IMG/VR virus record: IMGVR_UViG_3300045988_149331 | Span: 36,686 to 100,685 of that record | DNA length: 64,000 bases | Origin: a virus | Reading direction: 5' to 3' (one strand) | In this document: positions 1 to 64,000 of the stretch, piece after piece | Layout of the letters: each line of letters starts with the position of its first letter | Numbering within the stretch: position 1 is the stretch's first letter | Notes under the pieces: generated by a model | Databases searched by the model: none | What the model was told of the DNA's origin: nothing | Seen by the model: only the letters and a program-made list of their open reading frames with translations | Made by a program: the position numbers and the translations under genes

Positions 1-1687
1 GGGTGTTCAGTTCTTGAGACAACTTGTTGTAGTTATCCTCCGCGTCTTGCTGCTCCTTAAGAGCCTTCTTGGCTGCAGGAGAAGTGGTGAGCGGCAGTTT
101 CTGAATTTCATCACGAGCGTCTTGAACGGTAATCACCTTGGCGGAATCATCCAGTACAGCTTCGATGATAGCCCCGTTGTAACCAGCGTAACCACGGGCG
201 TTTTTGTAAGACGATGTGTGCTTGTACCCCGACGGCGTTTTATTGGCGTTATCAGAATCGTTGACGTGGAAATAGATTCCTTCGCCGTAAATACCTTGCG
301 TACCGTAGAAACACGCGTCGTTGTACTTGAAGTCGTCAGCGTAATATTCCGTATCACTGCCGCGCACATTAACGCCACGGAACAGATGGTATTTTGACTG
401 CGCCACCTTGGCCCAGAAGGTATTATCATCTACAACGTCAGGACGCACATCGAAACCGCGGGCCTTGCAAATATTGGACAGCATCTCCCATCCTACCTGA
501 TTATTGGTATTGGTTAACTTGTCCGCAGCACTGATTCCGCTGACGCTACTGTAGATTTCCGCCAACTCATCATCGGTGAACTCGCGGTACATTTCCGCAT
601 CCGGTTTCAGAGTTCGCGGCGCAACCTTTCTTTGCTGGCGTTGCAACTCTATCTCGTACTGTCCTCTGATGCGATCAAGGTCTTTGAAACGAGCCTCGAT
701 GATAGCACGCATCTTCGGTTTAGAGGCCAATTTACCAGCGTCGAAAAACGCCAACACCTCGTCTTTGCGTGCCTTTAAGGCGTCAATTTGGTTGATAAAA
801 TCCCGCGGCGTAAGGTTAGCTACAATCTGTGGGTTGTAGCGAACCATGCCGTCCCAGTCGATTTGACTGTTAAAAGGCTTATTGGCGCCTTGTGCTCGGT
901 AGTCGAACGTACCGCCGTTATCCACGCGATAGACTTTGCCGGCGGCGTCAACCAAGCAGTTGTCATTCTGGTAGATATCCCAGTTGGCCAAAAAGGCATC
1001 AACGGCGAAGCCTTTGGCCATAGCGTCATAGTCCTTGGCCTGCGGCTCACTCATACCGCGCATGTACGGCGAAATAAGCGTCAAATCGGTTCCGTCGTCG
1101 TACATTTCATATTCTGGCGTGTCGAGCCCCAAGAGGTCATAAACCTGCGCGGCGTAGTATTCTGCAGCAACGTGACCGCGATTAGTGTTTTTAGAACTCT
1201 TGACGACAAACTCACGCCCCTTAGAGTCCTTCATGAGTTTGGCTCCAGTACTACCGCCGAGGTCCTGCACATAGGTGAGGTCTGAAGGATCGGCAGGGAA
1301 CATCTCGTTCAACTGCTTCTCTTCCTGAGCCAGCATGGCTTTAGAACGAAAGGCTCCTTTTCCAATAGGTTGGCCGTTGGCGGTCTTGTAAACTCGCCAG
1401 TCGTACGTCGTCTTGGCGTTAGGAGTCAGCGTCCAAATGTACACCACGCCATTCACGACCTTGGTCTGGCCAGGCATGATGGCTTTGGCTATCTCGGGGT
1501 CTTGATCGATACCGTGGATGTGGTCATACACCGATTTGGCGACGTACAGGTTGTACGAATAGTCGTCAGCAAAGTCTTCAGACCGCGCCTTATACGCTTC
1601 ACACGCCTTCTCCAGTACGGCATCAGATATCTCGCCCTCAGCGTTACGGAGGGCGAAGACATCGAGTGCTTTTCTGAGTTCATCCAT
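1..1687 (-). CDS. large multidomain protein, 3' end cut by window edge: protein-kinase-like core plus PARP/ART-like domain
   Basis: Absent from supplied ORF track (no stop inside window). Hand translation from ATG 1687-1685 (MDELRKALDVF...) stays open to position 1 (562 codons). Motifs GGSTGAK..VVK, DAFLANWDIYQNDN, VDNGG (kinase-like); LFRGV..(33 aa)..YGEGIYFHV..IIEAV (PARP/ART-like). Confidence 0.6.
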   Translation of the reverse strand, partial: MDELRKALDVFALRNAEGEISDAVLEKACEAYKARSEDFADDYSYNLYVAKSVYDHIHGIDQDPEIAKAIMPGQTKVVNGVVYIWTLTPNAKTTYDWRVYKTANGQPIGKGAFRSKAMLAQEEKQLNEMFPADPSDLTYVQDLGGSTGAKLMKDSKGREFVVKSSKNTNRGHVAAEYYAAQVYDLLGLDTPEYEMYDDGTDLTLISPYMRGMSEPQAKDYDAMAKGFAVDAFLANWDIYQNDNCLVDAAGKVYRVDNGGTFDYRAQGANKPFNSQIDWDGMVRYNPQIVANLTPRDFINQIDALKARKDEVLAFFDAGKLASKPKMRAIIEARFKDLDRIRGQYEIELQRQQRKVAPRTLKPDAEMYREFTDDELAEIYSSVSGISAADKLTNTNNQVGWEMLSNICKARGFDVRPDVVDDNTFWAKVAQSKYHLFRGVNVRGSDTEYYADDFKYNDACFYGTQGIYGEGIYFHVNDSDNANKTPSGYKHTSSYKNARGYAGYNGAIIEAVLDDSAKVITVQDARDEIQKLPLTTSPAAKKALKEQQDAEDNYNKLSQELNT

Positions 1688-1693
1688 GGCTGG

Positions 1694-3451
1694 CTATTCG
1701 AACAACAGGGTTTCTGCCTTTTCGATCGACATTTCATCAACGTGGAGTGCGCCAAGATCAATCTCTTTGGCCTTCCACGTATCAGGGATCATGTCTTCAG
1801 CACCGAGTGTTTTGGCGCGACGCTTGATCCAGCGGCGAGCGCGTTCGGGGTTCTTAGCGTTGCCGGCGAGGCGGATGGCATTCTTCAGATCAGACTTGTT
1901 GCGGATCGGGAACGAGCCGTCGGGGAGGGCCTCCTTTTTCTTGGCGAGTTTATCGCGCTGCTCTTCGGTGAAATCGGCCTTTTCGAGCGATTCTGCGCCG
2001 TTAAGTAACTGCTCGGCCTTACTGATCGCGTCGGAGGTTTCGATCGGTTGAATGGCCTCATACGCGAGACTCTTCGTCAGCGCACGCACGGCACTCTTCT
2101 CCCACTCCTTTTGCTTCGCACCGATGAGGTTCGTCCACTCACCGCCCTGTTGGGCCATACGGTTAGAACGTTCCGTAGAGCGTTTTTCTGACAGAATGGT
2201 ACCGAAAGTACGGGTGGTAAACTTGGCGGGATCGATCTTATCCTTATTCTTGACGATCAAATCGAACAGCTCTTGGCGTTCGGCCTTGTCCTCTTCAGGA
2301 TCGTCAAGGTGAGGTGCCTGAGGTACGTCCATACTGGCGAATCGGTCTTTTAGTACCTCGATAGTTTCATCAACCGTCAGGTACACCTCCGACGAAAGCG
2401 TAGCGCGGCTGATGATAGCTTTAGTATCTTCGTTCTTGGCGAGGTTCACCAAGTCCTTGTTGGTCATGATGATGATACGTCCCGTGAATACGAAATTCGA
2501 CTTGACGTCTTCAGGGTCGCCGACGACGCGTTTACCACTGGCGGCAGTAGCTTTCTTCATGATAGAAGCCAGGTCGGCGCGGGTGATAACGGAATCGGTA
2601 TCGTCGAACAGCAGAATCTTGCCGTTGTGGGCCTTGAGTACGCCCAACAGCTGCTTCTTGGAGTTGATATCACCAAGTTCAACGTAGTCATAATCGCCGT
2701 CGCCAGGGGCGTCGGTCTCAGCGTCAAACGGACGCTTGTTGAGCAGTTCGGCGATCTTCTTGAAACCGTACGACTTACCAACGCCTGCGCCTCCGGCCGA
2801 GATCATGAAGCGTTGCTCCTTGTTGTCCAAGAACTCCAGATACTGGCGGTTCAGGTCGTACATTACCTCAACGGGCGGCTGGTAGTCGGGGTCCTTACGC
2901 TTCATCTTGTAGACGAAACGGTCGTAGGCGATACGGTCTTGGCGGTTCTGGAGTTTGTTGAATTTCTTCTGAACACGCGGGTCCTCGGGGTTGAGGAACC
3001 AGTCTTCCATAATCTCGCCATCGACGTTTTCACCTTCGCCGTCGTTAATATCAACCTTGTCTTGGGCGTTAGTAGGCGCAACGTCGTCCTGCTTGGAGGT
3101 CATCTTCAGCAGCGCGTCGAGTGTACCGGAGGTATCAACAGCCGAAGCGTCGAATTCGTCACGCGTCTTCAACTCCTCATAGGCAATCTTACGCAACTGC
3201 GCGTTGCCCTTGGGGTTGTTTACTACTTTGAGCAGATTGTCTGCGGAGGTACGCTTGGCCCACTCTTCAAGGCTGGCGGAACCGCCAGCAGAACCCGATT
3301 TACCTTCGTCGGCGGCAGGAGCCTTCTTGTTCTTGGCGTTTTTGTCGAGACGCCAGTTGAACTTTCCTGGCTTGTATTCGGTCCAAACCCACGGCTGTGT
3401 AGGGTGGTGGTCGCCGACGTTGTGTTTTGCTTTTTGGATAATGTCTGACAT
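1694..3451 (-). CDS. AAA+ type P-loop ATPase domain protein
   Basis: Walker A GGAGVGKS, Walker B ILLFDD, sensor-1-like IIIMTN, SR arginine; N-terminal module (aa 56-97) shared with the ART protein at 8165-9919. Confidence 0.6.
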   Translation of the reverse strand: MSDIIQKAKHNVGDHHPTQPWVWTEYKPGKFNWRLDKNAKNKKAPAADEGKSGSAGGSASLEEWAKRTSADNLLKVVNNPKGNAQLRKIAYEELKTRDEFDASAVDTSGTLDALLKMTSKQDDVAPTNAQDKVDINDGEGENVDGEIMEDWFLNPEDPRVQKKFNKLQNRQDRIAYDRFVYKMKRKDPDYQPPVEVMYDLNRQYLEFLDNKEQRFMISAGGAGVGKSYGFKKIAELLNKRPFDAETDAPGDGDYDYVELGDINSKKQLLGVLKAHNGKILLFDDTDSVITRADLASIMKKATAASGKRVVGDPEDVKSNFVFTGRIIIMTNKDLVNLAKNEDTKAIISRATLSSEVYLTVDETIEVLKDRFASMDVPQAPHLDDPEEDKAERQELFDLIVKNKDKIDPAKFTTRTFGTILSEKRSTERSNRMAQQGGEWTNLIGAKQKEWEKSAVRALTKSLAYEAIQPIETSDAISKAEQLLNGAESLEKADFTEEQRDKLAKKKEALPDGSFPIRNKSDLKNAIRLAGNAKNPERARRWIKRRAKTLGAEDMIPDTWKAKEIDLGALHVDEMSIEKAETLLFE

Positions 3452-3486
3452 ACGTTGTGCAGTTTTCCAGATAAATACTTGGAAAT

Positions 3487-4296
3487 CTACACCTCCACCG
3501 CGTCAAAGTCAATATCAAATTTCTTGTACACAATTCGCAACTCCGGTACGCCGTTAATTGGCTTCTTCTTTTCGTCAATACGAGCGTTCAACGGCCAGCG
3601 CTTGAGTATGATGTCGTGCGCCCGCTGCACGCGCTCCTGGCGTTCGTATACGTCTTGGAGACCGCCGCCCTGGTTGGCTTCCTTGTTCATCTTACTCTGG
3701 AGAAGGAACCGCACGAACCGCGCGTAGACGATTCCCAGGTACATGCATTTCAACGAATAGTCGATGTCGCATTTCAACTCCAACTTTTCGTCAAAGTCCA
3801 GTTCCAGCGTCCGTAGCCCCTTGAAGACGATCAAGTGTGGAATACCGCCGTACTTGAAGCGCGGGCTGACGTCGGTACAACTCCAGTCGAAGGCGCTCTT
3901 GCCCATCGTTCCATACTCAAAATCGGTTTCCATGACCTCGCGATCAAACTCCTCAAAGAACTCGCTGAGTTCTTCCGGCGTTTTCAACGACAGCCCACAC
4001 TTGGCTTCACCGTCGATCGAGTAGAAGAAGTTGGCGATGTCGTCATCCATCACCACCACCGGGTGGTTCTTGCGGAGGTAGGTGTTCTTGCAGAAATTTA
4101 CCACGTAGCTGTAGCCGCGGTTCGAGGCCGGCAGCACAATCAGCCGCTCACGGGCGTGACCCGCTTCGACGTATTTTTCAACGTCCTCCTTTTCGACCAC
4201 AATATTGTAGTCAACGCCGCCCTTTTCCAACAGTTTAGTCGTGACGCACTTGGGGCGGTTCTTGGACACGACGAAGAATTGACAGTTCATACTCAA
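3487..4296 (-). CDS. GT-A-like (DxD) glycosyltransferase-like protein, paralog of 21202-22017
   Basis: N-terminal beta-strand FFVVSKNRP, DxD motif VVMDDDI, C-terminal KCDIDYSL..NQGGG..Y segment alignable with KEDFAVAC..NAAGG..Y of 21202-22017; ATGA overlap with upstream gene. Confidence 0.35.
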   Translation of the reverse strand: MSMNCQFFVVSKNRPKCVTTKLLEKGGVDYNIVVEKEDVEKYVEAGHARERLIVLPASNRGYSYVVNFCKNTYLRKNHPVVVMDDDIANFFYSIDGEAKCGLSLKTPEELSEFFEEFDREVMETDFEYGTMGKSAFDWSCTDVSPRFKYGGIPHLIVFKGLRTLELDFDEKLELKCDIDYSLKCMYLGIVYARFVRFLLQSKMNKEANQGGGLQDVYERQERVQRAHDIILKRWPLNARIDEKKKPINGVPELRIVYKKFDIDFDAVEV

Positions 4297-4973
4297 AAGG
4301 GTAATTCACCTTCGGACCATATTTCCTCGGGTGGGTTTTGTTCTATGAAACGTTGATATTTGTCTATCGTAGGCTCCAGCGACGGGTAGAACCTAAAGGC
4401 AAGTTCCCACTTGACGTCAAACATATCGTCGCACGGGACTTTGCGCTTCATCAACACATTTTCGTTGTTGTAGCACTGAATTGTGACTTGCTGACGGCCA
4501 CGCGAAGTGTACGAATAGGGAAAGTCGCGATAGTACTCAGCCAGCGAAACCGTATCTTGAACAACGTCGTGAATGAACTGATTGAAGGGGTGTCCCAGCC
4601 CCAACGGCGCCAATACGGTATAACCACGGTTGCGTCGTAGGAAACGACGCAAATGGTCGCGAAGCGTTTGTTCGGCGAAATTAAGCGTGTCAGTTCCGTA
4701 TTTAGTTCTGAGGTACGTATAGACGCTGGAGAGATTAAAGTCCTTGAAATGGTCGCCAAAATCGCTACAAATCGCATCTTCGAACCCAGTGTCGAAGACA
4801 TCCATCGTAATACCCATGAATTCATAGAGCGATCGCTGTTCTACAACGCGGTTTGGGTCGCTATCTACAGTAAGCACCCGAACGTCATATTCGGGTGCTA
4901 CTAAAACGTGACAAGCGCTCATCAGGAGATCACCCGCGTGAGGCTCGACACACAGGTACTTTATTTTTCCCAT
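4293..4973 (-). CDS. PIG-L/LmbE-like deacetylase-like protein
   Basis: N-terminus LCVEPHAGDLLMSACHVL..DVRVLTV resembles the (v)aHPDDe..gG..L...V.vv.lT signature of PIG-L family; overlaps both neighbours. Confidence 0.4.
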   Translation of the reverse strand: MGKIKYLCVEPHAGDLLMSACHVLVAPEYDVRVLTVDSDPNRVVEQRSLYEFMGITMDVFDTGFEDAICSDFGDHFKDFNLSSVYTYLRTKYGTDTLNFAEQTLRDHLRRFLRRNRGYTVLAPLGLGHPFNQFIHDVVQDTVSLAEYYRDFPYSYTSRGRQQVTIQCYNNENVLMKRKVPCDDMFDVKWELAFRFYPSLEPTIDKYQRFIEQNPPEEIWSEGELPF

Positions 4974-5920
4974 GGCCGCTTGTAGATTTTCTCAGCGCAG
5001 GGGCCGTCTTTCGACACGTCCTCAGCCATCTTCCGGATTTCCGGCGTGATAGGCGGCAGCGTTTGCTTACCCATTTTGTCAGGCAGGAAGCCGACGCGGA
5101 CGCTTACGTGCGTACACCCCTGACACGGGCGGAAGCGGCGGTCGTTGTTGTACAGCATGACACGGGCGGCGTGAAAGCGCGGGTGGTTCCACAGGTCTTC
5201 GATGGGCATGTCGTGGATGTTGGCGATTGGGTACTCACCGCGGAAGTCATCACAGCACAGACACACCTGGCCATTCCACCTCACGTCCAGTTCGCGGAAC
5301 GGGAAGGTGCACCGCTTGTTGTTGAACGAATCGTCAAGCGGGAAGGCCGCGCCGCAGTGGTTGGCCAGGCGACGTGTCATCTTGTTGGTGTCGTCGTGGG
5401 CGATAGGCGGCAGCAAGCAGATACGACGGCCCTGCTTGGGGTAGTAGTACGGAACGCCGGGTTCCAGCGTCACGACGTTGTACTTATCAACATCGATCTT
5501 CTCGACGAAATTCCAGTCGCCGTTGGCCGTGTAGCAGTCCACCAGAATATCGTTCATACCTGCTCCGAACAGCGCGTCGAGGTACGCCTCGGTGTCTTCA
5601 GCGTGGTTCATGGCGTAACCGTTACTGTACATATGAAACACAGCCTTCGGCAAGTGCTTGCGGAACGTGGCGACGATGTCGATGAAGGCAGGATTCAGCG
5701 TCGGTTCGCCGTGCATAGCGAACACGAACTTACAGTTCCAACCCACCCGCGCTACCTCCGAAGCAATACGCTCGGCCGTTTCGACGGTCATGAAATTCCA
5801 GGGCTTGGTCCCCTTTTCACGCATACCGTGTAAACCGCAGAACGAACAACCGAGGTTACAGCCCTCGGTAGGTTCAATCTGCATGGTAAACGGGGGGTCT
5901 TGTACGATTTTGTTTTTCAT
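4961..5920 (-). CDS. radical SAM enzyme with SPASM/twitch-like C-terminal Cys-rich domain
   Basis: CNLGCSFC (CX3CX2C) at aa 21-28, GEPTLNP SAM-binding motif, C-terminal C..GQVCLCCDD...CQGC cluster pattern. Confidence 0.8.
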   Translation of the reverse strand: MKNKIVQDPPFTMQIEPTEGCNLGCSFCGLHGMREKGTKPWNFMTVETAERIASEVARVGWNCKFVFAMHGEPTLNPAFIDIVATFRKHLPKAVFHMYSNGYAMNHAEDTEAYLDALFGAGMNDILVDCYTANGDWNFVEKIDVDKYNVVTLEPGVPYYYPKQGRRICLLPPIAHDDTNKMTRRLANHCGAAFPLDDSFNNKRCTFPFRELDVRWNGQVCLCCDDFRGEYPIANIHDMPIEDLWNHPRFHAARVMLYNNDRRFRPCQGCTHVSVRVGFLPDKMGKQTLPPITPEIRKMAEDVSKDGPCAEKIYKRPWEK

Positions 5921-6852
5921 TATTTTGTAACTTTAATGTTGAGTTTCACGTTCTTTAACTTTGGGTCTTTGAACTGACGCTTGACGGGCTTGGTGAAAGC
6001 GCGGGTTGCGGGGTCCCAATCGAAATTATCAGGCTTGTAATTAACCTGACACCGGCAGTAGGGGTGCGTCGGGTTAATCGTAGGGAGCCACTCTGCCGCC
6101 TTACGACCGATGTTGTTACCGTTAGCGATAAGGTCCGCCAAACGGAACAGTTTCGGTTTCGAGGTAGGGTCCTCGGGGTCTTCTAAGTACAACTCCCGGC
6201 ACTTAGCGCACGCGCCTGGATAGACGTCGAAATACACTTTGGCGTCAGGCCCGTGTTGCTTGAAAATACTTTCAGCACGGCCCACGTTGTAGGCTTCGTG
6301 CAGGAGATAGTACGCAATACGCAGCCAATCGCGTCCCCAGTCTTGGGTAAGGTTTCCCAGTTCGCTGGCTACATAGCGCGCCCCCTTACGGAGTTGAACG
6401 GCTTGAATGGCCTTATCTTTGATTTGCTGGCGTATAGCGGCCTGCTGACGGAAATTCGACTTGAGGATGGTGTTGCGTGTCCCGGTGACGATACGGTTGC
6501 CAAGCGATGTGATGTCGGTGTAGGCGCGGTTCTTGAGGTAATTGAGGGCGTTCTCTTCCTGTTCAGTGAGCGGTACAAAGTTTCCTGATTTCAAGAACTG
6601 AAGAAACTGTTTGTAGTTCATCTTCTTGGCGCGGGTATCGCCGATAGCCTCAGCCAAGATTCCAAACAGAAAGGCGTGTTCGATTATACCCTTAGAGTTC
6701 TTGTACTTATCGACGTTGACGCCTGACGCCACCAAGATGTCGATCTCCGACTGGGTCAGAAAATCCAATCCGACGTGCTTAGCAATAAACAGGTACTGCC
6801 AGCGCCGGAGAATACCGACCATGTCGTCTATTTGGCGGTTATTGAAAATCAT
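5920..6852 (-). CDS. Mu F / SPP1 gp7-like minor head (virion-internal) protein
   Basis: C-terminal NPTHPYCRCQV matches the HPxCRC signature of Phage_Mu_F family; 1-nt overlaps with both neighbours. Confidence 0.5.
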   Translation of the reverse strand: MIFNNRQIDDMVGILRRWQYLFIAKHVGLDFLTQSEIDILVASGVNVDKYKNSKGIIEHAFLFGILAEAIGDTRAKKMNYKQFLQFLKSGNFVPLTEQEENALNYLKNRAYTDITSLGNRIVTGTRNTILKSNFRQQAAIRQQIKDKAIQAVQLRKGARYVASELGNLTQDWGRDWLRIAYYLLHEAYNVGRAESIFKQHGPDAKVYFDVYPGACAKCRELYLEDPEDPTSKPKLFRLADLIANGNNIGRKAAEWLPTINPTHPYCRCQVNYKPDNFDWDPATRAFTKPVKRQFKDPKLKNVKLNIKVTK

Positions 6853-7490
6853 CAGTCTTCAGTGCTCCAAGAGCCGTCGTTTTTTAATTCCCTGGCTTTT
6901 GGTCCATCAGATACAGTCTTCTTGATACCATATTCCCCAGGGCGTTCGTTTTCTTCACTCCGTACCTTGTTCGCAGTTTCCGCCGCTTTTTGATACGAAC
7001 CACTCTTTACCTTCCGTAACAAACGAATGTCTTCTATCTTTATGGAATTTGGATATTTGCCCCCTATTTTGTTAACAAGTCCGTCTATTTTCACCTCAAA
7101 GCTATCGCCATCGCGGCTAACTATCTTCCCAACTGAATATGAATGATAACCGGAGCCGTTATTAACATGAACAATTACGACATCGCCATGGCTTAAATCG
7201 GAAGGTTCAACCTCGTGTCCTGAATTAAAATCCTCAACGGTGTACTGGTACAGTTTCTTGTTAGGTAATTTAATTGGCTTGAACTTAGGTTCTTTGTAAG
7301 GCATCCCAACGCGCCCTAATTTCCGATTTTCAGACGTGTCGGCGTATCGCCCGGTCTTCGAACGGGCTTTCTCCAACGCATCGCCGTCGGTTAGGTTTCC
7401 TTCAAAAGCACCTATGGCTTTACACAAGTGGTCGTGGCGATATTGATTGGCTTCATGAAATGCCCTCGTCACTTCATCTACTACTCCCAT
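6852..7490 (-). CDS. hypothetical protein with EKAR..Y.D...NRKLGRVG module and SH3/Tudor-like beta domain
   Basis: aa 40-65 LEKARSKTGRYADTSENRKLGRVGMPY matches aa 29-55 of the ART protein; C-terminal GDVVIVHV..YSVGKIVSRDGDSFEV beta-barrel-like repeat. Confidence 0.5.
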   Translation of the reverse strand: MGVVDEVTRAFHEANQYRHDHLCKAIGAFEGNLTDGDALEKARSKTGRYADTSENRKLGRVGMPYKEPKFKPIKLPNKKLYQYTVEDFNSGHEVEPSDLSHGDVVIVHVNNGSGYHSYSVGKIVSRDGDSFEVKIDGLVNKIGGKYPNSIKIEDIRLLRKVKSGSYQKAAETANKVRSEENERPGEYGIKKTVSDGPKARELKNDGSWSTED

Positions 7491-7993
7491 AATCTTACTC
7501 GTGATTCATGGCCGTGTTTAACGGCAATTCTACCGTTGTTAAGGTCGATTTCAACGCTCTTATCGGTAAGTGCAACAACTTTTCCAGGCTTATAACAAAA
7601 CCCATTTTCAGCGTTCCCCAACTTGACGATAACAGCTCTGTACTTGGTGAGTTCGGAAAAGTCTTTGATCTTGATGGCTTCTTCGTCAAACATCTTTTTC
7701 CAAAACCACTCGATATCAGGCCAGAGGCGAACCTCTTCGTTAACCCCTAACGACGCTGTAATCGGCGCACCATTGGGGAACAAATTCACCTCACACTTAC
7801 CATCACTGACGCGTGATAGCGTACCGATGTTATACCTCACCTTCCCCTTATCATCCTTCACGCGAACGATGACTCGTACAGGGTAAGGCGGTGTTACCTT
7901 CAACGCGCTGTTAGCAGCGATTGTTGTGCCGATATGCCAAATCTTCTCAGCCTTCGCTGCTGACACGGCCCAAATTATTTTTCTTTGGTCCAT
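7481..7993 (-). CDS. hypothetical protein, two tandem SH3/Tudor-like beta-barrel repeats
   Basis: Two internal repeats of pattern V.V......G..Y..G.v....d...E..L..G.......e.vRLW. Confidence 0.5.
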   Translation of the reverse strand: MDQRKIIWAVSAAKAEKIWHIGTTIAANSALKVTPPYPVRVIVRVKDDKGKVRYNIGTLSRVSDGKCEVNLFPNGAPITASLGVNEEVRLWPDIEWFWKKMFDEEAIKIKDFSELTKYRAVIVKLGNAENGFCYKPGKVVALTDKSVEIDLNNGRIAVKHGHESRVRLWE

Positions 7994-8165
7994 CTTCCTT
8001 TAATTCTTTTACCGCCGCAGCCGTAGCGTCGGCGATGTATTTTAGTACATCGCCTAACGCAGCGGCGTTGTTGGCGTTCCATTCGCGGATAAACCGATCT
8101 TCGTACTGAGTAACGGTGGGGAATGGCGACGGCAAAAAGTGGGTATGTTTGGCGTTGTAAGGCAT
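7947..8165 (-). CDS. hypothetical small protein
   Basis: 72-aa ORF whose ATG overlaps the ART gene stop (TAATG at 8163-8167); 3' end overlaps next gene by 47 nt, so uncertain. Confidence 0.3.
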   Translation of the reverse strand: MPYNAKHTHFLPSPFPTVTQYEDRFIREWNANNAAALGDVLKYIADATAAAVKELKEDGPKKNNLGRVSSEG

Positions 8166-9919
8166 TACTCTTGTTTGCTATCTTCCGGCAACCATTCCAT
8201 TAAGACACGATTTCCTTCAATCTTATGGACCTTATAATTTTGGTCTCGGCCAATTAAAAATTCCCCCTCCTCTCCTCCGTAAACCCCTACTACTGGAGCA
8301 ACCGGGCAACCCGCGGGAGCGATAATATCAAAATACATAGTCCCCTCGTCGTTGCTAATTTCAGGATAACATGTAGTGCTCATGAACGACTTATCGCTGA
8401 ACACCTCCCCCTCCTTGAGATTTTTAACGAAATTATCTGCATCGTTTTCAAACGTAAGTTTCCTGTATAAAACGATATTTTGTCCCACTTTATTTTGAGA
8501 AATAAACGTATCAATTCCGTTTATGAATTTATCCATTTTATCAGACGATACATCGACTTTGTTGCCGTAAAGGTATTTTCTCATTACAGCAAAGTCAAGA
8601 TCATCATCTTCGTCAAAATCGTCATCATGGTCTGCGGAATATAAAACAATAGCTTTTACTGCATCCGAATCGCTTTCGTCCATGAAATCCTCATAAGCGT
8701 CAACAATCTTATCAAAGAATTCAGTTGCATCGTCGCTGTTTAATCGTATGAATTTTTCGCCGTTTATGTCCAACCCACTTTTCCGTAAAGCCCATTTGTA
8801 CGCTCTATCGGCCTTTTTGAGAACTTTTTCATTCGCCTTGTCAGAGGGTAATCGCTCAATGTTTTTCGCAGTACTGTCGCCTGATAATGAAATATTAAAA
8901 CGTTCATTATCTGCTTCAAATTTCTTTTGTTCTTCTGCTTTTTCCCTTTTAACATCCTCGCTTTTTACCCAAAAAGCGATAGCGTCGTCTTTTGTGTCTT
9001 CAGGCACGATATTATTTCTTTTCAAGACATCAATCGCCTTTTTAGATAATTCTTCGGGGGTTAATTTATACTTTGAATACTGTTCGTCGGTCTTTCGTAA
9101 TTTACTCAAAAAGATGCCAGCTATCGTCTTTGGTGTATCGCTACCTCGTACTTGATCCAGCAAATCTTTTTCGAATTTCTCATCAACGGCATCTTCGTCT
9201 TTATTGTCGTCATCCTTTTCACTACCCTCCCTGGCGTCAGGATCGCCGAACTTGGACGCGGCTCCCTCGACGTCAGCGATCTCCTTCACCGTCGTGGTCT
9301 CGAAATTGTCAACATCGGCGTAGGGGTATTTGTCCACGCGGTAGCCTTCGCTGGTCTTGGTGACTACCAGATCGAAGCCGTCTTCGTCGCCGCCGACCTG
9401 CTTGATGAACGCGTGAGAAGCGTCTTCGACTCCAGCGTACTGCTCCAGGTCCTGGTCGTCCATCTGACGGAAGCCCATGGACTCAAACGAGGCCGTCGCC
9501 TTGGCGTCACCGTCAGCCAGGCCGTTACGCAACGAGGCGTCGCCCTTCTTGTTCTTGGCGCGAACGTTCACGCCGCGGCGTTCGAGTTCTGCGGTGGCCA
9601 CCTTGCGCATTTCAGCGTCAGCCGACGGATCGTTAGCCACTTTCACCAACGCCTCCTCCGAAGCCGAGCGGGCATGATTCTGGAGGCTGACGTTGCCTCC
9701 GGGAACGCCACCTTCACCCCCCTCAGCCGCGGGGTCTTTCTCCTTGGCTGCGTGACCGTACTCCTGACCCACACGTTGCAAGCGGCGGTTTTGAGCGTTG
9801 TCGGTGTATACACCGTGACGCGCTTTTTCGATTTCTACCTCTTCAGTTTCGGGGATGTTGACGAACCCCTTGAGGATTTGCTGTCGTTTTGCCTCACCGT
9901 AGTTGATAATCTCTTTCAT
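8165..9919 (-). CDS. C3/VIP2-type ADP-ribosyltransferase domain protein (MuF-associated toxin-like)
   Basis: C-terminal R-STS-ExE triad: VLYRKL, SFMSTT, GEEGEFLIG; long acidic linker; N-terminal shared modules. Confidence 0.75.
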   Translation of the reverse strand: MKEIINYGEAKRQQILKGFVNIPETEEVEIEKARHGVYTDNAQNRRLQRVGQEYGHAAKEKDPAAEGGEGGVPGGNVSLQNHARSASEEALVKVANDPSADAEMRKVATAELERRGVNVRAKNKKGDASLRNGLADGDAKATASFESMGFRQMDDQDLEQYAGVEDASHAFIKQVGGDEDGFDLVVTKTSEGYRVDKYPYADVDNFETTTVKEIADVEGAASKFGDPDAREGSEKDDDNKDEDAVDEKFEKDLLDQVRGSDTPKTIAGIFLSKLRKTDEQYSKYKLTPEELSKKAIDVLKRNNIVPEDTKDDAIAFWVKSEDVKREKAEEQKKFEADNERFNISLSGDSTAKNIERLPSDKANEKVLKKADRAYKWALRKSGLDINGEKFIRLNSDDATEFFDKIVDAYEDFMDESDSDAVKAIVLYSADHDDDFDEDDDLDFAVMRKYLYGNKVDVSSDKMDKFINGIDTFISQNKVGQNIVLYRKLTFENDADNFVKNLKEGEVFSDKSFMSTTCYPEISNDEGTMYFDIIAPAGCPVAPVVGVYGGEEGEFLIGRDQNYKVHKIEGNRVLMEWLPEDSKQE

Positions 9920-9954
9920 CGTATTGTTGTTTTATATGTTTCTTTTCCTACTAC

Positions 9955-9985
9955 AAAAGGTAATGAAAATTCTCCAAACCGCCAA
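9955..9985 (-). promoter_or_regulatory. Bacteroidota-type promoter (TTG-N20-TACCTTTT) upstream of ART gene
   Basis: Minus strand reads TTG(9985-9983) gcggtttggagaattttcat TACCTTTT(9962-9955), 36 nt before ATG 9919. Confidence 0.4.
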
Positions 9986-9994
9986 TAGTTTTTG

Positions 9995-10552
9995 TTAAAA
10001 TTTTACACCAAAATCCACCGTATATCCCCAGTTATCATTAACCCTCATGGCTGAAGCACCTACCATGAACCGCTGGCGGAAATCGGCTCCGGCGGAGAAC
10101 TTTTGTGTACCAAAGTCCAACGATGTGCCTATTTGGGCATAGCCTTGGATGAATGGTATGCGGGTTTGCACCGTGGTACGTTCTATTTCACGCACTCGTA
10201 TCAGAGGATTGATAATTGACGTAGCTTCAGTGATGGCGTTGCGGTTCACAGTGGCGTTCACCTTGAACGTTCCAATACTGTCGTTTGAAAAGTCCAGCGT
10301 GTAGTGCTTTGTAGCAAGATAATCAGCCAGCAACGCCGCGGTGTCGATTTCCCCTGGAAGGTAGATGGTGGTATCGCGTACGACGATATACGGCACCGGA
10401 ACCTTCACTGTATCGCGGTATTCGACCGTGTCGTGCTTTGTATGCCACCTTTCAACGACTTTCGGGGGTTCGGGGATATAACTACCCCGCCCAAGAAAGA
10501 ACGCGAAAATTAGGGCCGCTACAACGATAATTATGGATGCCGCAGTTTTCAT
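9995..10552 (-). CDS. membrane-anchored protein with OMP-like C-terminal beta-signal
   Basis: N-terminal TM/signal MKTAASIIIVVAALIFAFFLG; beta-rich body; ends ...GYTVDFGVKF (terminal Phe). Confidence 0.5.
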   Translation of the reverse strand: MKTAASIIIVVAALIFAFFLGRGSYIPEPPKVVERWHTKHDTVEYRDTVKVPVPYIVVRDTTIYLPGEIDTAALLADYLATKHYTLDFSNDSIGTFKVNATVNRNAITEATSIINPLIRVREIERTTVQTRIPFIQGYAQIGTSLDFGTQKFSAGADFRQRFMVGASAMRVNDNWGYTVDFGVKF

Positions 10553-11049
10553 GGACGTTTGCCGTTTTTGATCATATCCTCGTAGGCCACAATTGACGCT
10601 TCAAGATCACTGATGCGACGCTTGTATTCCTCGGCGGCGCGATTGGCTTCGCACTCATGTGTACGGAACTCCTCCATCAGGCGGTTATACTTATCACGAT
10701 CGGCCTGGCGTTGAGCCTCGTATTCGTCGCGAATCTTGTTGAGTTCGTTACGAAAGTTGGTCATCATTTCGTTAGATAACCGCCGTTCGTTCTGTACCTC
10801 TTGGTAGAGGTTGTCGTAGCGTTCCTTCCACCACGACTCCTTCTTGTCCAACTCAGCCGCCAATACGTCATATCGCCCTTTCCAAAACTCTTCACCCTTG
10901 AGGTCGGCATCAGCCTGACTGGCGCGAACTTCCTGCTCGTATTTCTTACGATCGAGCATACGTGCTACAACGGCATAACCGATACTACCCACTCCAAATA
11001 GAAGTGAGATCACGGGGAAAATTGTAGTCATGAAAAGTCCGTCAGCCAT
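10549..11049 (-). CDS. N-terminal TM plus coiled-coil protein (holin/spanin-like candidate)
   Basis: TM segment TTIFPVISLLFGVGSIGYAVVA followed by about 120 aa heptad-like charged helix; ATGA-type overlaps with both neighbours. Confidence 0.45.
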   Translation of the reverse strand: MADGLFMTTIFPVISLLFGVGSIGYAVVARMLDRKKYEQEVRASQADADLKGEEFWKGRYDVLAAELDKKESWWKERYDNLYQEVQNERRLSNEMMTNFRNELNKIRDEYEAQRQADRDKYNRLMEEFRTHECEANRAAEEYKRRISDLEASIVAYEDMIKNGKRP

Positions 11050-11611
11050 TGCGTTTCATTATTTCGTTAATGCGTATGCGAGCGGCCTTGGCGGCTTTAG
11101 CATATGCATTGTAATTGTAATTCGAGCGGAGACACCTCAAGATTTCGTCAGCAAAAACCTTGATAATATCCACCTTGGCGTTTTGATAGGCGTCCATGTC
11201 GCCTTCATTAGTTAACGTCGCTGGATAGATTATCAGTTTTACTTCCGCGCTTACACGATTGAAGAAACGATACCACTGGCGGTCGTACGAATCGACGAAC
11301 GTAAATGACCTCCAACGAATTTGAGGCGTGAGAATATCGTAGTGGTTTGAAAGATTATAGGCGAAATCCCGTGTTAACACAGGACAAACGCGGTTGAGTG
11401 TTAAACTACAGCCATCGGCATGGTCATGGAAAAAGTCCACTGCCATGGCTACACCGTAGGTGCGATGAGGGCGAAAGTAGTTCCAAACGTCATAGGCGTT
11501 TCCTGTAACAACCTCCACGCGACGACGGCGTAGTTCGTCAGCCAGTTCGCGTACAAAACTACGGGCCTCGGTATTGAACCGCTTTGACGCTAAATAAACT
11601 ACTCTACACAT
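11042..11611 (-). CDS. possible MurNAc-L-Ala amidase-like endolysin
   Basis: AVDFFHDHADG and LIIYPATLTNEGDMDAY..IIKVFADEI resemble Amidase_3 core/terminal motifs. Start moved to ATG 11611, 5 nt after upstream stop; the track start 11689 overlaps the upstream gene. Confidence 0.3.
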   Translation of the reverse strand: MCRVVYLASKRFNTEARSFVRELADELRRRRVEVVTGNAYDVWNYFRPHRTYGVAMAVDFFHDHADGCSLTLNRVCPVLTRDFAYNLSNHYDILTPQIRWRSFTFVDSYDRQWYRFFNRVSAEVKLIIYPATLTNEGDMDAYQNAKVDIIKVFADEILRCLRSNYNYNAYAKAAKAARIRINEIMKRNG

Positions 11612-11616
11612 GGCTG

Positions 11617-13245
11617 TTAGAGATAATCGATCTTCTGAATGAAACTCGTGAATCGTAATCTTGAACTTGAAATATACCCCGTTGCCCACGCTGTGAGCAA
11701 ATAATATCCTGCAGAAGCCATGTTGTAGTCTTTAGACCCGTCACCATCAACCACACGAAGTGTTTGACCGTTGGAGACGTTACAATAGATGATCACCTGA
11801 ATCGTGCCGCCAACACTTTCGTTTGTGTAGGCATCCAGTGCTCCGGGATTATCCAAGAAGCCCAAATTCAGCGTCCACACAGCAGACGTTATTGACGATG
11901 CGTTGAGATTGTAAAAATAACGATACCCGAGTCGGACGTTGTACGTTGAACCGCCGGGCAGATTCGAAAATCCAACACTTCCGCCAACTATTCCAACGGC
12001 CATGTGTCGTTTCAGGACGTTACGTTCAAAAATTGACGATGAATCCACCAATTTCTTAAGTATTGGACCTGTATCGCCACCTGTAATGATCTGAGCAATA
12101 TCGTCCCACAGCAACTTGAATGCATCACGCACGCTTCCCTCGACGTCGATGAAACCCATGTAGTCGATGTCAGGAAAATCGGTCTGTTGGCCGCCTATTT
12201 TAATGTTCTTAGATTCGCCGTATTCCGAATCAATATCCAGAATAGCCTGATGGAGCAGCGCGATAGCCTTTTCGACGATATCCCCTGCTGCCGGCATGAT
12301 GCCCTTGGTGTTAGGGTTGGGTGCGTAAGCCGACGAAAGACTCGCGCCAGTAGCCAGTTTGAGACGATTATACCAGCCTTGAATCTTGTTGAAAGCGGCG
12401 GTTATATCGTCGTTGGGTGTGAGGTCTTGTGGAGCAGCCACCGTAGCCGTTACGGGATTAACCTCGATCAACTTTGAGGTAAATATCATCTCACGCGAGT
12501 TGTTCTGCCAGTCCCGGACTATATCTTGTACGTCCTTGAAGACCTTATCCATTGCGGCGTAATCGGCCGTGTATTGCTTGTAACCGATAACGGTAGTATC
12601 GTCCGTCTGTTCCGAGACGATGACGCCTTTCATTGCCGCTGAAAAGTTGAAATACAACCCGTCAACAAACGCCAACGAGTTCTTCGGTGACTTAGATATC
12701 AGCGACTGAATAGTACGCTTCACCAGTGTGGTGTTCTCTCCAACCATACGCATGCCGTACAATACGTCAGTCATGGCGGGGTTGTCGGTAACGGACTGGA
12801 ACTGGAAATTGAGTTTAGAAGTCGCAGCGTCAAACGTCGCGACGACGTTATCGAAGAAATAGTTCGTGGAGGCGACGTACTGCGTAGTAGTCCCCTGGCC
12901 TGCGAGGTCTTCGACGATGATGTTGTTTTGCTTGTCCACGTACTGGACACGCGTCGAACCCACCACCCAGACCATAGTGTTCCAGTTGGCGTCAGAGTCG
13001 CGTTTAACGACGTGATAGAACGCACCGATAGGCAAGCCGCCGGGGAGGTTCGCTTTATTGATAAGGGCGTTGAAATCGGCTATTTCAGCGACAATTGCCT
13101 GCGACATCGGCACCCACTCCCCCAACGACTGGTTGTAACTCTTGTGGAGGCCGTCGGTGGTGTCGTACCAGATGATGGCCTGATTAGAGGGGGCGGTTGC
13201 GCCGATCGATATGCCGGCAATTGTTCCGATGTCTACAGTTGCCAT
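11617..13245 (-). CDS. tail fibre / receptor-binding-like structural protein
   Basis: N-terminus ...TAPSNQAIIWYDTTDGLHKSYNQSLGEWVP is typical of phage tail-fibre N-termini; beta-rich, next to portal. Confidence 0.4.
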   Translation of the reverse strand: MATVDIGTIAGISIGATAPSNQAIIWYDTTDGLHKSYNQSLGEWVPMSQAIVAEIADFNALINKANLPGGLPIGAFYHVVKRDSDANWNTMVWVVGSTRVQYVDKQNNIIVEDLAGQGTTTQYVASTNYFFDNVVATFDAATSKLNFQFQSVTDNPAMTDVLYGMRMVGENTTLVKRTIQSLISKSPKNSLAFVDGLYFNFSAAMKGVIVSEQTDDTTVIGYKQYTADYAAMDKVFKDVQDIVRDWQNNSREMIFTSKLIEVNPVTATVAAPQDLTPNDDITAAFNKIQGWYNRLKLATGASLSSAYAPNPNTKGIMPAAGDIVEKAIALLHQAILDIDSEYGESKNIKIGGQQTDFPDIDYMGFIDVEGSVRDAFKLLWDDIAQIITGGDTGPILKKLVDSSSIFERNVLKRHMAVGIVGGSVGFSNLPGGSTYNVRLGYRYFYNLNASSITSAVWTLNLGFLDNPGALDAYTNESVGGTIQVIIYCNVSNGQTLRVVDGDGSKDYNMASAGYYLLTAWATGYISSSRLRFTSFIQKIDYL

Positions 13246-13257
13246 AATAGGAAACGT

Positions 13258-13515
13258 TTAGCGTGAATATAGGTAGGCGGTACGGTCGTCCCAAACGAAA
13301 TTGAAACTCATATCCCCTTGAGGATATTCCGTGATGGTAATGCCGTTGGCGGTTGTTTCACGTTCGATACGCCAGCCCGGCTCTCCCTGGCCTGTGCCGA
13401 TAGGGGCATATCCGCGATACACGGTCCCCTCAGTGGAAGCGTCGATGATAGGCTTCGGCATGGCCTCCGAAAGCAACTGCACGATGGGTGCAGTATTCTT
13501 CTCGTTACTCGTCAT
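13258..13515 (-). CDS. hypothetical protein
   Basis: 85-aa co-directional ORF overlapping portal stop by 11 nt. Confidence 0.45.
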   Translation of the reverse strand: MTSNEKNTAPIVQLLSEAMPKPIIDASTEGTVYRGYAPIGTGQGEPGWRIERETTANGITITEYPQGDMSFNFVWDDRTAYLYSR

Positions 13516-15271
13516 GATCTATTGCTTTTTGTAAGTATTCGTCAAATGCGGCCACGAGCGGGTTTGCCTCACGGGCCTTCATAGTCTCTTCGTCGTCGCC
13601 TTGGGCGTAAAGGTCAAACGGGTTGCCGCCCTGGGCGTCGGCGTCTTCTTCGCCTTCACCACCAGCCACAGGCTCATCAGCCGGGCCGCCTGCTGCCTCC
13701 ATACCCATACCAGCGGCCTCTTCGAATGGGTTTCCACCGCCCATTCCCATACCGCCCATCGCCTGCTGCTGTTGCTGCTTGGCGCTGAGGGCTTGTTGAA
13801 TAACGGAGTTTTCGATAGTATCACCACCCTTTTCTTCGCCGATGGCGGGGAGGTCCCACTTTTCGCGAATTTCATCGACGGTCTGGAAGGCTTGAAGGCG
13901 TTTGATGTCCATATCCAACTCCTCGGAAATAGTCATTCCGTTGAGGCCCATGAACACGAACTCAAAGTCAGGGTTAATCTGGTCAACGATGAACTTGTTA
14001 ATCTTACGCTGGATGAACTTCAACAGCGGATACAGACCCTTGTCTTTCGACTGCTCCATACGTTGTTTTTGGCCATCGCCAAACGTCAGGCCGCTGTTGT
14101 TAGAACGTGATATGTCCCAACCGATTTCCGTCGGGTCGATACAGTACACAGCGCAAGCGATCTTAATCAGGTATTCCATCCAAGACGTGTACTCCATATC
14201 ACGGTTGTTCTTCTGGAGGTCTACCCAGTCAATATCACCTTCGACGACAGGCGTCTTCCACGACTGCATAACGCCTGAAATCATCGCCTGCCACTGCTGT
14301 TTGAACTGCTGAAGCGAAGCCTCGTTGACGTTGCCCTTGATACGCAACAGACCCTTCGGGGCTGACCCCTGTGAGAAGAAACGGCGGTTGTACTCATCAC
14401 CCCAAAGCATCGACGTGACGACGTTGATCAACTCTTCCAACTCGGAGTTCCCGTAGCCGTTAGCGTAGATAGACGTTGACGGGTTGCGGATTCCAAAGCA
14501 CAACTCCCATGGATAGAACTGTGCCACCTTGGCTGTTTGGTACACCTGGACGTAGGCCGGGTAGTAACCGTCGATTTTTTGCCCCCAGTTTTGGCGGTCA
14601 TCCATCATTACGCCGCGGAAATACGGGTTGTCGTATTCACCATCAAAGTACGAATCTGCCAACCGGAACGTAGCAGCGTCTACAGCCTGGAAACGTACCA
14701 ATTTACCGCGGCGATTGCGGATACATTCAAACGTCAGCTGGTCGAACGTCAACGAGTCGTCAACGATCTTACGTATGAACTCGTCAAATTCGTCACCATC
14801 CCACGCAGCAGTATCGCCACAGTTTAGGATGAAGTCCGTGATGGACGAAGCGATCTTGCAGTCTTGGGAGTCCATTTTCTGCTCCATACCGTGACGCGGC
14901 TTGCGTCGAATAACGAAGCCCGTCGAATAGCGGTCGGCCTGCGGTTCAGCAAAGTCGGCCACCTGATTCTTACGGGTCTTGATGATGGAGTTGATAATGG
15001 GGGTGCGGCTCATCCGGCGCAGCGTCTCGTACGAGAGTGAGAACGGCTTATCCTTGTAACCCAAAAACGAGTTGAACTCCAACGGGTCGATGAGATATGC
15101 CTTGGGGGCCACGTTGGCGGGCTTGCTTTGCTGGTTAAATATTTCGGCCGCTTTGAGTATGTCGGACGGGTTATCACCACGCAGCGCCTTCTCCACCAAC
15201 AGCGATTTGCGGATGGTCAAGGCTTGCATGGCGCGTTCTACCGATTCCAATCTTTCTTTTACACCGGACAT
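13505..15271 (-). CDS. portal protein
   Basis: RRFFSQGSAPKGLLRIKGNV..SLQQFKQQWQ..G..QSWKTPVVEG..WVDLQ....MEY..W.EYLIKIACAVYCIDPTEIG follows the conserved portal core pattern; Gly/Met- and acid-rich C-tail. Confidence 0.7.
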   Translation of the reverse strand: MSGVKERLESVERAMQALTIRKSLLVEKALRGDNPSDILKAAEIFNQQSKPANVAPKAYLIDPLEFNSFLGYKDKPFSLSYETLRRMSRTPIINSIIKTRKNQVADFAEPQADRYSTGFVIRRKPRHGMEQKMDSQDCKIASSITDFILNCGDTAAWDGDEFDEFIRKIVDDSLTFDQLTFECIRNRRGKLVRFQAVDAATFRLADSYFDGEYDNPYFRGVMMDDRQNWGQKIDGYYPAYVQVYQTAKVAQFYPWELCFGIRNPSTSIYANGYGNSELEELINVVTSMLWGDEYNRRFFSQGSAPKGLLRIKGNVNEASLQQFKQQWQAMISGVMQSWKTPVVEGDIDWVDLQKNNRDMEYTSWMEYLIKIACAVYCIDPTEIGWDISRSNNSGLTFGDGQKQRMEQSKDKGLYPLLKFIQRKINKFIVDQINPDFEFVFMGLNGMTISEELDMDIKRLQAFQTVDEIREKWDLPAIGEEKGGDTIENSVIQQALSAKQQQQQAMGGMGMGGGNPFEEAAGMGMEAAGGPADEPVAGGEGEEDADAQGGNPFDLYAQGDDEETMKAREANPLVAAFDEYLQKAIDHDE

Positions 15272-15308
15272 AATGTTTTTACGCGATTTATGTACCTATA
15301 ATTGGCTA

Positions 15309-15632
15309 TCAACCCAACATTTTCAAAATGTCGTTGCAGGCCGTTTTCCTGATTATCAACGCTTGATGAACGATATCTCCCCACACCGCCAACTGATGAC
15401 CGCGCCATGAGTAGTAGTCGGTTTGGTCATCGTACGAACCTTGCCACTCGCCTTCGCTGCGTATAGTAGCCACCAAACGGCGAAATGCTCGCTGTTCGTC
15501 GGTAGTGAGGGGTGATATAAAAGTGCCGACGACTACTAATCGTGCGGCACTCGTTGTTAGATCATCGGCTAACGTTTGAAAGTTAATGCCCATGAACTCA
15601 CCTGTCTCTAATGGGGTATGAAAAGTTATCAT
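15309..15632 (-). CDS. hypothetical protein
   Basis: Co-directional ORF, 4-nt overlap with upstream gene. Confidence 0.45.
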   Translation of the reverse strand: MITFHTPLETGEFMGINFQTLADDLTTSAARLVVVGTFISPLTTDEQRAFRRLVATIRSEGEWQGSYDDQTDYYSWRGHQLAVWGDIVHQALIIRKTACNDILKMLG

Positions 15633-16639
15633 TCGCCAACCAATTTTACAGTTCGTGGTTCAAAAGTAGAGCGTTGCTTACCTTCACCGATGCGCATCTT
15701 CCAGTATTTTTGATATTCACACAACCACATCTCGATCTGGTGAAGGGTTATATTGCCGTGAGGCGTTGTGTAATATCCTGCTTCGAGTTTGTGCCAGTGT
15801 AGGTACGGAAAATCTCCAAATGTCGCCAACGCCACCTGCGCTTCATCACGCAGACGATAGATACCGTCAATTTGACGTTTCAACGACGGGAATATTAACC
15901 GCAACCCAATCGACGCCCCAGGCCCCACGTTAGTGTAGTCATCCTGAGTGAAACGCATGAAACGCCGATATGTATATCGCGGTATATAGGTGAAATCTTG
16001 ATAGAATTCGTGAGCGATGAATGCAGCCGATGACGGAAGCCCCTGAAGGAACTTGATGATCTGTTCAGGAGTTTGGGCCGTAAATACCATCTTGATGAGT
16101 TCACCCAAGCGACGGTGTAACGTAGGCACTACCAGATGGGTGTAACAGTAATCACGCGGTTTACCCGGCGTGGCCATGGAATTGATGAGATATGCCGTGG
16201 TGTAGGGGTTGTTCCCCGAAGCGCGGTACGACGTTATCATCTCTGCAAAAGCGTCTTCGTCGTAGCTGTCGTAATCTGGAATACCAGCGCCCCAGCCATA
16301 CTTATCGCGAGCGTATTCAAAAGTACTGGGGTTGTTGAAATACCGGAACACCATCATCTTCCACACCAAGCTGGCTAACGACAATGAATCATCCAACAGA
16401 ATATTTCGAATTTGCCACTGGGAATTTCGATCCAGTTCGCGGTACACGTTAGTGAACTTGTAGTCGCGCAAAATAGGGTCTTCAGTCCAGGGGCGTGGTT
16501 GGTGATCGATGAAACGTCGTTTCCAGATCATTTGCCGCTCAAACATCGTGCGAAAGAACTCCGTGCGGTGTTCGTCGCTCACGTCAAGCGTATCAGATGG
16601 GAGTTTGTCACTCCAAGAATAGTGATCAAAGTTTGCCAT
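15629..16639 (-). CDS. alpha-glutamyl/putrescinyl-thymine pyrophosphorylase (aGPT-Pplase)-like DNA base hypermodification protein (candidate)
   Basis: N-terminal MIWKRRFIDHQPRPWTEDPILRDYKFTNVYRELDRNSQW matches my recollection of the R..W.RR....PWT.DPIL...KFTNV(F/Y)R.LDR.SQ signature of this family; needs HMM confirmation. Confidence 0.45.
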   Translation of the reverse strand: MANFDHYSWSDKLPSDTLDVSDEHRTEFFRTMFERQMIWKRRFIDHQPRPWTEDPILRDYKFTNVYRELDRNSQWQIRNILLDDSLSLASLVWKMMVFRYFNNPSTFEYARDKYGWGAGIPDYDSYDEDAFAEMITSYRASGNNPYTTAYLINSMATPGKPRDYCYTHLVVPTLHRRLGELIKMVFTAQTPEQIIKFLQGLPSSAAFIAHEFYQDFTYIPRYTYRRFMRFTQDDYTNVGPGASIGLRLIFPSLKRQIDGIYRLRDEAQVALATFGDFPYLHWHKLEAGYYTTPHGNITLHQIEMWLCEYQKYWKMRIGEGKQRSTFEPRTVKLVGE

Positions 16640-16940
16640 TTTGTTTACAATAGCTTCGTATCAGCAATTCACGGCGCGCTTCAGAGGTCTTTCCAGCCAG
16701 CCGGAACAACGTAGCATCAGGCAAGTTCTTCAGTGGTCGTTTAGCTGCATTTACAAGACGCGCTTCGTCTATAACGAGGTTTACCCTTATCCGCCGCCCG
16801 CGGATCAATTTGACGGACTCTGCAGCGAGCAGTGGACAATAATCGTTACCGTGTAACGAACGTACAATAAACGTCATCGAACCCCAAACCTCAGGGTCTG
16901 CAACGACGTCGCCTATTTTGAAATATCTCCATCGGTCCAT
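16626..16940 (-). CDS. hypothetical protein
   Basis: Co-directional ORF, 14-nt overlap with downstream gene. Confidence 0.45.
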   Translation of the reverse strand: MDRWRYFKIGDVVADPEVWGSMTFIVRSLHGNDYCPLLAAESVKLIRGRRIRVNLVIDEARLVNAAKRPLKNLPDATLFRLAGKTSEARRELLIRSYCKQNGKL

Positions 16941-17026
16941 ATAACTAAAAAACGTTGGCCCCGAAACGCTTACTGAATCGAGGCCGCGGTCCTAACTAAC
17001 CTTGGAAAATGGAAACAGAAAAGAAA

Positions 17027-17698
17027 CTAAAACCCGAACACCGTCAGCTGTCGAGGCGACAATTGATAGCGTTCGTTGTCGGAAAGATTAGTCTCGAGAA
17101 TTTCACACGCCTTGATGTCGGTAGCGACATTGGCGTACTCACGGACCTTATCGTTGTACTCCTGGCGGCACTTACGCATTTCGGGAGTAACAGGGTTCTC
17201 CTGCTCTTCGCCGGCAATGAGCGATCCTGCAACTTTAGGACCTTCACAGAGGTCGCATGCCTGCCACGAGAAGATGCGGAACGGAAAATCCATCTTGATC
17301 TCCGCAGTCCACCAGGGCGGAACGGTCTCGGTAGGAGCCCCGCCGCAGTCTTCGAGTTTGCTCTCGATTTCAGCCGTCAGGACTTGGAGTTTAGCGTTCA
17401 GCGGCGGAAGAATATCGGCCTTCAGTTTAGCCTTGATTTCCTTGCCCAGTTTGCCGAACTTGATGTTAGAATCGTAGCTGATGGCGTTCATGATGTCCGA
17501 TTTCTCGATCTCGCCCTGAAGAGCCACGTCGCTATCGCCGGACTCAGCCTTTTCGATAGCCCCGGCCATCTTCTCGAAAACGTTATCAGCCTTTTCGACC
17601 TTTTCCTCAGGGTCTTCGGAAACCGGAGCGAAGCCCTTCAGCATGTGCTCTTGACGCTCAGCGCGAACGCCAAGAATGATATCACGAATGTTTTCCAT
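17027..17698 (-). CDS. hypothetical acidic protein
   Basis: 223-aa co-directional ORF; no motif recognised. Confidence 0.5.
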   Translation of the reverse strand: MENIRDIILGVRAERQEHMLKGFAPVSEDPEEKVEKADNVFEKMAGAIEKAESGDSDVALQGEIEKSDIMNAISYDSNIKFGKLGKEIKAKLKADILPPLNAKLQVLTAEIESKLEDCGGAPTETVPPWWTAEIKMDFPFRIFSWQACDLCEGPKVAGSLIAGEEQENPVTPEMRKCRQEYNDKVREYANVATDIKACEILETNLSDNERYQLSPRQLTVFGF

Positions 17699-17882
17699 CG
17701 CTCACTTCGGTTTTTGCGGCTCGCGCCTTTACGTAATTAACCCACGCCCAGTGTGCCACCACGCCCGCCGTGAACGAGCCAATAGCCACCAACGTGTGAA
17801 TGATCTTCGCCTCATGGGCGTACACTACCGCAGCCACGACAAGCGCGACAACGATAATAAGAATCCACATCCATTTCTTCAT
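17682..17882 (-). CDS. small two-TM membrane protein
   Basis: WILIIVVALVVAAVVYA and LVAIGSFTAGVVAHWAWV hydrophobic segments. Confidence 0.4.
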   Translation of the reverse strand: MKKWMWILIIVVALVVAAVVYAHEAKIIHTLVAIGSFTAGVVAHWAWVNYVKARAAKTEVSDGKHS

Positions 17883-17901
17883 ACTACTATAATTTTGGTT
17901 G

Positions 17902-18894
17902 TTACTTAATCAACATTCCGTAGAAATCCTCAAGTGTGTATGCCTTTTTATAGTTGTAAGAATCCTTCGTATTGGCCACTTCTTCAGCCATTGCTACGAG
18001 CAGTTCTTCTTGGCGCGGCCCGTACACTGAAGGCGACAGCCAGGTTAATTTTACGTTGAACAGAATCTGACCTATCTCGTCAGTGCTTAACGGCGCACCC
18101 AAGAATTTCTCGAACTTGGACTGAATCCACAGCGCCAGTTTCGTCGAGACATATTCTTGGAAATAAGTCGGCGATACGAGTCGGCCGTTGAATTCTTGTT
18201 TCAGCGATTCGATAAAACGGTTGAACGCCTTATCACCAAATCCGCGCCGCACCTTGGGGATATTATCCGACTTATCACCCATCAGCACCTTGTACAGCAA
18301 CACCTCCATCGCTTCAGTATTGAGGACCTGGATGTCGGCATCCAACAGATCGTTCCACAGCGATTCTTTACCGGGGAAACAGTAAAATTTCATGAACTTG
18401 GAGTTGTAGTTGAACACCGAAACCGTTGGCGTTATCAACTGGCGAATATCGCTATCGGCCGTGAGGATGACTGTTTCTTCGCCGGGGAGTTCGTCCAGCG
18501 CAAAGGCCCACAACATCATCAGGTCGTCGCCTTCAGCGCCCGGTACGCGCGTAACGATCAACCCGCGTTTACGCAGCAGGCTTTCCAGTTCGCCCAACAC
18601 CTCGATGAACGCATCACTCCACGGCTCCTTTACCTTGGTGAGTGCGTACTTGTAGTCGTCATATACGTCACGACGCCACGAATGAGAGTCAATCACCACT
18701 ATCACGCGATGAACGTTATCGCCAAAACGGCGTACCGCGGCGCAAAGATTCATCACGCACTTACGGATCAGCACCTGGCGTTTTTCCGGGTCATCCAAGA
18801 CCTCTGTTAAATCTTGACCCCGGTAGTACGTGGACCACACTGAAAACGACAGGTGGTACAGGAAATTGCCGTCAAATACGAGATTAATCTTCAT
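17902..18894 (-). CDS. 5'-3' exonuclease / flap endonuclease (T4 RNase H-like, PIN-like fold)
   Basis: Acidic-residue motifs LVFDGN, IDSHSWRRDVYDDYK, GAEGDDLM, TADSDIRQL, MGDKSDNIP. Confidence 0.75.
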   Translation of the reverse strand: MKINLVFDGNFLYHLSFSVWSTYYRGQDLTEVLDDPEKRQVLIRKCVMNLCAAVRRFGDNVHRVIVVIDSHSWRRDVYDDYKYALTKVKEPWSDAFIEVLGELESLLRKRGLIVTRVPGAEGDDLMMLWAFALDELPGEETVILTADSDIRQLITPTVSVFNYNSKFMKFYCFPGKESLWNDLLDADIQVLNTEAMEVLLYKVLMGDKSDNIPKVRRGFGDKAFNRFIESLKQEFNGRLVSPTYFQEYVSTKLALWIQSKFEKFLGAPLSTDEIGQILFNVKLTWLSPSVYGPRQEELLVAMAEEVANTKDSYNYKKAYTLEDFYGMLIK

Positions 18895-19718
18895 CGCGCT
18901 AACTGGTTAAGGTTGGTATTTTCGGCGGTGAGTCCCGCCTTGGAGATAGTAACGTTGCGGCCGTCTTCCATCCCCTGTCGCATCGCTTGGTAGCTACCAA
19001 TGTGCTCCGGGCGGGCCTTGCCTAATTTAGGATATTTCTCAGCCAGGTAGTCGTCGAGTTTCTTGTCGGTACGCAACAACAGCGCGTTGACCTGGACCTG
19101 GGCTTGAAGTTCGCGGTCGCGCTCCTCTTTGAGTTTCTGCTGAACACCTTTGGCTGCGCCAGCAAGGTACGACCGCAAGAACGTACCGCGGTGCATTTTC
19201 TTTTCGCCAACGAAAAGCCGCATCACCGCTTGAGTGTCGTCGTTACGGTATTCCTCGTAACGCTTCAACGCCAACTTATAAAGATTGGCGGCCAATACGT
19301 CGAACAGCCACTTTACGACCTGGATGTTCTGCGGCTCACCGATGACGATGTAACGACGGCGGTTTTCCCATACCTCACGACCATTACGATTCGTACGATA
19401 AACGTGCGTATTACTAATCAGCACATAACAGAAATTGTACTTACAAATTCCGTACAACAGGAGCTGGTCCCACGAACCGCCACACTTACGCTGCCAGTTG
19501 TCGCCCAAACGTTCTTCGATAACGTCAGTCTTTTGCTCGTTGTCGGCAACCGATTCAACGTCAGCCATCGAAAGGTTGTACTGAGTTAAGAGATTCTGAA
19601 TTTTGGTAGCGGCATTCTGTGCTTCGGCTTCGGAGTTGATAGCCTTGGCGCCTTCGTACAGACGCTGCAGTTTCTTCAGTTTTGAGAGGATCAAGTTGAG
19701 ATCTTGAGTCTTTTCCAT
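18891..19718 (-). CDS. DUF2786-like domain protein
   Basis: N-terminal ILSKLKKLQRLYEGAKAINSEAEAQNAATKIQNLL resembles DUF2786. Start moved to ATG 19718 because the track start 19781 is the TTG of the promoter -33 box. Confidence 0.5.
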   Translation of the reverse strand: MEKTQDLNLILSKLKKLQRLYEGAKAINSEAEAQNAATKIQNLLTQYNLSMADVESVADNEQKTDVIEERLGDNWQRKCGGSWDQLLLYGICKYNFCYVLISNTHVYRTNRNGREVWENRRRYIVIGEPQNIQVVKWLFDVLAANLYKLALKRYEEYRNDDTQAVMRLFVGEKKMHRGTFLRSYLAGAAKGVQQKLKEERDRELQAQVQVNALLLRTDKKLDDYLAEKYPKLGKARPEHIGSYQAMRQGMEDGRNVTISKAGLTAENTNLNQLAR

Positions 19719-19750
19719 AACCAATTTTGTTTTACGATTCTTTTCAAGAG

Positions 19751-19799
19751 CGAAGGTACGTTGAAATTCCAAAATCTCCAAGAGAATTTCAAGAAATTT
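19751..19799 (-). promoter_or_regulatory. Bacteroidota-type promoter, conserved repeat copy A
   Basis: Minus strand: AAATTTCTTGAAATTCTC TTG(19781-19779) N20 TACCTTCG(19758-19751); near-identical to copy at 33054-33100. Confidence 0.55.
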
Positions 19800-20073
19800 A
19801 ACAATCCATCACTAAATTTCCCGCCAACTCCAACTCATACAACCGTTCAGCATCAGGCTTGGCGTAACAGAATATCAACTTTCCACCGCCCGCAGCCCGC
19901 AACGCTTTACGATACGTCGCCTTGATGCGGGCCAACTCTTCGCTTCGGTAAAAATCGTAGTCGCTTACACACAACTCCCACCACCGCTCTTGCCGCGACG
20001 CCCAGGCTATGACTCCTGGGCGTTCGGCTTCAATCCGCTTTACAGCAGCTAATAACAGCGCGTCGTGTTTCAT
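19798..20073 (-). CDS. hypothetical protein
   Basis: 91-aa ORF, 4-nt overlap with upstream gene. Confidence 0.45.
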   Translation of the reverse strand: MKHDALLLAAVKRIEAERPGVIAWASRQERWWELCVSDYDFYRSEELARIKATYRKALRAAGGGKLIFCYAKPDAERLYELELAGNLVMDC

Positions 20074-20657
20074 AACGTTTCGTCGATAGACTGCGCCAAC
20101 TCAGCCAACAGCCTTACGTGTACGCGCTCGTCGGCGATAATCTTGTTGAGGAGTTGAACCGCCAACGTAGAAGTAGTGGTCGGCGTAGGGTTGCCTGCTT
20201 GGATGCGCTGGATGAGTTTTTCGTACTCAGCGATGGTGTCCTGCTCGGCGCGAATATTGATCTGGATGGCTTCAGCCGCGCTTTCGGTCGTTATGTCCAC
20301 TTTGGCTGCCGAAAACACAGGCTTCGATACCGCGTGACCCAGATGGTGAATGAAGTCGCCTAATCGGTCGTAGTGCTTCATCTCGGTGAGGGCGATACCC
20401 AGGAACGTTTCGCCAATCTGATCGAAAAGCATCCGCTGTTGGGTGTATTGGATGATGGCGGTGAGTTCGGACGTTCCGGTAATTCCGGCGTAGACTTTGT
20501 AGAACCACTCGGCCGGAACGCCGTCGTCGGCTTTAGCCTTGGAGATGTCGGGATAGTCAATCGCGTGGTCGGCGTAACGCATCGACTCTACCAGCGCGTC
20601 GGCCATGATTTCGACGTTGTCCTGCTTGGCGGGTTGGTGTACGAGAATCGTTTTCAT
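20070..20657 (-). CDS. ferritin-fold di-metal carboxylate protein (Mn-catalase/CotJC-like)
   Basis: Four-helix pattern E...ExxH...E...ExxH: SELTAIIQYTQQ, LTEMKH, RAEQDTIAEYE, ADERVH. Confidence 0.5.
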   Translation of the reverse strand: MKTILVHQPAKQDNVEIMADALVESMRYADHAIDYPDISKAKADDGVPAEWFYKVYAGITGTSELTAIIQYTQQRMLFDQIGETFLGIALTEMKHYDRLGDFIHHLGHAVSKPVFSAAKVDITTESAAEAIQINIRAEQDTIAEYEKLIQRIQAGNPTPTTTSTLAVQLLNKIIADERVHVRLLAELAQSIDETL

Positions 20658-20659
20658 GA

Positions 20660-21205
20660 CTATTTGGTTTCAGGTTCTTGGCTCTTGACGGTCGATCCCC
20701 ATCCTGCTTCGCCGCGAGCGCTGGGCGTGAGTTCTTCGACGAGTGTAGGTTCAATCAACGGCGCAGGCACAATCACCAGCTGAGCAACGACGTCGCCCTT
20801 CTTGTACGCCTTACATTCGTACGACAGCTCCCGCATTTTGAAGTCGGCGATAGTCCCTAAGACGTTGGAGAACAACACCGCCAAACACCGCGACATACGC
20901 TGCCACAGCGTGGGCATGTGATAGATCTTTTTGTAGCGTACCAGCATCTCGCCACGGTACCCCGGGTCGATAATACCCGGCGCGTTACACATCACCAGGT
21001 CCATCTTCGACACGCGCGAGTTGGGGACCAGCAACCCGCTGTACCCTTTGGGAATTTCAACGGCGATTCCCGTCTGGTACTCGATGAAATCTTCGGTTTC
21101 GCGTACTCCAACGGCTACCAGGTCCAAGCCGTTATCCTCGCCATCGGCGTGGGCATACGCCGGCAACGTGGCGTTGGGGTTGAGTTTCTTGAATTTTACG
21201 TTCAT
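20660..21205 (-). CDS. dut: dUTP diphosphatase (trimeric dUTPase) with about 30-aa insertion
   Basis: Motifs DNGLDL, GIIDPGYRGE, GDVVAQLV, RGEAGWGST; insertion between motifs III and IV. Confidence 0.85.
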   Translation of the reverse strand: MNVKFKKLNPNATLPAYAHADGEDNGLDLVAVGVRETEDFIEYQTGIAVEIPKGYSGLLVPNSRVSKMDLVMCNAPGIIDPGYRGEMLVRYKKIYHMPTLWQRMSRCLAVLFSNVLGTIADFKMRELSYECKAYKKGDVVAQLVIVPAPLIEPTLVEELTPSARGEAGWGSTVKSQEPETK

Positions 21206-22017
21206 TTCTTGTATCCTTTTAAGTGTATTTTGACCTCGATCATCTCACGGTCCTTCATTTCACCACCCCAGTTGGTACACTTTTTGGTACGGAGGGTGAT
21301 GTACTCGGGGAACGCTTCTCTTAAACGTTGTGATTCGGCGTTGGAGTTCTCGATCGTACGATAAATCGAACAACCACCAGCGGCGTTGGCTCCCGTCATT
21401 TTGTCGAACGAATACTGATACGAGACGATATTATCCAACCCCGCGCGGCGTAATCCACACGCCACGGCGAAATCCTCCTTTATGGGCCAATCGCTGAACC
21501 TGACAGGCTGACTTAGATACTGGGCGATATTGAGGCCCCAAATGGAGAAGAACCGCCCGTTTATTTGTACGTCGTGTTCCTTGTCGCGGTTGAACGGACG
21601 GTATGAAAGCGCAGCCACGGCGTAGGTGTCTAACTGCTCAGCCACCCAGTCGAACATCATCTGGTAGATGTATTCCTGCGCCTCGACGGTGAAATTGTCG
21701 TTGTTTACGACCACAGGGGTCTTGGCATCGTCTAAACGCAACGAGAAAGACACGTTATCGTCTAAGAAAAAGACTCCTCCAAATCCCCTATCAACGGCCT
21801 CTACAACAATATAGTCCCGTATGTCCCCCACGCCGCGACACGCCGTACTGTATTCCTCGATACTGGCTACTTTTCCACCCCAGTTGCGCTGGTGAGCCGC
21901 CAACTCGCCGGGGTGACAGAATATGTGGACGCGCTTCAACGCTTCAGGCGTCAACCGTTGAAGAGTTTTTTGGCGGTCAACACGACCTCGTGTGAATAAG
22001 GCTATCAGAGTTTTCAT
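21202..22017 (-). CDS. GT-A-like (DxD) glycosyltransferase-like protein, paralog of 3487-4296
   Basis: LIALFTRGR, FFLDDNV DxD-like motif, KEDFAVAC..NAAGG..Y alignable with 3487-4296; ATGA overlap with dut. Confidence 0.35.
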   Translation of the reverse strand: MKTLIALFTRGRVDRQKTLQRLTPEALKRVHIFCHPGELAAHQRNWGGKVASIEEYSTACRGVGDIRDYIVVEAVDRGFGGVFFLDDNVSFSLRLDDAKTPVVVNNDNFTVEAQEYIYQMMFDWVAEQLDTYAVAALSYRPFNRDKEHDVQINGRFFSIWGLNIAQYLSQPVRFSDWPIKEDFAVACGLRRAGLDNIVSYQYSFDKMTGANAAGGCSIYRTIENSNAESQRLREAFPEYITLRTKKCTNWGGEMKDREMIEVKIHLKGYKK

Positions 22018-22036
22018 ACCACTTAAAACGATGGCG

Positions 22037-24757
22037 CTAACCTAACATGTCGAACTTAAATCCCGTCGTCATACGCGAAGCCGCCAAGTCAGCCAACCAG
22101 AACGAAGACGAAATATCGTCATGACTGCCGACGCTCTCCAGCCCCTTTTCGGTGAAGGCTACTGAACCGAGGTCTTGGAAGATGAGGTCCTTGACCTGCT
22201 GTGAATAGACGTTCCCCACCGGGATGTGAATCTTACCGCGTTCGAACAGCGTCGATAGGTGGGGCCATCCGGTCTTGAGGTCATATTTGTCGATTCCAGT
22301 TGTATGGCCGATGACGGGCATCCCTTCGGTATCAGCTGTTTCGACGAATATCTGCTGAAAGGTGTTATTCTCCATCACGATCAGGTCAGGCCGGAAACGG
22401 GAATTTATACGCCGCAAGACATTCATCTGCTCGAAGAACTTGGCGCCTTTTTCGCGGTAAAGGTGAAGCAGCCAACGCTCATCAGTCAGTTCGTCAATAC
22501 CCCACACGCTGAATACCGCGTAGTCAGCGCCGACGTTGGCTGAAATAGCGAAGTCACAGCCAACGACTACCTTGGAGAACTTGATGGGGAACTCTTCGCG
22601 TGAATCCACCAGCGTGTATTTCTCCATCCTCAGCAGCGACCGCGTGAGAATTTCCATCGGGAAAATAGACGATTCGTTGGTGATCGGGCGGCAAAGGTTC
22701 TCGCGCGAGAAGATGATCGACCCCTGGGTCTCCTTTTTATCCATCAGATCCTTAAACGACCAACGCTGCGGCCACAATATTCGCCCGTTGGGGAAGATGG
22801 CCGGATATTCGATAACGAACCAACCGTTCTTGGTCTTCAGGTCGCCATAAAGGTCTTCAGCGTGAAACGGTGTACCGACGACGATAATTTGGCCGCCAGG
22901 TACGAGCATGTTCATAATTACGGAGTGGAAATAGTCGGTGGATTTGTTCCGTTGGAGAGCCGAATAGATGACGTTATCCTTCAGACCATCATCGACGATA
23001 ATCCAGTACGGGTGAGCGCCACGCACCGAAGAACCAAAACCCTTGCCTGTCAAACGCGCGCCGTTACGGCACACTATATTGGTAGCTGACCAGTTGGCTG
23101 ACGTTGACTGAGGATAGAGTCGTTCCTTCAAGATTTCGTTTTCCTCGATGGTACCCTTCAGAATCTCCAAAAGGTCAACGCTCTGTTGTAACGAGAACGA
23201 AAACAGAAATCCGCGGTTCGACGACGCCACGGTGGGACGCTTCGAATAACGAACGCTTGACGGCTTTTTGTAGCGGTACAACTGCCACGCTGCGTAGGCG
23301 TTGGAGAAGTAGAACGAGTTGTGAGCAACCGTTCCGTCGCCCAGTACGAAGCGATGGTCGCCATCGGTGGTGATCGAGACATATTCCCCTTCGCCAACAG
23401 GCGTGATCTTCAACGACGATACCACCGTAGGGTGAACACCATCGATAGTTCCCCAGTCTTTGTGTGACGTCTTGGTAGACCAGTCGGTTTGGACCTTTTT
23501 ACGGGCTATTTTCACGGGGATTCGATCCAGTTCGCCAGAAATAGTTACACACCACGACGAATAGTCACGCCCTAACGCCTTACAATACCGCGTTCCACCG
23601 CCCATTCGCGTACAGAAGCCAAGACTGTCGGCCAGGTTCTTCACGTCACACACCAGCTGGTAGTTCGTATTACCGAAGTGATAGCCACCCTGCCAGTAGT
23701 TACCGTCGGAATCGATCAACCCAGCCAACACCTGGAGGCGGACTGCTTCGCTGTTGACGAGATACTGCTCTGGAATGTGTTTATTGTAAAGCAGGTTGTA
23801 GCCCTTCAACACCCTTTCAATCGGGTTACGCTTACCGCGACCCCGAACGCCGACTCCAAGCGTCACGACAAGTCCCTTTTGGCTGTAGCGAAGCCCCGTG
23901 CGCTCGGCGTAGCCGCGGAGATATTCACGCACTTCAGGGTCGGCGGTGGTGATCTTCTGGTTGTTGGAGTTGCCGTCACCTAACCAGTACCCCAAGAAAT
24001 ACGGCTCCAACGTCACAGGCCGTGCTGGATATTGTACCGCTACCTTGAAACCACGATAACGTTCCTTGATCCAGTTGGGGGTCTTACTTAACAGGGTCGG
24101 CATATCAATGTCCACTATCCGCTTCGACGCTGTATCGATGGAGCCGTTGCGGTCCTTTTCGATCAGCGTACAAATGTGACGCGAATTGACCGTGTAACTA
24201 TCACCGCGCGACTGGTCGATACGGTACATCGTGGAATCGTGACCGCGGTGCGTAGCCACCACACGGCGTGGTGTAGAGTTGATACCCATCAACAGATCGC
24301 CAACCACAACGTCTTCTACCCTCTTGATGGTTCCGTCGTACATCCTCACTGGTGTTCCAACAGCCTCACATTTCCCGTGGTCACGAGCAGCGTTGATACA
24401 CAGTTTCTTGTGCTGGTGAACTAAATCGCCCCACTCCAGGTGGTGCCACGATAGTTGAAAGTCGGGGATAACGGAAGTGATGAAATACGTCAAATTGGCA
24501 CACCGCAGCGTGTCTTCCACCACGGCAGAAATATTCTCTTCATAGCGCGGCTTAAAGTCGATCGACGCGTCACCTGTGTACATCACCTTGTAGGTGTCTT
24601 CCATCAACGCCGCGAATATATCGTCAACATCGTGTGAGTCGCCACTCATCAACTCATTCAGTCCGCGCTCATCCAGCCCCTCGATTATTTCATCAACGAG
24701 GTCCAGGCACGCCAAACGGTGCGTCACCGACGGCGATATAATAGTGTCTAAACCCAT
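22037..24757 (-). CDS. terL: terminase large subunit, interrupted by an intein
   Basis: Walker A reconstituted as RDHGK|S across the intein; downstream ATPase/RNaseH-like nuclease regions (IIVDDG, VGCDFA..GADYAV). Confidence 0.85.
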   Translation of the reverse strand: MGLDTIISPSVTHRLACLDLVDEIIEGLDERGLNELMSGDSHDVDDIFAALMEDTYKVMYTGDASIDFKPRYEENISAVVEDTLRCANLTYFITSVIPDFQLSWHHLEWGDLVHQHKKLCINAARDHGKCEAVGTPVRMYDGTIKRVEDVVVGDLLMGINSTPRRVVATHRGHDSTMYRIDQSRGDSYTVNSRHICTLIEKDRNGSIDTASKRIVDIDMPTLLSKTPNWIKERYRGFKVAVQYPARPVTLEPYFLGYWLGDGNSNNQKITTADPEVREYLRGYAERTGLRYSQKGLVVTLGVGVRGRGKRNPIERVLKGYNLLYNKHIPEQYLVNSEAVRLQVLAGLIDSDGNYWQGGYHFGNTNYQLVCDVKNLADSLGFCTRMGGGTRYCKALGRDYSSWCVTISGELDRIPVKIARKKVQTDWSTKTSHKDWGTIDGVHPTVVSSLKITPVGEGEYVSITTDGDHRFVLGDGTVAHNSFYFSNAYAAWQLYRYKKPSSVRYSKRPTVASSNRGFLFSFSLQQSVDLLEILKGTIEENEILKERLYPQSTSANWSATNIVCRNGARLTGKGFGSSVRGAHPYWIIVDDGLKDNVIYSALQRNKSTDYFHSVIMNMLVPGGQIIVVGTPFHAEDLYGDLKTKNGWFVIEYPAIFPNGRILWPQRWSFKDLMDKKETQGSIIFSRENLCRPITNESSIFPMEILTRSLLRMEKYTLVDSREEFPIKFSKVVVGCDFAISANVGADYAVFSVWGIDELTDERWLLHLYREKGAKFFEQMNVLRRINSRFRPDLIVMENNTFQQIFVETADTEGMPVIGHTTGIDKYDLKTGWPHLSTLFERGKIHIPVGNVYSQQVKDLIFQDLGSVAFTEKGLESVGSHDDISSSFWLADLAASRMTTGFKFDMLG
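23318..24370 (-). mobile_element. intein with LAGLIDADG homing endonuclease, inserted in terL P-loop
   Basis: Starts at Cys130 (CEAVGTPVRMYDG), LAGLIDADG motifs FLGYWLGDGNS and LAGLIDSDGN, ends ..GDGTVAHN followed by +1 Ser; 351 aa. Confidence 0.85.
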
Positions 24758-24765
24758 ATCTGTAC

Positions 24766-24805
24766 CTTAAAAGGCAACGCCGGAAGGGTTTTTAATCCCT
24801 CCGGC
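24766..24805 (-). terminator. hairpin plus short T-run
   Basis: Stem 24779-24788 / 24797-24805 (one bulge), followed on minus strand by CCTTTTAA. Confidence 0.4.
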
Positions 24806-24827
24806 ATTACCTGTCATACAACAAAAC

Positions 24828-25304
24828 TCATCTCTTCACCTCCAGCGCCGTGGTGAGGTATTTCTCCATCTCGAGCGATTCACGCTGGTAGACTTCCTCG
24901 GGGTAGTCTTCCAGCAACAACCGCTTATAGCCTTCAACGGCATTACCCAGTAGCTGGGCGAGTTGTATGATTTTAGCCTTGTAGACCGCCGCACGGTCAT
25001 CGGGGCTGAAGGCGAAGCAGAATTTTGTCTTGTTAGCGTCGAAGAATTTGACGTAGTTAAACGCGCTGAGCGTTTCAAGTAGTTCGAGTGCCGTGCGGTG
25101 CGACAGCGTTGTCTTTTTGACTACCTCGGTACGTGTGTAAGGCCGCTGGGCCGACATTTCAAGTTCCAGATGGTCCTTATTCAGAATACGAAGCAATTCG
25201 AGAGCCTTGGTGAAAGCCAATTGGCGATTTTCGTCTTGCTCGGTGAACTTTTGTGCCGCTGCTACCTCTTCGGGCGTTTGAGCGGCTTGTTTCTTATCTG
25301 CCAT
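24828..25304 (-). CDS. hypothetical protein (position suggests possible small terminase / DNA-binding)
   Basis: 158-aa ORF immediately upstream of terL; helical, basic; function from position only. Confidence 0.45.
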   Translation of the reverse strand: MADKKQAAQTPEEVAAAQKFTEQDENRQLAFTKALELLRILNKDHLELEMSAQRPYTRTEVVKKTTLSHRTALELLETLSAFNYVKFFDANKTKFCFAFSPDDRAAVYKAKIIQLAQLLGNAVEGYKRLLLEDYPEEVYQRESLEMEKYLTTALEVKR

Positions 25305-25983
25305 TTTGTTTTACGGTTTCTCGTTTTATAGTTGGAAATAATTCTCCCGTAAACCGAACCATCGTGCGCTGGAGATGGGCGAAAATGTCTTCCGGTTTGA
25401 GGTGGAGTTCTTGTAACAACACCCGTTCCATCGTAATCAGTCCCTCGGTGTCAGGCAGACGATACACAACGTCGAAATTGTATTTTCCGTCGTGAGGATC
25501 GCGATAAATGGTGACGATCTTCACCTCGATGATTTCGATAGGCCCTTCTGCGCCCGTGATAATGTAACGCGAATCGCCAATTTGAGGGAGAATGTTGCCC
25601 TTAACGCGAATTGCCTTTCCGTTCTGGTTGACGTCGCGCGGGGGGGTTACATGTTTTTGCCTTGAAGTAGCACGTTTCGCGCGGCTGTAGTCTTGATTCT
25701 CCAACCAAACCTGCGCCGCCAATTTATCGAGATCAGGGATAGTGGCGGAGGTGGGGACGTAACGATATCTGATCGTTGACTTCACGCCTTCGCGTTGGAT
25801 AATACCCACGCTGGAAAGTACTTTGAACAGCGCCGGCGATACCTTGGGGCTGATGCCGTTCTTAGTGAGGATAGCACCAAACGACGCGCCAGGTTCCATC
25901 ACACTAACCCATTTGTTGAGCGAACGTTCTAAGATGTCGGCAATGGCCGCCTTGACGCCTTTTTCGAAAAGTTCTTGTTTCAT
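25294..25983 (-). CDS. hypothetical protein
   Basis: 229-aa co-directional ORF. Confidence 0.5.
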   Translation of the reverse strand: MKQELFEKGVKAAIADILERSLNKWVSVMEPGASFGAILTKNGISPKVSPALFKVLSSVGIIQREGVKSTIRYRYVPTSATIPDLDKLAAQVWLENQDYSRAKRATSRQKHVTPPRDVNQNGKAIRVKGNILPQIGDSRYIITGAEGPIEIIEVKIVTIYRDPHDGKYNFDVVYRLPDTEGLITMERVLLQELHLKPEDIFAHLQRTMVRFTGELFPTIKRETVKQNGR

Positions 25984-26013
25984 CGTTGTACAGTTTTGTT
26001 GTTAGACACACTG

Positions 26014-26027
26014 TATAACGTTGGCGG
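26014..26027 (-). promoter_or_regulatory. CCGCCAACGTTATA motif copy
   Basis: Plus strand TATAACGTTGGCGG; lies 31 nt upstream of ATG 25983. Confidence 0.35.
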
Positions 26028-26032
26028 CTTTG

Positions 26033-26698
26033 TTATTTGGCGCATTGGAACTCGAAAAAGTCGTTACCGCGGCGGCGTTTCTTACGCTCGGTGGCGGTAA
26101 TTTCGCCTTCAGCTCTCAACCGCTGGACACAGTATCGAAAATATTCGGCTGTGGCTTCAACGTCGTTCATCGCGCCGTGAGCGTCTGTGAGGCGGATGCC
26201 GGCGCGTTCACACGTAGCACCAAGTGTCATTTTCTCGTCACCCGTCAAGCCGTACATCATTTTGGAAAAGTACATCGTGTCCAGCGTCTGTTCTTGGATG
26301 TAGGTGAATAGGTCGTATTTCCGTCCATAGGATGAATATTCAAACGCCGCCGATAACATCGCCACGTCGAACATCACGTTGTGACCCACACCTATCAGGC
26401 GGCGCTGCTCTTTGCCCTTGGCGTCGGAGAAATTTTGAGTACAGAACCGCCCCAGTGCTTCGATAAACGCATCCAACTCCATACCTCGGTTCACCTCAGC
26501 CATATTGACCATGGTCTTAGAAATGGATTCTTTCGTTATTTGGAGACCATTGTACGGCTTTACGTAGGTTTCCCAGCGGTCTACCTCTTTCAGGGTGTTA
26601 AAGTCTAAAACAACGGCTGCAAACGACGTTATGGGGTTTTGAGTGGGATCGAGACCTCCAGTTTCCGTGTCGAAACACAAGAAATTACTTTTCTTCAT
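26033..26698 (-). CDS. DEDDh 3'-5' exonuclease (DnaQ/epsilon-like)
   Basis: Exo I FDTETGGL, Exo II GHNVMFDVAML, Exo III HGAMNDVEATAE. Confidence 0.8.
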   Translation of the reverse strand: MKKSNFLCFDTETGGLDPTQNPITSFAAVVLDFNTLKEVDRWETYVKPYNGLQITKESISKTMVNMAEVNRGMELDAFIEALGRFCTQNFSDAKGKEQRRLIGVGHNVMFDVAMLSAAFEYSSYGRKYDLFTYIQEQTLDTMYFSKMMYGLTGDEKMTLGATCERAGIRLTDAHGAMNDVEATAEYFRYCVQRLRAEGEITATERKKRRRGNDFFEFQCAK

Positions 26699-26727
26699 AT
26701 CATTTCGGTTTTACGTAGTAACGCTGT

Positions 26728-26764
26728 AAGAAAACCACCCCTCTGCATCACTGCGGTGGGGTGG
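26728..26764 (-). terminator. rho-independent terminator-like hairpin
   Basis: 7-bp GC stem 26735-26741 / 26758-26764 followed on minus strand by TTTTCTT. Confidence 0.45.
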
Positions 26765-26810
26765 CGGCGTTTAATCTATTTAACTTATGAATGCCCCTCT
26801 TTTTGAGGTT

Positions 26811-26840
26811 GTAAAAATCGGGGTGATATTTCACACCCCG
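26811..26840 (-). terminator. rho-independent terminator after tRNA
   Basis: Stem CGGGGTG/CACCCCG (26819-26825 / 26834-26840) followed on minus strand by GATTTTTAC. Confidence 0.55.
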
Positions 26841-26922
26841 CACCCGAGTTGCCGTTCCTATTTACACTCCCGAAACTGCCGACAATGGGCGAACTGCCAC
26901 AACATTCCGTCGGGTGAAAAAG

Positions 26923-26994
26923 TTGATCTGGAAGGGTTCGAACCTCCAATACGAGAACCAAAATCTCGTGTGTTGCCCATTACACCACAGATCA
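26923..26994 (-). tRNA. tRNA-Gln (anticodon UUG)
   Basis: Hand-folded cloverleaf: acceptor TGATCTG/CAGATCA, D stem GTGT/ACAC, anticodon stem CGAGA/TCTCG, loop TT-TTG-GT, T arm GGAGG-TTCGAAC-CCTTC, discriminator A; no encoded CCA. Confidence 0.85.
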
Positions 26995-27201
26995 AGATAA
27001 GGGGCCGCGACGTATCGCTTATACTCTTGCCCCTTGGTAGAGTCTGTCTCCTCCGCTCCGGCGCTCGCCTATGAGGAAGTCTGCGTTGCTGCCTTGGAGA
27101 CATTTTGAGTAACGAAGTAACGCCAATTCATCGGAAAAGAATCTACACTACAAACTCGTCTCAACTGGCATGTTAAGCGGCGTTACGCTCGTTACGATTA
27201 G

Positions 27202-27214
27202 TATAACGTTGGCG
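27202..27214 (-). promoter_or_regulatory. CGCCAACGTTATA motif copy upstream of tRNA leader
   Basis: Plus strand TATAACGTTGGCG, directly after the HU terminator and followed on minus strand by TAATCGTAAC. Confidence 0.3.
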
Positions 27215-27227
27215 TGAAAAAAGTAAC

Positions 27228-27263
27228 GAAAAAATCCGCCAGGGCAAACCACCTCCCTGACGG
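27228..27263 (-). terminator. rho-independent terminator after HU gene
   Basis: 9-bp stem (27236-27244 / 27255-27263, one G-U) followed on minus strand by ATTTTTTCG. Confidence 0.6.
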
Positions 27264-27296
27264 ACTGCGAAAGCAACCTTGTTGTTTGTTACGGTG

Positions 27297-27587
27297 TTAT
27301 TTCTTGCCTTTGGCCTCGTCGAACACCTTGAACGAGTATGCGGGCTTGAAGGCGATGGACCTGTATCCACGGCATTCCACCTTCTCGCCCGTCAGGGGAT
27401 TGTACCCCGGGCGCGGAGCGGCCACCTTCTGAACGAATCGGCCAACGCCGCCGATAACGATGTCTTCACCTTTGTCCCTCACCTCTTCGGTAAGAATGCC
27501 TTCGAGAGCACGGACGAACTTAATCGCCTCGGCCTTGGTGCTGCCGGTACGCTCGGCGAGCGCCTTGTAAAGATCTTGCACTTTCAT
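27297..27587 (-). CDS. HU/IHF-family DNA-binding protein
   Basis: MKVQDLYKALAERTGSTKAEAIKFV...GGVGRFV...RPGYNPLTGEKVE...AFKP matches HU throughout. True start is the internal ATG 27587; the track ORF extends spuriously to 27803. Confidence 0.85.
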   Translation of the reverse strand: MKVQDLYKALAERTGSTKAEAIKFVRALEGILTEEVRDKGEDIVIGGVGRFVQKVAAPRPGYNPLTGEKVECRGYRSIAFKPAYSFKVFDEAKGKK

Positions 27588-27627
27588 TGTACGATAATTT
27601 TGATTGTTGATAAATATGGGGTTTTGA

Positions 27628-28107
27628 TTAAACCTTTGCTTTGACGACTTCGATGCCCAGTTCCACCAACTGGTCACGTATGGAATTCCACGCTGCGTCG
27701 CGGGCCGCTTCGTTGACCCACCACTCGGTGACGTTATCACCTTCGGCGGCTGACGTGTCGCGATTGAGGATGATGCCGAACTCATATCGCATTGAATCAT
27801 CATTCCAGCGCTCTACACGATCTATCGAACGCACATAGACCCACGGTACCATCGACTGACCAACCTCGATAAAAACGGCACTCAAACGCTTTTTCTTCGT
27901 GAGGTCTTCGGCGGCAGCCAGAAAATCCGTCAACGACATATCGTAATCAACGCCATCGTCGGCGTTACGTTCAGCGTCGTACGGCTTGGCCTTTATCGTG
28001 ACGGGTTCACCGCCAAAAAGCGGAAGCCCATCAGAGCCGCGTGGTATTTTGTGAGCCTTTGCGGGCTGTTCTTGTTCGTCAATTTTCGACGTGTGGATCT
28101 TTACCAT
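27628..28107 (-). CDS. hypothetical protein
   Basis: 159-aa co-directional ORF. Confidence 0.5.
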   Translation of the reverse strand: MVKIHTSKIDEQEQPAKAHKIPRGSDGLPLFGGEPVTIKAKPYDAERNADDGVDYDMSLTDFLAAAEDLTKKKRLSAVFIEVGQSMVPWVYVRSIDRVERWNDDSMRYEFGIILNRDTSAAEGDNVTEWWVNEAARDAAWNSIRDQLVELGIEVVKAKV

Positions 28108-28441
28108 CGTGTTTCACCATTTTGATGTATCCAGCCTTCACTAACTTACGAATGGCGTTTCGCTCGTTGAGGGCCTGGAGATATACGCAATCGGGATCGT
28201 ACAGGACCTTCACGGAACGAGTAACATTGTTACCGATGACGGGGTCGAATTCCAACCGCCGTTCAGTACCAATCTCCCGACATTCTCCGGTCTTATAGTT
28301 GAACTGGTAAAGTCTCATCCCGGGACGAAAGATTGTAGACCCCAGATAGCGCAGCTCTTGCTTTTGGCGCTCTAATTGCTCGGTGCGTGTGCGTTCGGCG
28401 TCTTGCTGGAAGAAACGCCCAGTGTGAAAGAATTCGCTCAT
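28079..28441 (-). CDS. hypothetical protein
   Basis: 120-aa co-directional ORF. Confidence 0.45.
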   Translation of the reverse strand: MSEFFHTGRFFQQDAERTRTEQLERQKQELRYLGSTIFRPGMRLYQFNYKTGECREIGTERRLEFDPVIGNNVTRSVKVLYDPDCVYLQALNERNAIRKLVKAGYIKMVKHDGKDPHVEN

Positions 28442-29019
28442 TTCTTGAAATGTTTTAGTCCTCGCTCGATACCCGCCAAAGTCTCGCTGGTAAAGGCGTG
28501 GATAATATCGGGTTTTGTGTTACAACGCCAGTACGGAACCGCTCCTTCCACGTCAGGCCCAGTGAGGCGGTACTGCATAAGCGAAAATTCCAACACGTAA
28601 TCAACCTTGGGGGAATTGTAGTTGCCCGGCAGCCGTATCTGTACTTGGAGCAGGTGGGCGTATCGGCCGCAGAATATCTCGTCACGACTATGGGCGTGGT
28701 CCAAACGTAGGCGGTAGGCGTCCATCGTGAGTTGGAATTCGCGAATGTAGGTAGTGTTGGCGAGTTTTATCGTTCGTGTCAAGATATGAGCGTGGTTGGT
28801 ATTATCCATCCACTGACCATGGATGATTTCGGCGTGGTTTGGCAGGTTGAGTATTACCGCGGCCCAGATTTCCTGGGGAATTACCGAATTGCGTTCGGGT
28901 TGATGGCGAAACGCTTCGGGCCACGTGGCTTCGAATTCGTCATCGACGGCCTCCTGTACCAAGGCGGCGATTTCTTCGGCGTAGAGCCAATTGATTATCC
29001 AACGAATCAGGCGTTTCAT
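28438..29019 (-). CDS. hypothetical protein
   Basis: 193-aa ORF, 4-nt overlaps with both neighbours. Confidence 0.5.
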   Translation of the reverse strand: MKRLIRWIINWLYAEEIAALVQEAVDDEFEATWPEAFRHQPERNSVIPQEIWAAVILNLPNHAEIIHGQWMDNTNHAHILTRTIKLANTTYIREFQLTMDAYRLRLDHAHSRDEIFCGRYAHLLQVQIRLPGNYNSPKVDYVLEFSLMQYRLTGPDVEGAVPYWRCNTKPDIIHAFTSETLAGIERGLKHFKK

Positions 29020-29270
29020 CGTGTTACGGATTTTACCATTTGACCGTCGTCTGGAAATAGGCGAAGTTGCCTGACTCCTGGTTGTACTTTGGCCGTTTGC
29101 TGTTGGCGCTTATCGGTCAGCGTGAGTTCAAAACCGTTGGTGCTACCGACGGTGATACTCTTGACGTCGAGTTGACGTGTGATTATCTGTTTGGCGTATT
29201 CATGAGCCATGCGCTGCATACTGCGGGCAATATGGCCGATGTAGGGATGTTGTTTAGCTTCTTGTTCCAT
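29016..29270 (-). CDS. hypothetical protein
   Basis: 84-aa ORF; first gene after the 590-bp non-coding region. Confidence 0.45.
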   Translation of the reverse strand: MEQEAKQHPYIGHIARSMQRMAHEYAKQIITRQLDVKSITVGSTNGFELTLTDKRQQQTAKVQPGVRQLRLFPDDGQMVKSVTR

Positions 29271-29293
29271 TTCGTGGTAGGTTTTACGAACTC

Positions 29294-29307
29294 AATAACG
29301 TTGGCGG
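29294..29307 (-). promoter_or_regulatory. CCGCCAACGTTATT motif copy
   Basis: Plus AATAACGTTGGCGG; minus reads GAACCGCCAACGTTATTGAGTTCGTAAAAC, ending 11 nt before ATG 29270. Confidence 0.4.
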
Positions 29308-29330
29308 TTCTGGGTGATGCCTTACGCGCG

Positions 29331-29470
29331 TGTATGTACACGTGTACGCGCTGGGGTGTACACACGTTCGTGCTGGCGTCGGGTGGGCTTCTCTCGAGCG
29401 CGTGTGTTCTCTCTCGCGTAAGCGTACGAGCGCACGTATGTGCGCGTCGGGAGACGTCTTCGACAGATTT
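29331..29470. repeat. alternating purine-pyrimidine / palindrome-rich tract
   Basis: 12-bp perfect palindrome GTACACGTGTAC (29336-29347), GTGTACAC (29356-29363), GCGCAC-GTAT-GTGCGC hairpin, many (GT/GC)n runs. Confidence 0.6.
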
Positions 29471-29497
29471 ATCTGGAGAAGGAAAGTCTCCCGTTGA

Positions 29498-29529
29498 GTG
29501 TAAAGAGAAGTGTCTTTTTCTCTTTACAC
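29498..29529. other. perfect 12-bp stem / 8-nt loop hairpin
   Basis: GTGTAAAGAGAA (29498-29509) pairs with TTCTCTTTACAC (29518-29529); not followed by a U-run on either strand. Confidence 0.7.
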
Positions 29530-29530
29530 C

Positions 29531-29606
29531 GGATAAGGGGGATTATAGGGGGTTAAGGAAAGGAAGGTTGCAGGAGGGAAACCATTAGGGGGAAGAAAGG
29601 GGAAAC
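29531..29606. repeat. purine-rich (GA) tract with TA(A)GGGGG repeats
   Basis: TAAGGGGGA 29534-29542, TATAGGGGG 29544-29552, ATTAGGGGGA 29584-29593, AAAGGGGA 29597-29604. Confidence 0.6.
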
Positions 29607-29789
29607 CGCCAACATAGACTTTGTAAATCTCCAAAAGGCTAAATTTTACAACAGCATGAAATAACTCGCCAAACATCGTTTCTACAACATCTCTTTAACA
29701 GCAGTTTTGCGCCAATCGTTTTTAGGCGATTTGGCGATCTAAAATCTCTCAGGTGAGGTAGGTGTACCAGAAACAGATTATCGGCAGAA

Positions 29790-29834
29790 TACAAGAGCAA
29801 GAGAGCCGCTCCTGATTGATGGGGGCGGCTCTCT
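29790..29834 (-). terminator. terminator-like hairpin after 29858-30841
   Basis: 10-bp perfect stem AGAGAGCCGC / GCGGCTCTCT (29800-29809 / 29825-29834), 15-nt loop, T-rich tail on minus strand. Confidence 0.45.
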
Positions 29835-29857
29835 GCAGTAAACGAAACGACGTAGCG

Positions 29858-30841
29858 TTACGATACGGGCTTCTTTTCGGCGTCCAGCACGACTTCAGTG
29901 TCTTGGACCTTGTCGTTGAGGTCTACGACGTCTGCTTTACCGCCGCCGGCCGGAATGTCGATGCGTGAAAGTCCTACGCGACTCCCCAGCATCTTACCCA
30001 GCGCGGCAGACAAATTGGCCATCGGGGCGTCGGTGGGGACAGCGGTGTCTTCCTCTTCGTCGTCGGGAATACCGTGTTGGCGCTGATATTCCTTCGACAT
30101 CGCCTGGAAACGATCGCGGTACTCGTTCAACGTGTCCTCAGGGTCGCGCTGGAGATGGCCTTCATCGGCCAACGTAGCCAGCAGCGGTACGTTGATGGCG
30201 CAGAGTTTCTCGATGATGAACGTACCGACGCCAAATACGTTGGCTAACAGCATACCGTCCGTTCGACGATACGTTGCGGCCATAAGATCACGATCGACCA
30301 ACACGAACTGGCCCTTGAGTTCGCGCGGATTCAGCGTCGGTACGTGGCGCAGGAGTTCCTCGACGCCGATGCCGCAGTGGGAGTAGCGTTCGTTGACGAT
30401 CTTCAGGATCATCCGTTCGATCACCAGCAGTTCCGTGTCCAGCGCGCGGCCGTACTGCTCCAGTGTCGTAACGCCATTGGCCGTCAGCGACAGCGTGTTG
30501 TCGTCAACACAGAACTCCGTCAGACCGTTCTCGCTGCATTCTACGGACAGCCGCCGGATGTAGTCGCGAAGATGTTCATCTTCGTGGAGGTCGATCAGTG
30601 AGCGGCACACCAAGTTGGCGTCCAACATCTGCCCCAGCCAATCACGCGCTGCGCCATACGGAACGCGCAGTTCGTCGATGCCCGTAAACGGCAGCGGGCC
30701 TTCCTCGACGTTGAGGATAACAGGACGATCCGCAGCAGCAGAGGCCATGGCGTACAGGAACAGAACCTGCGCTTTGGTCGTTTGGAGATTTTCAGTCACA
30801 GCCAGCGGTCCCGCGGCATTGAATACAGTTTTCGTTTCCAT
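29858..30841 (-). CDS. hypothetical protein
   Basis: 327-aa co-directional ORF. Confidence 0.55.
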   Translation of the reverse strand: METKTVFNAAGPLAVTENLQTTKAQVLFLYAMASAAADRPVILNVEEGPLPFTGIDELRVPYGAARDWLGQMLDANLVCRSLIDLHEDEHLRDYIRRLSVECSENGLTEFCVDDNTLSLTANGVTTLEQYGRALDTELLVIERMILKIVNERYSHCGIGVEELLRHVPTLNPRELKGQFVLVDRDLMAATYRRTDGMLLANVFGVGTFIIEKLCAINVPLLATLADEGHLQRDPEDTLNEYRDRFQAMSKEYQRQHGIPDDEEEDTAVPTDAPMANLSAALGKMLGSRVGLSRIDIPAGGGKADVVDLNDKVQDTEVVLDAEKKPVS

Positions 30842-30883
30842 TTTTTGTTTTGCTGTTTGAGTGAAAAATTGGGTGAATTTTCG

Positions 30884-31114
30884 TTACTTGGCGGCCTCGG
30901 TTTCGAATGCCCGTAGCAGTTCACGCGTGTCGGCGATACGCTCACACAACCGCATGACTTCTTCGTCGGTGGCGCCCTCCTTGGCGCGGTTGAGCGATTT
31001 GACCTGGTCACGGTACAGGGCTACCTGTACGCGAACGGCTTCTTTGGAATGGTTCTTTGCGTAGTCACGGGCTGTGGCCATGGCTGTAGCGCGGGTTACT
31101 CGATTAGGTGCCAT
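30884..31114 (-). CDS. hypothetical protein
   Basis: 76-aa helical ORF. Confidence 0.4.
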   Translation of the reverse strand: MAPNRVTRATAMATARDYAKNHSKEAVRVQVALYRDQVKSLNRAKEGATDEEVMRLCERIADTRELLRAFETEAAK

Positions 31115-31126
31115 AATTTTGATGGT

Positions 31127-31420
31127 TTAGACTTCAATTTCGATTTTCTCGAACATCACGCGCTGAGGATCAAAATCGCCAAACGTCGTAGTGACGCGAT
31201 ACCACACGCTGTTGGCTAAATCGTCGGTGATGTGCGGCATTTTGACGGCTGTGCGCTCTTGACCGCCAAGGACCAAAGTGGTGGCGATATTGTAACCGCC
31301 CATCGCGAATCTAACAGCCATGAGGCGACGTTCTTCGATCTTTTGGCGCTCAGCGGGCTTCATATCACGCAGGTCGCTGTTTTCAGCAGCGTTGAGGATG
31401 TACAAATCGACAGTTTTCAT
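31127..31420 (-). CDS. hypothetical protein
   Basis: 97-aa ORF, 4-nt overlap with upstream gene. Confidence 0.45.
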   Translation of the reverse strand: MKTVDLYILNAAENSDLRDMKPAERQKIEERRLMAVRFAMGGYNIATTLVLGGQERTAVKMPHITDDLANSVWYRVTTTFGDFDPQRVMFEKIEIEV

Positions 31421-32247
31421 TTTCGTCCGTAGTCGTGGGCTGATTCGTAAGCCGTCCAGGCGGCTTCAAAGTCCTCCAGCCCGAGGTTTTGCATTTTAAC
31501 GTTGGCGGTGCTGATGGCAGTCGCGATCTCACTAACGGCGGCCCGGTGTACCAGCATAGCCTCTTTAAGCGATTTGAGGCGGTCGCCCAACAGCAACAGG
31601 CCCATCCACGCATAGCGCACGACCTGTACATTTACGTCTTCGCACGAAAAGCGGCCATAATTCTCAAGCGACGTCACCAGTACGGGGTTGCCGTTATCGT
31701 CATCGAGATAGAACGTCAGCGTGGATTTTTGGTCGATGTCTCCACGGCCATCAAGCAGCCCAAACGTCACTGAGCCTGGCGACGTGCGTGAAACACGCCA
31801 ATCCGTGCAGTTGCGGTTTTCGACGAGGAATTTGTCCAACGCCTTTTGGAACTTCAGGTTGGCTTCATCCATTTTACGATTGGAGCCGTTGACGGCCATC
31901 TCCAGACGCGCAACGGCCACTTTACCAGCGTTCGAAGAGCGATATGCGTTCATGATACGGAACCGGAGGTAGTTGCGCCGAGCGTCTTCGAACAGTCGCT
32001 CCATATTGTTCAGGTACTCAACCATCTCCCGCTTCGATTTCTGGTAGACGCCCGGCTGAAACGAATTACCACCCATCGACTGAAAGGCCAGATCGTACGC
32101 CTTTTGAGCCCTGAATTCAGGCTCGGGGTTGACGCCGTTGAGGCGTGCTTCGTACTCACACCAATCTTCACGCCGCTTGAAGACGTCGATTATGGCGTCC
32201 ATCACGGCCTCCTTGGTCTTGAATTTGTTGATACGGTACGTTTTCAT
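31417..32247 (-). CDS. hypothetical protein
   Basis: 276-aa co-directional ORF. Confidence 0.55.
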   Translation of the reverse strand: MKTYRINKFKTKEAVMDAIIDVFKRREDWCEYEARLNGVNPEPEFRAQKAYDLAFQSMGGNSFQPGVYQKSKREMVEYLNNMERLFEDARRNYLRFRIMNAYRSSNAGKVAVARLEMAVNGSNRKMDEANLKFQKALDKFLVENRNCTDWRVSRTSPGSVTFGLLDGRGDIDQKSTLTFYLDDDNGNPVLVTSLENYGRFSCEDVNVQVVRYAWMGLLLLGDRLKSLKEAMLVHRAAVSEIATAISTANVKMQNLGLEDFEAAWTAYESAHDYGRK

Positions 32248-32316
32248 CGCGTTATTTGTTTTTCGGTTTTGACTATTTTACTTGGCGAGATAGGCGTTGA
32301 TGGCGTCGGCCAGGTG

Positions 32317-32725
32317 CTACTCGTTCTTGGGCTCTTCAGGCTGAATGGGCTCTTTAGCCCACTTCCTCCACGCGGCGTTCTCGTCAGCACGAAGCATCAG
32401 CACGTCGCCAGAACCATTACCCCACCAGTTGTTGCAGTGCGAGAGGTGAATACCAGCCTGGTTACCATGAGCAGAGCACATTTTCTTGTAAATCGACCGG
32501 AACATCGCCGATACTCGCCGACCGCTGAAATGGCCGCCTTGCTTGGCGTCGTTAGTGACGTAGATTTCGGCATCAGCGGGGGTGATATCGCCTAACTTTT
32601 CGTCTACGAACTCAGCCGAGGCGCCGCCCCAATAGCCGTGTTTGATAGTGTCCTTGAGGAGTTGCTGTTCTTCGGGGGGTCAGCGCCTTTACGATTTCGC
32701 GGATGGCTTCAACGGTTGCTTTCAT
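32317..32725 (-). CDS. hypothetical protein requiring a +1 shift at a C6 run (or disrupted by a homopolymer error)
   Basis: ATG 32725 frame (MKATVEAIREIVKALTP) stops at 32612. The +1 frame continues from the C6 run (32679-32674): EEQQLLKDTIKHGYWGG...PEEPKNE, to stop 32317. Removing one C gives a 135-aa ORF. Confidence 0.4.
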
Positions 32726-32769
32726 GGCTTTATACGATCTTGTTTTACGATTTGGGGATTTGGCGGCGA

Positions 32770-33018
32770 TTAGAACCACACTTTGCGGAATTTAACGCGA
32801 ATCGGGGCGCAACCTATACTGGCCAGTGCGGCGTTGATTGAACGCTCTTCGAAAGCGGCCTGGGCTTTGAGGACCTTATCCTCCAGCGGGGAATCTTTCG
32901 GGAATTCGACGAAGAGGAGATCGTCATTCTGACGCGACCAGAAGGTCTTGGCGGCTGCCCATTCTTTGCCCATTTTACGGAGGTTGGCTTTCAGCTGAGT
33001 TGAGATTTGCTTTTTCAT
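32770..33018 (-). CDS. hypothetical protein
   Basis: Start moved to ATG 33018; the track start 33084 is the TTG of the promoter -33 box. Confidence 0.45.
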   Translation of the reverse strand: MKKQISTQLKANLRKMGKEWAAAKTFWSRQNDDLLFVEFPKDSPLEDKVLKAQAAFEERSINAALASIGCAPIRVKFRKVWF

Positions 33019-33053
33019 AGTTTTGTAGTGTGTTTTAGTTTCATTTTCAACTA

Positions 33054-33100
33054 CAAAGGTACGGCGAATTTTCCAAATCTCCAAGAGAATTTCAAGAAAT
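33054..33100 (-). promoter_or_regulatory. Bacteroidota-type promoter, conserved repeat copy B
   Basis: Minus: AAATTTCTTGAAATTCTC TTG(33084-33082) N20 TACCTTTG(33061-33054), an exact TAnnTTTG. Confidence 0.6.
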
Positions 33101-33147
33101 TTTTCTCTTTTTACAAAGATTTTTCCAAGACCCTCGTTAAATCAACA

Positions 33148-33264
33148 TCAGAGCGAGTATATCATCATCGCCAACAGCAGCGCCACAACACAAAACCCCA
33201 GTAAATAAAGAAGGTTGACGACTACCCGAGCCATCAACCTTACAATATACGCCAACCGTTTCAT
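33148..33264 (-). CDS. 38-aa hydrophobic peptide (unlisted small ORF)
   Basis: MKRLAYIVRLMARVVVNLLYLLGFCVVALLLAMMIYSL; ATG overlaps the upstream stop (TGATG at 33262-33266). Confidence 0.35.
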   Translation of the reverse strand: MKRLAYIVRLMARVVVNLLYLLGFCVVALLLAMMIYSL

Positions 33265-33701
33265 CACGGTTTGAATAGCATTTTGTTACACTTAGGACAG
33301 CGCAGCAGAACCTTGGGCAGATAGCGGTCCTCAAACGCGCCACGCATAAAGATTCGCGCCTGGTCGTGAGTGAGGGAGATATTTTCGCCACACTCACACG
33401 TCAGCGTGACGTGGGCGGTGTACTTACCCTCACCAGGTGTTTCGTTAAGGTAAAGGCGGTCGGGGAACTGGCGAAACTCCAGTACGCCGTTGGCGTTACG
33501 CGTCCACGAGTTAGTACGTTCTTTACCAAACCCCATGTTCATCGTGATGGCGTACCCCTTGGTGTTGGCCAGGAACTCGGGCGTTAGACAGATTTGAGCG
33601 TCGTGCGGGTGCTTAGGGTCATCGCTGGGTACGGTGTAACACCCGTAACGGCGCATTTCTTCACTGAGGCGCGGGTCGTCGTAGTTACGTTCTTCGTTCA
33701 T
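33264..33701 (-). CDS. zinc-ribbon protein
   Basis: C-terminal CECG...(29 aa)...CPKC four-Cys pattern. Confidence 0.5.
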   Translation of the reverse strand: MNEERNYDDPRLSEEMRRYGCYTVPSDDPKHPHDAQICLTPEFLANTKGYAITMNMGFGKERTNSWTRNANGVLEFRQFPDRLYLNETPGEGKYTAHVTLTCECGENISLTHDQARIFMRGAFEDRYLPKVLLRCPKCNKMLFKP

Positions 33702-33717
33702 ATCGTTTCCAAGATTT

Positions 33718-34269
33718 TTAGTTAAATAGCGTTCCGTTGGCGTATTTCATCACCCAGGCTGTCGATTCCAACAGATAGTCGCCCTCTTTAGCCATATCCA
33801 CCAACCGCCAATACTGAGGAAATACGCGGCCCGTAGGGTCTTCTCCAGCAGCGGAGTTGTAGCGTACCTCCATCTGGGCAGTACGAAAGTCGCGAAACCC
33901 CAGGCGTGCGGCGCGGAAGTGGTGTTCGTCCTCAGGGCTGGCCAAGGTGACGGCGATAGCGTCCACCAGCGGTGCTACTTTCAACAACCCCTCGACGTCG
34001 GGAAACCCGGTGAATAGCTTTACCCACACACGTGGGTTAGCTTGGCGCAATTCGGTAACAACGTCAATAACGCGCTGGGGATAGTTCATCGGTTCGCCGC
34101 CAATAATCTGTACCACCGGAAAGGAATCACCCAGGGCACGACCCGTTGAAATACACACCTTACCCTGCTTGGCCCACAGGTCACGTGCCGCGGCCAACAC
34201 CCGCATTCCGTAGGCGTCAACGGGCAATTCGTCAACGATCAGGCGGCATATACGTCCTTTATAGTCCAT
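33718..34269 (-). CDS. NrdG/QueE-like radical-SAM-activase-related protein lacking the CX3CX2C cluster
   Basis: VVQIIGGEPMNYPQRVIDVV..VWVKLFTGF..VDAIAV parallels T4 NrdG LTGGDPLYPQN....IWLWTGY...VDVIIDG, but no Cys triad in the N-terminus. Confidence 0.3.
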   Translation of the reverse strand: MDYKGRICRLIVDELPVDAYGMRVLAAARDLWAKQGKVCISTGRALGDSFPVVQIIGGEPMNYPQRVIDVVTELRQANPRVWVKLFTGFPDVEGLLKVAPLVDAIAVTLASPEDEHHFRAARLGFRDFRTAQMEVRYNSAAGEDPTGRVFPQYWRLVDMAKEGDYLLESTAWVMKYANGTLFN

Positions 34270-34271
34270 GG

Positions 34272-34760
34272 CTATCGGTTTTTGGTGTGTCTTATAACGC
34301 GACCCGTTTCTTCTGGTGTTTCATCCAACCCGCGGTTGTAGGGTGCGTCGGTGATTTCACTGAAGGGATAGGGTACAGGCATCGTGTTTAATTCCGCGCG
34401 GCTGGTTGGTTCTTTCCAAGAGCGAACTTTGCGTCCTGGTACGTGTTTCAAAACGTTGGGTGGAATGAGGTCCTTTGGCGGTTCGTACGCTGGAACTGGC
34501 GGCGGAGGCGGTACGACAGGCGCTGACTTACGAGGTCGTCGTTGCTTGTCCGTATTCGTGTTGGCGGTGACGATTTTAGTCGCTTTCTTACGCTCACTGA
34601 GTAAACCCCTTCGCGACGCCGTACTGCGGACCGTAGCGATCGACAACCCCCATTTAGCGCAAAACGCCTTAATATCCATCGTGGCGTAGGTTTCGATGAG
34701 TTCTCGTAAAGCGTCACTGCCTTCGACAAGAACTGATGGTTTACCAGCAATTCGCGACAT
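34272..34760 (-). CDS. hypothetical protein, N-terminal HTH-like and Pro-rich basic region
   Basis: FCAKWGLSIATVRSTASRRG; VVPPPPPVPAYEPP. Confidence 0.45.
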   Translation of the reverse strand: MSRIAGKPSVLVEGSDALRELIETYATMDIKAFCAKWGLSIATVRSTASRRGLLSERKKATKIVTANTNTDKQRRPRKSAPVVPPPPPVPAYEPPKDLIPPNVLKHVPGRKVRSWKEPTSRAELNTMPVPYPFSEITDAPYNRGLDETPEETGRVIRHTKNR

Positions 34761-34761
34761 A

Positions 34762-34995
34762 TCACAGGTAGGTTAAGGTGGTGTTGTATTTAACACGTTC
34801 TTCATTCAAGAGAGCCAACAGACGCTCTTCAGAACGCGACGACGATCCTTCGTAGTGATACTCGTCGAGTGTGAGTTCTACTTCAGCGTCGTTGTGTACG
34901 GGATAACCGCGGCCGCGCGCTATCAGCTGGCGTTCGGTTTTGGCGCGTTGACGACGTACATCCTCGATTTGGCGTATTATTTCGTCCTTAGTCAT
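34762..34995 (-). CDS. hypothetical protein
   Basis: Start set to ATG 34995, which overlaps the upstream stop by 1 nt (track start 35019). Confidence 0.4.
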   Translation of the reverse strand: MTKDEIIRQIEDVRRQRAKTERQLIARGRGYPVHNDAEVELTLDEYHYEGSSSRSEERLLALLNEERVKYNTTLTYL

Positions 34996-35324
34996 CACCG
35001 CGTCAGTTTTAACATCCAATCACGGAACTGGTACGGCGCACGTGGTTCGCGTTCTACCATCTGGCCTGTGCGTAGGTTACGCAGGTGGTAGGTCGGGAAC
35101 TCGTCCTCGGTATCGCCGCCAACGATAAGGCACGTGTCTTCGCCCTTACCAGCGGCGTCGTACATTTCGTCCAACAACCCGATAGGGTCGTCGTTGGCTT
35201 CGTCGTACACCACGGCGTACAGCGTGTGGAATTCTTCCTCGGTAAAGTCAACGCCCGTATAGGCGGCTATCTCGTCCCACGTCTTTACCTTTACGCGGGT
35301 GCCGATACGAAACAGCGGATTCAT
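34995..35324 (-). CDS. hypothetical protein
   Basis: 109-aa co-directional ORF. Confidence 0.45.
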   Translation of the reverse strand: MNPLFRIGTRVKVKTWDEIAAYTGVDFTEEEFHTLYAVVYDEANDDPIGLLDEMYDAAGKGEDTCLIVGGDTEDEFPTYHLRNLRTGQMVEREPRAPYQFRDWMLKLTR

Positions 35325-35659
35325 TTCTGCGCTTTATTAGGACCTTCAGGGTCGAGGTCGATAATAAGATTCTGCATTTTGTGGAGGTTGTAACGCACGA
35401 AAACCTCTTTAGCTATCAGCGTCTGGCGATACGCCTCAACGAGCGCCAAACGTAAATCTTCCAACTGCTCGCCGTTGATGGCCGCGTCGGCCAGAACTTT
35501 TCCTTCGAGGTCGGTGATGTTGATAATTACAGCCGAACCGTTGTACGCGTTACCGCTTACGTGCGTAAGCGTGTCCAACGTCTTCATTACGGCCTCAGCG
35601 GACTGGGCGTAGGCCTTACGTTTCTCGGCCAGGAACTGTTTAAGGGTCTTGGATTTCAT
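35321..35659 (-). CDS. hypothetical protein
   Basis: 112-aa co-directional ORF preceded by CTTAAATCGTAAAAC. Confidence 0.45.
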   Translation of the reverse strand: MKSKTLKQFLAEKRKAYAQSAEAVMKTLDTLTHVSGNAYNGSAVIINITDLEGKVLADAAINGEQLEDLRLALVEAYRQTLIAKEVFVRYNLHKMQNLIIDLDPEGPNKAQK

Positions 35660-35679
35660 TTCGTTTTACGATTTAAGTT

Positions 35680-35787
35680 CTACAATCTTACGGCGTCGGC
35701 CAAATAGGCTTCAGCCCCGGTAACGCTGGGCGTTTCGGCACCCCAGCCAGCGGCATACGCAGCAGCGATAAGCGTTTCGGCAGTCAT
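35680..35787 (-). CDS. 35-aa small ORF (unlisted)
   Basis: MTAETLIAAAYAAGWGAETPSVTGAEAYLADAVRL; preceded by the same CTTAAATCGTAAA leader as the next gene. Confidence 0.3.
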   Translation of the reverse strand: MTAETLIAAAYAAGWGAETPSVTGAEAYLADAVRL

Positions 35788-35789
35788 GG

Positions 35790-35981
35790 CTATTTACGAT
35801 TTAAGCGTTCCACTATACGATATATCACATACACGCCATACCCGATAACGAGCATGCCGAAGAGTTTTACCAACCCGTCACCGTACCAAATCAGGTTGAT
35901 ACCTACAAACGCTATCACGGCAACGATTATTACCAACATCCACGCGGCGCGTTCTTCCAACTGTTTACGATTCTTGTCCAT
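35790..35981 (-). CDS. small two-TM membrane protein
   Basis: MDKNRKQLEERAAWMLVIIVAVIAFVGINLIWYGDGLVKLFGMLVIGYGVYVIY; start moved to ATG 35981 (the track extension covers the promoter repeat). Confidence 0.45.
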   Translation of the reverse strand: MDKNRKQLEERAAWMLVIIVAVIAFVGINLIWYGDGLVKLFGMLVIGYGVYVIYRIVERLNRK

Positions 35982-36011
35982 TTTACAGAGTTTAGTTTCA
36001 TTTTCCAAGAG

Positions 36012-36042
36012 CGAAGGTAGTGTAAATCTCCAAGACTTCAAA
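36012..36042 (-). promoter_or_regulatory. Bacteroidota-type promoter, repeat copy C
   Basis: Minus: TTTG(36042-36039) N19 TACCTTCG(36019-36012). Confidence 0.5.
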
Positions 36043-36091
36043 GAGAATCGCGAAAAATCCTCCAAGAAAAGCGAATTATTTTCGTAAACCG

Positions 36092-36136
36092 CCAACAGAA
36101 ACCCCAGCTAACGGGGTGGATAGGTGTTAGCTGGGG
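36092..36136 (-). terminator. rho-independent terminator
   Basis: 11-bp perfect stem CCCCAGCTAAC/GTTAGCTGGGG (36102-36112 / 36126-36136) followed on minus strand by TTTCTGTT. Confidence 0.6.
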
Positions 36137-36189
36137 AGTTGTAAAACGAATAGTTATACCGCCTCACGGCGTCACGTAGTATAACGTTG

Positions 36190-36729
36190 TTAGATGAACT
36201 TACGAGCGATCCACTGGATGTACTCCTGTTCCACAGCAGCACGTTCGGCGTCACCGCGTTGACTCTTTTGTTCACAGATATACGCCCGTTTAGCGATCTC
36301 GTAGCAGGTGTCGTTACTCATTTGTTCCATCATCCACTGGTAGGCGTCAAACGTTTCGTCGTGGATGATATTAGTCACCATGGCGCTGGCGTCGTGAAGG
36401 TCGATCGTGACCAACGGAGTGCAAGGGTTGTGTGAACGTTTAGGGAACAACATCAACCACTTACGGTACGCACCTTCGTTGTACTGCTCGATGCCGCGGG
36501 TGACGATAATGCCGTTGGAAAGACACTCACGGTGACGCTTATATGCCTTGTACGCTCGCTTGTGTATACGCTGTACTACCTCGTTCCACGACATTTCGTC
36601 AGGGGTGATTTTCTCTAACCCCAACAGGTAGCGACACCAAAAGAACGACGGACGGTATTCCCACCACGTTACAACGACAATAGCCAGCGCACACGCCAGT
36701 GCGGCGAATAGGGTGAATTTATCCTCCAT
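36190..36729 (-). CDS. hypothetical protein with N-terminal TM segment
   Basis: FTLFAALACALAIVVVTWW hydrophobic N-terminus. Confidence 0.5.
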   Translation of the reverse strand: MEDKFTLFAALACALAIVVVTWWEYRPSFFWCRYLLGLEKITPDEMSWNEVVQRIHKRAYKAYKRHRECLSNGIIVTRGIEQYNEGAYRKWLMLFPKRSHNPCTPLVTIDLHDASAMVTNIIHDETFDAYQWMMEQMSNDTCYEIAKRAYICEQKSQRGDAERAAVEQEYIQWIARKFI

Positions 36730-36747
36730 ATTGGTCTTGAATTCTCG

Positions 36748-37320
36748 TTATCGCGAAGCGAACGTCACCTTGTACCACCCTGCGCCTGCAACGGCCACAA
36801 ATCGCGTGTTACGATCCTTCTCGTCGAGGGAGATGTACACCGCTGCTGACGTATTAGCGAACGCCGGCACCAACTCCACACCAACGCGCGTTTTCACAGC
36901 AGCCATCGTCACTACAGACACCTTCTCCACCGCGGTGTCTTCGCGTACGTCGAAACCCAACGCGCGGATTGCACCCATCACGTAGTCCGACTGGTCAACA
37001 CGACGCTGTAAGGTTTCCATCATCGCTGCGTGGTCGTTCTTGAATTCAGCGAACGAGCGGACCTCGGTGCTTTCGTGCACGAAATTACCAACCGTGTTTT
37101 CACCGATCACCACCACATGGCGCACGCGGTTGTACGTCCCACTCGCCACGGGCACTACTGCAGACACGTTCCAACCGATGGCCGCCACCTTGGTACGAAT
37201 GTAGTCGAGGCGCTCTTCCTTTTCACGATCGAGGTTCACCAGTACGTCAGCCTCTGCGGCGGAGATCAGTTCGATGGGCTGGCCGTTCCACTTTGATTTG
37301 AAGTCTTGAATTTCCATCAC
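36748..37320 (-). CDS. hypothetical protein
   Basis: 190-aa co-directional ORF. Confidence 0.5.
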   Translation of the reverse strand: MMEIQDFKSKWNGQPIELISAAEADVLVNLDREKEERLDYIRTKVAAIGWNVSAVVPVASGTYNRVRHVVVIGENTVGNFVHESTEVRSFAEFKNDHAAMMETLQRRVDQSDYVMGAIRALGFDVREDTAVEKVSVVTMAAVKTRVGVELVPAFANTSAAVYISLDEKDRNTRFVAVAGAGWYKVTFASR

Positions 37321-38555
37321 TTCTTGAATTTAGATTTTTGCTTTTTGTTGAACTTGTGCTGCGGGACACGTCCTTCCTCGCGGGTGAGTTCGTGATCGTC
37401 GTCAGCTGTCTTATTAAACTTTGAACGCCAGAAATCGACGTCAGCTGCAGCACGTTGTTTAGGACCTTCCAACATCTCACGCTGCTGACGTATACGCTGG
37501 AGGAACAGCTGCTTTATGGCCTCGCCTGAAGCGCGTTCTTCGGGGGTGAGGGGTTCGGCCTTGACGTCTTCAACCTCATCGATGCCGCTGACGGCGTGGT
37601 TGTGCTGGATGCGGTTGAAATCGTAGTTCATCGTAGACGGATATTCCATCTCGGCCTCAGGATCATATTCCTCGTTAGCGGGCATAAAGCGGGCATAATA
37701 CGAGTTGTGCAGTCCGGCAATGAGTTTCGGTAGACTCCAGTTCATGCGCGCAGCCACACGGCCAAGGATTATCTCCTTGAGGTTGATCGACTTATAGATG
37801 GTTTGTTGGATATGAAGGCGGATTTCAGTTTCGACGTTGACGTCGATGGCGCCGTTGATGAATATTTGGTCGCCTTCAGCCTCTTTACGGATCTGTTCCA
37901 GCGTCCGGAGCATCGCGTTATAAGCGTCCGTGCTGTTCAGGGCCTTATACCGCAGTTTCATCTGCGTGTACATCCAGCTAAGTTCTTCAAGACGAGGGCG
38001 TTTTGAGTAGAGACGTACGTCCTGGACGCGGTTACGGAATTCTTCGCGGCGTTTTTCAATGTCGGTGATGTAGTGCTTTAATACGTCCTGCACGTACGAA
38101 AGTTCTACCTGTATTTCACGACTTTCAGCCAAAATACGAACCACCTCCTTGGGGGTGAACATTTTCCCTAAAAGTTCCTTAATATCTTCGGCCAGCGAAA
38201 CGTCATTCATCCGTAAGGCGTCGTGCTCTGCCTTTTGTTGGCGGTGACGACGATATGCCAAATCGTAGCTTCCGCGTGCAGTGGCCAAAAGGCGATTGGC
38301 GGCCAACTGCGCTTTACGGCGTGCGATGTAGATTTCACGTATCTCTTCTTGTTCGCTGGTGGAGAGGTGCTTGATGGTTTCGTTGAGTTTCTTGGGGAAC
38401 CACATAAGGTGGATTTCCGTGCCGTCGGAAGCTAATAGGTGGATGCGTTTGAGGGTATTCGATTCCTTGAGTACCAAATATTTCTTCCAAGCCACAGGAT
38501 CAACGACTTCCGATGGAATTTCAGCGTTCAAAACCTCTTTTATGTCTTTTTCCAT
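37317..38555 (-). CDS. hypothetical protein
   Basis: 412-aa helical ORF. Confidence 0.55.
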   Translation of the reverse strand: MEKDIKEVLNAEIPSEVVDPVAWKKYLVLKESNTLKRIHLLASDGTEIHLMWFPKKLNETIKHLSTSEQEEIREIYIARRKAQLAANRLLATARGSYDLAYRRHRQQKAEHDALRMNDVSLAEDIKELLGKMFTPKEVVRILAESREIQVELSYVQDVLKHYITDIEKRREEFRNRVQDVRLYSKRPRLEELSWMYTQMKLRYKALNSTDAYNAMLRTLEQIRKEAEGDQIFINGAIDVNVETEIRLHIQQTIYKSINLKEIILGRVAARMNWSLPKLIAGLHNSYYARFMPANEEYDPEAEMEYPSTMNYDFNRIQHNHAVSGIDEVEDVKAEPLTPEERASGEAIKQLFLQRIRQQREMLEGPKQRAAADVDFWRSKFNKTADDDHELTREEGRVPQHKFNKKQKSKFKK

Positions 38556-38623
38556 TGCGTTGTACGGTGAATAGGTTTGGGGATTAATAACTGTTGGCGG
38601 TTGTTTTCTTCTATTGTGAGGGG

Positions 38624-38938
38624 CTATTTCTTTGAAATTTGCGGTGTTGGAAATAACGGCGGTGCTACCTCATCGCGATAATCTACAAAGGCCCAACGGT
38701 TGAATTCATTACTCAACGCGCCAAGCAACTCACGATCTCGCCAAATGTTATTACGAACCGGAAAGGGCTGGCGACGCATACGTTTGGGGACGATGCCGTA
38801 GTTAACCGTGTTGCGGGCTATGCCTTCACTAACCTTTACAGCATCGGGCACAGTCAAACTGAACGCCTGACCCGCGTCCTCAGGGTAGAGAACAGGGATC
38901 AGGAGTCCATCGCGTGTTTTATAGATTTCGTATTTCAT
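38624..38938 (-). CDS. hypothetical protein
   Basis: 104-aa ORF, 4-nt overlap upstream. Confidence 0.45.
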   Translation of the reverse strand: MKYEIYKTRDGLLIPVLYPEDAGQAFSLTVPDAVKVSEGIARNTVNYGIVPKRMRRQPFPVRNNIWRDRELLGALSNEFNRWAFVDYRDEVAPPLFPTPQISKK

Positions 38939-39207
38939 TCAGTGCACTTTTTCTCGTAGAACAACCGCCAACGCCAATACGGCATATAGTCGTTAAGTGT
39001 ATCAACGTTCACGATCTGTCCGCAATACGGACAACACACGCGGTCAGGTTCTACCAACGACTTAGGTGAGGTTATTTCTGTGCGCGCGAATATGAACTTT
39101 GCGCCACACATTTTGCAACGCTTTTTGTAAAGGGGGTTGTCGTAGTAGGTTTTACGACGCGACGCTTTGTCGTATTGTTTTAGACACCCTTTTTTAAGAG
39201 TTATCAT
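38935..39207 (-). CDS. zinc-ribbon protein
   Basis: CKMCGAKF....CCPYCGQ. Confidence 0.45.
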   Translation of the reverse strand: MITLKKGCLKQYDKASRRKTYYDNPLYKKRCKMCGAKFIFARTEITSPKSLVEPDRVCCPYCGQIVNVDTLNDYMPYWRWRLFYEKKCTE

Positions 39208-39272
39208 CGCTTTTCTTTATTACGTTCTCTGAATAACACCCAACGCAGTTTATTCGCCAACACCTGTCACTG

Positions 39273-39836
39273 TCATATCTTCTGTTGTTTCTTTTTACGT
39301 TGATACGCCATCCTGATGTTTTGGCCTGTGAGTTGGGCATATTCCGCTTTCGTTACCTCGCGACAGTCGGCAGGTATTTTGGCGCGTCCTGTTTCAACCA
39401 TCCATTCCGAGACGGCGAAACCGAACTCCGACCCTACGATTTTGATGTTGGCCTCAATCTCCACGCGTATGCCGGCGAAATAGTCCGTGTAACCGATGAT
39501 GGCGTTCACCTCGTTGCGGCTCACACGCGGTAGGCGTTGTAATTCACGCTCAACGGCGCGTCCTGCTTCAGTGGACGTATTAGGACGGTACTGATGCGCC
39601 AACGGCGAACCGTCCAATCGCCAAACGTTAGGATCAGGCGTTTCAGTGAACTCAATCGCGCTGATACCACCAGCCCAAAGCAGCCGTGGTGGACGGTAAC
39701 TCACACCGCCAAAGCCCTTCATCGCTGCACGCGCAGCGTTCAGAGCCTCCATACGGCGGTGCGCCAACGCGAATATAGCGTCATAGGTCGCCGTTCCCGG
39801 CGGCGTAACATAATATATCATCCGTTCGTCTTTCAT
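39273..39836 (-). CDS. hypothetical protein
   Basis: 187-aa co-directional ORF. Confidence 0.5.
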   Translation of the reverse strand: MKDERMIYYVTPPGTATYDAIFALAHRRMEALNAARAAMKGFGGVSYRPPRLLWAGGISAIEFTETPDPNVWRLDGSPLAHQYRPNTSTEAGRAVERELQRLPRVSRNEVNAIIGYTDYFAGIRVEIEANIKIVGSEFGFAVSEWMVETGRAKIPADCREVTKAEYAQLTGQNIRMAYQRKKKQQKI

Positions 39837-39842
39837 GGTCTT

Positions 39843-40625
39843 TTATCGTGTTTCTTTTTCCATCGCCACCATCGCGTACATCAACGCTCCGTACACGGCT
39901 TGTAACGCTGACGGTGCCGGAAACAACGAGCGGTTACGATTCATCGCTACCATTACACGGTCATCGTCCAAACGCTCAAAGCGCACATCACCATATTTCA
40001 GTAGTTCCAACAGTACGTCTTCAAACGTCAACGCTGGCTGATAGGTGTATCCCTTACAGTTGGCGAAGGCTGCGGCGGTGTTTACCGTCAACAGCCCGCT
40101 GGTGCGGTGACGATTCGACAAAATGAAGCCCAGCTGTTTGACAGGCTTCATGCCGCGATTCAAGAGTCTTGCTGAAGCAGCGGCGGGTAATACGTCGCGA
40201 CCGATAAACGGCGTACAATGGGCCTGGCGCGATCCGTAGTGTACAGGTTGGTCGTCGGTGGGTTCAGGTACGCGCTGGAGAGCAGCTTCCAAGGCTTCGC
40301 GCGGTGCTATTTCAGTAACGCCTTCAGTGATGTACCACTGACCCTCCAAACGGCTGGGTTGACGGTCGAAATAGTGTATCGTACCGTCAGCATCGGCGGC
40401 GTACCATCCGGGCTTGACGACGAAACTATGAGCCGTATTGGCGCGTCGTAGAGCCATGGCTTCGCCTACCTTCAACGGATAGCCGTGAGTGAGTATCTCG
40501 GCGGCATAGGCGTCGATTTCTGTGGTTTTGGCGTCAGGTGCAAAGCACATCACGCCGCGGTTGTACAACGGGTGTACCTCGCTGATGATGTAACGGCCTG
40601 TGAGACTCTTAATCAACCAAGCCAT
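39843..40625 (-). CDS. hypothetical protein
   Basis: 260-aa co-directional ORF. Confidence 0.5.
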   Translation of the reverse strand: MAWLIKSLTGRYIISEVHPLYNRGVMCFAPDAKTTEIDAYAAEILTHGYPLKVGEAMALRRANTAHSFVVKPGWYAADADGTIHYFDRQPSRLEGQWYITEGVTEIAPREALEAALQRVPEPTDDQPVHYGSRQAHCTPFIGRDVLPAAASARLLNRGMKPVKQLGFILSNRHRTSGLLTVNTAAAFANCKGYTYQPALTFEDVLLELLKYGDVRFERLDDDRVMVAMNRNRSLFPAPSALQAVYGALMYAMVAMEKETR

Positions 40626-41076
40626 CGCGGTGTAGTATTTCGTAAAACTCGCGCGGCCAAACGATATTATCAGGCAGCGGAACCAGAAACGACGCCAAGG
40701 CCGTGGCGAACGTTTCGGCTACTTCCTCCACGCTCCAACCAGCAATTCCACAACCGATCTTCGTCACGTAAAAACGCAGTTCGGGGTGTTGGCTGGTGTA
40801 AAGGATGAAACGGTCGCACGCCTCCAAAAGTACCTCGCGCGGAACCCTTGCTTTGCCGTATTCCGGGAATTCGTCTTCGGCGTTGATTTCGACATATTCC
40901 ATCGTCGGGATGGCGTAGCTTTGGCCTTGAGGACCTTCGGCTTGACCGTTGACGGCGCCAAAACGCTTCAGTGCCACAAGAGCCGCACCGCCGCAGTGCT
41001 CGCCGTCGGTATTAGAACCGAACACGAAGACGCCATCGTCGGGGAGTTTCGCTAAATTATCGGGTGTAAATTCCAT
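40609..41076 (-). CDS. hypothetical protein, possible nucleotide-binding Rossmann/SLOG-like fold
   Basis: FVFGSNTDGEHCGGAALVA..FGA..G.AEGPQGQSYAIPT resembles a recurrent phage family motif (GSN..G.HG.GAA...G..G.SYAIPT); family identity from memory only. Confidence 0.3.
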   Translation of the reverse strand: MEFTPDNLAKLPDDGVFVFGSNTDGEHCGGAALVALKRFGAVNGQAEGPQGQSYAIPTMEYVEINAEDEFPEYGKARVPREVLLEACDRFILYTSQHPELRFYVTKIGCGIAGWSVEEVAETFATALASFLVPLPDNIVWPREFYEILHRDGLVD

Positions 41077-41078
41077 AG

Positions 41079-41285
41079 TTAGATTTCTTCGATTTCGTTG
41101 TTTTGGAGTTTTTTCTTGTGTTTCACAAGGTCTATAACGGTGGTACTGACGCCGTCTTCGCCAAGGAACTGAACGCCGAGTTCGTTCTTTTCAGGGCGTA
41201 TAGCTACCACACGGAATGGAATGCCCGCCGGGTGAGTGTATTTTCCGCCAACGCGGAAGAACCGCGCTTTACTTTTCTTGGTCAT
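41079..41285 (-). CDS. hypothetical small protein
   Basis: 68-aa ORF. Confidence 0.4.
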   Translation of the reverse strand: MTKKSKARFFRVGGKYTHPAGIPFRVVAIRPEKNELGVQFLGEDGVSTTVIDLVKHKKKLQNNEIEEI

Positions 41286-41889
41286 TGAGTTTGTCTATTT
41301 GGGTGGTTAATTTCGTCACCAGGTTGGTGAACTCTTCGATGATAGCGGCTTTTTCAGGCGTATATCCTTTGGCTTTTTCGTCAACGTGTTTGCATAACTC
41401 GTTGACCTCGGTTTTAAGGCGTTTGAGGCTGGCCTCAAACCGCAAAGCCTCAATTTTTGCCGTTGAAGCGTATTGGAGTCGGCAACCTACACCCTCGAAA
41501 CAACCGCTCTCACCTAACTTTCGTTTCACACAAAAGCCGGCTTCAGGCAACGGCGTCAGGTCTGAGAAATTGAGAGGCGTCACCCGCGCTTCATCCGGCG
41601 TGGTGTCGGTCACGCGATACACGCCTATGATACGACCGTGATTTTCTGCATACAACAGGTCGTCAATATACAGCAGCGTGGGGACCTTATTCCAAGCGTC
41701 AAAATACTTGCGTTTGACGGCCATATTTTTCAGAATACCAGGTCGAACAGCTACAGCGCACATCACGATTTCCTCGGCACCCATGATCGGGATAGTGGGA
41801 GTAGCGGCTTCGTCACCGACGGCGATCACGTTGAAGACGTGAAGCGCAGGACGGTACACCCATTCTCTTCCAACAAGTTTCTCTTCCAT
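41269..41889 (-). CDS. hypothetical protein
   Basis: Start set to ATG 41889 (MEEKLVG), 1 nt after the upstream stop; the track start 41916 overlaps the upstream gene. Confidence 0.5.
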   Translation of the reverse strand: MEEKLVGREWVYRPALHVFNVIAVGDEAATPTIPIMGAEEIVMCAVAVRPGILKNMAVKRKYFDAWNKVPTLLYIDDLLYAENHGRIIGVYRVTDTTPDEARVTPLNFSDLTPLPEAGFCVKRKLGESGCFEGVGCRLQYASTAKIEALRFEASLKRLKTEVNELCKHVDEKAKGYTPEKAAIIEEFTNLVTKLTTQIDKLNDQEK

Positions 41890-41890
41890 T

Positions 41891-42286
41891 TTAGTTGTAG
41901 TTTTTGCGTAATTCATCCAGTTTGGCGACGTATACCTCCATCAACGCAGGATCATACGCCATACGGCGTTTCCATGCGTCAATACTCTCGGTAGCGGGCA
42001 GTACACTCGAATAGTCAGGCGAGGGGCTTTGGTCAGCCCACGAGCGCTGGGCGTCTTCCATCATATAGGCCACCAACTCCCACTCGTAAGGCGAATGGAC
42101 CTCGGTGCGCAGGTACTCGTAGTGTACCAAGATTTCGATGGGGTCCTCGGTACGGAAGGCGAAGTCGGCGTTCGACGATTCAGAGAAGCCTCTCCCCCGG
42201 CCTATCAACCCCGACCGCAGCCACTGGTGATAAACGGGCTTTCCGGTTTCAGAGGTTCGTTTCAAAAGGTAATATAAACTCTTCAT
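41891..42286 (-). CDS. hypothetical protein
   Basis: Start set to ATG 42286 (MKSLYY); the track start 42349 is a GTG reading through the CGCCAACGTTATT motif. Confidence 0.45.
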   Translation of the reverse strand: MKSLYYLLKRTSETGKPVYHQWLRSGLIGRGRGFSESSNADFAFRTEDPIEILVHYEYLRTEVHSPYEWELVAYMMEDAQRSWADQSPSPDYSSVLPATESIDAWKRRMAYDPALMEVYVAKLDELRKNYN

Positions 42287-42311
42287 GATGTTGTTAGAAT
42301 TTTCTGTTCTT

Positions 42312-42324
42312 AATAACGTTGGCG
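42312..42324 (-). promoter_or_regulatory. CGCCAACGTTATT motif copy
   Basis: Plus AATAACGTTGGCG, 25 nt upstream of ATG 42286. Confidence 0.35.
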
Positions 42325-42429
42325 ATTTGCCTTGGCGATGGTACGCCACGCGACGAATTACGTCGCGCCGGATGAGGTTCTATCGGTTCATCGGCGGTGT
42401 CTTCAATGCGGTCTTCGGCCTTGTTGAGT

Positions 42430-43965
42430 TCATCTTCGTGAGCCTTGGACTGAATATCTTCCTCGGAAGGGTTGGCTGAGGTCATAACTGATTTGATTTA
42501 ATGGGACGTATATTAATGAGGTCTTGGCGCGGGTGATAGCCACATACGCCAAATTTCGTTCTTGTTCTAACTGCCACGGCTGTGTAGCGTACCGTGACGG
42601 GATGAGTTCTGGAGCCAGGAAGAACACGTTGTCGTTCTCCAGCCCCTTCGATTTGTGGATCGTCATGAGGAGTATGCCCTTGACGTCGTCGGTAAAAATT
42701 CCCTCGATTATTTCACGCAATTCGTCAACGGTATCGGCCTCAACGGCCAAGGCGCGGATAACCTCAATCTTCTCGTAGAGTTCTTCTACTTTGAGTGACG
42801 TTTCAGGTCTGTTCCACCCCTTTTTACGTAGTTTCTCCAAGAGTTTATCCACCTCCTCAGACATCAGTTTTTCCAACTGGTCGATGGTTCGCGCTCCGGT
42901 CTTGTCGATTAGGTCGATCAACCCACGGCCAATATCCTTACCGCGAATACTGGATTTGATCTTGTTCTTTAACAGCCACAGGTACACCTCTACCAGCGGG
43001 CGCAAGTTACGACAAATGATCCAGTCGCCGTCTTCAATATCGTTGAGTGATCCGACATACACCTCGCCTTCATGAGCGCGTTCGTACGGACGGACGTAGG
43101 GAACGTATTTCTCAGCCTCTTCAACGATACGTCGTCCACAGCGATAACATACCGACAACGGCATTTCAACGCTTTCGCCATTCAATGACGCCAACCGTGC
43201 ATAGCTGTTAGCATCCGCACCCGCAAAACCGTATATTGCCTGACGGGGGTCACCAACGGTTATCAACCGTGAACGGCGATCCAAGGCCCGTTTTATGAGT
43301 TCGTGTTGAAGGAGCGACATGTCTTGGCTCTCGTCAACCATTATCACCTCATATTTACGGAATTTAATCGTGGGGTCGGTGACTGGAACGTACAACATAT
43401 CGGTAAAGTCGAACTGAGTGTGGTCGGCCTGCGCCAGTGCAAAGGTCTCCAGTGCTAACTGCTTTTCAAGCGTACCGCAGTCGATGTCGTGATACTCGCA
43501 CAACGCCTCAATTTCGCCGATTTCAGGACGGCAAAGTGCTGTGCGCATCAGGTCTACTATCTTCGGTATAAGATAGTACAAATAGCCCTTTTTGCATCGC
43601 CTCAACAGTTCCTGAGTTTCAGGATCGCGGGCGTGACGCTTGAGGACTATTTCGATTTTAGTGAGTGTCTTGTTGGGGTTCATGATGGCCTTATTACCGT
43701 ATCGCCGTAAAAGCAATCGCCAACCGTAGCTGTGAAGCGTCATGATGTCCACGTTGGGACGCTTATTGCGGGCGATCAACTCTTTGACGATAGACGTATT
43801 GAAGGCCATAAAGATTATGGACTTACCGCGCGGGATGCGCTCTAAACACCCCAACAGCGTGGTGGTCTTACCACTACCAGCCACCGCATTCACGTTGATG
43901 TTGTGGTTGGTAGTGGCTACCTCGGTGTATATTGCTTGCTGATAGGGTGAGGGCTCGAAAGCCAT
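42430..43965 (-). CDS. UvrD/PcrA-like superfamily 1 DNA helicase
   Basis: AVAGSGKTTTLL (I), IMVDESQDMS (II), GDPRQAIYGF (III), TIHKSKGLE (V), LAYVAITRAK (VI). Confidence 0.8.
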   Translation of the reverse strand: MAFEPSPYQQAIYTEVATTNHNINVNAVAGSGKTTTLLGCLERIPRGKSIIFMAFNTSIVKELIARNKRPNVDIMTLHSYGWRLLLRRYGNKAIMNPNKTLTKIEIVLKRHARDPETQELLRRCKKGYLYYLIPKIVDLMRTALCRPEIGEIEALCEYHDIDCGTLEKQLALETFALAQADHTQFDFTDMLYVPVTDPTIKFRKYEVIMVDESQDMSLLQHELIKRALDRRSRLITVGDPRQAIYGFAGADANSYARLASLNGESVEMPLSVCYRCGRRIVEEAEKYVPYVRPYERAHEGEVYVGSLNDIEDGDWIICRNLRPLVEVYLWLLKNKIKSSIRGKDIGRGLIDLIDKTGARTIDQLEKLMSEEVDKLLEKLRKKGWNRPETSLKVEELYEKIEVIRALAVEADTVDELREIIEGIFTDDVKGILLMTIHKSKGLENDNVFFLAPELIPSRYATQPWQLEQERNLAYVAITRAKTSLIYVPLNQISYDLSQPFRGRYSVQGSRR

Positions 43966-43995
43966 AACAATCTTGTTTTACAATTCAATACTCGT

Positions 43996-44319
43996 TTATC
44001 CGCGAGTCGATGCCCAATATATCCACTTGACGCTTTTGTGGAACTGGAAATGGAGGGCTTTCTGGTTTTGAACGATGGCTTCCAATTTCGACAGCACCGC
44101 CGCTTTACCGCGGTTCATGTCCACCGACTCTGAGCGTATAAACGCTGTAACGTCGTACCCGACCACCTCGCAATAGTCAATCGACGCCACATTAGATTCT
44201 ACCGAAGGGGTGAATTTGTTCACCAAGAACACCAACGGTTCCTGGCCGTACATCCAAACCTCCAACAGCGCAAAACCACTTTCGAGGATGGTGGTGATGA
44301 TTTCAATCTTTCTTTCCAT
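43996..44319 (-). CDS. hypothetical protein
   Basis: 107-aa co-directional ORF. Confidence 0.45.
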   Translation of the reverse strand: MERKIEIITTILESGFALLEVWMYGQEPLVFLVNKFTPSVESNVASIDYCEVVGYDVTAFIRSESVDMNRGKAAVLSKLEAIVQNQKALHFQFHKSVKWIYWASTRG

Positions 44320-44941
44320 TGTGATAATACTTTTTGATGTTTTTCAACAGTTTCTTCATTCTTACCAGCGCCCGGCTATAAAGGCTTTCAGTAACGTCGG
44401 GGTTGTCGGCCAAGAATTCTGACTTACGCTGACCACTGAGACGTGATAACGATATACGGCGTTCTAACTCAGTGAAGCCAAAATTATCAAAGGTTATTTC
44501 TATGTCGTTGATGTGGTCGGGGGTGCGCATCGACGGGTGCGATGACTCCATGCCGTCGGAAATTTCAGCGTGACGCGCCTTGAGGTTTTTCTTGTAGAGT
44601 GTGTAGAAATTACGAGCGATGGACTTGTTAAAATAGAAATAGAAATTCGCTCCCGGTAGGATGGTGAATTTCTCCAAGCATTTATCAAACATCGCGTAAC
44701 AATCAGCAATCGCTTCATCGCGCGAAGGAATATCCGGCGCGTTTGATCCGTTTAACAGGTTGATGTAGTTAGTTATGTTTTTCAACACTATGGTCCCCAT
44801 CATCCTGAACACCAAATTACGATAGGCTGCAGCGCGACGCGGATCGTCACAATGGCGTATAATTAGGATATATTTATTCACCAGACCGATTCGGTATTTG
44901 AACGCCTGGCGAAACATTTGACCCTCGACCGTCCTTCTCAT
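44303..44941 (-). CDS. sigma-70-family-like (ECF-sized) transcription factor
   Basis: Region-2-like DEAIADCYAMFDKCLEKF...FYFYFNKSIARNFYTLYKK; region-4-like FTELERRISLSRLSGQRKSEFL...SLYSRALVRMKKLL. Confidence 0.45.
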   Translation of the reverse strand: MRRTVEGQMFRQAFKYRIGLVNKYILIIRHCDDPRRAAAYRNLVFRMMGTIVLKNITNYINLLNGSNAPDIPSRDEAIADCYAMFDKCLEKFTILPGANFYFYFNKSIARNFYTLYKKNLKARHAEISDGMESSHPSMRTPDHINDIEITFDNFGFTELERRISLSRLSGQRKSEFLADNPDVTESLYSRALVRMKKLLKNIKKYYHNGKKD

Positions 44942-44949
44942 AAGCCCTG

Positions 44950-45279
44950 CTATTTTTTCATCATGGCCTTACCCTCAGCGCGAACAGCAGCCAATTTGGC
45001 GGCACGCTCGGGGGCGATCTCCTTTTTGAAATGCTCGTGTGAACGGCGTTTCAGTGATTCCTGCTTCTGTTCCTTAGACATAGCGCGGAACCTACCAAAG
45101 TATATGCCGCTCAAATCTGCCGGGGCTTCCTTGGGGACCTCTTCACGTATATGCCCACAATGAGGGCACGGCGATTGCTTGCAATACGGCTGGCCGTCAC
45201 GCATAACAAAGCTAACCGATGAATAGTAGTCACGCTGGTCGTAGCGCGGACACTCGGGGTTCTTGCAAACGAATTCCAT
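44950..45279 (-). CDS. zinc-ribbon protein
   Basis: CKNPECP...(33 aa)...CPHCG. Confidence 0.45.
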   Translation of the reverse strand: MEFVCKNPECPRYDQRDYYSSVSFVMRDGQPYCKQSPCPHCGHIREEVPKEAPADLSGIYFGRFRAMSKEQKQESLKRRSHEHFKKEIAPERAAKLAAVRAEGKAMMKK

Positions 45280-45288
45280 AGGGCGTAT

Positions 45289-45765
45289 TTATTGACGGCT
45301 GCCATACAACGCAATCAGCATTGCGTCACAGGTGGCCAGTGTTACATTGAACGTAGGGAATAGCTGTTGGGCCTTGGCTTTGAGTTTGTTCTTCCACTCG
45401 GTTTTAGACATCGTTTTGCCGCGCCCGCCCAATTGAAACTCCTTCTGCCACTTTTGGGGAGTAACGGTTTCCGTAGGTATTCGACACGCCAAGAGAGCCA
45501 TCTCCAAGTGTCCATATCCACGGCCAAAGTTAAACATAGCGTTGGCGCCGTTACCCGGTATGCCGCCGACCTTCTCCAAATAGCACTTGGAGTTCAACGA
45601 ATGGAGTTTCAAAAACGCCAAAAGGTCGGTCGGAGTTTCAGGCATTTTGATAGCCACGATGAGACGCCCCTGGGTGATGGAGTAAACCCCGATGCCGCCA
45701 GCGGCTCCGGGGTCAATACCGATTATGAGTCGGTCCTTGTAGTAGGTTGTGACGGAAGGTTTCAT
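45289..45765 (-). CDS. RuvC-like Holliday junction resolvase
   Basis: IIGIDPGAAGGIG (first Asp), CYLEKV (Glu), ...ATCDAMLIALYG (terminal Asp). Confidence 0.7.
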   Translation of the reverse strand: MKPSVTTYYKDRLIIGIDPGAAGGIGVYSITQGRLIVAIKMPETPTDLLAFLKLHSLNSKCYLEKVGGIPGNGANAMFNFGRGYGHLEMALLACRIPTETVTPQKWQKEFQLGGRGKTMSKTEWKNKLKAKAQQLFPTFNVTLATCDAMLIALYGSRQ

Positions 45766-45807
45766 CGTTATATCTTATTTTTGAACTATAAGATAATAAC
45801 GTTGTAA

Positions 45808-47679
45808 TCAAACGTACCTTGACACTTTGTCTATCTTCCTCACTGTGAGTTTGTTCTTCGCCGAAAAGTCGGCCGATACGTTCTGGGTGATCATCATCGA
45901 CGTGATACCCACATTTTCGAGCGTCCGGATGATGTGTTCCTGACCCATGGAGTCAATACCGTGGAACGCCTCATCCAGCAGTATCATATCCAACCCGCGC
46001 CCGTCGGTAGACATATTGATAAGTCGATTCAACCCGATCAGCGAAGCCAACGCCACGCGCCCGCGCTCTGCACCAGAGTGGATGCCGTACACGTCAGCGT
46101 TCAGGCCGTCCGACTGGATGTACACATCGATCTTGTCGCGGACGTTACCGTCTTTGGTCATAGTGAAGCCGTTGATGAGTACCGTCACGTCCAGCCCGAA
46201 CTTTTCAAGATAGACGTTGGTCATTCCCTCCAGTACTTTCAACGACTTATTCGCCAAGAACGTCAGGAAGCCGTTTTTACCCATGTGAAAGTCCCAGAAG
46301 GACAGTGACTCGGTTAGGTAACGAAAGTCCGCTAATTCGGCCTTGGCGGCCTTAATTTCAGCCTTCACGGTTTTGATCTTAGCCTCGGCGGCCTTTACCG
46401 ATGTGTCGTTGTCGGCGGCTCGCTTGGATTCTTCAATACGTTTCGCCAAATCGGCCCGGCGGCGTTCAGTTTCATCCATCTGACGCTTCAGGCGATCGGC
46501 GCGCTCACGAATAGCCGTCATGTTGCGTTTCACGCGGGTGAGTTCAGCCGACACCTGCTCATAGTCACGCTGTTTTTCTTCAAGGTCCTCCAAGGCTTTT
46601 TCAGCCTTTTTAATCCCCGCCGCCATCTGTTCGTCGTCACGCTCACGCTGGGCGATGATACAACGTATCTGGTCAGGAGTGAGATCGAGTTCGCTGTTGG
46701 GGATAAACTGCTCGCCGCACTTGGGGCACGAGATAACGCCTTCCAACGCCAATTCTAACTCTTCCTTTGCGCGGCGGTTCTTCTTGCGTGCTTTGCGGGC
46801 GGCGTCGATCTTCTCCTCGGCTGCGGCGATATCTTCCTCAAAGTTCGGTGCTGCTTCCAGTTGGCGTTCAAACTGCCCGCGCTTCGTCTTTTCAGCCTCG
46901 AATTCTTCACGAATGGCCTTGACTTGAAGACCGAGCGCAGCGGCGTCCTTAATGTACCCTTCCAACAGCCCAGTCATTCCGGCGATGTTGGCCGCTGCCG
47001 ACGTGTTGGCCTTCAACTCAGCGAGGTTCTCTTCAAGGGTTTCACGGCGTGTGTCCAACGTCAAAATCTTGGTTTCATACTCTGCGACACGATCAGTCGC
47101 GGCCTTGTAGTCAGCCTTGATGGCGTCGAGTACAGGTTGGAGCATGTCGGCATTGGTAATGCGGTTCAGAATCTCTTTCTTGGTGGCGTCGGGAGCGGTA
47201 AGAAAATTGTACTGGCGGTCTTGGCTGATGATGTAATAGCGGAGCAGGTCCTCGCGGCTCAACCCCAGCAACTCCAGTATGCGCTTATCGACCTCGGCAA
47301 CGGACGTCAACTCGGTGTTCAAGTGGTCGTTTTCGTACAATGCCGCCTTGGCGCTTTTCTTACGATAGAAACGGCGGCAGACTTCCATAGTCTGGTGAAG
47401 AACGTCGTTCGCCAGCCGCATCATCACCCACGCTTCGTCGCTATCGCGGTTGATAGCCTTATCGCGTGTGATAGGCGTATCGCGCGGCAGCAGGTCGCCA
47501 GTCAACGCTAACGCAATAGCCTCGAAAAGCGTCGATTTTCCTGCCCCGTTGTTAAGTACGCCACGGTCGGTTTGGTTGTCGCCAAAGATCACCGTACACT
47601 CACCACGCTTGAACGTGACCTCAGCGCGGTCGCGAAAAGCGAACAGGCCGCCAAATTCTATTTTTACAGGATACCACAT
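45808..47679 (-). CDS. Rad50/SbcC-like ATPase (T4 gp46-like)
   Basis: Walker A NNGAGKSTLFEAI, long coiled coil with CPKCG zinc hook, signature and Walker B LILLDEAFHGID. Confidence 0.8.
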   Translation of the reverse strand: MWYPVKIEFGGLFAFRDRAEVTFKRGECTVIFGDNQTDRGVLNNGAGKSTLFEAIALALTGDLLPRDTPITRDKAINRDSDEAWVMMRLANDVLHQTMEVCRRFYRKKSAKAALYENDHLNTELTSVAEVDKRILELLGLSREDLLRYYIISQDRQYNFLTAPDATKKEILNRITNADMLQPVLDAIKADYKAATDRVAEYETKILTLDTRRETLEENLAELKANTSAAANIAGMTGLLEGYIKDAAALGLQVKAIREEFEAEKTKRGQFERQLEAAPNFEEDIAAAEEKIDAARKARKKNRRAKEELELALEGVISCPKCGEQFIPNSELDLTPDQIRCIIAQRERDDEQMAAGIKKAEKALEDLEEKQRDYEQVSAELTRVKRNMTAIRERADRLKRQMDETERRRADLAKRIEESKRAADNDTSVKAAEAKIKTVKAEIKAAKAELADFRYLTESLSFWDFHMGKNGFLTFLANKSLKVLEGMTNVYLEKFGLDVTVLINGFTMTKDGNVRDKIDVYIQSDGLNADVYGIHSGAERGRVALASLIGLNRLINMSTDGRGLDMILLDEAFHGIDSMGQEHIIRTLENVGITSMMITQNVSADFSAKNKLTVRKIDKVSRYV

Positions 47680-47681
47680 AT

Positions 47682-48737
47682 CTACAATTCTTTTAACATC
47701 GCCAAGCCTTCTTTCATCCGCTCGCCGCGTATTTCACGTTCCTTACAGAACTCTATGAAGTTCTTAACGATGGTCGATTTACGGAACGTCACCACTTTTT
47801 CAGGGTCGGCTGCTGTAGCCATCGCCGCAGTGGTTTCGTCGGCTTGAAACTTGATCTCGATGCCCGCGGCGGCGAACTCCGAGGCGTTGAGTTTTTCACA
47901 ATCGGCTTTTGAGCCAGTTACAACGATTCTGACGCGATCAAAGTCTTCACCGGAGTACTTATCCATGAGGTTACGTAAAGTTGCTGTATCGGTCGCTACA
48001 ACAGTTTCGCGGATATACCGCGGAAAGCGTAACGAGCGGTGTTCCCACGTGCCGTCGCTGTAGACAATGGTGACGCCCTTGTCGTCGGCTGTTTCGCCAA
48101 AGTTGTTCTGACACATCGAACCGAGGTAGTACACCTTATCGCCAACCTGCGAAGCGTTGTGATAGTGCCCTACAAACACGGCGTCGTAGTTACGGAACAT
48201 ATCCGGGCGAATATCGCTTTCAACCTGCGTACCGTCGTTATTCCGTACCCCTTCCACGGCCACGTGAGTAATCATGAAACGTGGGCCGTCGAATTTTCTT
48301 CGCTCAAGACCATTATCAACGGCCAATTTCTCTTCCAACCATTTGGAGTCGCCGTAATACGGTATCAGCACGAACGAGACACCGCCGTACTCAAACTCCG
48401 ACGCTTGACTAACAACAGTAGCCTTACCGGGGCACACGCTGAGGTAGCTGCGGTCGGAGTCGGCGTCGGTCTTATCGTGGTTGCCGGGAATGGCTACTAT
48501 CTCCAAGCCGCGGTCGTTGGCTTCTTCAGTGATAGCCCGCCACGTGTCCAGAACCTCCAAAGGTTGTGCCGAGCGGGACGTGAATACGTCACCGCCCAGA
48601 ATCACAATCTTACAACCTATTTCTTCCGCCAGCGCAAACGTCTGGTCGAACAAGTCCCGGACCACCGCCACGTTATCCTTCGACAGGTGGGGGTCAAAGC
48701 CCAAGATGGCTACCGGGTATTTAGCAGTCTTTTTCAT
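47682..48737 (-). CDS. Mre11/SbcD-like nuclease (T4 gp47-like)
   Basis: Phosphoesterase motifs GFDPH, LGGDVF, IPGNHD, ITHVAV, FVGHYH. Start set to ATG 48737 because the track start overlaps the recA-like gene. Confidence 0.8.
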   Translation of the reverse strand: MKKTAKYPVAILGFDPHLSKDNVAVVRDLFDQTFALAEEIGCKIVILGGDVFTSRSAQPLEVLDTWRAITEEANDRGLEIVAIPGNHDKTDADSDRSYLSVCPGKATVVSQASEFEYGGVSFVLIPYYGDSKWLEEKLAVDNGLERRKFDGPRFMITHVAVEGVRNNDGTQVESDIRPDMFRNYDAVFVGHYHNASQVGDKVYYLGSMCQNNFGETADDKGVTIVYSDGTWEHRSLRFPRYIRETVVATDTATLRNLMDKYSGEDFDRVRIVVTGSKADCEKLNASEFAAAGIEIKFQADETTAAMATAADPEKVVTFRKSTIVKNFIEFCKEREIRGERMKEGLAMLKEL

Positions 48738-48753
48738 ACCGTCTAAAACGTTG

Positions 48754-49884
48754 TTATTCGCTTTCCAACTCGGCCTCTTCGAGCATCTTTTCACGCCAAG
48801 ACTTGAGGTCCTTGTTGCGGGCTGCGGCGATGACCTTCTCCAACGTCTCCAGCGCCGGATTCTGGTCGTAGTAGTGCTGGTAGAGTTCGCGGTCAGATTT
48901 CCATTTCAACTTGCCGTTCATGAACGAGAAGACGGTCTTCGACGGCTTGGTGATGATACCACGTTCGACGGCATATTCGATGTCTTCGTCCGAGAGGATG
49001 ATACCGTACCCCAACAAGATACGGATGTAGGTCTTTTGGCGTGAACCAAAGTCGTTCTTAATGACCTTCACCTCTGAAATCTGAGCCACCTCCACGTCGT
49101 CGATCTTCTTCATCTCCGTTACACGCATTTGGAGACGTAGCGTCGGCATGAGTTCAACCCATTCTCCACCAGTACTTTTGCGTGACGTAGCGCCCATGAC
49201 GTTTTGGTCGTACTGGTGATTAAGGATCACGAAATGGATCACGTTAGTGTAGCAAAGCCCAACCAATCCTTTGGCGAACATCTTAGCCGATTTAGCAAAC
49301 GCCATCATCTTAGGCTCTTGTAACTTTTCCAGTTCTTCACCCTTGGCGGCAGCCTTGTCCATATTATCGACATTAGCGCGGAGGGCGTCATATTCGGCCT
49401 TGGAAAGCGTGGCACCCAGCGAGTCCCAAAGAAAGAAGAACCGCGGCTTCTCCTTGATGCCGGCTTCGGCAAACAACTCGTGAGCGTCCTTGACGAACTT
49501 GCTCACGCGGACAAACATTTGCTCCACGTAGCGGATTTTGATGATGACCACGCGCGAAGGGTCTATGCCTAATTGGACGGCGTAGTCCTTGTTATCGCGG
49601 TTTTCAGACGAAAGGATACACGCCAGGCCGGTATCAGGATTCTCGGCCAGAAAGTATTTCATCGCCTCCAACCCCTCGGTGGTCTTACCGCTGCGGCTAC
49701 GCCCGGCAATTTCGATGATACCCGTCGGAAGGCCATAGGTGCGCAAGTTCCAGTTCAATTCCGGGCTGCCGGTATAAGCCCACGATTTGATCTCCGAAAA
49801 GCCGTCTTTCTTCTTGAAAGTGATGACGTCTTCAGAGTTGAACCTGGCGGCGAGTTTTGATAAAATTGATGATGTTTTAGCCAT
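48754..49884 (-). CDS. RecA/UvsX-family recombinase-like ATPase
   Basis: GLPTGIIEIAGRSRSGKTT (Walker A), FFFLWDSLGAT (Walker B). Confidence 0.6.
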   Translation of the reverse strand: MAKTSSILSKLAARFNSEDVITFKKKDGFSEIKSWAYTGSPELNWNLRTYGLPTGIIEIAGRSRSGKTTEGLEAMKYFLAENPDTGLACILSSENRDNKDYAVQLGIDPSRVVIIKIRYVEQMFVRVSKFVKDAHELFAEAGIKEKPRFFFLWDSLGATLSKAEYDALRANVDNMDKAAAKGEELEKLQEPKMMAFAKSAKMFAKGLVGLCYTNVIHFVILNHQYDQNVMGATSRKSTGGEWVELMPTLRLQMRVTEMKKIDDVEVAQISEVKVIKNDFGSRQKTYIRILLGYGIILSDEDIEYAVERGIITKPSKTVFSFMNGKLKWKSDRELYQHYYDQNPALETLEKVIAAARNKDLKSWREKMLEEAELESE

Positions 49885-49895
49885 GATAAGGTTTA

Positions 49896-49927
49896 GTTAA
49901 AACGGCTGGCCAACTCGTAAGCCAGCC
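49896..49927 (-). terminator. rho-independent terminator-like hairpin
   Basis: Stem GGCTGGC/GCCAGCC (49904-49910 / 49921-49927), followed on minus strand by GTTTTAAC. Confidence 0.5.
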
Positions 49928-49957
49928 AGCCGCGGGAAAATGATGGAAACGCAGGAA

Positions 49958-51229
49958 CTATTTCTTGCCGAGTTTGGCGCGGATCGAAGCCAGCGAGCGG
50001 GCAGCAGGGCTTTCCTTTTCAGGTTCCGGTTCGTCGTCGAGTTCAGGTTCCGGCTCAGGCTCGGCCTCCGGTTCCGGCTCCTCGAGACCGAGGGCCTCGC
50101 GGATAGCGGCGCGAATCTGATCGTCGGTCGTGGACTTGTAGACCTTCACCGTGTCGCCGAGACCGTTGTCGCGGATGAACGCCTTGAGTTCGGCGCGGTC
50201 CATGTCAGCCAGCGGATCGTCGTCAGCGGCTGCGGGCTCCGGCTCTGCGTCAGGCTCGTCGTCGAGTTCAGGTTCCTCCTCCACAGGCTCCGGTACGCGA
50301 ACGCCCGGACGGTTCTTCTTGGTGCGAACGGGCGGCACGTCGTCTTCCTCGTCAACGTCACGACGTTTGGCGGCTTTCTTGGTGACCTTCTTCTTGGGCT
50401 CGTCGTCGGACTCGGCGTACTGAGCGCGGACCTTCTCCACGATCTCCAGCCATTCGTCGTCGCTGAAGATGTCGATACCGTTGGCCTCGTCGAAATTCTG
50501 GAGACCCTCCAGCGCTTTCTCGAACATTTCCAGCGTGTACGTTCCGGCGACCTCCTCGATGGGCTTCAGTTTCATGAACTTTTCGATGGCCTCGTCGGTC
50601 AGGGCGCATGCCTTGGGCTTCTTGCCGAGCGACACATCGTAGTAGTTCTCGCCCTTCTTCTTGTTGGGGTTCTTGATGTACTTGACGAACAGCGGCAGAC
50701 CCTCGTCGGGATCGGTGAACGGATCAGTCTCGATGGGTTCGTCCTCGTCTTCAGTGATGGCCAGGCGGTTCAGCGCGTCACGAACCGACTTCTTGAACTC
50801 CCACAGTTTGGGTTCCATGCCGTCTTCCTTCACCTCAGCGGCGTAGCACAGCCACGTCAGCGAAGGCAGCAGGCTGTCGCGCTGTGCCGTAACAGCAGCC
50901 ACGGCGGCTTCCGAGCCATGCGTCTTGACGTAGGCTACATACTCCTGGACGATGTCCATTGCGGTCTTGGCGTGGAACACAGAGTCCAGTACCGTACCGC
51001 GGCGATCGTCGCCGGCGTCAGTCACGAACGGCAGCCAGTAGCACTTGCGTGGTACGTAGAAATTGTCGTGGCCGGGGTGAGCCGGGAAGATGCGAATCTT
51101 CATCAGCCGCCCGTCCTCCAGCTGAAGGAACTCGGCGTTGCCGTTGTTGAGCATCGAGTTGTCTTCGTCGATGCGGGCTTTGAGTTTCTTGATTGGCGTT
51201 GCTTTAAGCAACTTTCGAGCATCATTCAT
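49958..51229 (-). CDS. hypothetical protein with long acidic (E/P/D) C-terminal region; possible ssDNA-binding protein by position
   Basis: 423-aa ORF between the recombinase and polymerase genes; EPEPEAEPEPEPELDDEPEPE tail; function from position only. Confidence 0.45.
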   Translation of the reverse strand: MNDARKLLKATPIKKLKARIDEDNSMLNNGNAEFLQLEDGRLMKIRIFPAHPGHDNFYVPRKCYWLPFVTDAGDDRRGTVLDSVFHAKTAMDIVQEYVAYVKTHGSEAAVAAVTAQRDSLLPSLTWLCYAAEVKEDGMEPKLWEFKKSVRDALNRLAITEDEDEPIETDPFTDPDEGLPLFVKYIKNPNKKKGENYYDVSLGKKPKACALTDEAIEKFMKLKPIEEVAGTYTLEMFEKALEGLQNFDEANGIDIFSDDEWLEIVEKVRAQYAESDDEPKKKVTKKAAKRRDVDEEDDVPPVRTKKNRPGVRVPEPVEEEPELDDEPDAEPEPAAADDDPLADMDRAELKAFIRDNGLGDTVKVYKSTTDDQIRAAIREALGLEEPEPEAEPEPEPELDDEPEPEKESPAARSLASIRAKLGKK

Positions 51230-51993
51230 TTGTTTTTAATTTTATTATGATGAGTAATATGAAAGCCTTTTGGAATTTCTTCCCCTATTTTTATACGTTT
51301 TATCGACTCACCGTCGGTTATATAAACCCTGTTAGAATTAGAAGCACCGATTTTTCGTTTCGTTTCCTCAGACAACGGTTTTCTTTTTACGCCGCGAATA
51401 GAAGCACTTAAACGGCGTTTTGCTTCTTCAGACATTTTGCGTCTTAGTATCAATTTATCCTCGGGGTGTTCGATGTAGCGTTTTCTTTGCGCTTCCGACA
51501 TGCGGAGACGTGATTCAATACTATGTTTTAAGGTCCCATTTTTACGTTTACTTTCGATTGCTTTAGCAATAGATTCTTTGCTCCTTTTTCGTCCTTTCAT
51601 TGCCATTGATATTTTTCTCCGCGTTTCATCTGTAAGTCTTTTATTCTTGTGAAACGTAGAATTTTTAAGCCGAGATGATGGCAATTTTGACGGGTTTATA
51701 TCAGAAGAGCTTACATTTCCATCTGCAATATTGTATCCAAATTTATGGTCTTGTGTTTTGTATAGTTTTATATACACATATTCCCACATGTTCAAATCGT
51801 GAGTAGTCGTACAATATCTCAGAATCCGACGTTCAAAATTCTCGCGACCGTATTTAGCAATGGCCTTAATTATGAGAACGCCGCTACCGAGATAGTAGTT
51901 GTCCCAATATTCGCTTCCTAATGTGTGTTGGCCGACATACTTTTTACCGTTTACTTTATTTGTCGTAAGATATATAAATCCCTTGTATTTCAT
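51226..51993 (-). CDS. free-standing GIY-YIG homing endonuclease (Seg/I-TevI-like)
   Basis: GFIYLTTNKVNGKKYVGQH...GSG; repeated NUMOD-like basic helices; stop overlaps the next start (ATGA 51226-51229); visibly AT-rich versus flanks. Confidence 0.8.
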   Translation of the reverse strand: MKYKGFIYLTTNKVNGKKYVGQHTLGSEYWDNYYLGSGVLIIKAIAKYGRENFERRILRYCTTTHDLNMWEYVYIKLYKTQDHKFGYNIADGNVSSSDINPSKLPSSRLKNSTFHKNKRLTDETRRKISMAMKGRKRSKESIAKAIESKRKNGTLKHSIESRLRMSEAQRKRYIEHPEDKLILRRKMSEEAKRRLSASIRGVKRKPLSEETKRKIGASNSNRVYITDGESIKRIKIGEEIPKGFHITHHNKIKNK

Positions 51994-52029
51994 AACGAAG
52001 ATTTATCATCTTATAACTGACCTCTTAAG

Positions 52030-52566
52030 TCATTCGTCTTCGTCAGGAATCAGTTGGCGGCGTTTACGAACCTTCGCCACGGAATTGGCCTTGGCTTGAA
52101 GCAGGTGCTCTTCGATGTCGCCAGCGGGAATCGACAGCGACAACTTATCGAGTTTGGCCGACTTGTCCTTGGCCGAAAAGAGAAGCGAAGCCGCATAGTC
52201 GCGAGTCTTTTGAGCCTCATGCAGTTTCATTTTGTTAGCCTTGTAAAGCGGGTTCTTGACTACTGCGGTGTTTACCTCATCGACGGTGGGGGCTTTCTTG
52301 CGGTCTTCTTCGCTGTTGAGTTCAGCACGCACCTGTTCGCGGATCTTGGCTTCGAAGATATCGCAGTTCAGTTTGGTTTCAGCCAGCGAACGTTCGGCGT
52401 CGGCCAGCAACAACCCCAGACGGTTTACGATCACCGGGAAGGTGATAATTTCGCCAACGAGGTTCTCATAGTGAATCGTCAGCAGGTCATCGACGTTAAT
52501 TTCGTCGTCGAATTCTTCGAACTCGATCTCGTAGACGTTTTTGCCGATCAGCAGTTTCCGTTTCAT
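52030..52566 (-). CDS. hypothetical protein (weak UvsY-like recombination mediator resemblance)
   Basis: 178-aa helical ORF near the recombinase; resemblance is impressionistic. Confidence 0.4.
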   Translation of the reverse strand: MKRKLLIGKNVYEIEFEEFDDEINVDDLLTIHYENLVGEIITFPVIVNRLGLLLADAERSLAETKLNCDIFEAKIREQVRAELNSEEDRKKAPTVDEVNTAVVKNPLYKANKMKLHEAQKTRDYAASLLFSAKDKSAKLDKLSLSIPAGDIEEHLLQAKANSVAKVRKRRQLIPDEDE

Positions 52567-52928
52567 TCTACAGGTTCTTGTTGGTTAACGTCGCCGGAAC
52601 GTACACGACGAGTGATCTCGATGATGAGGTAGTGAACGGCCTTTTCCAGGTCGCGGATCAGGCGACTCTTTTTGTGCCCTTGGGTGATGTACCGCTGGAG
52701 ATAGCGCGTTACCTGGTAGATGTTGATGGCCGCACCATGGTCGTCACCATACAGCATCTTCTTGGTGTCGATGACCTTTTCGCCATCAGCGTACTTATCA
52801 GAGTAAGTCCTGGCGATGTGGTTGATGGTCATCGCCAAAGCCTCGGCCGCTTCCGGCTCGGCGTCACACACACGCTCGATATCGTACGACACCTGCGCGA
52901 GTAGTTCGTTTCTTCGTTTTTGGTCCAT
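52563..52928 (-). CDS. DUF3310-like protein
   Basis: AINIYQVTRYLQRYITQGHKKSRLIRDLEKAVHYLIIEI matches the ..KY..R...K.....DL.KA..YL pattern. Confidence 0.45.
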   Translation of the reverse strand: MDQKRRNELLAQVSYDIERVCDAEPEAAEALAMTINHIARTYSDKYADGEKVIDTKKMLYGDDHGAAINIYQVTRYLQRYITQGHKKSRLIRDLEKAVHYLIIEITRRVRSGDVNQQEPVE

Positions 52929-52929
52929 G

Positions 52930-53589
52930 TTAAATGATATTTTTTAATAAATCGATGATATCATCCTCCGACGCGTACAGCGAATGCGACGTAGTGCAAA
53001 TACCCATCTCAATGCACGTATTTCGTAACGTTGAAACTGCCTTATAGTAGTTATCCTTACAGTAGGGCAGCAAGTTTAACGGCCATGAACGGTTGCCGAT
53101 AGCCAATTCGCGGTTCAAAAAGTACAGCAGCGCCATCCAGTCTGCTACTTTCACAATAGCGTGCATCACGTCGTAGAACTTATCCTCTTTGGAGAACATT
53201 TTGACCACTTCGGATTCCTCGCCAAACTCTTCCGTCAACTGGTGGTTAACGAACTTATCAAGCACGTTTCGGATTTCGCCGCCGTTGTAGTTGTTGTACT
53301 TGAGTTCGTGGGTGATATCGCGGCGCAGAATGGCTTCGTCGAAGTCGTGCATCAACGCCAGTTTCAGCGTCTGGTATTTGAATAACCACACTTCGGCGCG
53401 TTGTGTGTCAGACGGCCACAAATATTCCAAGAGGCTCATCGCGAAGACCGAAACCTTAAACGAATGTTGTGACACGCTTTCCTGCTGGTGGCGGTCGTAT
53501 TCCAACCACTGCTTGATGTTATCCAACCGCGCCAAATAGTCACGGTTGAATAGCTTTATCAAATCTCCTTTGTTTCCTTTGTTTTCCAT
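52930..53589 (-). CDS. HD-domain 5'-deoxynucleotidase-like hydrolase (YfbR-like)
   Basis: ESVSQHSFKVSVFA ... LALMHDFDEAILRDI (H..HD..E) pattern. Start set to ATG 53589, which is preceded by GTAAAAC. Confidence 0.6.
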   Translation of the reverse strand: MENKGNKGDLIKLFNRDYLARLDNIKQWLEYDRHQQESVSQHSFKVSVFAMSLLEYLWPSDTQRAEVWLFKYQTLKLALMHDFDEAILRRDITHELKYNNYNGGEIRNVLDKFVNHQLTEEFGEESEVVKMFSKEDKFYDVMHAIVKVADWMALLYFLNRELAIGNRSWPLNLLPYCKDNYYKAVSTLRNTCIEMGICTTSHSLYASEDDIIDLLKNII

Positions 53590-53603
53590 ACGATTTTGTT
53601 TTA

Positions 53604-56447
53604 CTACTGTAGTATTTCTAACCTTGTAGATGGACACGACTGGATGACCTTCTTGCCCGCAAAGAAATTAACGCGTCCTGATACAGCCACAACTCGGTTC
53701 AGCAGCGTCGCTTCAGTTTCAGGCTGGTATTTCCAAAAGTCAGCCCACAACGTGACTTGAACGATAAGGCTGTTGATTTCTACCTGCAATACGCCATACG
53801 TATCACCCCGCTTGGTTTGACGTTCGAATACGTTGTTAACACGCCCCACGATACACACCTCGTCACCTTCGTTTTTCTTCTCGAATTCAGGCGCAGTAAC
53901 GTACAGCCGAACCATCCGTTTTCCGAGACCATACTCGTTCAACATACGCGTGTAGTCCACTTCGCCATACCCGGTTATTTCGCGCTGTTTGAAGACCCAC
54001 CAAGCGTTAGTATGGGCATCGGGAGTAGCGAATTCTTCAGGCAGTTCTTCGCCCCGGCGTTCGAGATATTGTTTGACGATATCTAACCGTTGACGCGGGT
54101 TGCGTACTCCTTCTACAAGGTCGAACGCTCCGGCTGTTATCAACCGTAATACCACCGTGCGATTAACGCCCGTAGGGACTGACGTTATGAAGTCTTCGAA
54201 AGAAAACACCTCGCCGTGCTCAGCCTTCATTTGTTTGAGGAGCGTCAACGCCCGATCGCCGACGCCTTTAACCTTCCCCAGTGAGAAGAAGATACGATTG
54301 GTTTCAGGGTCGCAGGTAAACGTATCGCCCGAGAAATTGATATCCGGCGGACGCACCTCAATATCGACACCCGTCTTCTTCATTTCAACAAGCCGATACG
54401 GAATATCAGCCTCTTTGGAAGCGTACTGAAGCGACGTCGTCCAAAACTCCAACGGGTAGTTCACCTTAAACCACTGCGACCAGTACGACATCATGGTATA
54501 GGCCACGGCGTGAGAATTACACGTTACCACACCACCGTCAGTCAAAAACGTGTGTGACACGTTGCCGCTCACCTCCACGTCATAGACTTTTTCTTCACCT
54601 ACGCACTGAATATTGACGATTTCTTCCAATCGTGTTAACAATCCCTTTTCACCCATTCGGTGACGCGGTAGCGTTTCAAAGTGGATTTTCTTATGACACG
54701 AATTACAGAGCCACATCAGGTTGCTAACGTCATTATTCGCCCGATTCCCATCCATATGATGAGCCTCCATGCGTTTTCCCACTTTGCCGCACTTATCACA
54801 CGGGCATCCGGCGTGTTGGCGTTTGAAATTTTCAAAGTCAACGGTGGGATGATATTCTTGACGCTGGAATCCGCACTGACCCTTCGTAGGATAGTTTTGA
54901 GACCTACCACGTTGGAACGAATAATCCTTATTCGTTTCTTCGTATCCAGCCCAGATATACAATCGAGCACCAACTGCCAAACCGCTATCTATAGACATTT
55001 CACCCGCCGGTGTCGGGAAGCGGTGATTAGACGTACAGCGTATCTTTTCGCCGGAACGTACAGTGATTTCGTAAACCGGACGCACACCTTCAAAACGGAT
55101 GTCAACGATTTTATTACGAACCAACCTGCCTTCGTCGTTTAACGACCAGCACATTCCGTACCCTGAACGAATATACTTATCGCTTAACGATTCGTGAGAT
55201 AGCCATAAATCAGACGTGCGATTCTTTATTTCGTACATCTCTTCGATAGTGGGAGCATACGAACCGCGCGTAATACCTACGCGACGAATACGTTCCGAAC
55301 CTGCCAAGCACTTATTGAAGCCGTACGAAGCGAACGCCAGCATCTTCTCCCAGACTTCAGAGGCTTGTTCAACGGCTCGTTTTTCCGCAACTCCTTTTGA
55401 TTTTATCAAATTGGAATATCCGTTAACGAACTTTTCCTTGAATTGAGCTAAGGCTGTGTGATTCTTTTTCTTAATGTACGTACGACACTCGTCGGATTCG
55501 ATAGGCGTTAAACCTCCAACAACCATCGCTTTCATGATCTGCTCCTGGTAGGTGTACAACGAATAGGTATCACGAGTGATATCCTCCATCCCGGGGTCAA
55601 ACTTTGGCTTCTTGCGGCCGTTCTTTATATCGACAAACGTTTCGTGCGCCTTCACATCCATCGGGCCTGGTCGGAACAGTGCCGTCATAGCGATTAGGTC
55701 GTCGAGACTTTGAGGTTTAGCCTCGCGACAGTAATTCATCAGTCCCATGGCTCCAAACTGGAATACGTCTTCACACCACCCACGCTGGAAATAACGGTAA
55801 ACCTCTTCGTCGTTGAACGGAATGGCGTTAACGTCGATTTGCTCCCGACGGTTCTTGGCGATAAGTTTGATAATAGACGAGAACTTATCCAGCTGGTTAA
55901 GACCCAATATGTCCTCCTTCAAGAATCCGGACTTGTCAACATACTTGCCTTCCCACTCTGATACAAGCACATCGCCCATTTTCTTCATAGGCATCCACCC
56001 AAACAAGTCGATCGGGTTTCCATCCTCATCTTCCTGCGGTACAACAATGACCGCTGAGGGATGAATTGACGACGTTTTACACTGCGTAAGGGCGTATTTC
56101 GTCATATGGACCAACTCGGGGTGATCCTGCACAAAACGGAACAATTCACGCGATGTAGCTGCGTAGTTAAACAAGTCACCCCACGTGTACTCGATTTGGT
56201 CGTCGATGTCCTTGGTGAGTTTGTTCATTACCGCGAACGGCACGCCCATGACCTTGCCGAAATCCTTCAAACATGTCTTGAGTTTCATGCGGGTGTACGT
56301 ACCAACAGAGCACACATGATTGACGCCATAGCGTTTGGACATGTATTCCTTCACTGTATCCCGAAATGCAACAGGGAAATCGGCGTCCACGTCCGGCATG
56401 CTGTCCTGACGGGCAATTTCGACTTTTTCTATTTTTAGAATCTTCAT
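53604..56447 (-). CDS. dnaE: DNA polymerase III alpha (DnaE) C-terminal fragment: palm catalytic Asp pair onward, fingers, OB fold; contains an intein
   Basis: SMPDVDADF...TYTRMKLK..LKDFGKVMG collinear with E. coli SMPDFDVDF...TFGTMAAK..IRDVGRVLG; FRPGPMD; GFNK|SHAVAY split by intein. ATG 56447 overlaps the GIY-YIG stop (ATGA). Confidence 0.8.
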   Translation of the reverse strand: MKILKIEKVEIARQDSMPDVDADFPVAFRDTVKEYMSKRYGVNHVCSVGTYTRMKLKTCLKDFGKVMGVPFAVMNKLTKDIDDQIEYTWGDLFNYAATSRELFRFVQDHPELVHMTKYALTQCKTSSIHPSAVIVVPQEDEDGNPIDLFGWMPMKKMGDVLVSEWEGKYVDKSGFLKEDILGLNQLDKFSSIIKLIAKNRREQIDVNAIPFNDEEVYRYFQRGWCEDVFQFGAMGLMNYCREAKPQSLDDLIAMTALFRPGPMDVKAHETFVDIKNGRKKPKFDPGMEDITRDTYSLYTYQEQIMKAMVVGGLTPIESDECRTYIKKKNHTALAQFKEKFVNGYSNLIKSKGVAEKRAVEQASEVWEKMLAFASYGFNKCLAGSERIRRVGITRGSYAPTIEEMYEIKNRTSDLWLSHESLSDKYIRSGYGMCWSLNDEGRLVRNKIVDIRFEGVRPVYEITVRSGEKIRCTSNHRFPTPAGEMSIDSGLAVGARLYIWAGYEETNKDYSFQRGRSQNYPTKGQCGFQRQEYHPTVDFENFKRQHAGCPCDKCGKVGKRMEAHHMDGNRANNDVSNLMWLCNSCHKKIHFETLPRHRMGEKGLLTRLEEIVNIQCVGEEKVYDVEVSGNVSHTFLTDGGVVTCNSHAVAYTMMSYWSQWFKVNYPLEFWTTSLQYASKEADIPYRLVEMKKTGVDIEVRPPDINFSGDTFTCDPETNRIFFSLGKVKGVGDRALTLLKQMKAEHGEVFSFEDFITSVPTGVNRTVVLRLITAGAFDLVEGVRNPRQRLDIVKQYLERRGEELPEEFATPDAHTNAWWVFKQREITGYGEVDYTRMLNEYGLGKRMVRLYVTAPEFEKKNEGDEVCIVGRVNNVFERQTKRGDTYGVLQVEINSLIVQVTLWADFWKYQPETEATLLNRVVAVSGRVNFFAGKKVIQSCPSTRLEILQ
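54516..55310 (-). mobile_element. intein with HNH endonuclease domain in dnaE
   Basis: Begins CLAGSERI after GFNK, block B TSNH, HNH CDKCGK..HHMDGNRANN..LCNSCHKKIH, ends VVTCN followed by +1 Ser (SHAVAY); 265 aa. Confidence 0.8.
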
Positions 56448-57345
56448 TTCTTCCTTGGTTTCATTCCATACCAAAAACCGTCGGGGAGCGGACTGTCCTT
56501 CGGTATAACAGTATTTATTTCACCATTAGTTATTCTAACTTTGCCTTGCATAGGATTCGTGTATCCTTGTTCGTATTTTACGCGAAATTTTTCCCTTAAC
56601 GCCTGACGTTGTTCCGCCGACCAACGATTATTCCAATTCGGATTGTTCTCACCTGCATAGCGGCCCTTCATTTTGGCAGATAATTGCGCCTTTTGCTCCG
56701 GCGTCCAGTAATTACCGTAGTTTGGATTCTTTTCGCCGGCATATCGACCTTTTAAGGTTTGTGAAATTCTTTTCTTGTAATCGGTATTATCCAAAGTCAT
56801 TTGACGCTTTTGATGAATTCTTTTCATCACTTCCGGATGATCCTTGAATGTCTTTTTAAGCGAACGTGAAACTTTAGCCGCAACCTCTGGTATCAACACG
56901 GGCGAACCGCTTCCAAACTTATTCGCCGAACCCGGTAATATGTTGTAGCCAATCTTTTTATTGGCGGAATCGAATTTCTTGATGTAGAGCATCTCCCAGG
57001 CGTCGAGTTGTAGTTGAGTGTCGCAAATGCGAAGTGTTTCGCGCTTGAAGTTCTTTCGGCCGTAACGCTTAATCGCGTTCGTCAAAGATATGCCGCTACC
57101 TAAATAACCATCAAACTCATCCGTATCGCACCAGTGTTGGCCTATGTAAATTCTTCCATTAACGAGGTTTGTCGTTTTGTAAATTATACCTTGCATAAAG
57201 TCCGCAATTTATCAATATCAATGTCCAGATCTATATTTGACAAATCGCAGTCTATATCTATTTCCTCGCCATTACGAAGAGGAATTTTAGCGTTTTCGGG
57301 CAATCTAAACTTGCCATACCCCTCAATTTCCAAATCCCAAAATTT
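56394..57345 (-). mobile_element. 952-nt insertion splitting dnaE: candidate group I intron or free-standing HEG cassette
   Basis: Removing 56394-57345 joins ...FLNSNRVTVP to DVDADF..., gap-free against the E. coli RVSMPDFDVDF. The upstream exon would end in U (57346) and the insert would end in G (56394). Confidence 0.35.
56444..57196 (-). CDS. GIY-YIG homing endonuclease inside the dnaE interruption
   Basis: GIIYKTTNLVNGRIYIGQH...GSG; NUMOD3-like GEKNPNYG / GENNPNWN; C-terminal VRITNGEINTVI..PLPDGFWYG. Confidence 0.85.
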   Translation of the reverse strand: MQGIIYKTTNLVNGRIYIGQHWCDTDEFDGYLGSGISLTNAIKRYGRKNFKRETLRICDTQLQLDAWEMLYIKKFDSANKKIGYNILPGSANKFGSGSPVLIPEVAAKVSRSLKKTFKDHPEVMKRIHQKRQMTLDNTDYKKRISQTLKGRYAGEKNPNYGNYWTPEQKAQLSAKMKGRYAGENNPNWNNRWSAEQRQALREKFRVKYEQGYTNPMQGKVRITNGEINTVIPKDSPLPDGFWYGMKPRKK

Positions 57346-58887
57346 AGGAACCGTTACGCGATTAGAATTCAGAAATCGTTCGAACATTAAATCATATTTC
57401 AACGGGTCAACGTCCGTTATGTACAGGCAATATGCAATCAACGATCCGCACACTGAACCACGCCCCGACCCGGTCATGATACCCTGCTCGCGGCACCAGT
57501 TCATGATGTCCCAAAGGATCATGAAATAATCACATAGCCCGTTAGGAACGATAATGGCGCACTCCTTTTCGAGTTCATTCATATACTTATCCAGGTCATC
57601 GACCTTACCTACCAACCGCTCTTGAACGCCCTGTTCCAACTTTTCAAAGAAGGCGTCTTCAACCGTAGTTTTTACAAACTTGTATTTCGGAAGGTGACGA
57701 ATGCCCGTCGGTATCTCAAACTCAATAGTGTCCGTCAAAGTCGCTGTAAGGGTCATGCCATCAATTATCTTCTCGTAAAGGGGCGCGGCTACGTCCATCC
57801 ACTCTTCGTAGGCTAAAATCGTCTCTTTTGAGTTTTTGAAATACTGGGTCGAACTTTCGGCATTCACCACCCCAGCAACCTTATTCAGCAGGGCCTTCAG
57901 CGGAGCCTCTTCGCGATCAAGGTAATACGAGTCGTTGATGACGATAGGCAGCGTCTGGCAATAAGCCTTCATTTTCCGACAACGGCAGATGTAGGTGTCG
58001 ATAGCTTCCAGGTGAGCGCGGAATAACGCTTCGGATTCGAATTCGACGGTGTCGATCTGATAGTACACTTGATCGAACGCCGTGTGATACGCTTCCAGTA
58101 AAGCCTTGCACCGCTCGGCGTCGGACTTAAAGTAGTTCAGTTCGCTATCCGGCGGGATAACGCAGATCAGCCCGCGGCCAAGTTTATACAGTTCCTCGCT
58201 GGGGATGAAGCCTTGATAATCGACGTTTATGGCCTTATTCACCAACAGCAGGTTGCGCCACCCTTCAGGGCTGGTTACGTATAGTTTCAACGCGAAGGTT
58301 TCCTGTACGTCAGCCGCCTGGTCGTAGTTACACGCCACGGTCACAGTCTCGCCTATTATAGGCTTCAGCCCGTTATTCAAGCATGCGGTCTGAAAAGCCA
58401 GCGTTCCGGCCAAAGTGTTTCGGTCGCATATGCCGAGGGCCTTCATGCCGTTGAACTTGGCCTTGGCGGCCCATTCTTCGCAGTTTGACGAACCGTTCAA
58501 AAACTCATACTCGCTGTGAACGCCCAGATGAACGAACGGAACCAGTTCTTCGGCGGTTGCAGTGCCAAGGTACTTAAAATCACGGAACTCCGGGCGGAAC
58601 ACCACCGATTTATCCAACCGAAGATGATCTTTCTTGATGTTTGAATAGTAGAACTTACCGCCAAATTCGAACAGGATGTATTTTACAACCCCATCGTACA
58701 AGGCGTCGAACTCCGCCCCCGTCACCGCGAACGAGAAGCGTTGATCGATGATCTTGCCCTTATCGTCGGGGTGGAGGTACAAAAAGTCCCCCACGCCTTC
58801 GATAGCGATTATATTCAGTTCGTCGTCGCGCTTTTCTTCGATAGCCAGGTAGTTATCGTCGGCCCAGCGCCGTAATGCCTCAGTCAT
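57184..58887 (-). CDS. dnaE: DNA polymerase III alpha (DnaE) N-terminal fragment: PHP domain and start of palm
   Basis: PHP FVHLGVHSEYEFLNG...ALGICDRNTLAG; GRGSVCGSLIAYCLYITDVDPL..LMFERFLNSNRVTVP collinear with E. coli DnaE. The last 53 aa have no DnaE counterpart. Confidence 0.8.
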   Translation of the reverse strand: MTEALRRWADDNYLAIEEKRDDELNIIAIEGVGDFLYLHPDDKGKIIDQRFSFAVTGAEFDALYDGVVKYILFEFGGKFYYSNIKKDHLRLDKSVVFRPEFRDFKYLGTATAEELVPFVHLGVHSEYEFLNGSSNCEEWAAKAKFNGMKALGICDRNTLAGTLAFQTACLNNGLKPIIGETVTVACNYDQAADVQETFALKLYVTSPEGWRNLLLVNKAINVDYQGFIPSEELYKLGRGLICVIPPDSELNYFKSDAERCKALLEAYHTAFDQVYYQIDTVEFESEALFRAHLEAIDTYICRCRKMKAYCQTLPIVINDSYYLDREEAPLKALLNKVAGVVNAESSTQYFKNSKETILAYEEWMDVAAPLYEKIIDGMTLTATLTDTIEFEIPTGIRHLPKYKFVKTTVEDAFFEKLEQGVQERLVGKVDDLDKYMNELEKECAIIVPNGLCDYFMILWDIMNWCREQGIMTGSGRGSVCGSLIAYCLYITDVDPLKYDLMFERFLNSNRVTVPKFWDLEIEGYGKFRLPENAKIPLRNGEEIDIDCDLSNIDLDIDIDKLRTLCKV

Positions 58888-58888
58888 A

Positions 58889-60115
58889 CTACAAAATTGT
58901 ATTCGGGTCCGCGTTAGATAACCTTGCCGCGAAGAAATTGCGCGCCAGCATTAGGTAGTCCCAACGCGCATCGACTTGATAGTAACTCGGCATATAATCG
59001 ATGATCGAGATACTGCTTTTCAACAGCTGATCGCGATCCTCCGGCAGGCACCCACCGCGATTACGCTTATAGGAGATGTACGCCTTCAACAACTGATACA
59101 CGGCCGAAAAATATATCGACTTTTCATGGACGTATCGCTGGAATCCAGCCTCGTCTTCTGGATCGCCACCGTCGGCGTTACGGTTGAGCAGACGGGTGAT
59201 CATCTCCTCCAGGAATACAGTTATTTCACGCAGGCGGTTTACCGGCACCTCGGACTCGAAATCAAAGTCCATCATGTACGAAATAGCTTCGTTGTAAAGC
59301 CCCATTTGTGCCGAATTAACAGGATATTCGGCGTTGGTGAAAAGGTCGAACATCTTCTCGGTAATGTCGTTCCATTCGTAGACGTGAAGCGACTGCGAGT
59401 TATGAGTCTGAACACCCAACTCAATGCCCAGACACAGCGACATTATCTCCGTCAGGAACGAAAACTGGAAGATGTTCGTAGGGAGACCCCAGTGAAGGTC
59501 ATTCGAACGATTCTGGACCGTGGTAACGAGTTTACCGTCGCGAATTTTCAACATCACCATATCGTTACACGGCAGGTCCTTGGTCTTCACACCGAGGTCG
59601 AACTTGGGGTTCCAAATCGACATCACCACCTGCCGCGTATCAGGATCAGCCGACAGTAAGCGTATCGCCTCTGCAACCTGATCCAGTCCAGTATCGGCCG
59701 ACTCGCTTTCCGAAGCAATTCCCCAGTGGCGCAGGCGCCACCCGTAGGGAGCATGAAACGTTTCGCCGTTGTCCGAAAAGTCAGCCATCCGGCTATTGAA
59801 GATCGTCAGGAACTCAACGTCCTTACGACCCACGGCGATCCACATCGCTTCAGCCAGCAGGAAGAACACGTTGATATTACGACCGTACCCGCCCACGCAG
59901 CGGCGATAGGGGTTGGTGATAACGGTCTTCACGTCCAGCAGTTCGCGCACCTTTCCGCCACGTGAATTACGCCACGGCAGTTTACGTATCGTATCGTTGA
60001 TGTACGGATACAACTGGGCAAATGATCTGCGGGGATCGGTGACGTAAGTCGTTTGACTTTCAAGTTCACTGACTGAAACGCCATCAACGGACTTGGATAT
60101 TGTTTCTTCTTTCAT
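58889..60115 (-). CDS. divergent thymidylate-synthase-fold enzyme (candidate dUMP hydroxymethylase or thymidylate synthase) with long C-terminal extension
   Basis: FHAPYGWRLRHW, DPDTRQVVMSIWN, catalytic LPCN, NRSNDLHWGLPTNIFQF align with ThyA YGxQWR, DPDSRRxIxSAWN, PCH, QRSxDxxLGxPFNI; 408 aa versus about 264 for ThyA. Confidence 0.65.
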   Translation of the reverse strand: MKEETISKSVDGVSVSELESQTTYVTDPRRSFAQLYPYINDTIRKLPWRNSRGGKVRELLDVKTVITNPYRRCVGGYGRNINVFFLLAEAMWIAVGRKDVEFLTIFNSRMADFSDNGETFHAPYGWRLRHWGIASESESADTGLDQVAEAIRLLSADPDTRQVVMSIWNPKFDLGVKTKDLPCNDMVMLKIRDGKLVTTVQNRSNDLHWGLPTNIFQFSFLTEIMSLCLGIELGVQTHNSQSLHVYEWNDITEKMFDLFTNAEYPVNSAQMGLYNEAISYMMDFDFESEVPVNRLREITVFLEEMITRLLNRNADGGDPEDEAGFQRYVHEKSIYFSAVYQLLKAYISYKRNRGGCLPEDRDQLLKSSISIIDYMPSYYQVDARWDYLMLARNFFAARLSNADPNTIL

Positions 60116-60142
60116 ACTTTAATTACGATTTTTTATACCCCT

Positions 60143-60156
60143 TATAACGCTGGCAG
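60143..60156 (-). promoter_or_regulatory. degenerate GCCAGCGTTATA motif copy upstream of the ThyA-like gene
   Basis: Plus TATAACGCTGGCAG; 27 nt upstream of ATG 60115. Confidence 0.25.
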
Positions 60157-60159
60157 TGA

Positions 60160-60196
60160 TAGTGAAATGAACCCCGACTGTTTAAGGCCGGGGTTC
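60160..60196 (-). terminator. terminator-like hairpin
   Basis: 8-bp stem GAACCCCG/CGGGGTTC (60169-60176 / 60189-60196); weak T-tail (ATTTCAC) on minus strand. Confidence 0.4.
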
Positions 60197-60218
60197 GGGA
60201 TGAAGAGTAACTATGGCG

Positions 60219-61235
60219 CTATTTCTTAGCGGCTTTAGCTTTCTTGGCTGCGGCGGCTTTAGCCAGCGCGGCGCGAGCAGCGGCCTTGGGATCGGCCTTC
60301 GGTTCCTCGGCCTTGGGAGCGGGGGCTTCCTTCTTGGCGGTAGCCTTCAGATCGGCTTCCATCTTCTCGCGATTCTTGCCAAGACGGCTGTCGGTAGTCG
60401 AGACGGCGGCCTTGATGTCGGGGAGGTAGGTCTGAACGATTTCCATCGCATGTTCCCACGTGATGCCCTTGAGCCACGGCAGAGCGTTCCACGTCATTTC
60501 GAAATCGACACCGTCGTCGGCGAGTTTGTCCTGAGCAGCCTGACTGCGGAACGTGTTCAGAACGACGTTGGTCGTGGCGAAATTGCCGTCCTTCGAGTAC
60601 ACGTTCTCGAACATGATGGCCACGGGTTTCGAGTTGGCGCCGCCGTACTTGATCGAGATACCCTGCGACACGGCCACGTACTGGAACTCCTTCTCGGGGA
60701 AGAACTTGACCAGAGCCTTGCGGAGCAGGTCCATGTGCTCCGGAACGGTCTGCGGCTTCAAGCGAGTACCGCGTTCGCTGTTACGAGGCTTCTTGGCCTT
60801 GGCGGGCTTGATCTCCTTGGCGCCTTTAGCGGGCTTGGGTTCCTTCGGTTCCTTGGGTGCGGCTTTGGGGGCAGCGGCTTTCTTCTTCGGCGCAGGGGCC
60901 GGAGCCTCTTCTTCAGGCTCGGCCTCCGGTTCCGGCTCCTCTTCAGGCTCGGGTTCTGCCTCAGCCTCCTCTTCGGCGGCCTCATCGGCGAGTTCATCGG
61001 CCTGCTGTTCAGCCGGAGTGGCTTCTGCCTCGGGGGCGGCAGCCTCCTCGCCTTCCAGTTCGGCGAACGAACCGACGATGTCGATCAGGTTATCGATGGT
61101 TTCGTCGTCCATCCCCGGGATGCCGGCGTCTTCGAGCCGCTTGAGGAGAATCTCCTTGGCGGCCTCTTCGGTCTTTGCCTCGATGCCAAGTTTCTTCAAG
61201 CGCTCGGCGTTTACTTTCGAAATTTTAGTTGCCAT
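60219..61235 (-). CDS. hypothetical protein with acidic E/P/A and basic K/A low-complexity regions
   Basis: 338-aa ORF; AEPEPEEEPEPEAEPEEE linker, C-terminal AAAAKKAKAAKK. Confidence 0.5.
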   Translation of the reverse strand: MATKISKVNAERLKKLGIEAKTEEAAKEILLKRLEDAGIPGMDDETIDNLIDIVGSFAELEGEEAAAPEAEATPAEQQADELADEAAEEEAEAEPEPEEEPEPEAEPEEEAPAPAPKKKAAAPKAAPKEPKEPKPAKGAKEIKPAKAKKPRNSERGTRLKPQTVPEHMDLLRKALVKFFPEKEFQYVAVSQGISIKYGGANSKPVAIMFENVYSKDGNFATTNVVLNTFRSQAAQDKLADDGVDFEMTWNALPWLKGITWEHAMEIVQTYLPDIKAAVSTTDSRLGKNREKMEADLKATAKKEAPAPKAEEPKADPKAAARAALAKAAAAKKAKAAKK

Positions 61236-61276
61236 AGTTTTGTACGGTTTAATGAAACAATTGTTATTTGATTGAA

Positions 61277-61909
61277 TTATTCGTCATTCAAACGATAATA
61301 GTCGTATCGCGTTGGCGTATAATATAACGCTGACTTGTAATTGGCCAACAAATACGCCTGCTGGTCGGCGATAATTTTATCAACCAACGACAATGCGTCG
61401 TTGAAAAGCATGTTTTGGTCATACCCTTCAGCAGCGGCGCGCGGCGAACGTAGCAATTGAGCCATCATCCGGCGATTGCGTCCTCGGATATGAAGCGAGA
61501 ATATCATCCGCTTCATGCCTGTTAGGTTCCGTAATACGTCAACGCCGTTAACCACAAAGTGGTTAGTTTCGGGTTCGACTTGAACGGTGTCTTCGATACC
61601 GCAATCGTAGTTGGTTTGGTCGATACGGAGTTTGTGGTTTTCCTTTTTGATGGCCCTCATCAAGTCGGTGCACTTATTCGAACAAGCGCATTCAACGTAG
61701 TAGCGCAACGGCACCGGACGCGCCGCTTCACCGCGTCGGTACGCCAACCATCGGCGACCATAGGCTTTTATGGAGGTGAATATTTTTAGGCGAAATTCCT
61801 GGAGCAGATCTTCACGCTCCAACGATATTTCCTCGTACGAATAGAGTTTGTTGGCGTATTTTACAGCCAGGTACTCTAATTCCTTGTAGGCTTTTTCCGA
61901 TGGTTTCAT
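61277..61909 (-). CDS. sigma-70-family-like (ECF-sized) transcription factor
   Basis: Region-2-like REDLLQEFRLKIFTSIKAY...YYVECACSNKCTDLMRAIKK; region-4-like LTGMKRMIFSLHIRGRNRRMMAQLL. Confidence 0.45.
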   Translation of the reverse strand: MKPSEKAYKELEYLAVKYANKLYSYEEISLEREDLLQEFRLKIFTSIKAYGRRWLAYRRGEAARPVPLRYYVECACSNKCTDLMRAIKKENHKLRIDQTNYDCGIEDTVQVEPETNHFVVNGVDVLRNLTGMKRMIFSLHIRGRNRRMMAQLLRSPRAAAEGYDQNMLFNDALSLVDKIIADQQAYLLANYKSALYYTPTRYDYYRLNDE

Positions 61910-61957
61910 GCCAATTGAGTTTTACGATTCAGATGTCGTTTTCATACATCCACAGCA

Positions 61958-61988
61958 CGAAGGTAGGTGAAATTTTCCAATCGACAAA
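61958..61988 (-). promoter_or_regulatory. Bacteroidota-type promoter, repeat copy F
   Basis: Minus: TTTG(61988-61985) N19 TACCTTCG(61965-61958), 48 nt before ATG 61909. Confidence 0.5.
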
Positions 61989-62016
61989 GAACTTTCAACA
62001 AAATGTTGAAAATTTT

Positions 62017-62448
62017 TTACAACACCCGTATCACTTCGGCTTTCGAGACATTGTTGGCATAAACCTGAGTCCGCTCGTTGTAGAGCGTTAAATACTCCCC
62101 ATTAACGGCATCAAGTTTCCAAACCTCACCGCGATACGCAAAATCGCTGTTAATGGAATAATAGTTTGCCTTGTCCTTGGGGGTAGCGAGAAAATTCGGC
62201 CGCCCTATCGCGTCGAACAATTCAGCGCGCACAGCCTGCATTTTATCGGTCGATGTGAAGATAGAAAGCAACTTATTACGGTTGGCGATGTCTTCGATCT
62301 TCTCGCGCTTAAAACGCATCACTTTTTCGTAGTAACGCTTGTCTTTAGGAGAGAAATATATTTTGCGCTTGAATTCAGCGATGATATATTCCCGTTGAAT
62401 GACATGGAAATACTCAGCCACTGAAAGACTGCGTGAGTTGTCGTTCAT
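62017..62448 (-). CDS. hypothetical protein
   Basis: 143-aa co-directional ORF. Confidence 0.5.
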   Translation of the reverse strand: MNDNSRSLSVAEYFHVIQREYIIAEFKRKIYFSPKDKRYYEKVMRFKREKIEDIANRNKLLSIFTSTDKMQAVRAELFDAIGRPNFLATPKDKANYYSINSDFAYRGEVWKLDAVNGEYLTLYNERTQVYANNVSKAEVIRVL

Positions 62449-62452
62449 GATA

Positions 62453-63412
62453 CTACCTTTTTAGTTTTCCAATTACATTCCAAGCAAAATCACGTGGGCG
62501 CTGGAGGCGTTCAAACACGGCTATGGTTTCAGCCTCATTACACTCATCAATATCCTTCTTGGTCGTGAAAACTATATTTGTAGCAAAGTACTTGTCTAAC
62601 TCAAATGCGTACTTTTTGATCTCCTTGATGGCGTCAAAGTCGTATAACAAAACTACTGAACGGACCCCCCGATGCTGAAGCATGGCGCGTTGGTAGTCGC
62701 TTATTTTCTTACCAAATGTGGCGCAGCACTTAACGTCGTCACACTCGTCCAGCCGCAGCCGCCGATCGACGGCAATTTTATCGAATACCCCCTCAACCAA
62801 TATGACCGTAGCACCAGGTGTGGTTATATCGTCATAGCCGTACAGCATTTTGGCGAAGTCGGCTCCAGTATCATTACGCCAACGCAACGCACCATCGGGA
62901 ACATTCTTAGAGGCATACCGCCCCTGAAAAGCAGTTATGACACCGTCGGTAGTAACAGGGATGAGTATATAATCGGCGAACTTACGCATTAACGTAGTTC
63001 GCCCCAATCCATATCGTTTCATGACTGCTGGAGTAAGGCCACGGGTGTTTTCGAGGTAGTCGTCATGACGGCATACCCGATACCCCACAGGCATCTTACG
63101 CGGCGGCAGCGGTTCAAGCGTTATGTCTTCTGCAACGTCGGCTTTCAAATCACGTATTTTGGTGATAACGTCGCGCTCTTCAACTGTGGCTCCTTCCAGC
63201 AAATATAGCTTATCAAGGTGTGAAAGCAGTTTGTACACGCCGCCTTCTTCCCAGCATTTCTTGCACTGAAACTGAAGAGTTGTGGGGTTGACGTAAAAAT
63301 GGCGTTCTTTGCCGCAAAAGACACACGTGGTTATGTACTCATCGCGCCGTGAGTTAAACCGCCCGTTGGCTCCGAGCAGTTCACGAATATCTATACCCCA
63401 TTTATTCGTCAT
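62453..63412 (-). CDS. DnaG-like primase (zinc finger plus TOPRIM)
   Basis: CVFCGKERHFYVNP..FQCKKC zinc ribbon; TOPRIM ILVEGVFDKIAV and VVLLYDFDA. Confidence 0.7.
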   Translation of the reverse strand: MTNKWGIDIRELLGANGRFNSRRDEYITTCVFCGKERHFYVNPTTLQFQCKKCWEEGGVYKLLSHLDKLYLLEGATVEERDVITKIRDLKADVAEDITLEPLPPRKMPVGYRVCRHDDYLENTRGLTPAVMKRYGLGRTTLMRKFADYILIPVTTDGVITAFQGRYASKNVPDGALRWRNDTGADFAKMLYGYDDITTPGATVILVEGVFDKIAVDRRLRLDECDDVKCCATFGKKISDYQRAMLQHRGVRSVVLLYDFDAIKEIKKYAFELDKYFATNIVFTTKKDIDECNEAETIAVFERLQRPRDFAWNVIGKLKR

Positions 63413-64000
63413 CGTCCGTCGAATGCCGCCCGCGTTTGGTCTTAGTTGCGCGCTGTTCCTCTGCTATTTCCTCCCAAGGCATTTCCAACGTGCGCTTGCG
63501 GTCATAGAAACGCGAGTAAGTCATGTTGTTACAGATGTGAATAATATCTCCAGCCTTGTGCTCACGAGCCTTATCCAGGTACAAGCGCATGATCTCTTCC
63601 TTGCGTTCGTCAGACGTAAAGTTCATCGTCACAAAACCATCCATTGGGTTCACCTTGCCTTTAGCCTCAGAGAGGTTGTAACGAGTGATAACGAAGTCGG
63701 GGTCGTTTTGTAATTCAGGAGGTATGCCATTAGCCTGTGTAGCGACATGGACCACGGCGTTGTATTCCATAGCCAACATCTTGGCCTGCTGAGCCAGTTT
63801 CATCTGACGAAAGCGCTCTTCAGCCATCGAGTAGCTATGACCGTCGCCCAACTCAGCCAGTTCCAAGTAGTCCCAAAGGATCATATCCACCTTGCCGTAG
63901 GCGCGTTCAATATCCTGCATTTCTTGACGCATCTGCGCAACAGTCATACCGCCAAAGTTCTCGACCGCTACCACTATGATATCGGTCTTGCCGAGTTTGG
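63402..64000 (-). CDS. DnaB-like replicative helicase, C-terminal part (5' end beyond window)
   Basis: Frame stays open to position 64000 upstream of the listed GTG (…KLGKTDIIVVAVENF…); LAQQAKMLAMEYNAVVHVATQANG resembles DnaB motif H3/H4. Confidence 0.55.
   Translation of the reverse strand, partial: KLGKTDIIVVAVENFGGMTVAQMRQEMQDIERAYGKVDMILWDYLELAELGDGHSYSMAEERFRQMKLAQQAKMLAMEYNAVVHVATQANGIPPELQNDPDFVITRYNLSEAKGKVNPMDGFVTMNFTSDERKEEIMRLYLDKAREHKAGDIIHICNNMTYSRFYDRKRTLEMPWEEIAEEQRATKTKRGRHSTDDDE

Follow-up and report, generated by a model that had tools for sequence, protein, structure and literature searches.

The minus-strand gene at 58889-60115 of the window (the whole 64,000-nt stretch of viral DNA analysed here) is predicted to encode an SPO1 gp29-type deoxyuridylate (dUMP) hydroxymethylase, with a probability that we place at about 0.85. 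We infer 5-hydroxymethyl-dUMP (5-hmdUMP), and not dTMP, as the most likely product of the 408-aa enzyme, so that a modified thymine is probably present in the phage DNA. A first-pass annotation of the same DNA favoured a dUMP hydroxymethylase over a plain thymidylate synthase (TS), and this preference finds support in the homologs, the phylogeny and the diagnostic residues known from the literature, with the gene context leaning the same way. The gene, its functional parts and the neighbouring genes are listed in Table 1.

Table 1. Positions in the window of the predicted hydroxymethylase gene, its key codons and the genes discussed with it.
Feature	Position	Strand	Basis or remark
TS-fold enzyme gene, predicted dUMP hydroxymethylase (5-hmdUMP synthase)	58889..60115	-	ORF; stop codon included
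Catalytic TS-fold core, residues 48-262	59330..59974	-	Alignable to all TS-family references; confident AF2 model; Foldseek finds MilA and TS structures
C-terminal tail, residues 263-408	58892..59329	-	Five helices within 291-396; stands in place of the TS C-terminal tail
Catalytic Cys183 codon (E. coli Cys146)	59567..59569	-	Invariant: 42/42 family members, 148/148 aligned representatives
Asp180 codon (E. coli Leu143, Cys-3)	59576..59578	-	Proposed water-admitting or water-activating hydroxymethylase residue
Asn184 codon (E. coli His147), giving PCN	59564..59566	-	Alignment
Asn214 codon (E. coli Asn177), uracil-selecting	59474..59476	-	Asn in 144/148 representatives
DnaE-type (Pol III alpha) replicative polymerase	53604..58887	-	Starts 1 nt after the stop of the TS-like gene; Pfam annotation, identical locus L014
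YfbR-like HD 5'-deoxynucleotidase, candidate dTMP/dNMP phosphatase of nucleotide-pool takeover	52930..53637	-	PF12917 1.4e-13
dUTPase-like enzyme	20660..21205	-	PF00692 2.3e-9; phrog_135 dUTPase 2.9e-32
aGPT-Pplase-family protein, PaMx11 gp50 / SP10 gp186 C-domain type	15629..16639	-	PF18723 3.9e-51; without kinase domain
TAGT-like (GT-A) glycosyltransferase 1, candidate DNA glycosyltransferase	21202..22017	-	PF20691 1.1e-12; phrog_842 4.4e-27
TAGT-like glycosyltransferase 2	3487..4296	-	PF20691 5.3e-13; phrog_842 1.1e-16
Radical SAM/SPASM gene	4961-5920		PF04055/PF13186; adjoins TAGT-like glycosyltransferase 2
AAA-type ATPase gene	1694-3451		Walker-A protein, marginal AAA matches only; adjoins TAGT-like glycosyltransferase 2

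The ORF starts with ATG, and its translation contains every motif that had been quoted for a TS-fold protein at this locus (HAPYGWRLRHWG, DPDTRQVVMSIWN, DLPCND and NRSNDLHWGLPTNIFQF). Residues 85-247 match positions 54-212 of the 266-position Pfam profile PF00303 (E=8.5e-23), and the protein matches PHROG 5131 (phrog_5131), 'thymidylate synthase', with E=7e-73; a chance match to the TS family is excluded by far. All NCBIfam equivalog models for ThyA score the protein far under their thresholds (the best match reaches 74 bits where 327 are required, and TIGR03284 gives 60.7 against 108.35), which indicates that it is not a ThyA. The AF2 model (pLDDT 87, pTM 0.90) was compared with solved structures by Foldseek. 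The best match is the hydroxymethylase MilA (PDB 5b6d and 5jnh; target-normalised TM 0.78-0.80 over 348-370 columns), and TS structures score TM 0.41-0.75. MilA is also the best PDB sequence match (1e-19), and the alignment extends past the core as far as the first part of the tail. The two proteins share 20-23% identity, and MilA belongs to bacterial secondary metabolism, where it serves as the CMP 5-hydroxymethylase in the synthesis of mildiomycin and acts on a cytosine ribonucleotide. Compared with E. coli ThyA (264 aa), the earlier estimate of about 140 extra residues holds for the total, but not all of them are C-terminal: approximately 31 are N-terminal, 6 internal and 107 C-terminal.

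Residue equivalences were read from an alignment with E. coli ThyA, and the residue three positions before the catalytic Cys (Cys-3, the L143 column) was read by position because the loop before the Cys differs in length. The catalytic Cys was correctly recognised in the first-pass annotation and corresponds to Cys183. Glu89, Tyr124, Arg203, Asp206, His244 and Tyr246 are equivalent to E. coli Glu58, Tyr94, Arg166, Asp169, His207 and Tyr209, and the nucleotide-binding set (Arg52, Arg161, Arg203, Ser204, His244 and Tyr246) is conserved. The protein also shares the fold, Arg21, Arg126, Ser167 and Asn177 with E. coli ThyA (EC 2.1.1.45; 26% identity), and both enzymes presumably use dUMP and CH2-THF as substrates. 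The residue at the Asn177 position, described earlier as Asn of the uracil type, is Asn214 and is Asn in 42/42 close family members; Asn at this position denotes uracil, and Asp confers dCMP preference (PMC8670742, PMC13326640).

In contrast to ThyA, the protein has Asp180 for Leu143, Asn184 for His147, Met110 for Trp80, Phe113 for Trp83 and Gln for Arg127. With Leu143, Trp80, Trp83 and His147 all replaced and the C-terminal lid missing, the sealed hydrophobic site for hydride transfer is not formed. The L143 position correlates with a hydroxymethyl (Asp) or methyl (Leu) product (PMC13326640, PMC6400193). Asp is present at Cys-3 in all 11 lineage proteins, T4 gp42 and 148/148 representatives, whereas the six TS references have Leu. 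The earlier opinion that a hydroxymethylase and a methyl-forming TS cannot be told apart by eye was therefore too pessimistic. The change of the PCH motif to PCN is real; Asn occupies the His147 position in every cluster representative (148/148) and in each of the 10 lineage members from cultured phages, and this position is His or Val in TS and Thr in T4 gp42. The role suggested for Asn184 is a correlation found in the present analysis. PCN and the additional residues had been taken as marks of an unusual enzyme, but they are instead a shared signature of the SPO1-type lineage: xDxPCN and a long tail are common to SPO1 gp29 (383 aa), SP10 gp188, CP-51 gp100, PhiW-14 gp230 and PaMx11 gp51. Asp at Cys-3 occurs together with Asn at Cys+1 in 148/148 representatives, and this pair with a tail of 121 aa or more is found in 11/11 lineage proteins and 0/6 TS. 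A residue rule that combines this pair with Asn at position 177 and a long tail without the TS lid, and which splits the 11 hydroxymethylase-lineage proteins from the six TS, could re-annotate hundreds of 'thymidylate synthase' proteins.

The folate-binding C-terminus of TS is, as first described, replaced by a long extension. The lid is absent, and in its place the model contains a tail of five helices (291-315, 322-332, 334-353, 358-379 and 386-396), which are confidently modelled and mostly have pLDDT above 90. Tyr274, Phe286, Arg294, Ser333, Asp386 and Asn393 in the tail are invariant within the family. The segment that follows the H.Y motif measures 162 aa in this protein, 157 in SPO1, 55 in E. 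coli and 28 in T4 gp42, and ranges from 121 to 292 aa in the 11 lineage proteins sampled. Comparison with SPO1-, PaMx11- or PhiW-14-like tails by HMM and hhalign gave no signal of homology (probability below 1%).

The closest cultured homologs by blastp are SP10 gp188 (47% identity, 5e-57) and SPO1 gp29 (7e-55), the identity of which is also 47% and spans only about 195 core residues. PaMx11 gp51 (40%, 5e-43), a ViI-like phage protein (33%, 3e-29) and PhiW-14 gp230 (32%, 3e-26) follow, with E. coli ThyA (4e-15) and T4 gp42 (7e-6) far behind. A phylogeny with ThyA, SPO1-type enzymes and T4 gp42 had been proposed as a check. In a neighbour-joining tree built with few TS outgroups, a split with 98.5% bootstrap support separates canonical TS, the Mallos TS-like protein and T4 gp42 from a clade that contains the 408-aa protein and the dUMP hydroxymethylase homologs from SPO1, SP10, PhiW-14, PaMx11 and the ViI-like phage. 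SPO1 gp29, annotated and described in the literature as dUMP hydroxymethylase, is the one biochemically characterised enzyme among the dUMP hydroxymethylase homologs compared, and PhiW-14 and SP10 use TS homologs for 5-hmdUMP synthesis (PMC5889632). The SPO1-type enzymes and the 408-aa protein share, besides the core, NRSND(L/I)xWG and Asn at position 177, and an FSDDG-type motif where TS has the Trp80/Trp83 segment. In both, the gene lies near a replicative polymerase gene and co-occurs with aGPT-Pplase-family genes. The protein differs from the SPO1 type in its tail, which is unrelated by sequence, in about 30 additional N-terminal residues, in the DnaE/Pol III alpha type of its polymerase partner and in the absence of a recognisable P-loop 5-hmdU DNA kinase. 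It also comes from a Gratiaviridae-like metagenomic group with a genome of about 100 kb, and not from a Bacillus, Pseudomonas or Salmonella phage. A total of 566 clusters at 50% identity reach E<=1e-30. Megablast of the window from 52 to 64 kb against 50,697 phage records gave no match, indicating that the phage has no cultured close relative among them.

The reaction would convert dUMP and 5,10-methylene-tetrahydrofolate to 5-hydroxymethyl-dUMP with release of tetrahydrofolate (THF) and not dihydrofolate; we infer this chemistry from TS and T4 dCMP hydroxymethylase. Arg52, Arg161, Arg203 and Ser204 would bind dUMP, with the uracil face read by Asn214, and the Cys183 thiolate would attack C6. 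C5 would then attack the cofactor iminium, with proton transfers via Glu89 and Tyr124, and elimination of THF would leave an exocyclic methylene on C5. TS reduces this methylene with the hydride of THF inside a sealed hydrophobic pocket. Because the pocket and the lid are missing here, water would add to the methylene and form the hydroxymethyl group, and Asp180 probably positions or activates this water. Water addition to an exocyclic methylene has also been proposed for T4 gp42, which shares the TS fold, the Asp at the L143 position and the absence of the TS C-terminal lid.

A genuine divergent TS that supplies dTMP for phage replication is highly improbable. The protein folds like TS and keeps all residues required as far as the methylene intermediate (Cys, Glu58, Tyr94, Arg166, Asp169, Asn177, His207 and Tyr209), and its family carries the 'thymidylate synthase' label in public sources and PHROGs. 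These features would fit a TS, but the later step of hydride transfer lacks Leu143, Trp80, Trp83, His147 and the lid, the ThyA equivalog cutoffs are far from reached, and the bootstrap value separates the protein from TS. Gene context points the same way. The sampled phage TS genes often adjoin a DHFR gene, whereas none was found near this gene, either in the window or among 80 related loci, and the gene co-occurs with an aGPT-Pplase-family gene, a type known from thymidine-hypermodification clusters. Searches of the window and flanks found no DHFR, second TS or ThyX. One tblastn match to PK-3 DHFR (52054-52209, plus strand, E=0.004, 53 aa) is antisense to a conserved coding strand and was judged spurious; matches to the ThyX motif 'RHR..S' were rejected as they are short, scattered over both strands and without a ThyX-family match in Pfam scans.

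A cytosine-nucleotide hydroxymethylase, acting on dCMP like T4 gp42 or on CMP like MilA, is very unlikely. The top rank of MilA among PDB matches by both sequence and fold would fit such an enzyme, as would the TAGT-type glycosyltransferases, which are best known from 5hmC glycosylation, and the Asp at the L143 position, which cytosine hydroxymethylases share. The specificity position argues against it: MilA carries Asp at both the 177 and the 143 positions (PMC13326640) and T4 gp42 has Asp179, which distinguishes cytosine from uracil, whereas Asn214 is invariant in the 42-member family. T4 gp42 further differs in its Thr after the Cys and its short tail, and its similarity is very weak beside the 5e-57 of the dUMP hydroxymethylase homologs. 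His244 and Tyr246 are retained as in other dNMP-utilising TS-family references, and the cultured phage PhiJL001 has the same three gene types together with a dCMP deaminase, and this implies that the route passes through uracil. There is also a slim chance that dUMP is used but yields another C5 product, such as 5-hydroxy-dUMP or a different methylene adduct. Unexpected product chemistry has recently been shown for TS homologs (PMC13326640), the product in this metagenomic subfamily is a prediction and the tail is subfamily-specific. D169N with N177D marks the 5-hydroxy-dCMP synthases of the RB69 gp48 / DLP3 gp80 type (PMC13326640), but Asp206, invariant in the family, and Asn214 are both retained, and so the protein is not of the D169N 5-hydroxy synthase type. 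At the active site it carries exactly the signature seen in SPO1, SP10, PhiW-14 and PaMx11, phages with 5-hmdU-derived DNA.

The neighbouring genes cited in the first-pass annotation (dUTPase-like, YfbR-like HD and aGPT-Pplase-family) are real. The DnaE gene adjoins the TS-like gene in 78/80 related loci. In the window, it is split by a GIY-YIG endonuclease gene (56444-57196) and an HNH intein; in relatives, DnaE is intact with 1173-1196 aa. The HD 5'-deoxynucleotidase gene lies directly after DnaE in relatives, and is found in 66/80 related loci; PaMx11, too, has an HD gene immediately behind its hydroxymethylase homolog. The dUTPase-like enzyme probably supplies dUMP and possibly removes dUTP/dTTP; a comparable role has been shown for phage 15599 gp18 (PMC13458397). 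In the pathway that we envisage, dUMP would be fed by the dUTPase-like enzyme and the HD 5'-deoxynucleotidase would help to lower competing dNMP/dTMP. Host or phage kinases would make 5-hmdUTP, which the DnaE encoded downstream would incorporate instead of dTTP. The window, the sampled flanks and about 170 related loci yielded no dNMP kinase, dCMP deaminase or P-loop 5-hmdU DNA kinase. For the last of these, blastp and tblastn with SP10 gp186N and PaMx11 gp49 against the window and the related loci gave no match, although BLAST is weak for this purpose because the two known kinases are only 20% identical to each other. The pathway, as seen over about 80 kb of the ~100-kb genome, is therefore incomplete.

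Further elaboration of the 5-hmdU in DNA would probably fall to the two TAGT-like glycosyltransferases, the aGPT-Pplase-family protein or both. The earlier family assignment of the aGPT-Pplase-family protein is correct, but its Pfam name, '5-hmdU DNA kinase, helical domain' (HMUDK_hel), could mislead. A kinase function was rejected: the Walker A motif is missing, the domain fills the entire protein, and its alignment with SP10 gp186 is confined to the C-terminal half, which is not the kinase part (residues 317-597, 3e-27 by blastp; PhiJL001 gp19 6e-21, PaMx11 gp50 1.5e-18). This half, gp186C, is listed as aG/PT-PPlase, a family whose genes belong to thymidine-hypermodification clusters (PMC5889632), and the aGPT-Pplase-family and TS-like genes occur together on 24/27 large contigs. 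TAGT-like glycosyltransferase 1 matches PhiJL001 gp22 (blastp, 2e-14) and is present in the contigs of close relatives. Neither the aGPT-like protein nor the TAGT-like ones gave a useful match in sequence searches of the PDB. We tentatively propose that this widespread, DnaE-encoding, Gratiaviridae-like group of gut phages replaces thymidine with 5-hmdU and elaborates it by an undescribed route in which no P-loop 5-hmdU DNA kinase is recognisable. An aGPT-Pplase paralog of the PaMx11 gp50 / M6 gp55 / SP10 gp186C type and the two GT-A glycosyltransferases might then produce a glycosylated, base-J-like hydroxymethyluracil or a new thymidine hypermodification; this scheme is possible, yet we consider it doubtful.

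Knowledge of this enzyme class goes back to SPO1, so the finding adds to established biology and does not change it. It predicts a non-canonical thymine in a whole family of abundant uncultured ~100-kb phages. The group resembles the candidate 'Gratiaviridae', with Bacteroides as likely hosts, and the paper that describes this candidate family makes no mention of a non-canonical thymine. Such a modification bears on how phages escape restriction and CRISPR, on the prediction of host range, on the design of phage therapy and on the behaviour of these genomes in sequencing. The block of glycosyltransferase 2, the radical SAM/SPASM gene and the ATPase gene is also present in relatives, where a 793-aa protein without any Pfam or PDB match lies downstream of the Walker-A protein. 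Benler et al. tentatively tied an 'AAA ATPase + glycosyltransferase (+ kinase)' block to capsule modification; if the proposed route of 5-hmdU elaboration holds, this block would instead be DNA-modification machinery.

The thymidylate synthase (TS)-like gene encodes a 408-residue protein, and its translation contains all of the sequence blocks quoted in the first-pass annotation. PF00303 (thymidylate synthase family; Pfam) covers residues 85-247 (E=8.5e-23; profile positions 54-212 of 266), and phrog_5131 'thymidylate synthase' (PHROGs) matches residues 34-353 (E=7e-73). However, the best score against the NCBI curated ThyA equivalog models is 74 bits versus a cutoff of 327, below all cutoffs, so the protein has the TS fold but is not ThyA by the curators' thresholds. 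Its most likely function is that of a dUMP hydroxymethylase making 5-hmdUMP (probability about 0.85). This reading, which the first-pass annotation had favoured over a plain TS, is strengthened by the agreement of the directly observed fold, residue signature, phylogenetic position, synteny and co-occurrence. The kind of enzyme is already known; the interest lies in its prediction for an uncultured gut phage family.

Asn177 of E. coli ThyA selects uracil, and Asp at this position selects cytosine (PMC8670742; PMC13326640). The uracil-type Asn is retained in the window protein (Asn214), as originally claimed. Leu143 keeps water out in TS and is replaced by Asp or Glu in hydroxymethylases, such as T4 gp42 (Asp145) and MilA (PMC13326640; PMC6400193); the window protein carries Asp180 here, which would take part in water addition. 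The 5-hydroxy-dCMP synthases are marked by D169N (PMC13326640), and the window protein has Asp206 at this position. The C-terminal tail that closes the TS active site for hydride transfer is absent from T4 dCMP hydroxymethylase (PMC6400193) and from the window protein. The TS folate-site residues Trp80 and Trp83 correspond to Met110 and Phe113, and Arg127 corresponds to Gln162. The catalytic machinery required to reach the exocyclic methylene intermediate is complete. The PCN in place of PCH is present, but it is not the divergence it was taken for: it is the signature of the whole lineage that includes the window protein and the dUMP-hydroxymethylase homologs of SPO1, SP10, CP-51, PhiW-14, PaMx11 and ViI-like phages. 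Asn directly follows the catalytic Cys in 11 of 11 lineage proteins sampled and in 148 of 148 aligned representatives; the residue is His in TS (Val in one) and Thr in T4 gp42. Three traits co-vary perfectly in the reference set: one combination pairs Asp at Cys-3 with Asn at Cys+1 and a 121-292-aa tail, the other Leu at Cys-3 with His/Val at Cys+1 and a 54-57-aa tail.

A megablast search with 52-64 kb of the window found no similar DNA among 50,697 phage records. The best cultured protein matches are enzymes of the Bacillus 'hmU phage' group. Identities to the window protein are 47% for SP10 gp188 (E 5e-57) and SPO1 gp29 (7e-55), 38% for CP-51 gp100 (1e-49), 40% for PaMx11 gp51 (5e-43), 33% for the homolog of the ViI-like Ackermannviridae phage SW16-7 (3e-29), 32% for PhiW-14 gp230 (3e-26), 26% for E. 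coli ThyA (4e-15) and 31% for T4 gp42 (7e-6). SPO1 gp29 is the classical dUMP hydroxymethylase (PMC8989533; also record annotation), TS homologs make 5-hmdUMP in PhiW-14 and SP10 (PMC5889632), and 5-hmdU is the source of hypermodified thymidines in PaMx11, M6 and ViI. The metagenomic family is large and unnamed: a word-indexed search yielded 638 proteins at E<=1e-10, the closest 99% identical and many on ~100 kb contigs, and an exhaustive search yielded 566 clusters (50% identity) at E<=1e-30. In a neighbour-joining tree of a 203-column core (19 references and 23 cluster representatives), a split with 98.5% bootstrap separates six canonical TS, the Mallos dCMP-type enzyme and T4 gp42 from the whole dUMP-hydroxymethylase lineage, among whose proteins the window protein is nested. 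In the homolog of Xanthomonas phage Mallos (L024, 1000-2816), position 177 is Asp, Cys-3 is Asn and Cys+1 is Pro, and genes for dCMP deaminase and DHFR come next; it has the look of a methylase-type enzyme directed at dCMP, not of a TS.

The AlphaFold2 model built from an alignment of 42 family sequences is confident (pLDDT 87.2, pTM 0.90). The top solved structural matches are entries of the CMP hydroxymethylase MilA (TM 0.78-0.80, 348-370 aligned columns), followed by TS structures (TM 0.41-0.75); the top predicted viral structures come from Maribacter phage Colly_1 (359 aa) and Aeromonas phage phiA8-29 (381 aa), both long proteins labelled 'thymidylate synthase'. The roughly 140 extra residues first reported hold as a total (144 over E. 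coli ThyA) but are spread over the N-terminus (~31), the interior (~6) and the C-terminus (~107). The tail contains five helices (residues 291-396), mostly with pLDDT >90. It is conserved inside its own family, yet no sequence similarity to SPO1-, PaMx11- or PhiW-14-type tails was found; a long tail at this place thus characterises the lineage by position, not by a recognisably shared sequence. Some family members of 685-751 aa (P0130, P0152 and P0244) have the TS core split by an HNH-containing intein at about the catalytic Cys (query residue ~184).

Features of the window discussed in the text
Feature	Position	Strand	Remarks
Block inside structural module	1-7000	minus	also in relatives L017, L018
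793-aa protein		 	first of block; runs off left edge
AAA-type ATPase gene	1694-3451		in block
TAGT-like GT-A glycosyltransferase gene	3487-4296		in block
226-aa ORF			in block
Radical SAM/SPASM gene	4961-5920		in block
310-aa ORF	5920-6852		beside radical SAM gene
584-aa protein	8165-9919	minus	C-terminal ADP-ribosyltransferase exoenzyme/toxin domain (PF03496, 2e-9); among structural genes
336-aa aGPT-Pplase-family protein	15629-16639	minus	Pfam '5-hmdU DNA kinase, helical domain', E=3.9e-51
Ferritin/rubrerythrin-like protein	20070-20657	minus	directly adjoins dUTPase
dUTPase-like gene	20660-21205		
TAGT-like GT-A glycosyltransferase gene	21202-22017		
906-aa protein	22037-24757	minus	Hint + LAGLIDADG homing-endonuclease intein
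HU-type DNA-binding protein	27297-27803	minus	N-terminal extension
Low-complexity gene	~49940-51250		similar to that at 60219; one public assembly of the phage breaks here
Second GIY-YIG gene	51226-51993		
DnaE (Pol III alpha) gene	53604-58887	minus	two ORFs, broken by free-standing GIY-YIG gene
GIY-YIG homing-endonuclease gene	56444-57196		inside DnaE
TS-like gene	58889-60115	minus	408-codon ORF, ATG start
338-aa low-complexity protein	60219-61235	minus	very Ala/Glu/Pro/Lys-rich, C-terminus Lys/Ala-rich; immediately upstream of TS-like gene

A gap of 1 nt separates the TS-like stop codon from the DnaE-type polymerase gene downstream, and a YfbR-like HD 5'-deoxynucleotidase gene comes next. 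This order is kept in relatives down to 52% identity, with DnaE adjacent in 78 and the HD gene in 66 of 80 IMG/VR loci. DnaE is intact (1173-1196 aa) in relatives whose TS-like genes are 52-88% identical. The downstream part of the window DnaE carries an HNH-type intein, and the 64-kb window holds at least two inteins and two GIY-YIG genes.

The aGPT-like and TS-like genes occur together on 24 of 27 large contigs. Despite its Pfam name, the 336-aa protein is not a kinase: it has no Walker A motif and, of SP10 gp186, matches only the non-kinase C-terminal half. Because it also aligns with PaMx11 gp50 and PhiJL001 gp19, and gp186C is listed as an aG/PT-PPlase fused to a kinase (Lee et al., PMC5889632), it is assigned to the functionally uncharacterised gp50/gp186C type of the aGPT-Pplase family; the characterised Pplase2 (gp46) type was ruled out. 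The cultured marine phage PhiJL001 shares the trio of aGPT-like gene, TAGT-like glycosyltransferase and hydroxymethylase homolog but also has a dCMP deaminase. No second TS, ThyX, DHFR, dCMP deaminase or dNMP kinase was found in the window and sampled flanks (about 80 kb of the ~100-kb genome) or in related loci; the lack of DHFR fits an enzyme regenerating THF, not DHF. Over the same extent, with ~170 related loci, no P-loop 5-hmdU DNA kinase is recognisable, and the combination of aGPT-like and TAGT-like genes without such a gene is of further interest. One or both of these gene types would act in a putative final DNA modification. A general link between GT-A DNA glycosyltransferases and TS homologs has been noted for metaviromes (bioRxiv 2023.12.21.572611). 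Brevibacterium phage LuckyBarnes (L021, 1126-2679) offers another cultured pair, a 517-aa homolog with the hydroxymethylase signature and a 292-aa tail directly followed by a glycosyltransferase gene.

In its gene content the phage agrees with 'Gratiaviridae', a candidate family of phages infecting Bacteroides/Parabacteroides (PMC8008677); the shared genes are DnaG, DnaE, SF1/SF2 helicases, SbcCD, RecA, a ferritin/Dps-like protein, and an AAA ATPase and glycosyltransferase block between the portal and MCP genes. The family description mentions no TS-like enzyme or DNA modification and tentatively ties the glycosyltransferase block to capsule modification (PMC8008677). The block at the left edge is similar to one that Benler et al. 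reported from Gratiaviridae ('kinase + AAA ATPase + glycosyltransferase'); neither Pfam nor the PDB yields a match for its 793-aa protein. The L017 homolog of the 310-aa ORF (5532-7532) has 666 aa, with an intein-splicing domain and DUF559, a mobile insertion absent from the window phage. The 584-aa protein may be an injected effector. In the 199-kb contig IMGVR_UViG_3300029572_000001 (L029/L050, L121/L122), the TS-like, aGPT-like and TAGT-like genes each occur twice at a spacing of ~100 kb, and the contig probably represents a ~100-kb genome assembled as a concatemer. IMGVR_UViG_3300045988_153922 (L027, L123) has a TS-like gene 100% identical to that of the window and an aGPT-like gene only 83% identical, and contig ..._166718 (L107, L204) has aGPT-like and TAGT genes 99% identical, a pattern that suggests recombination mosaicism between close relatives.
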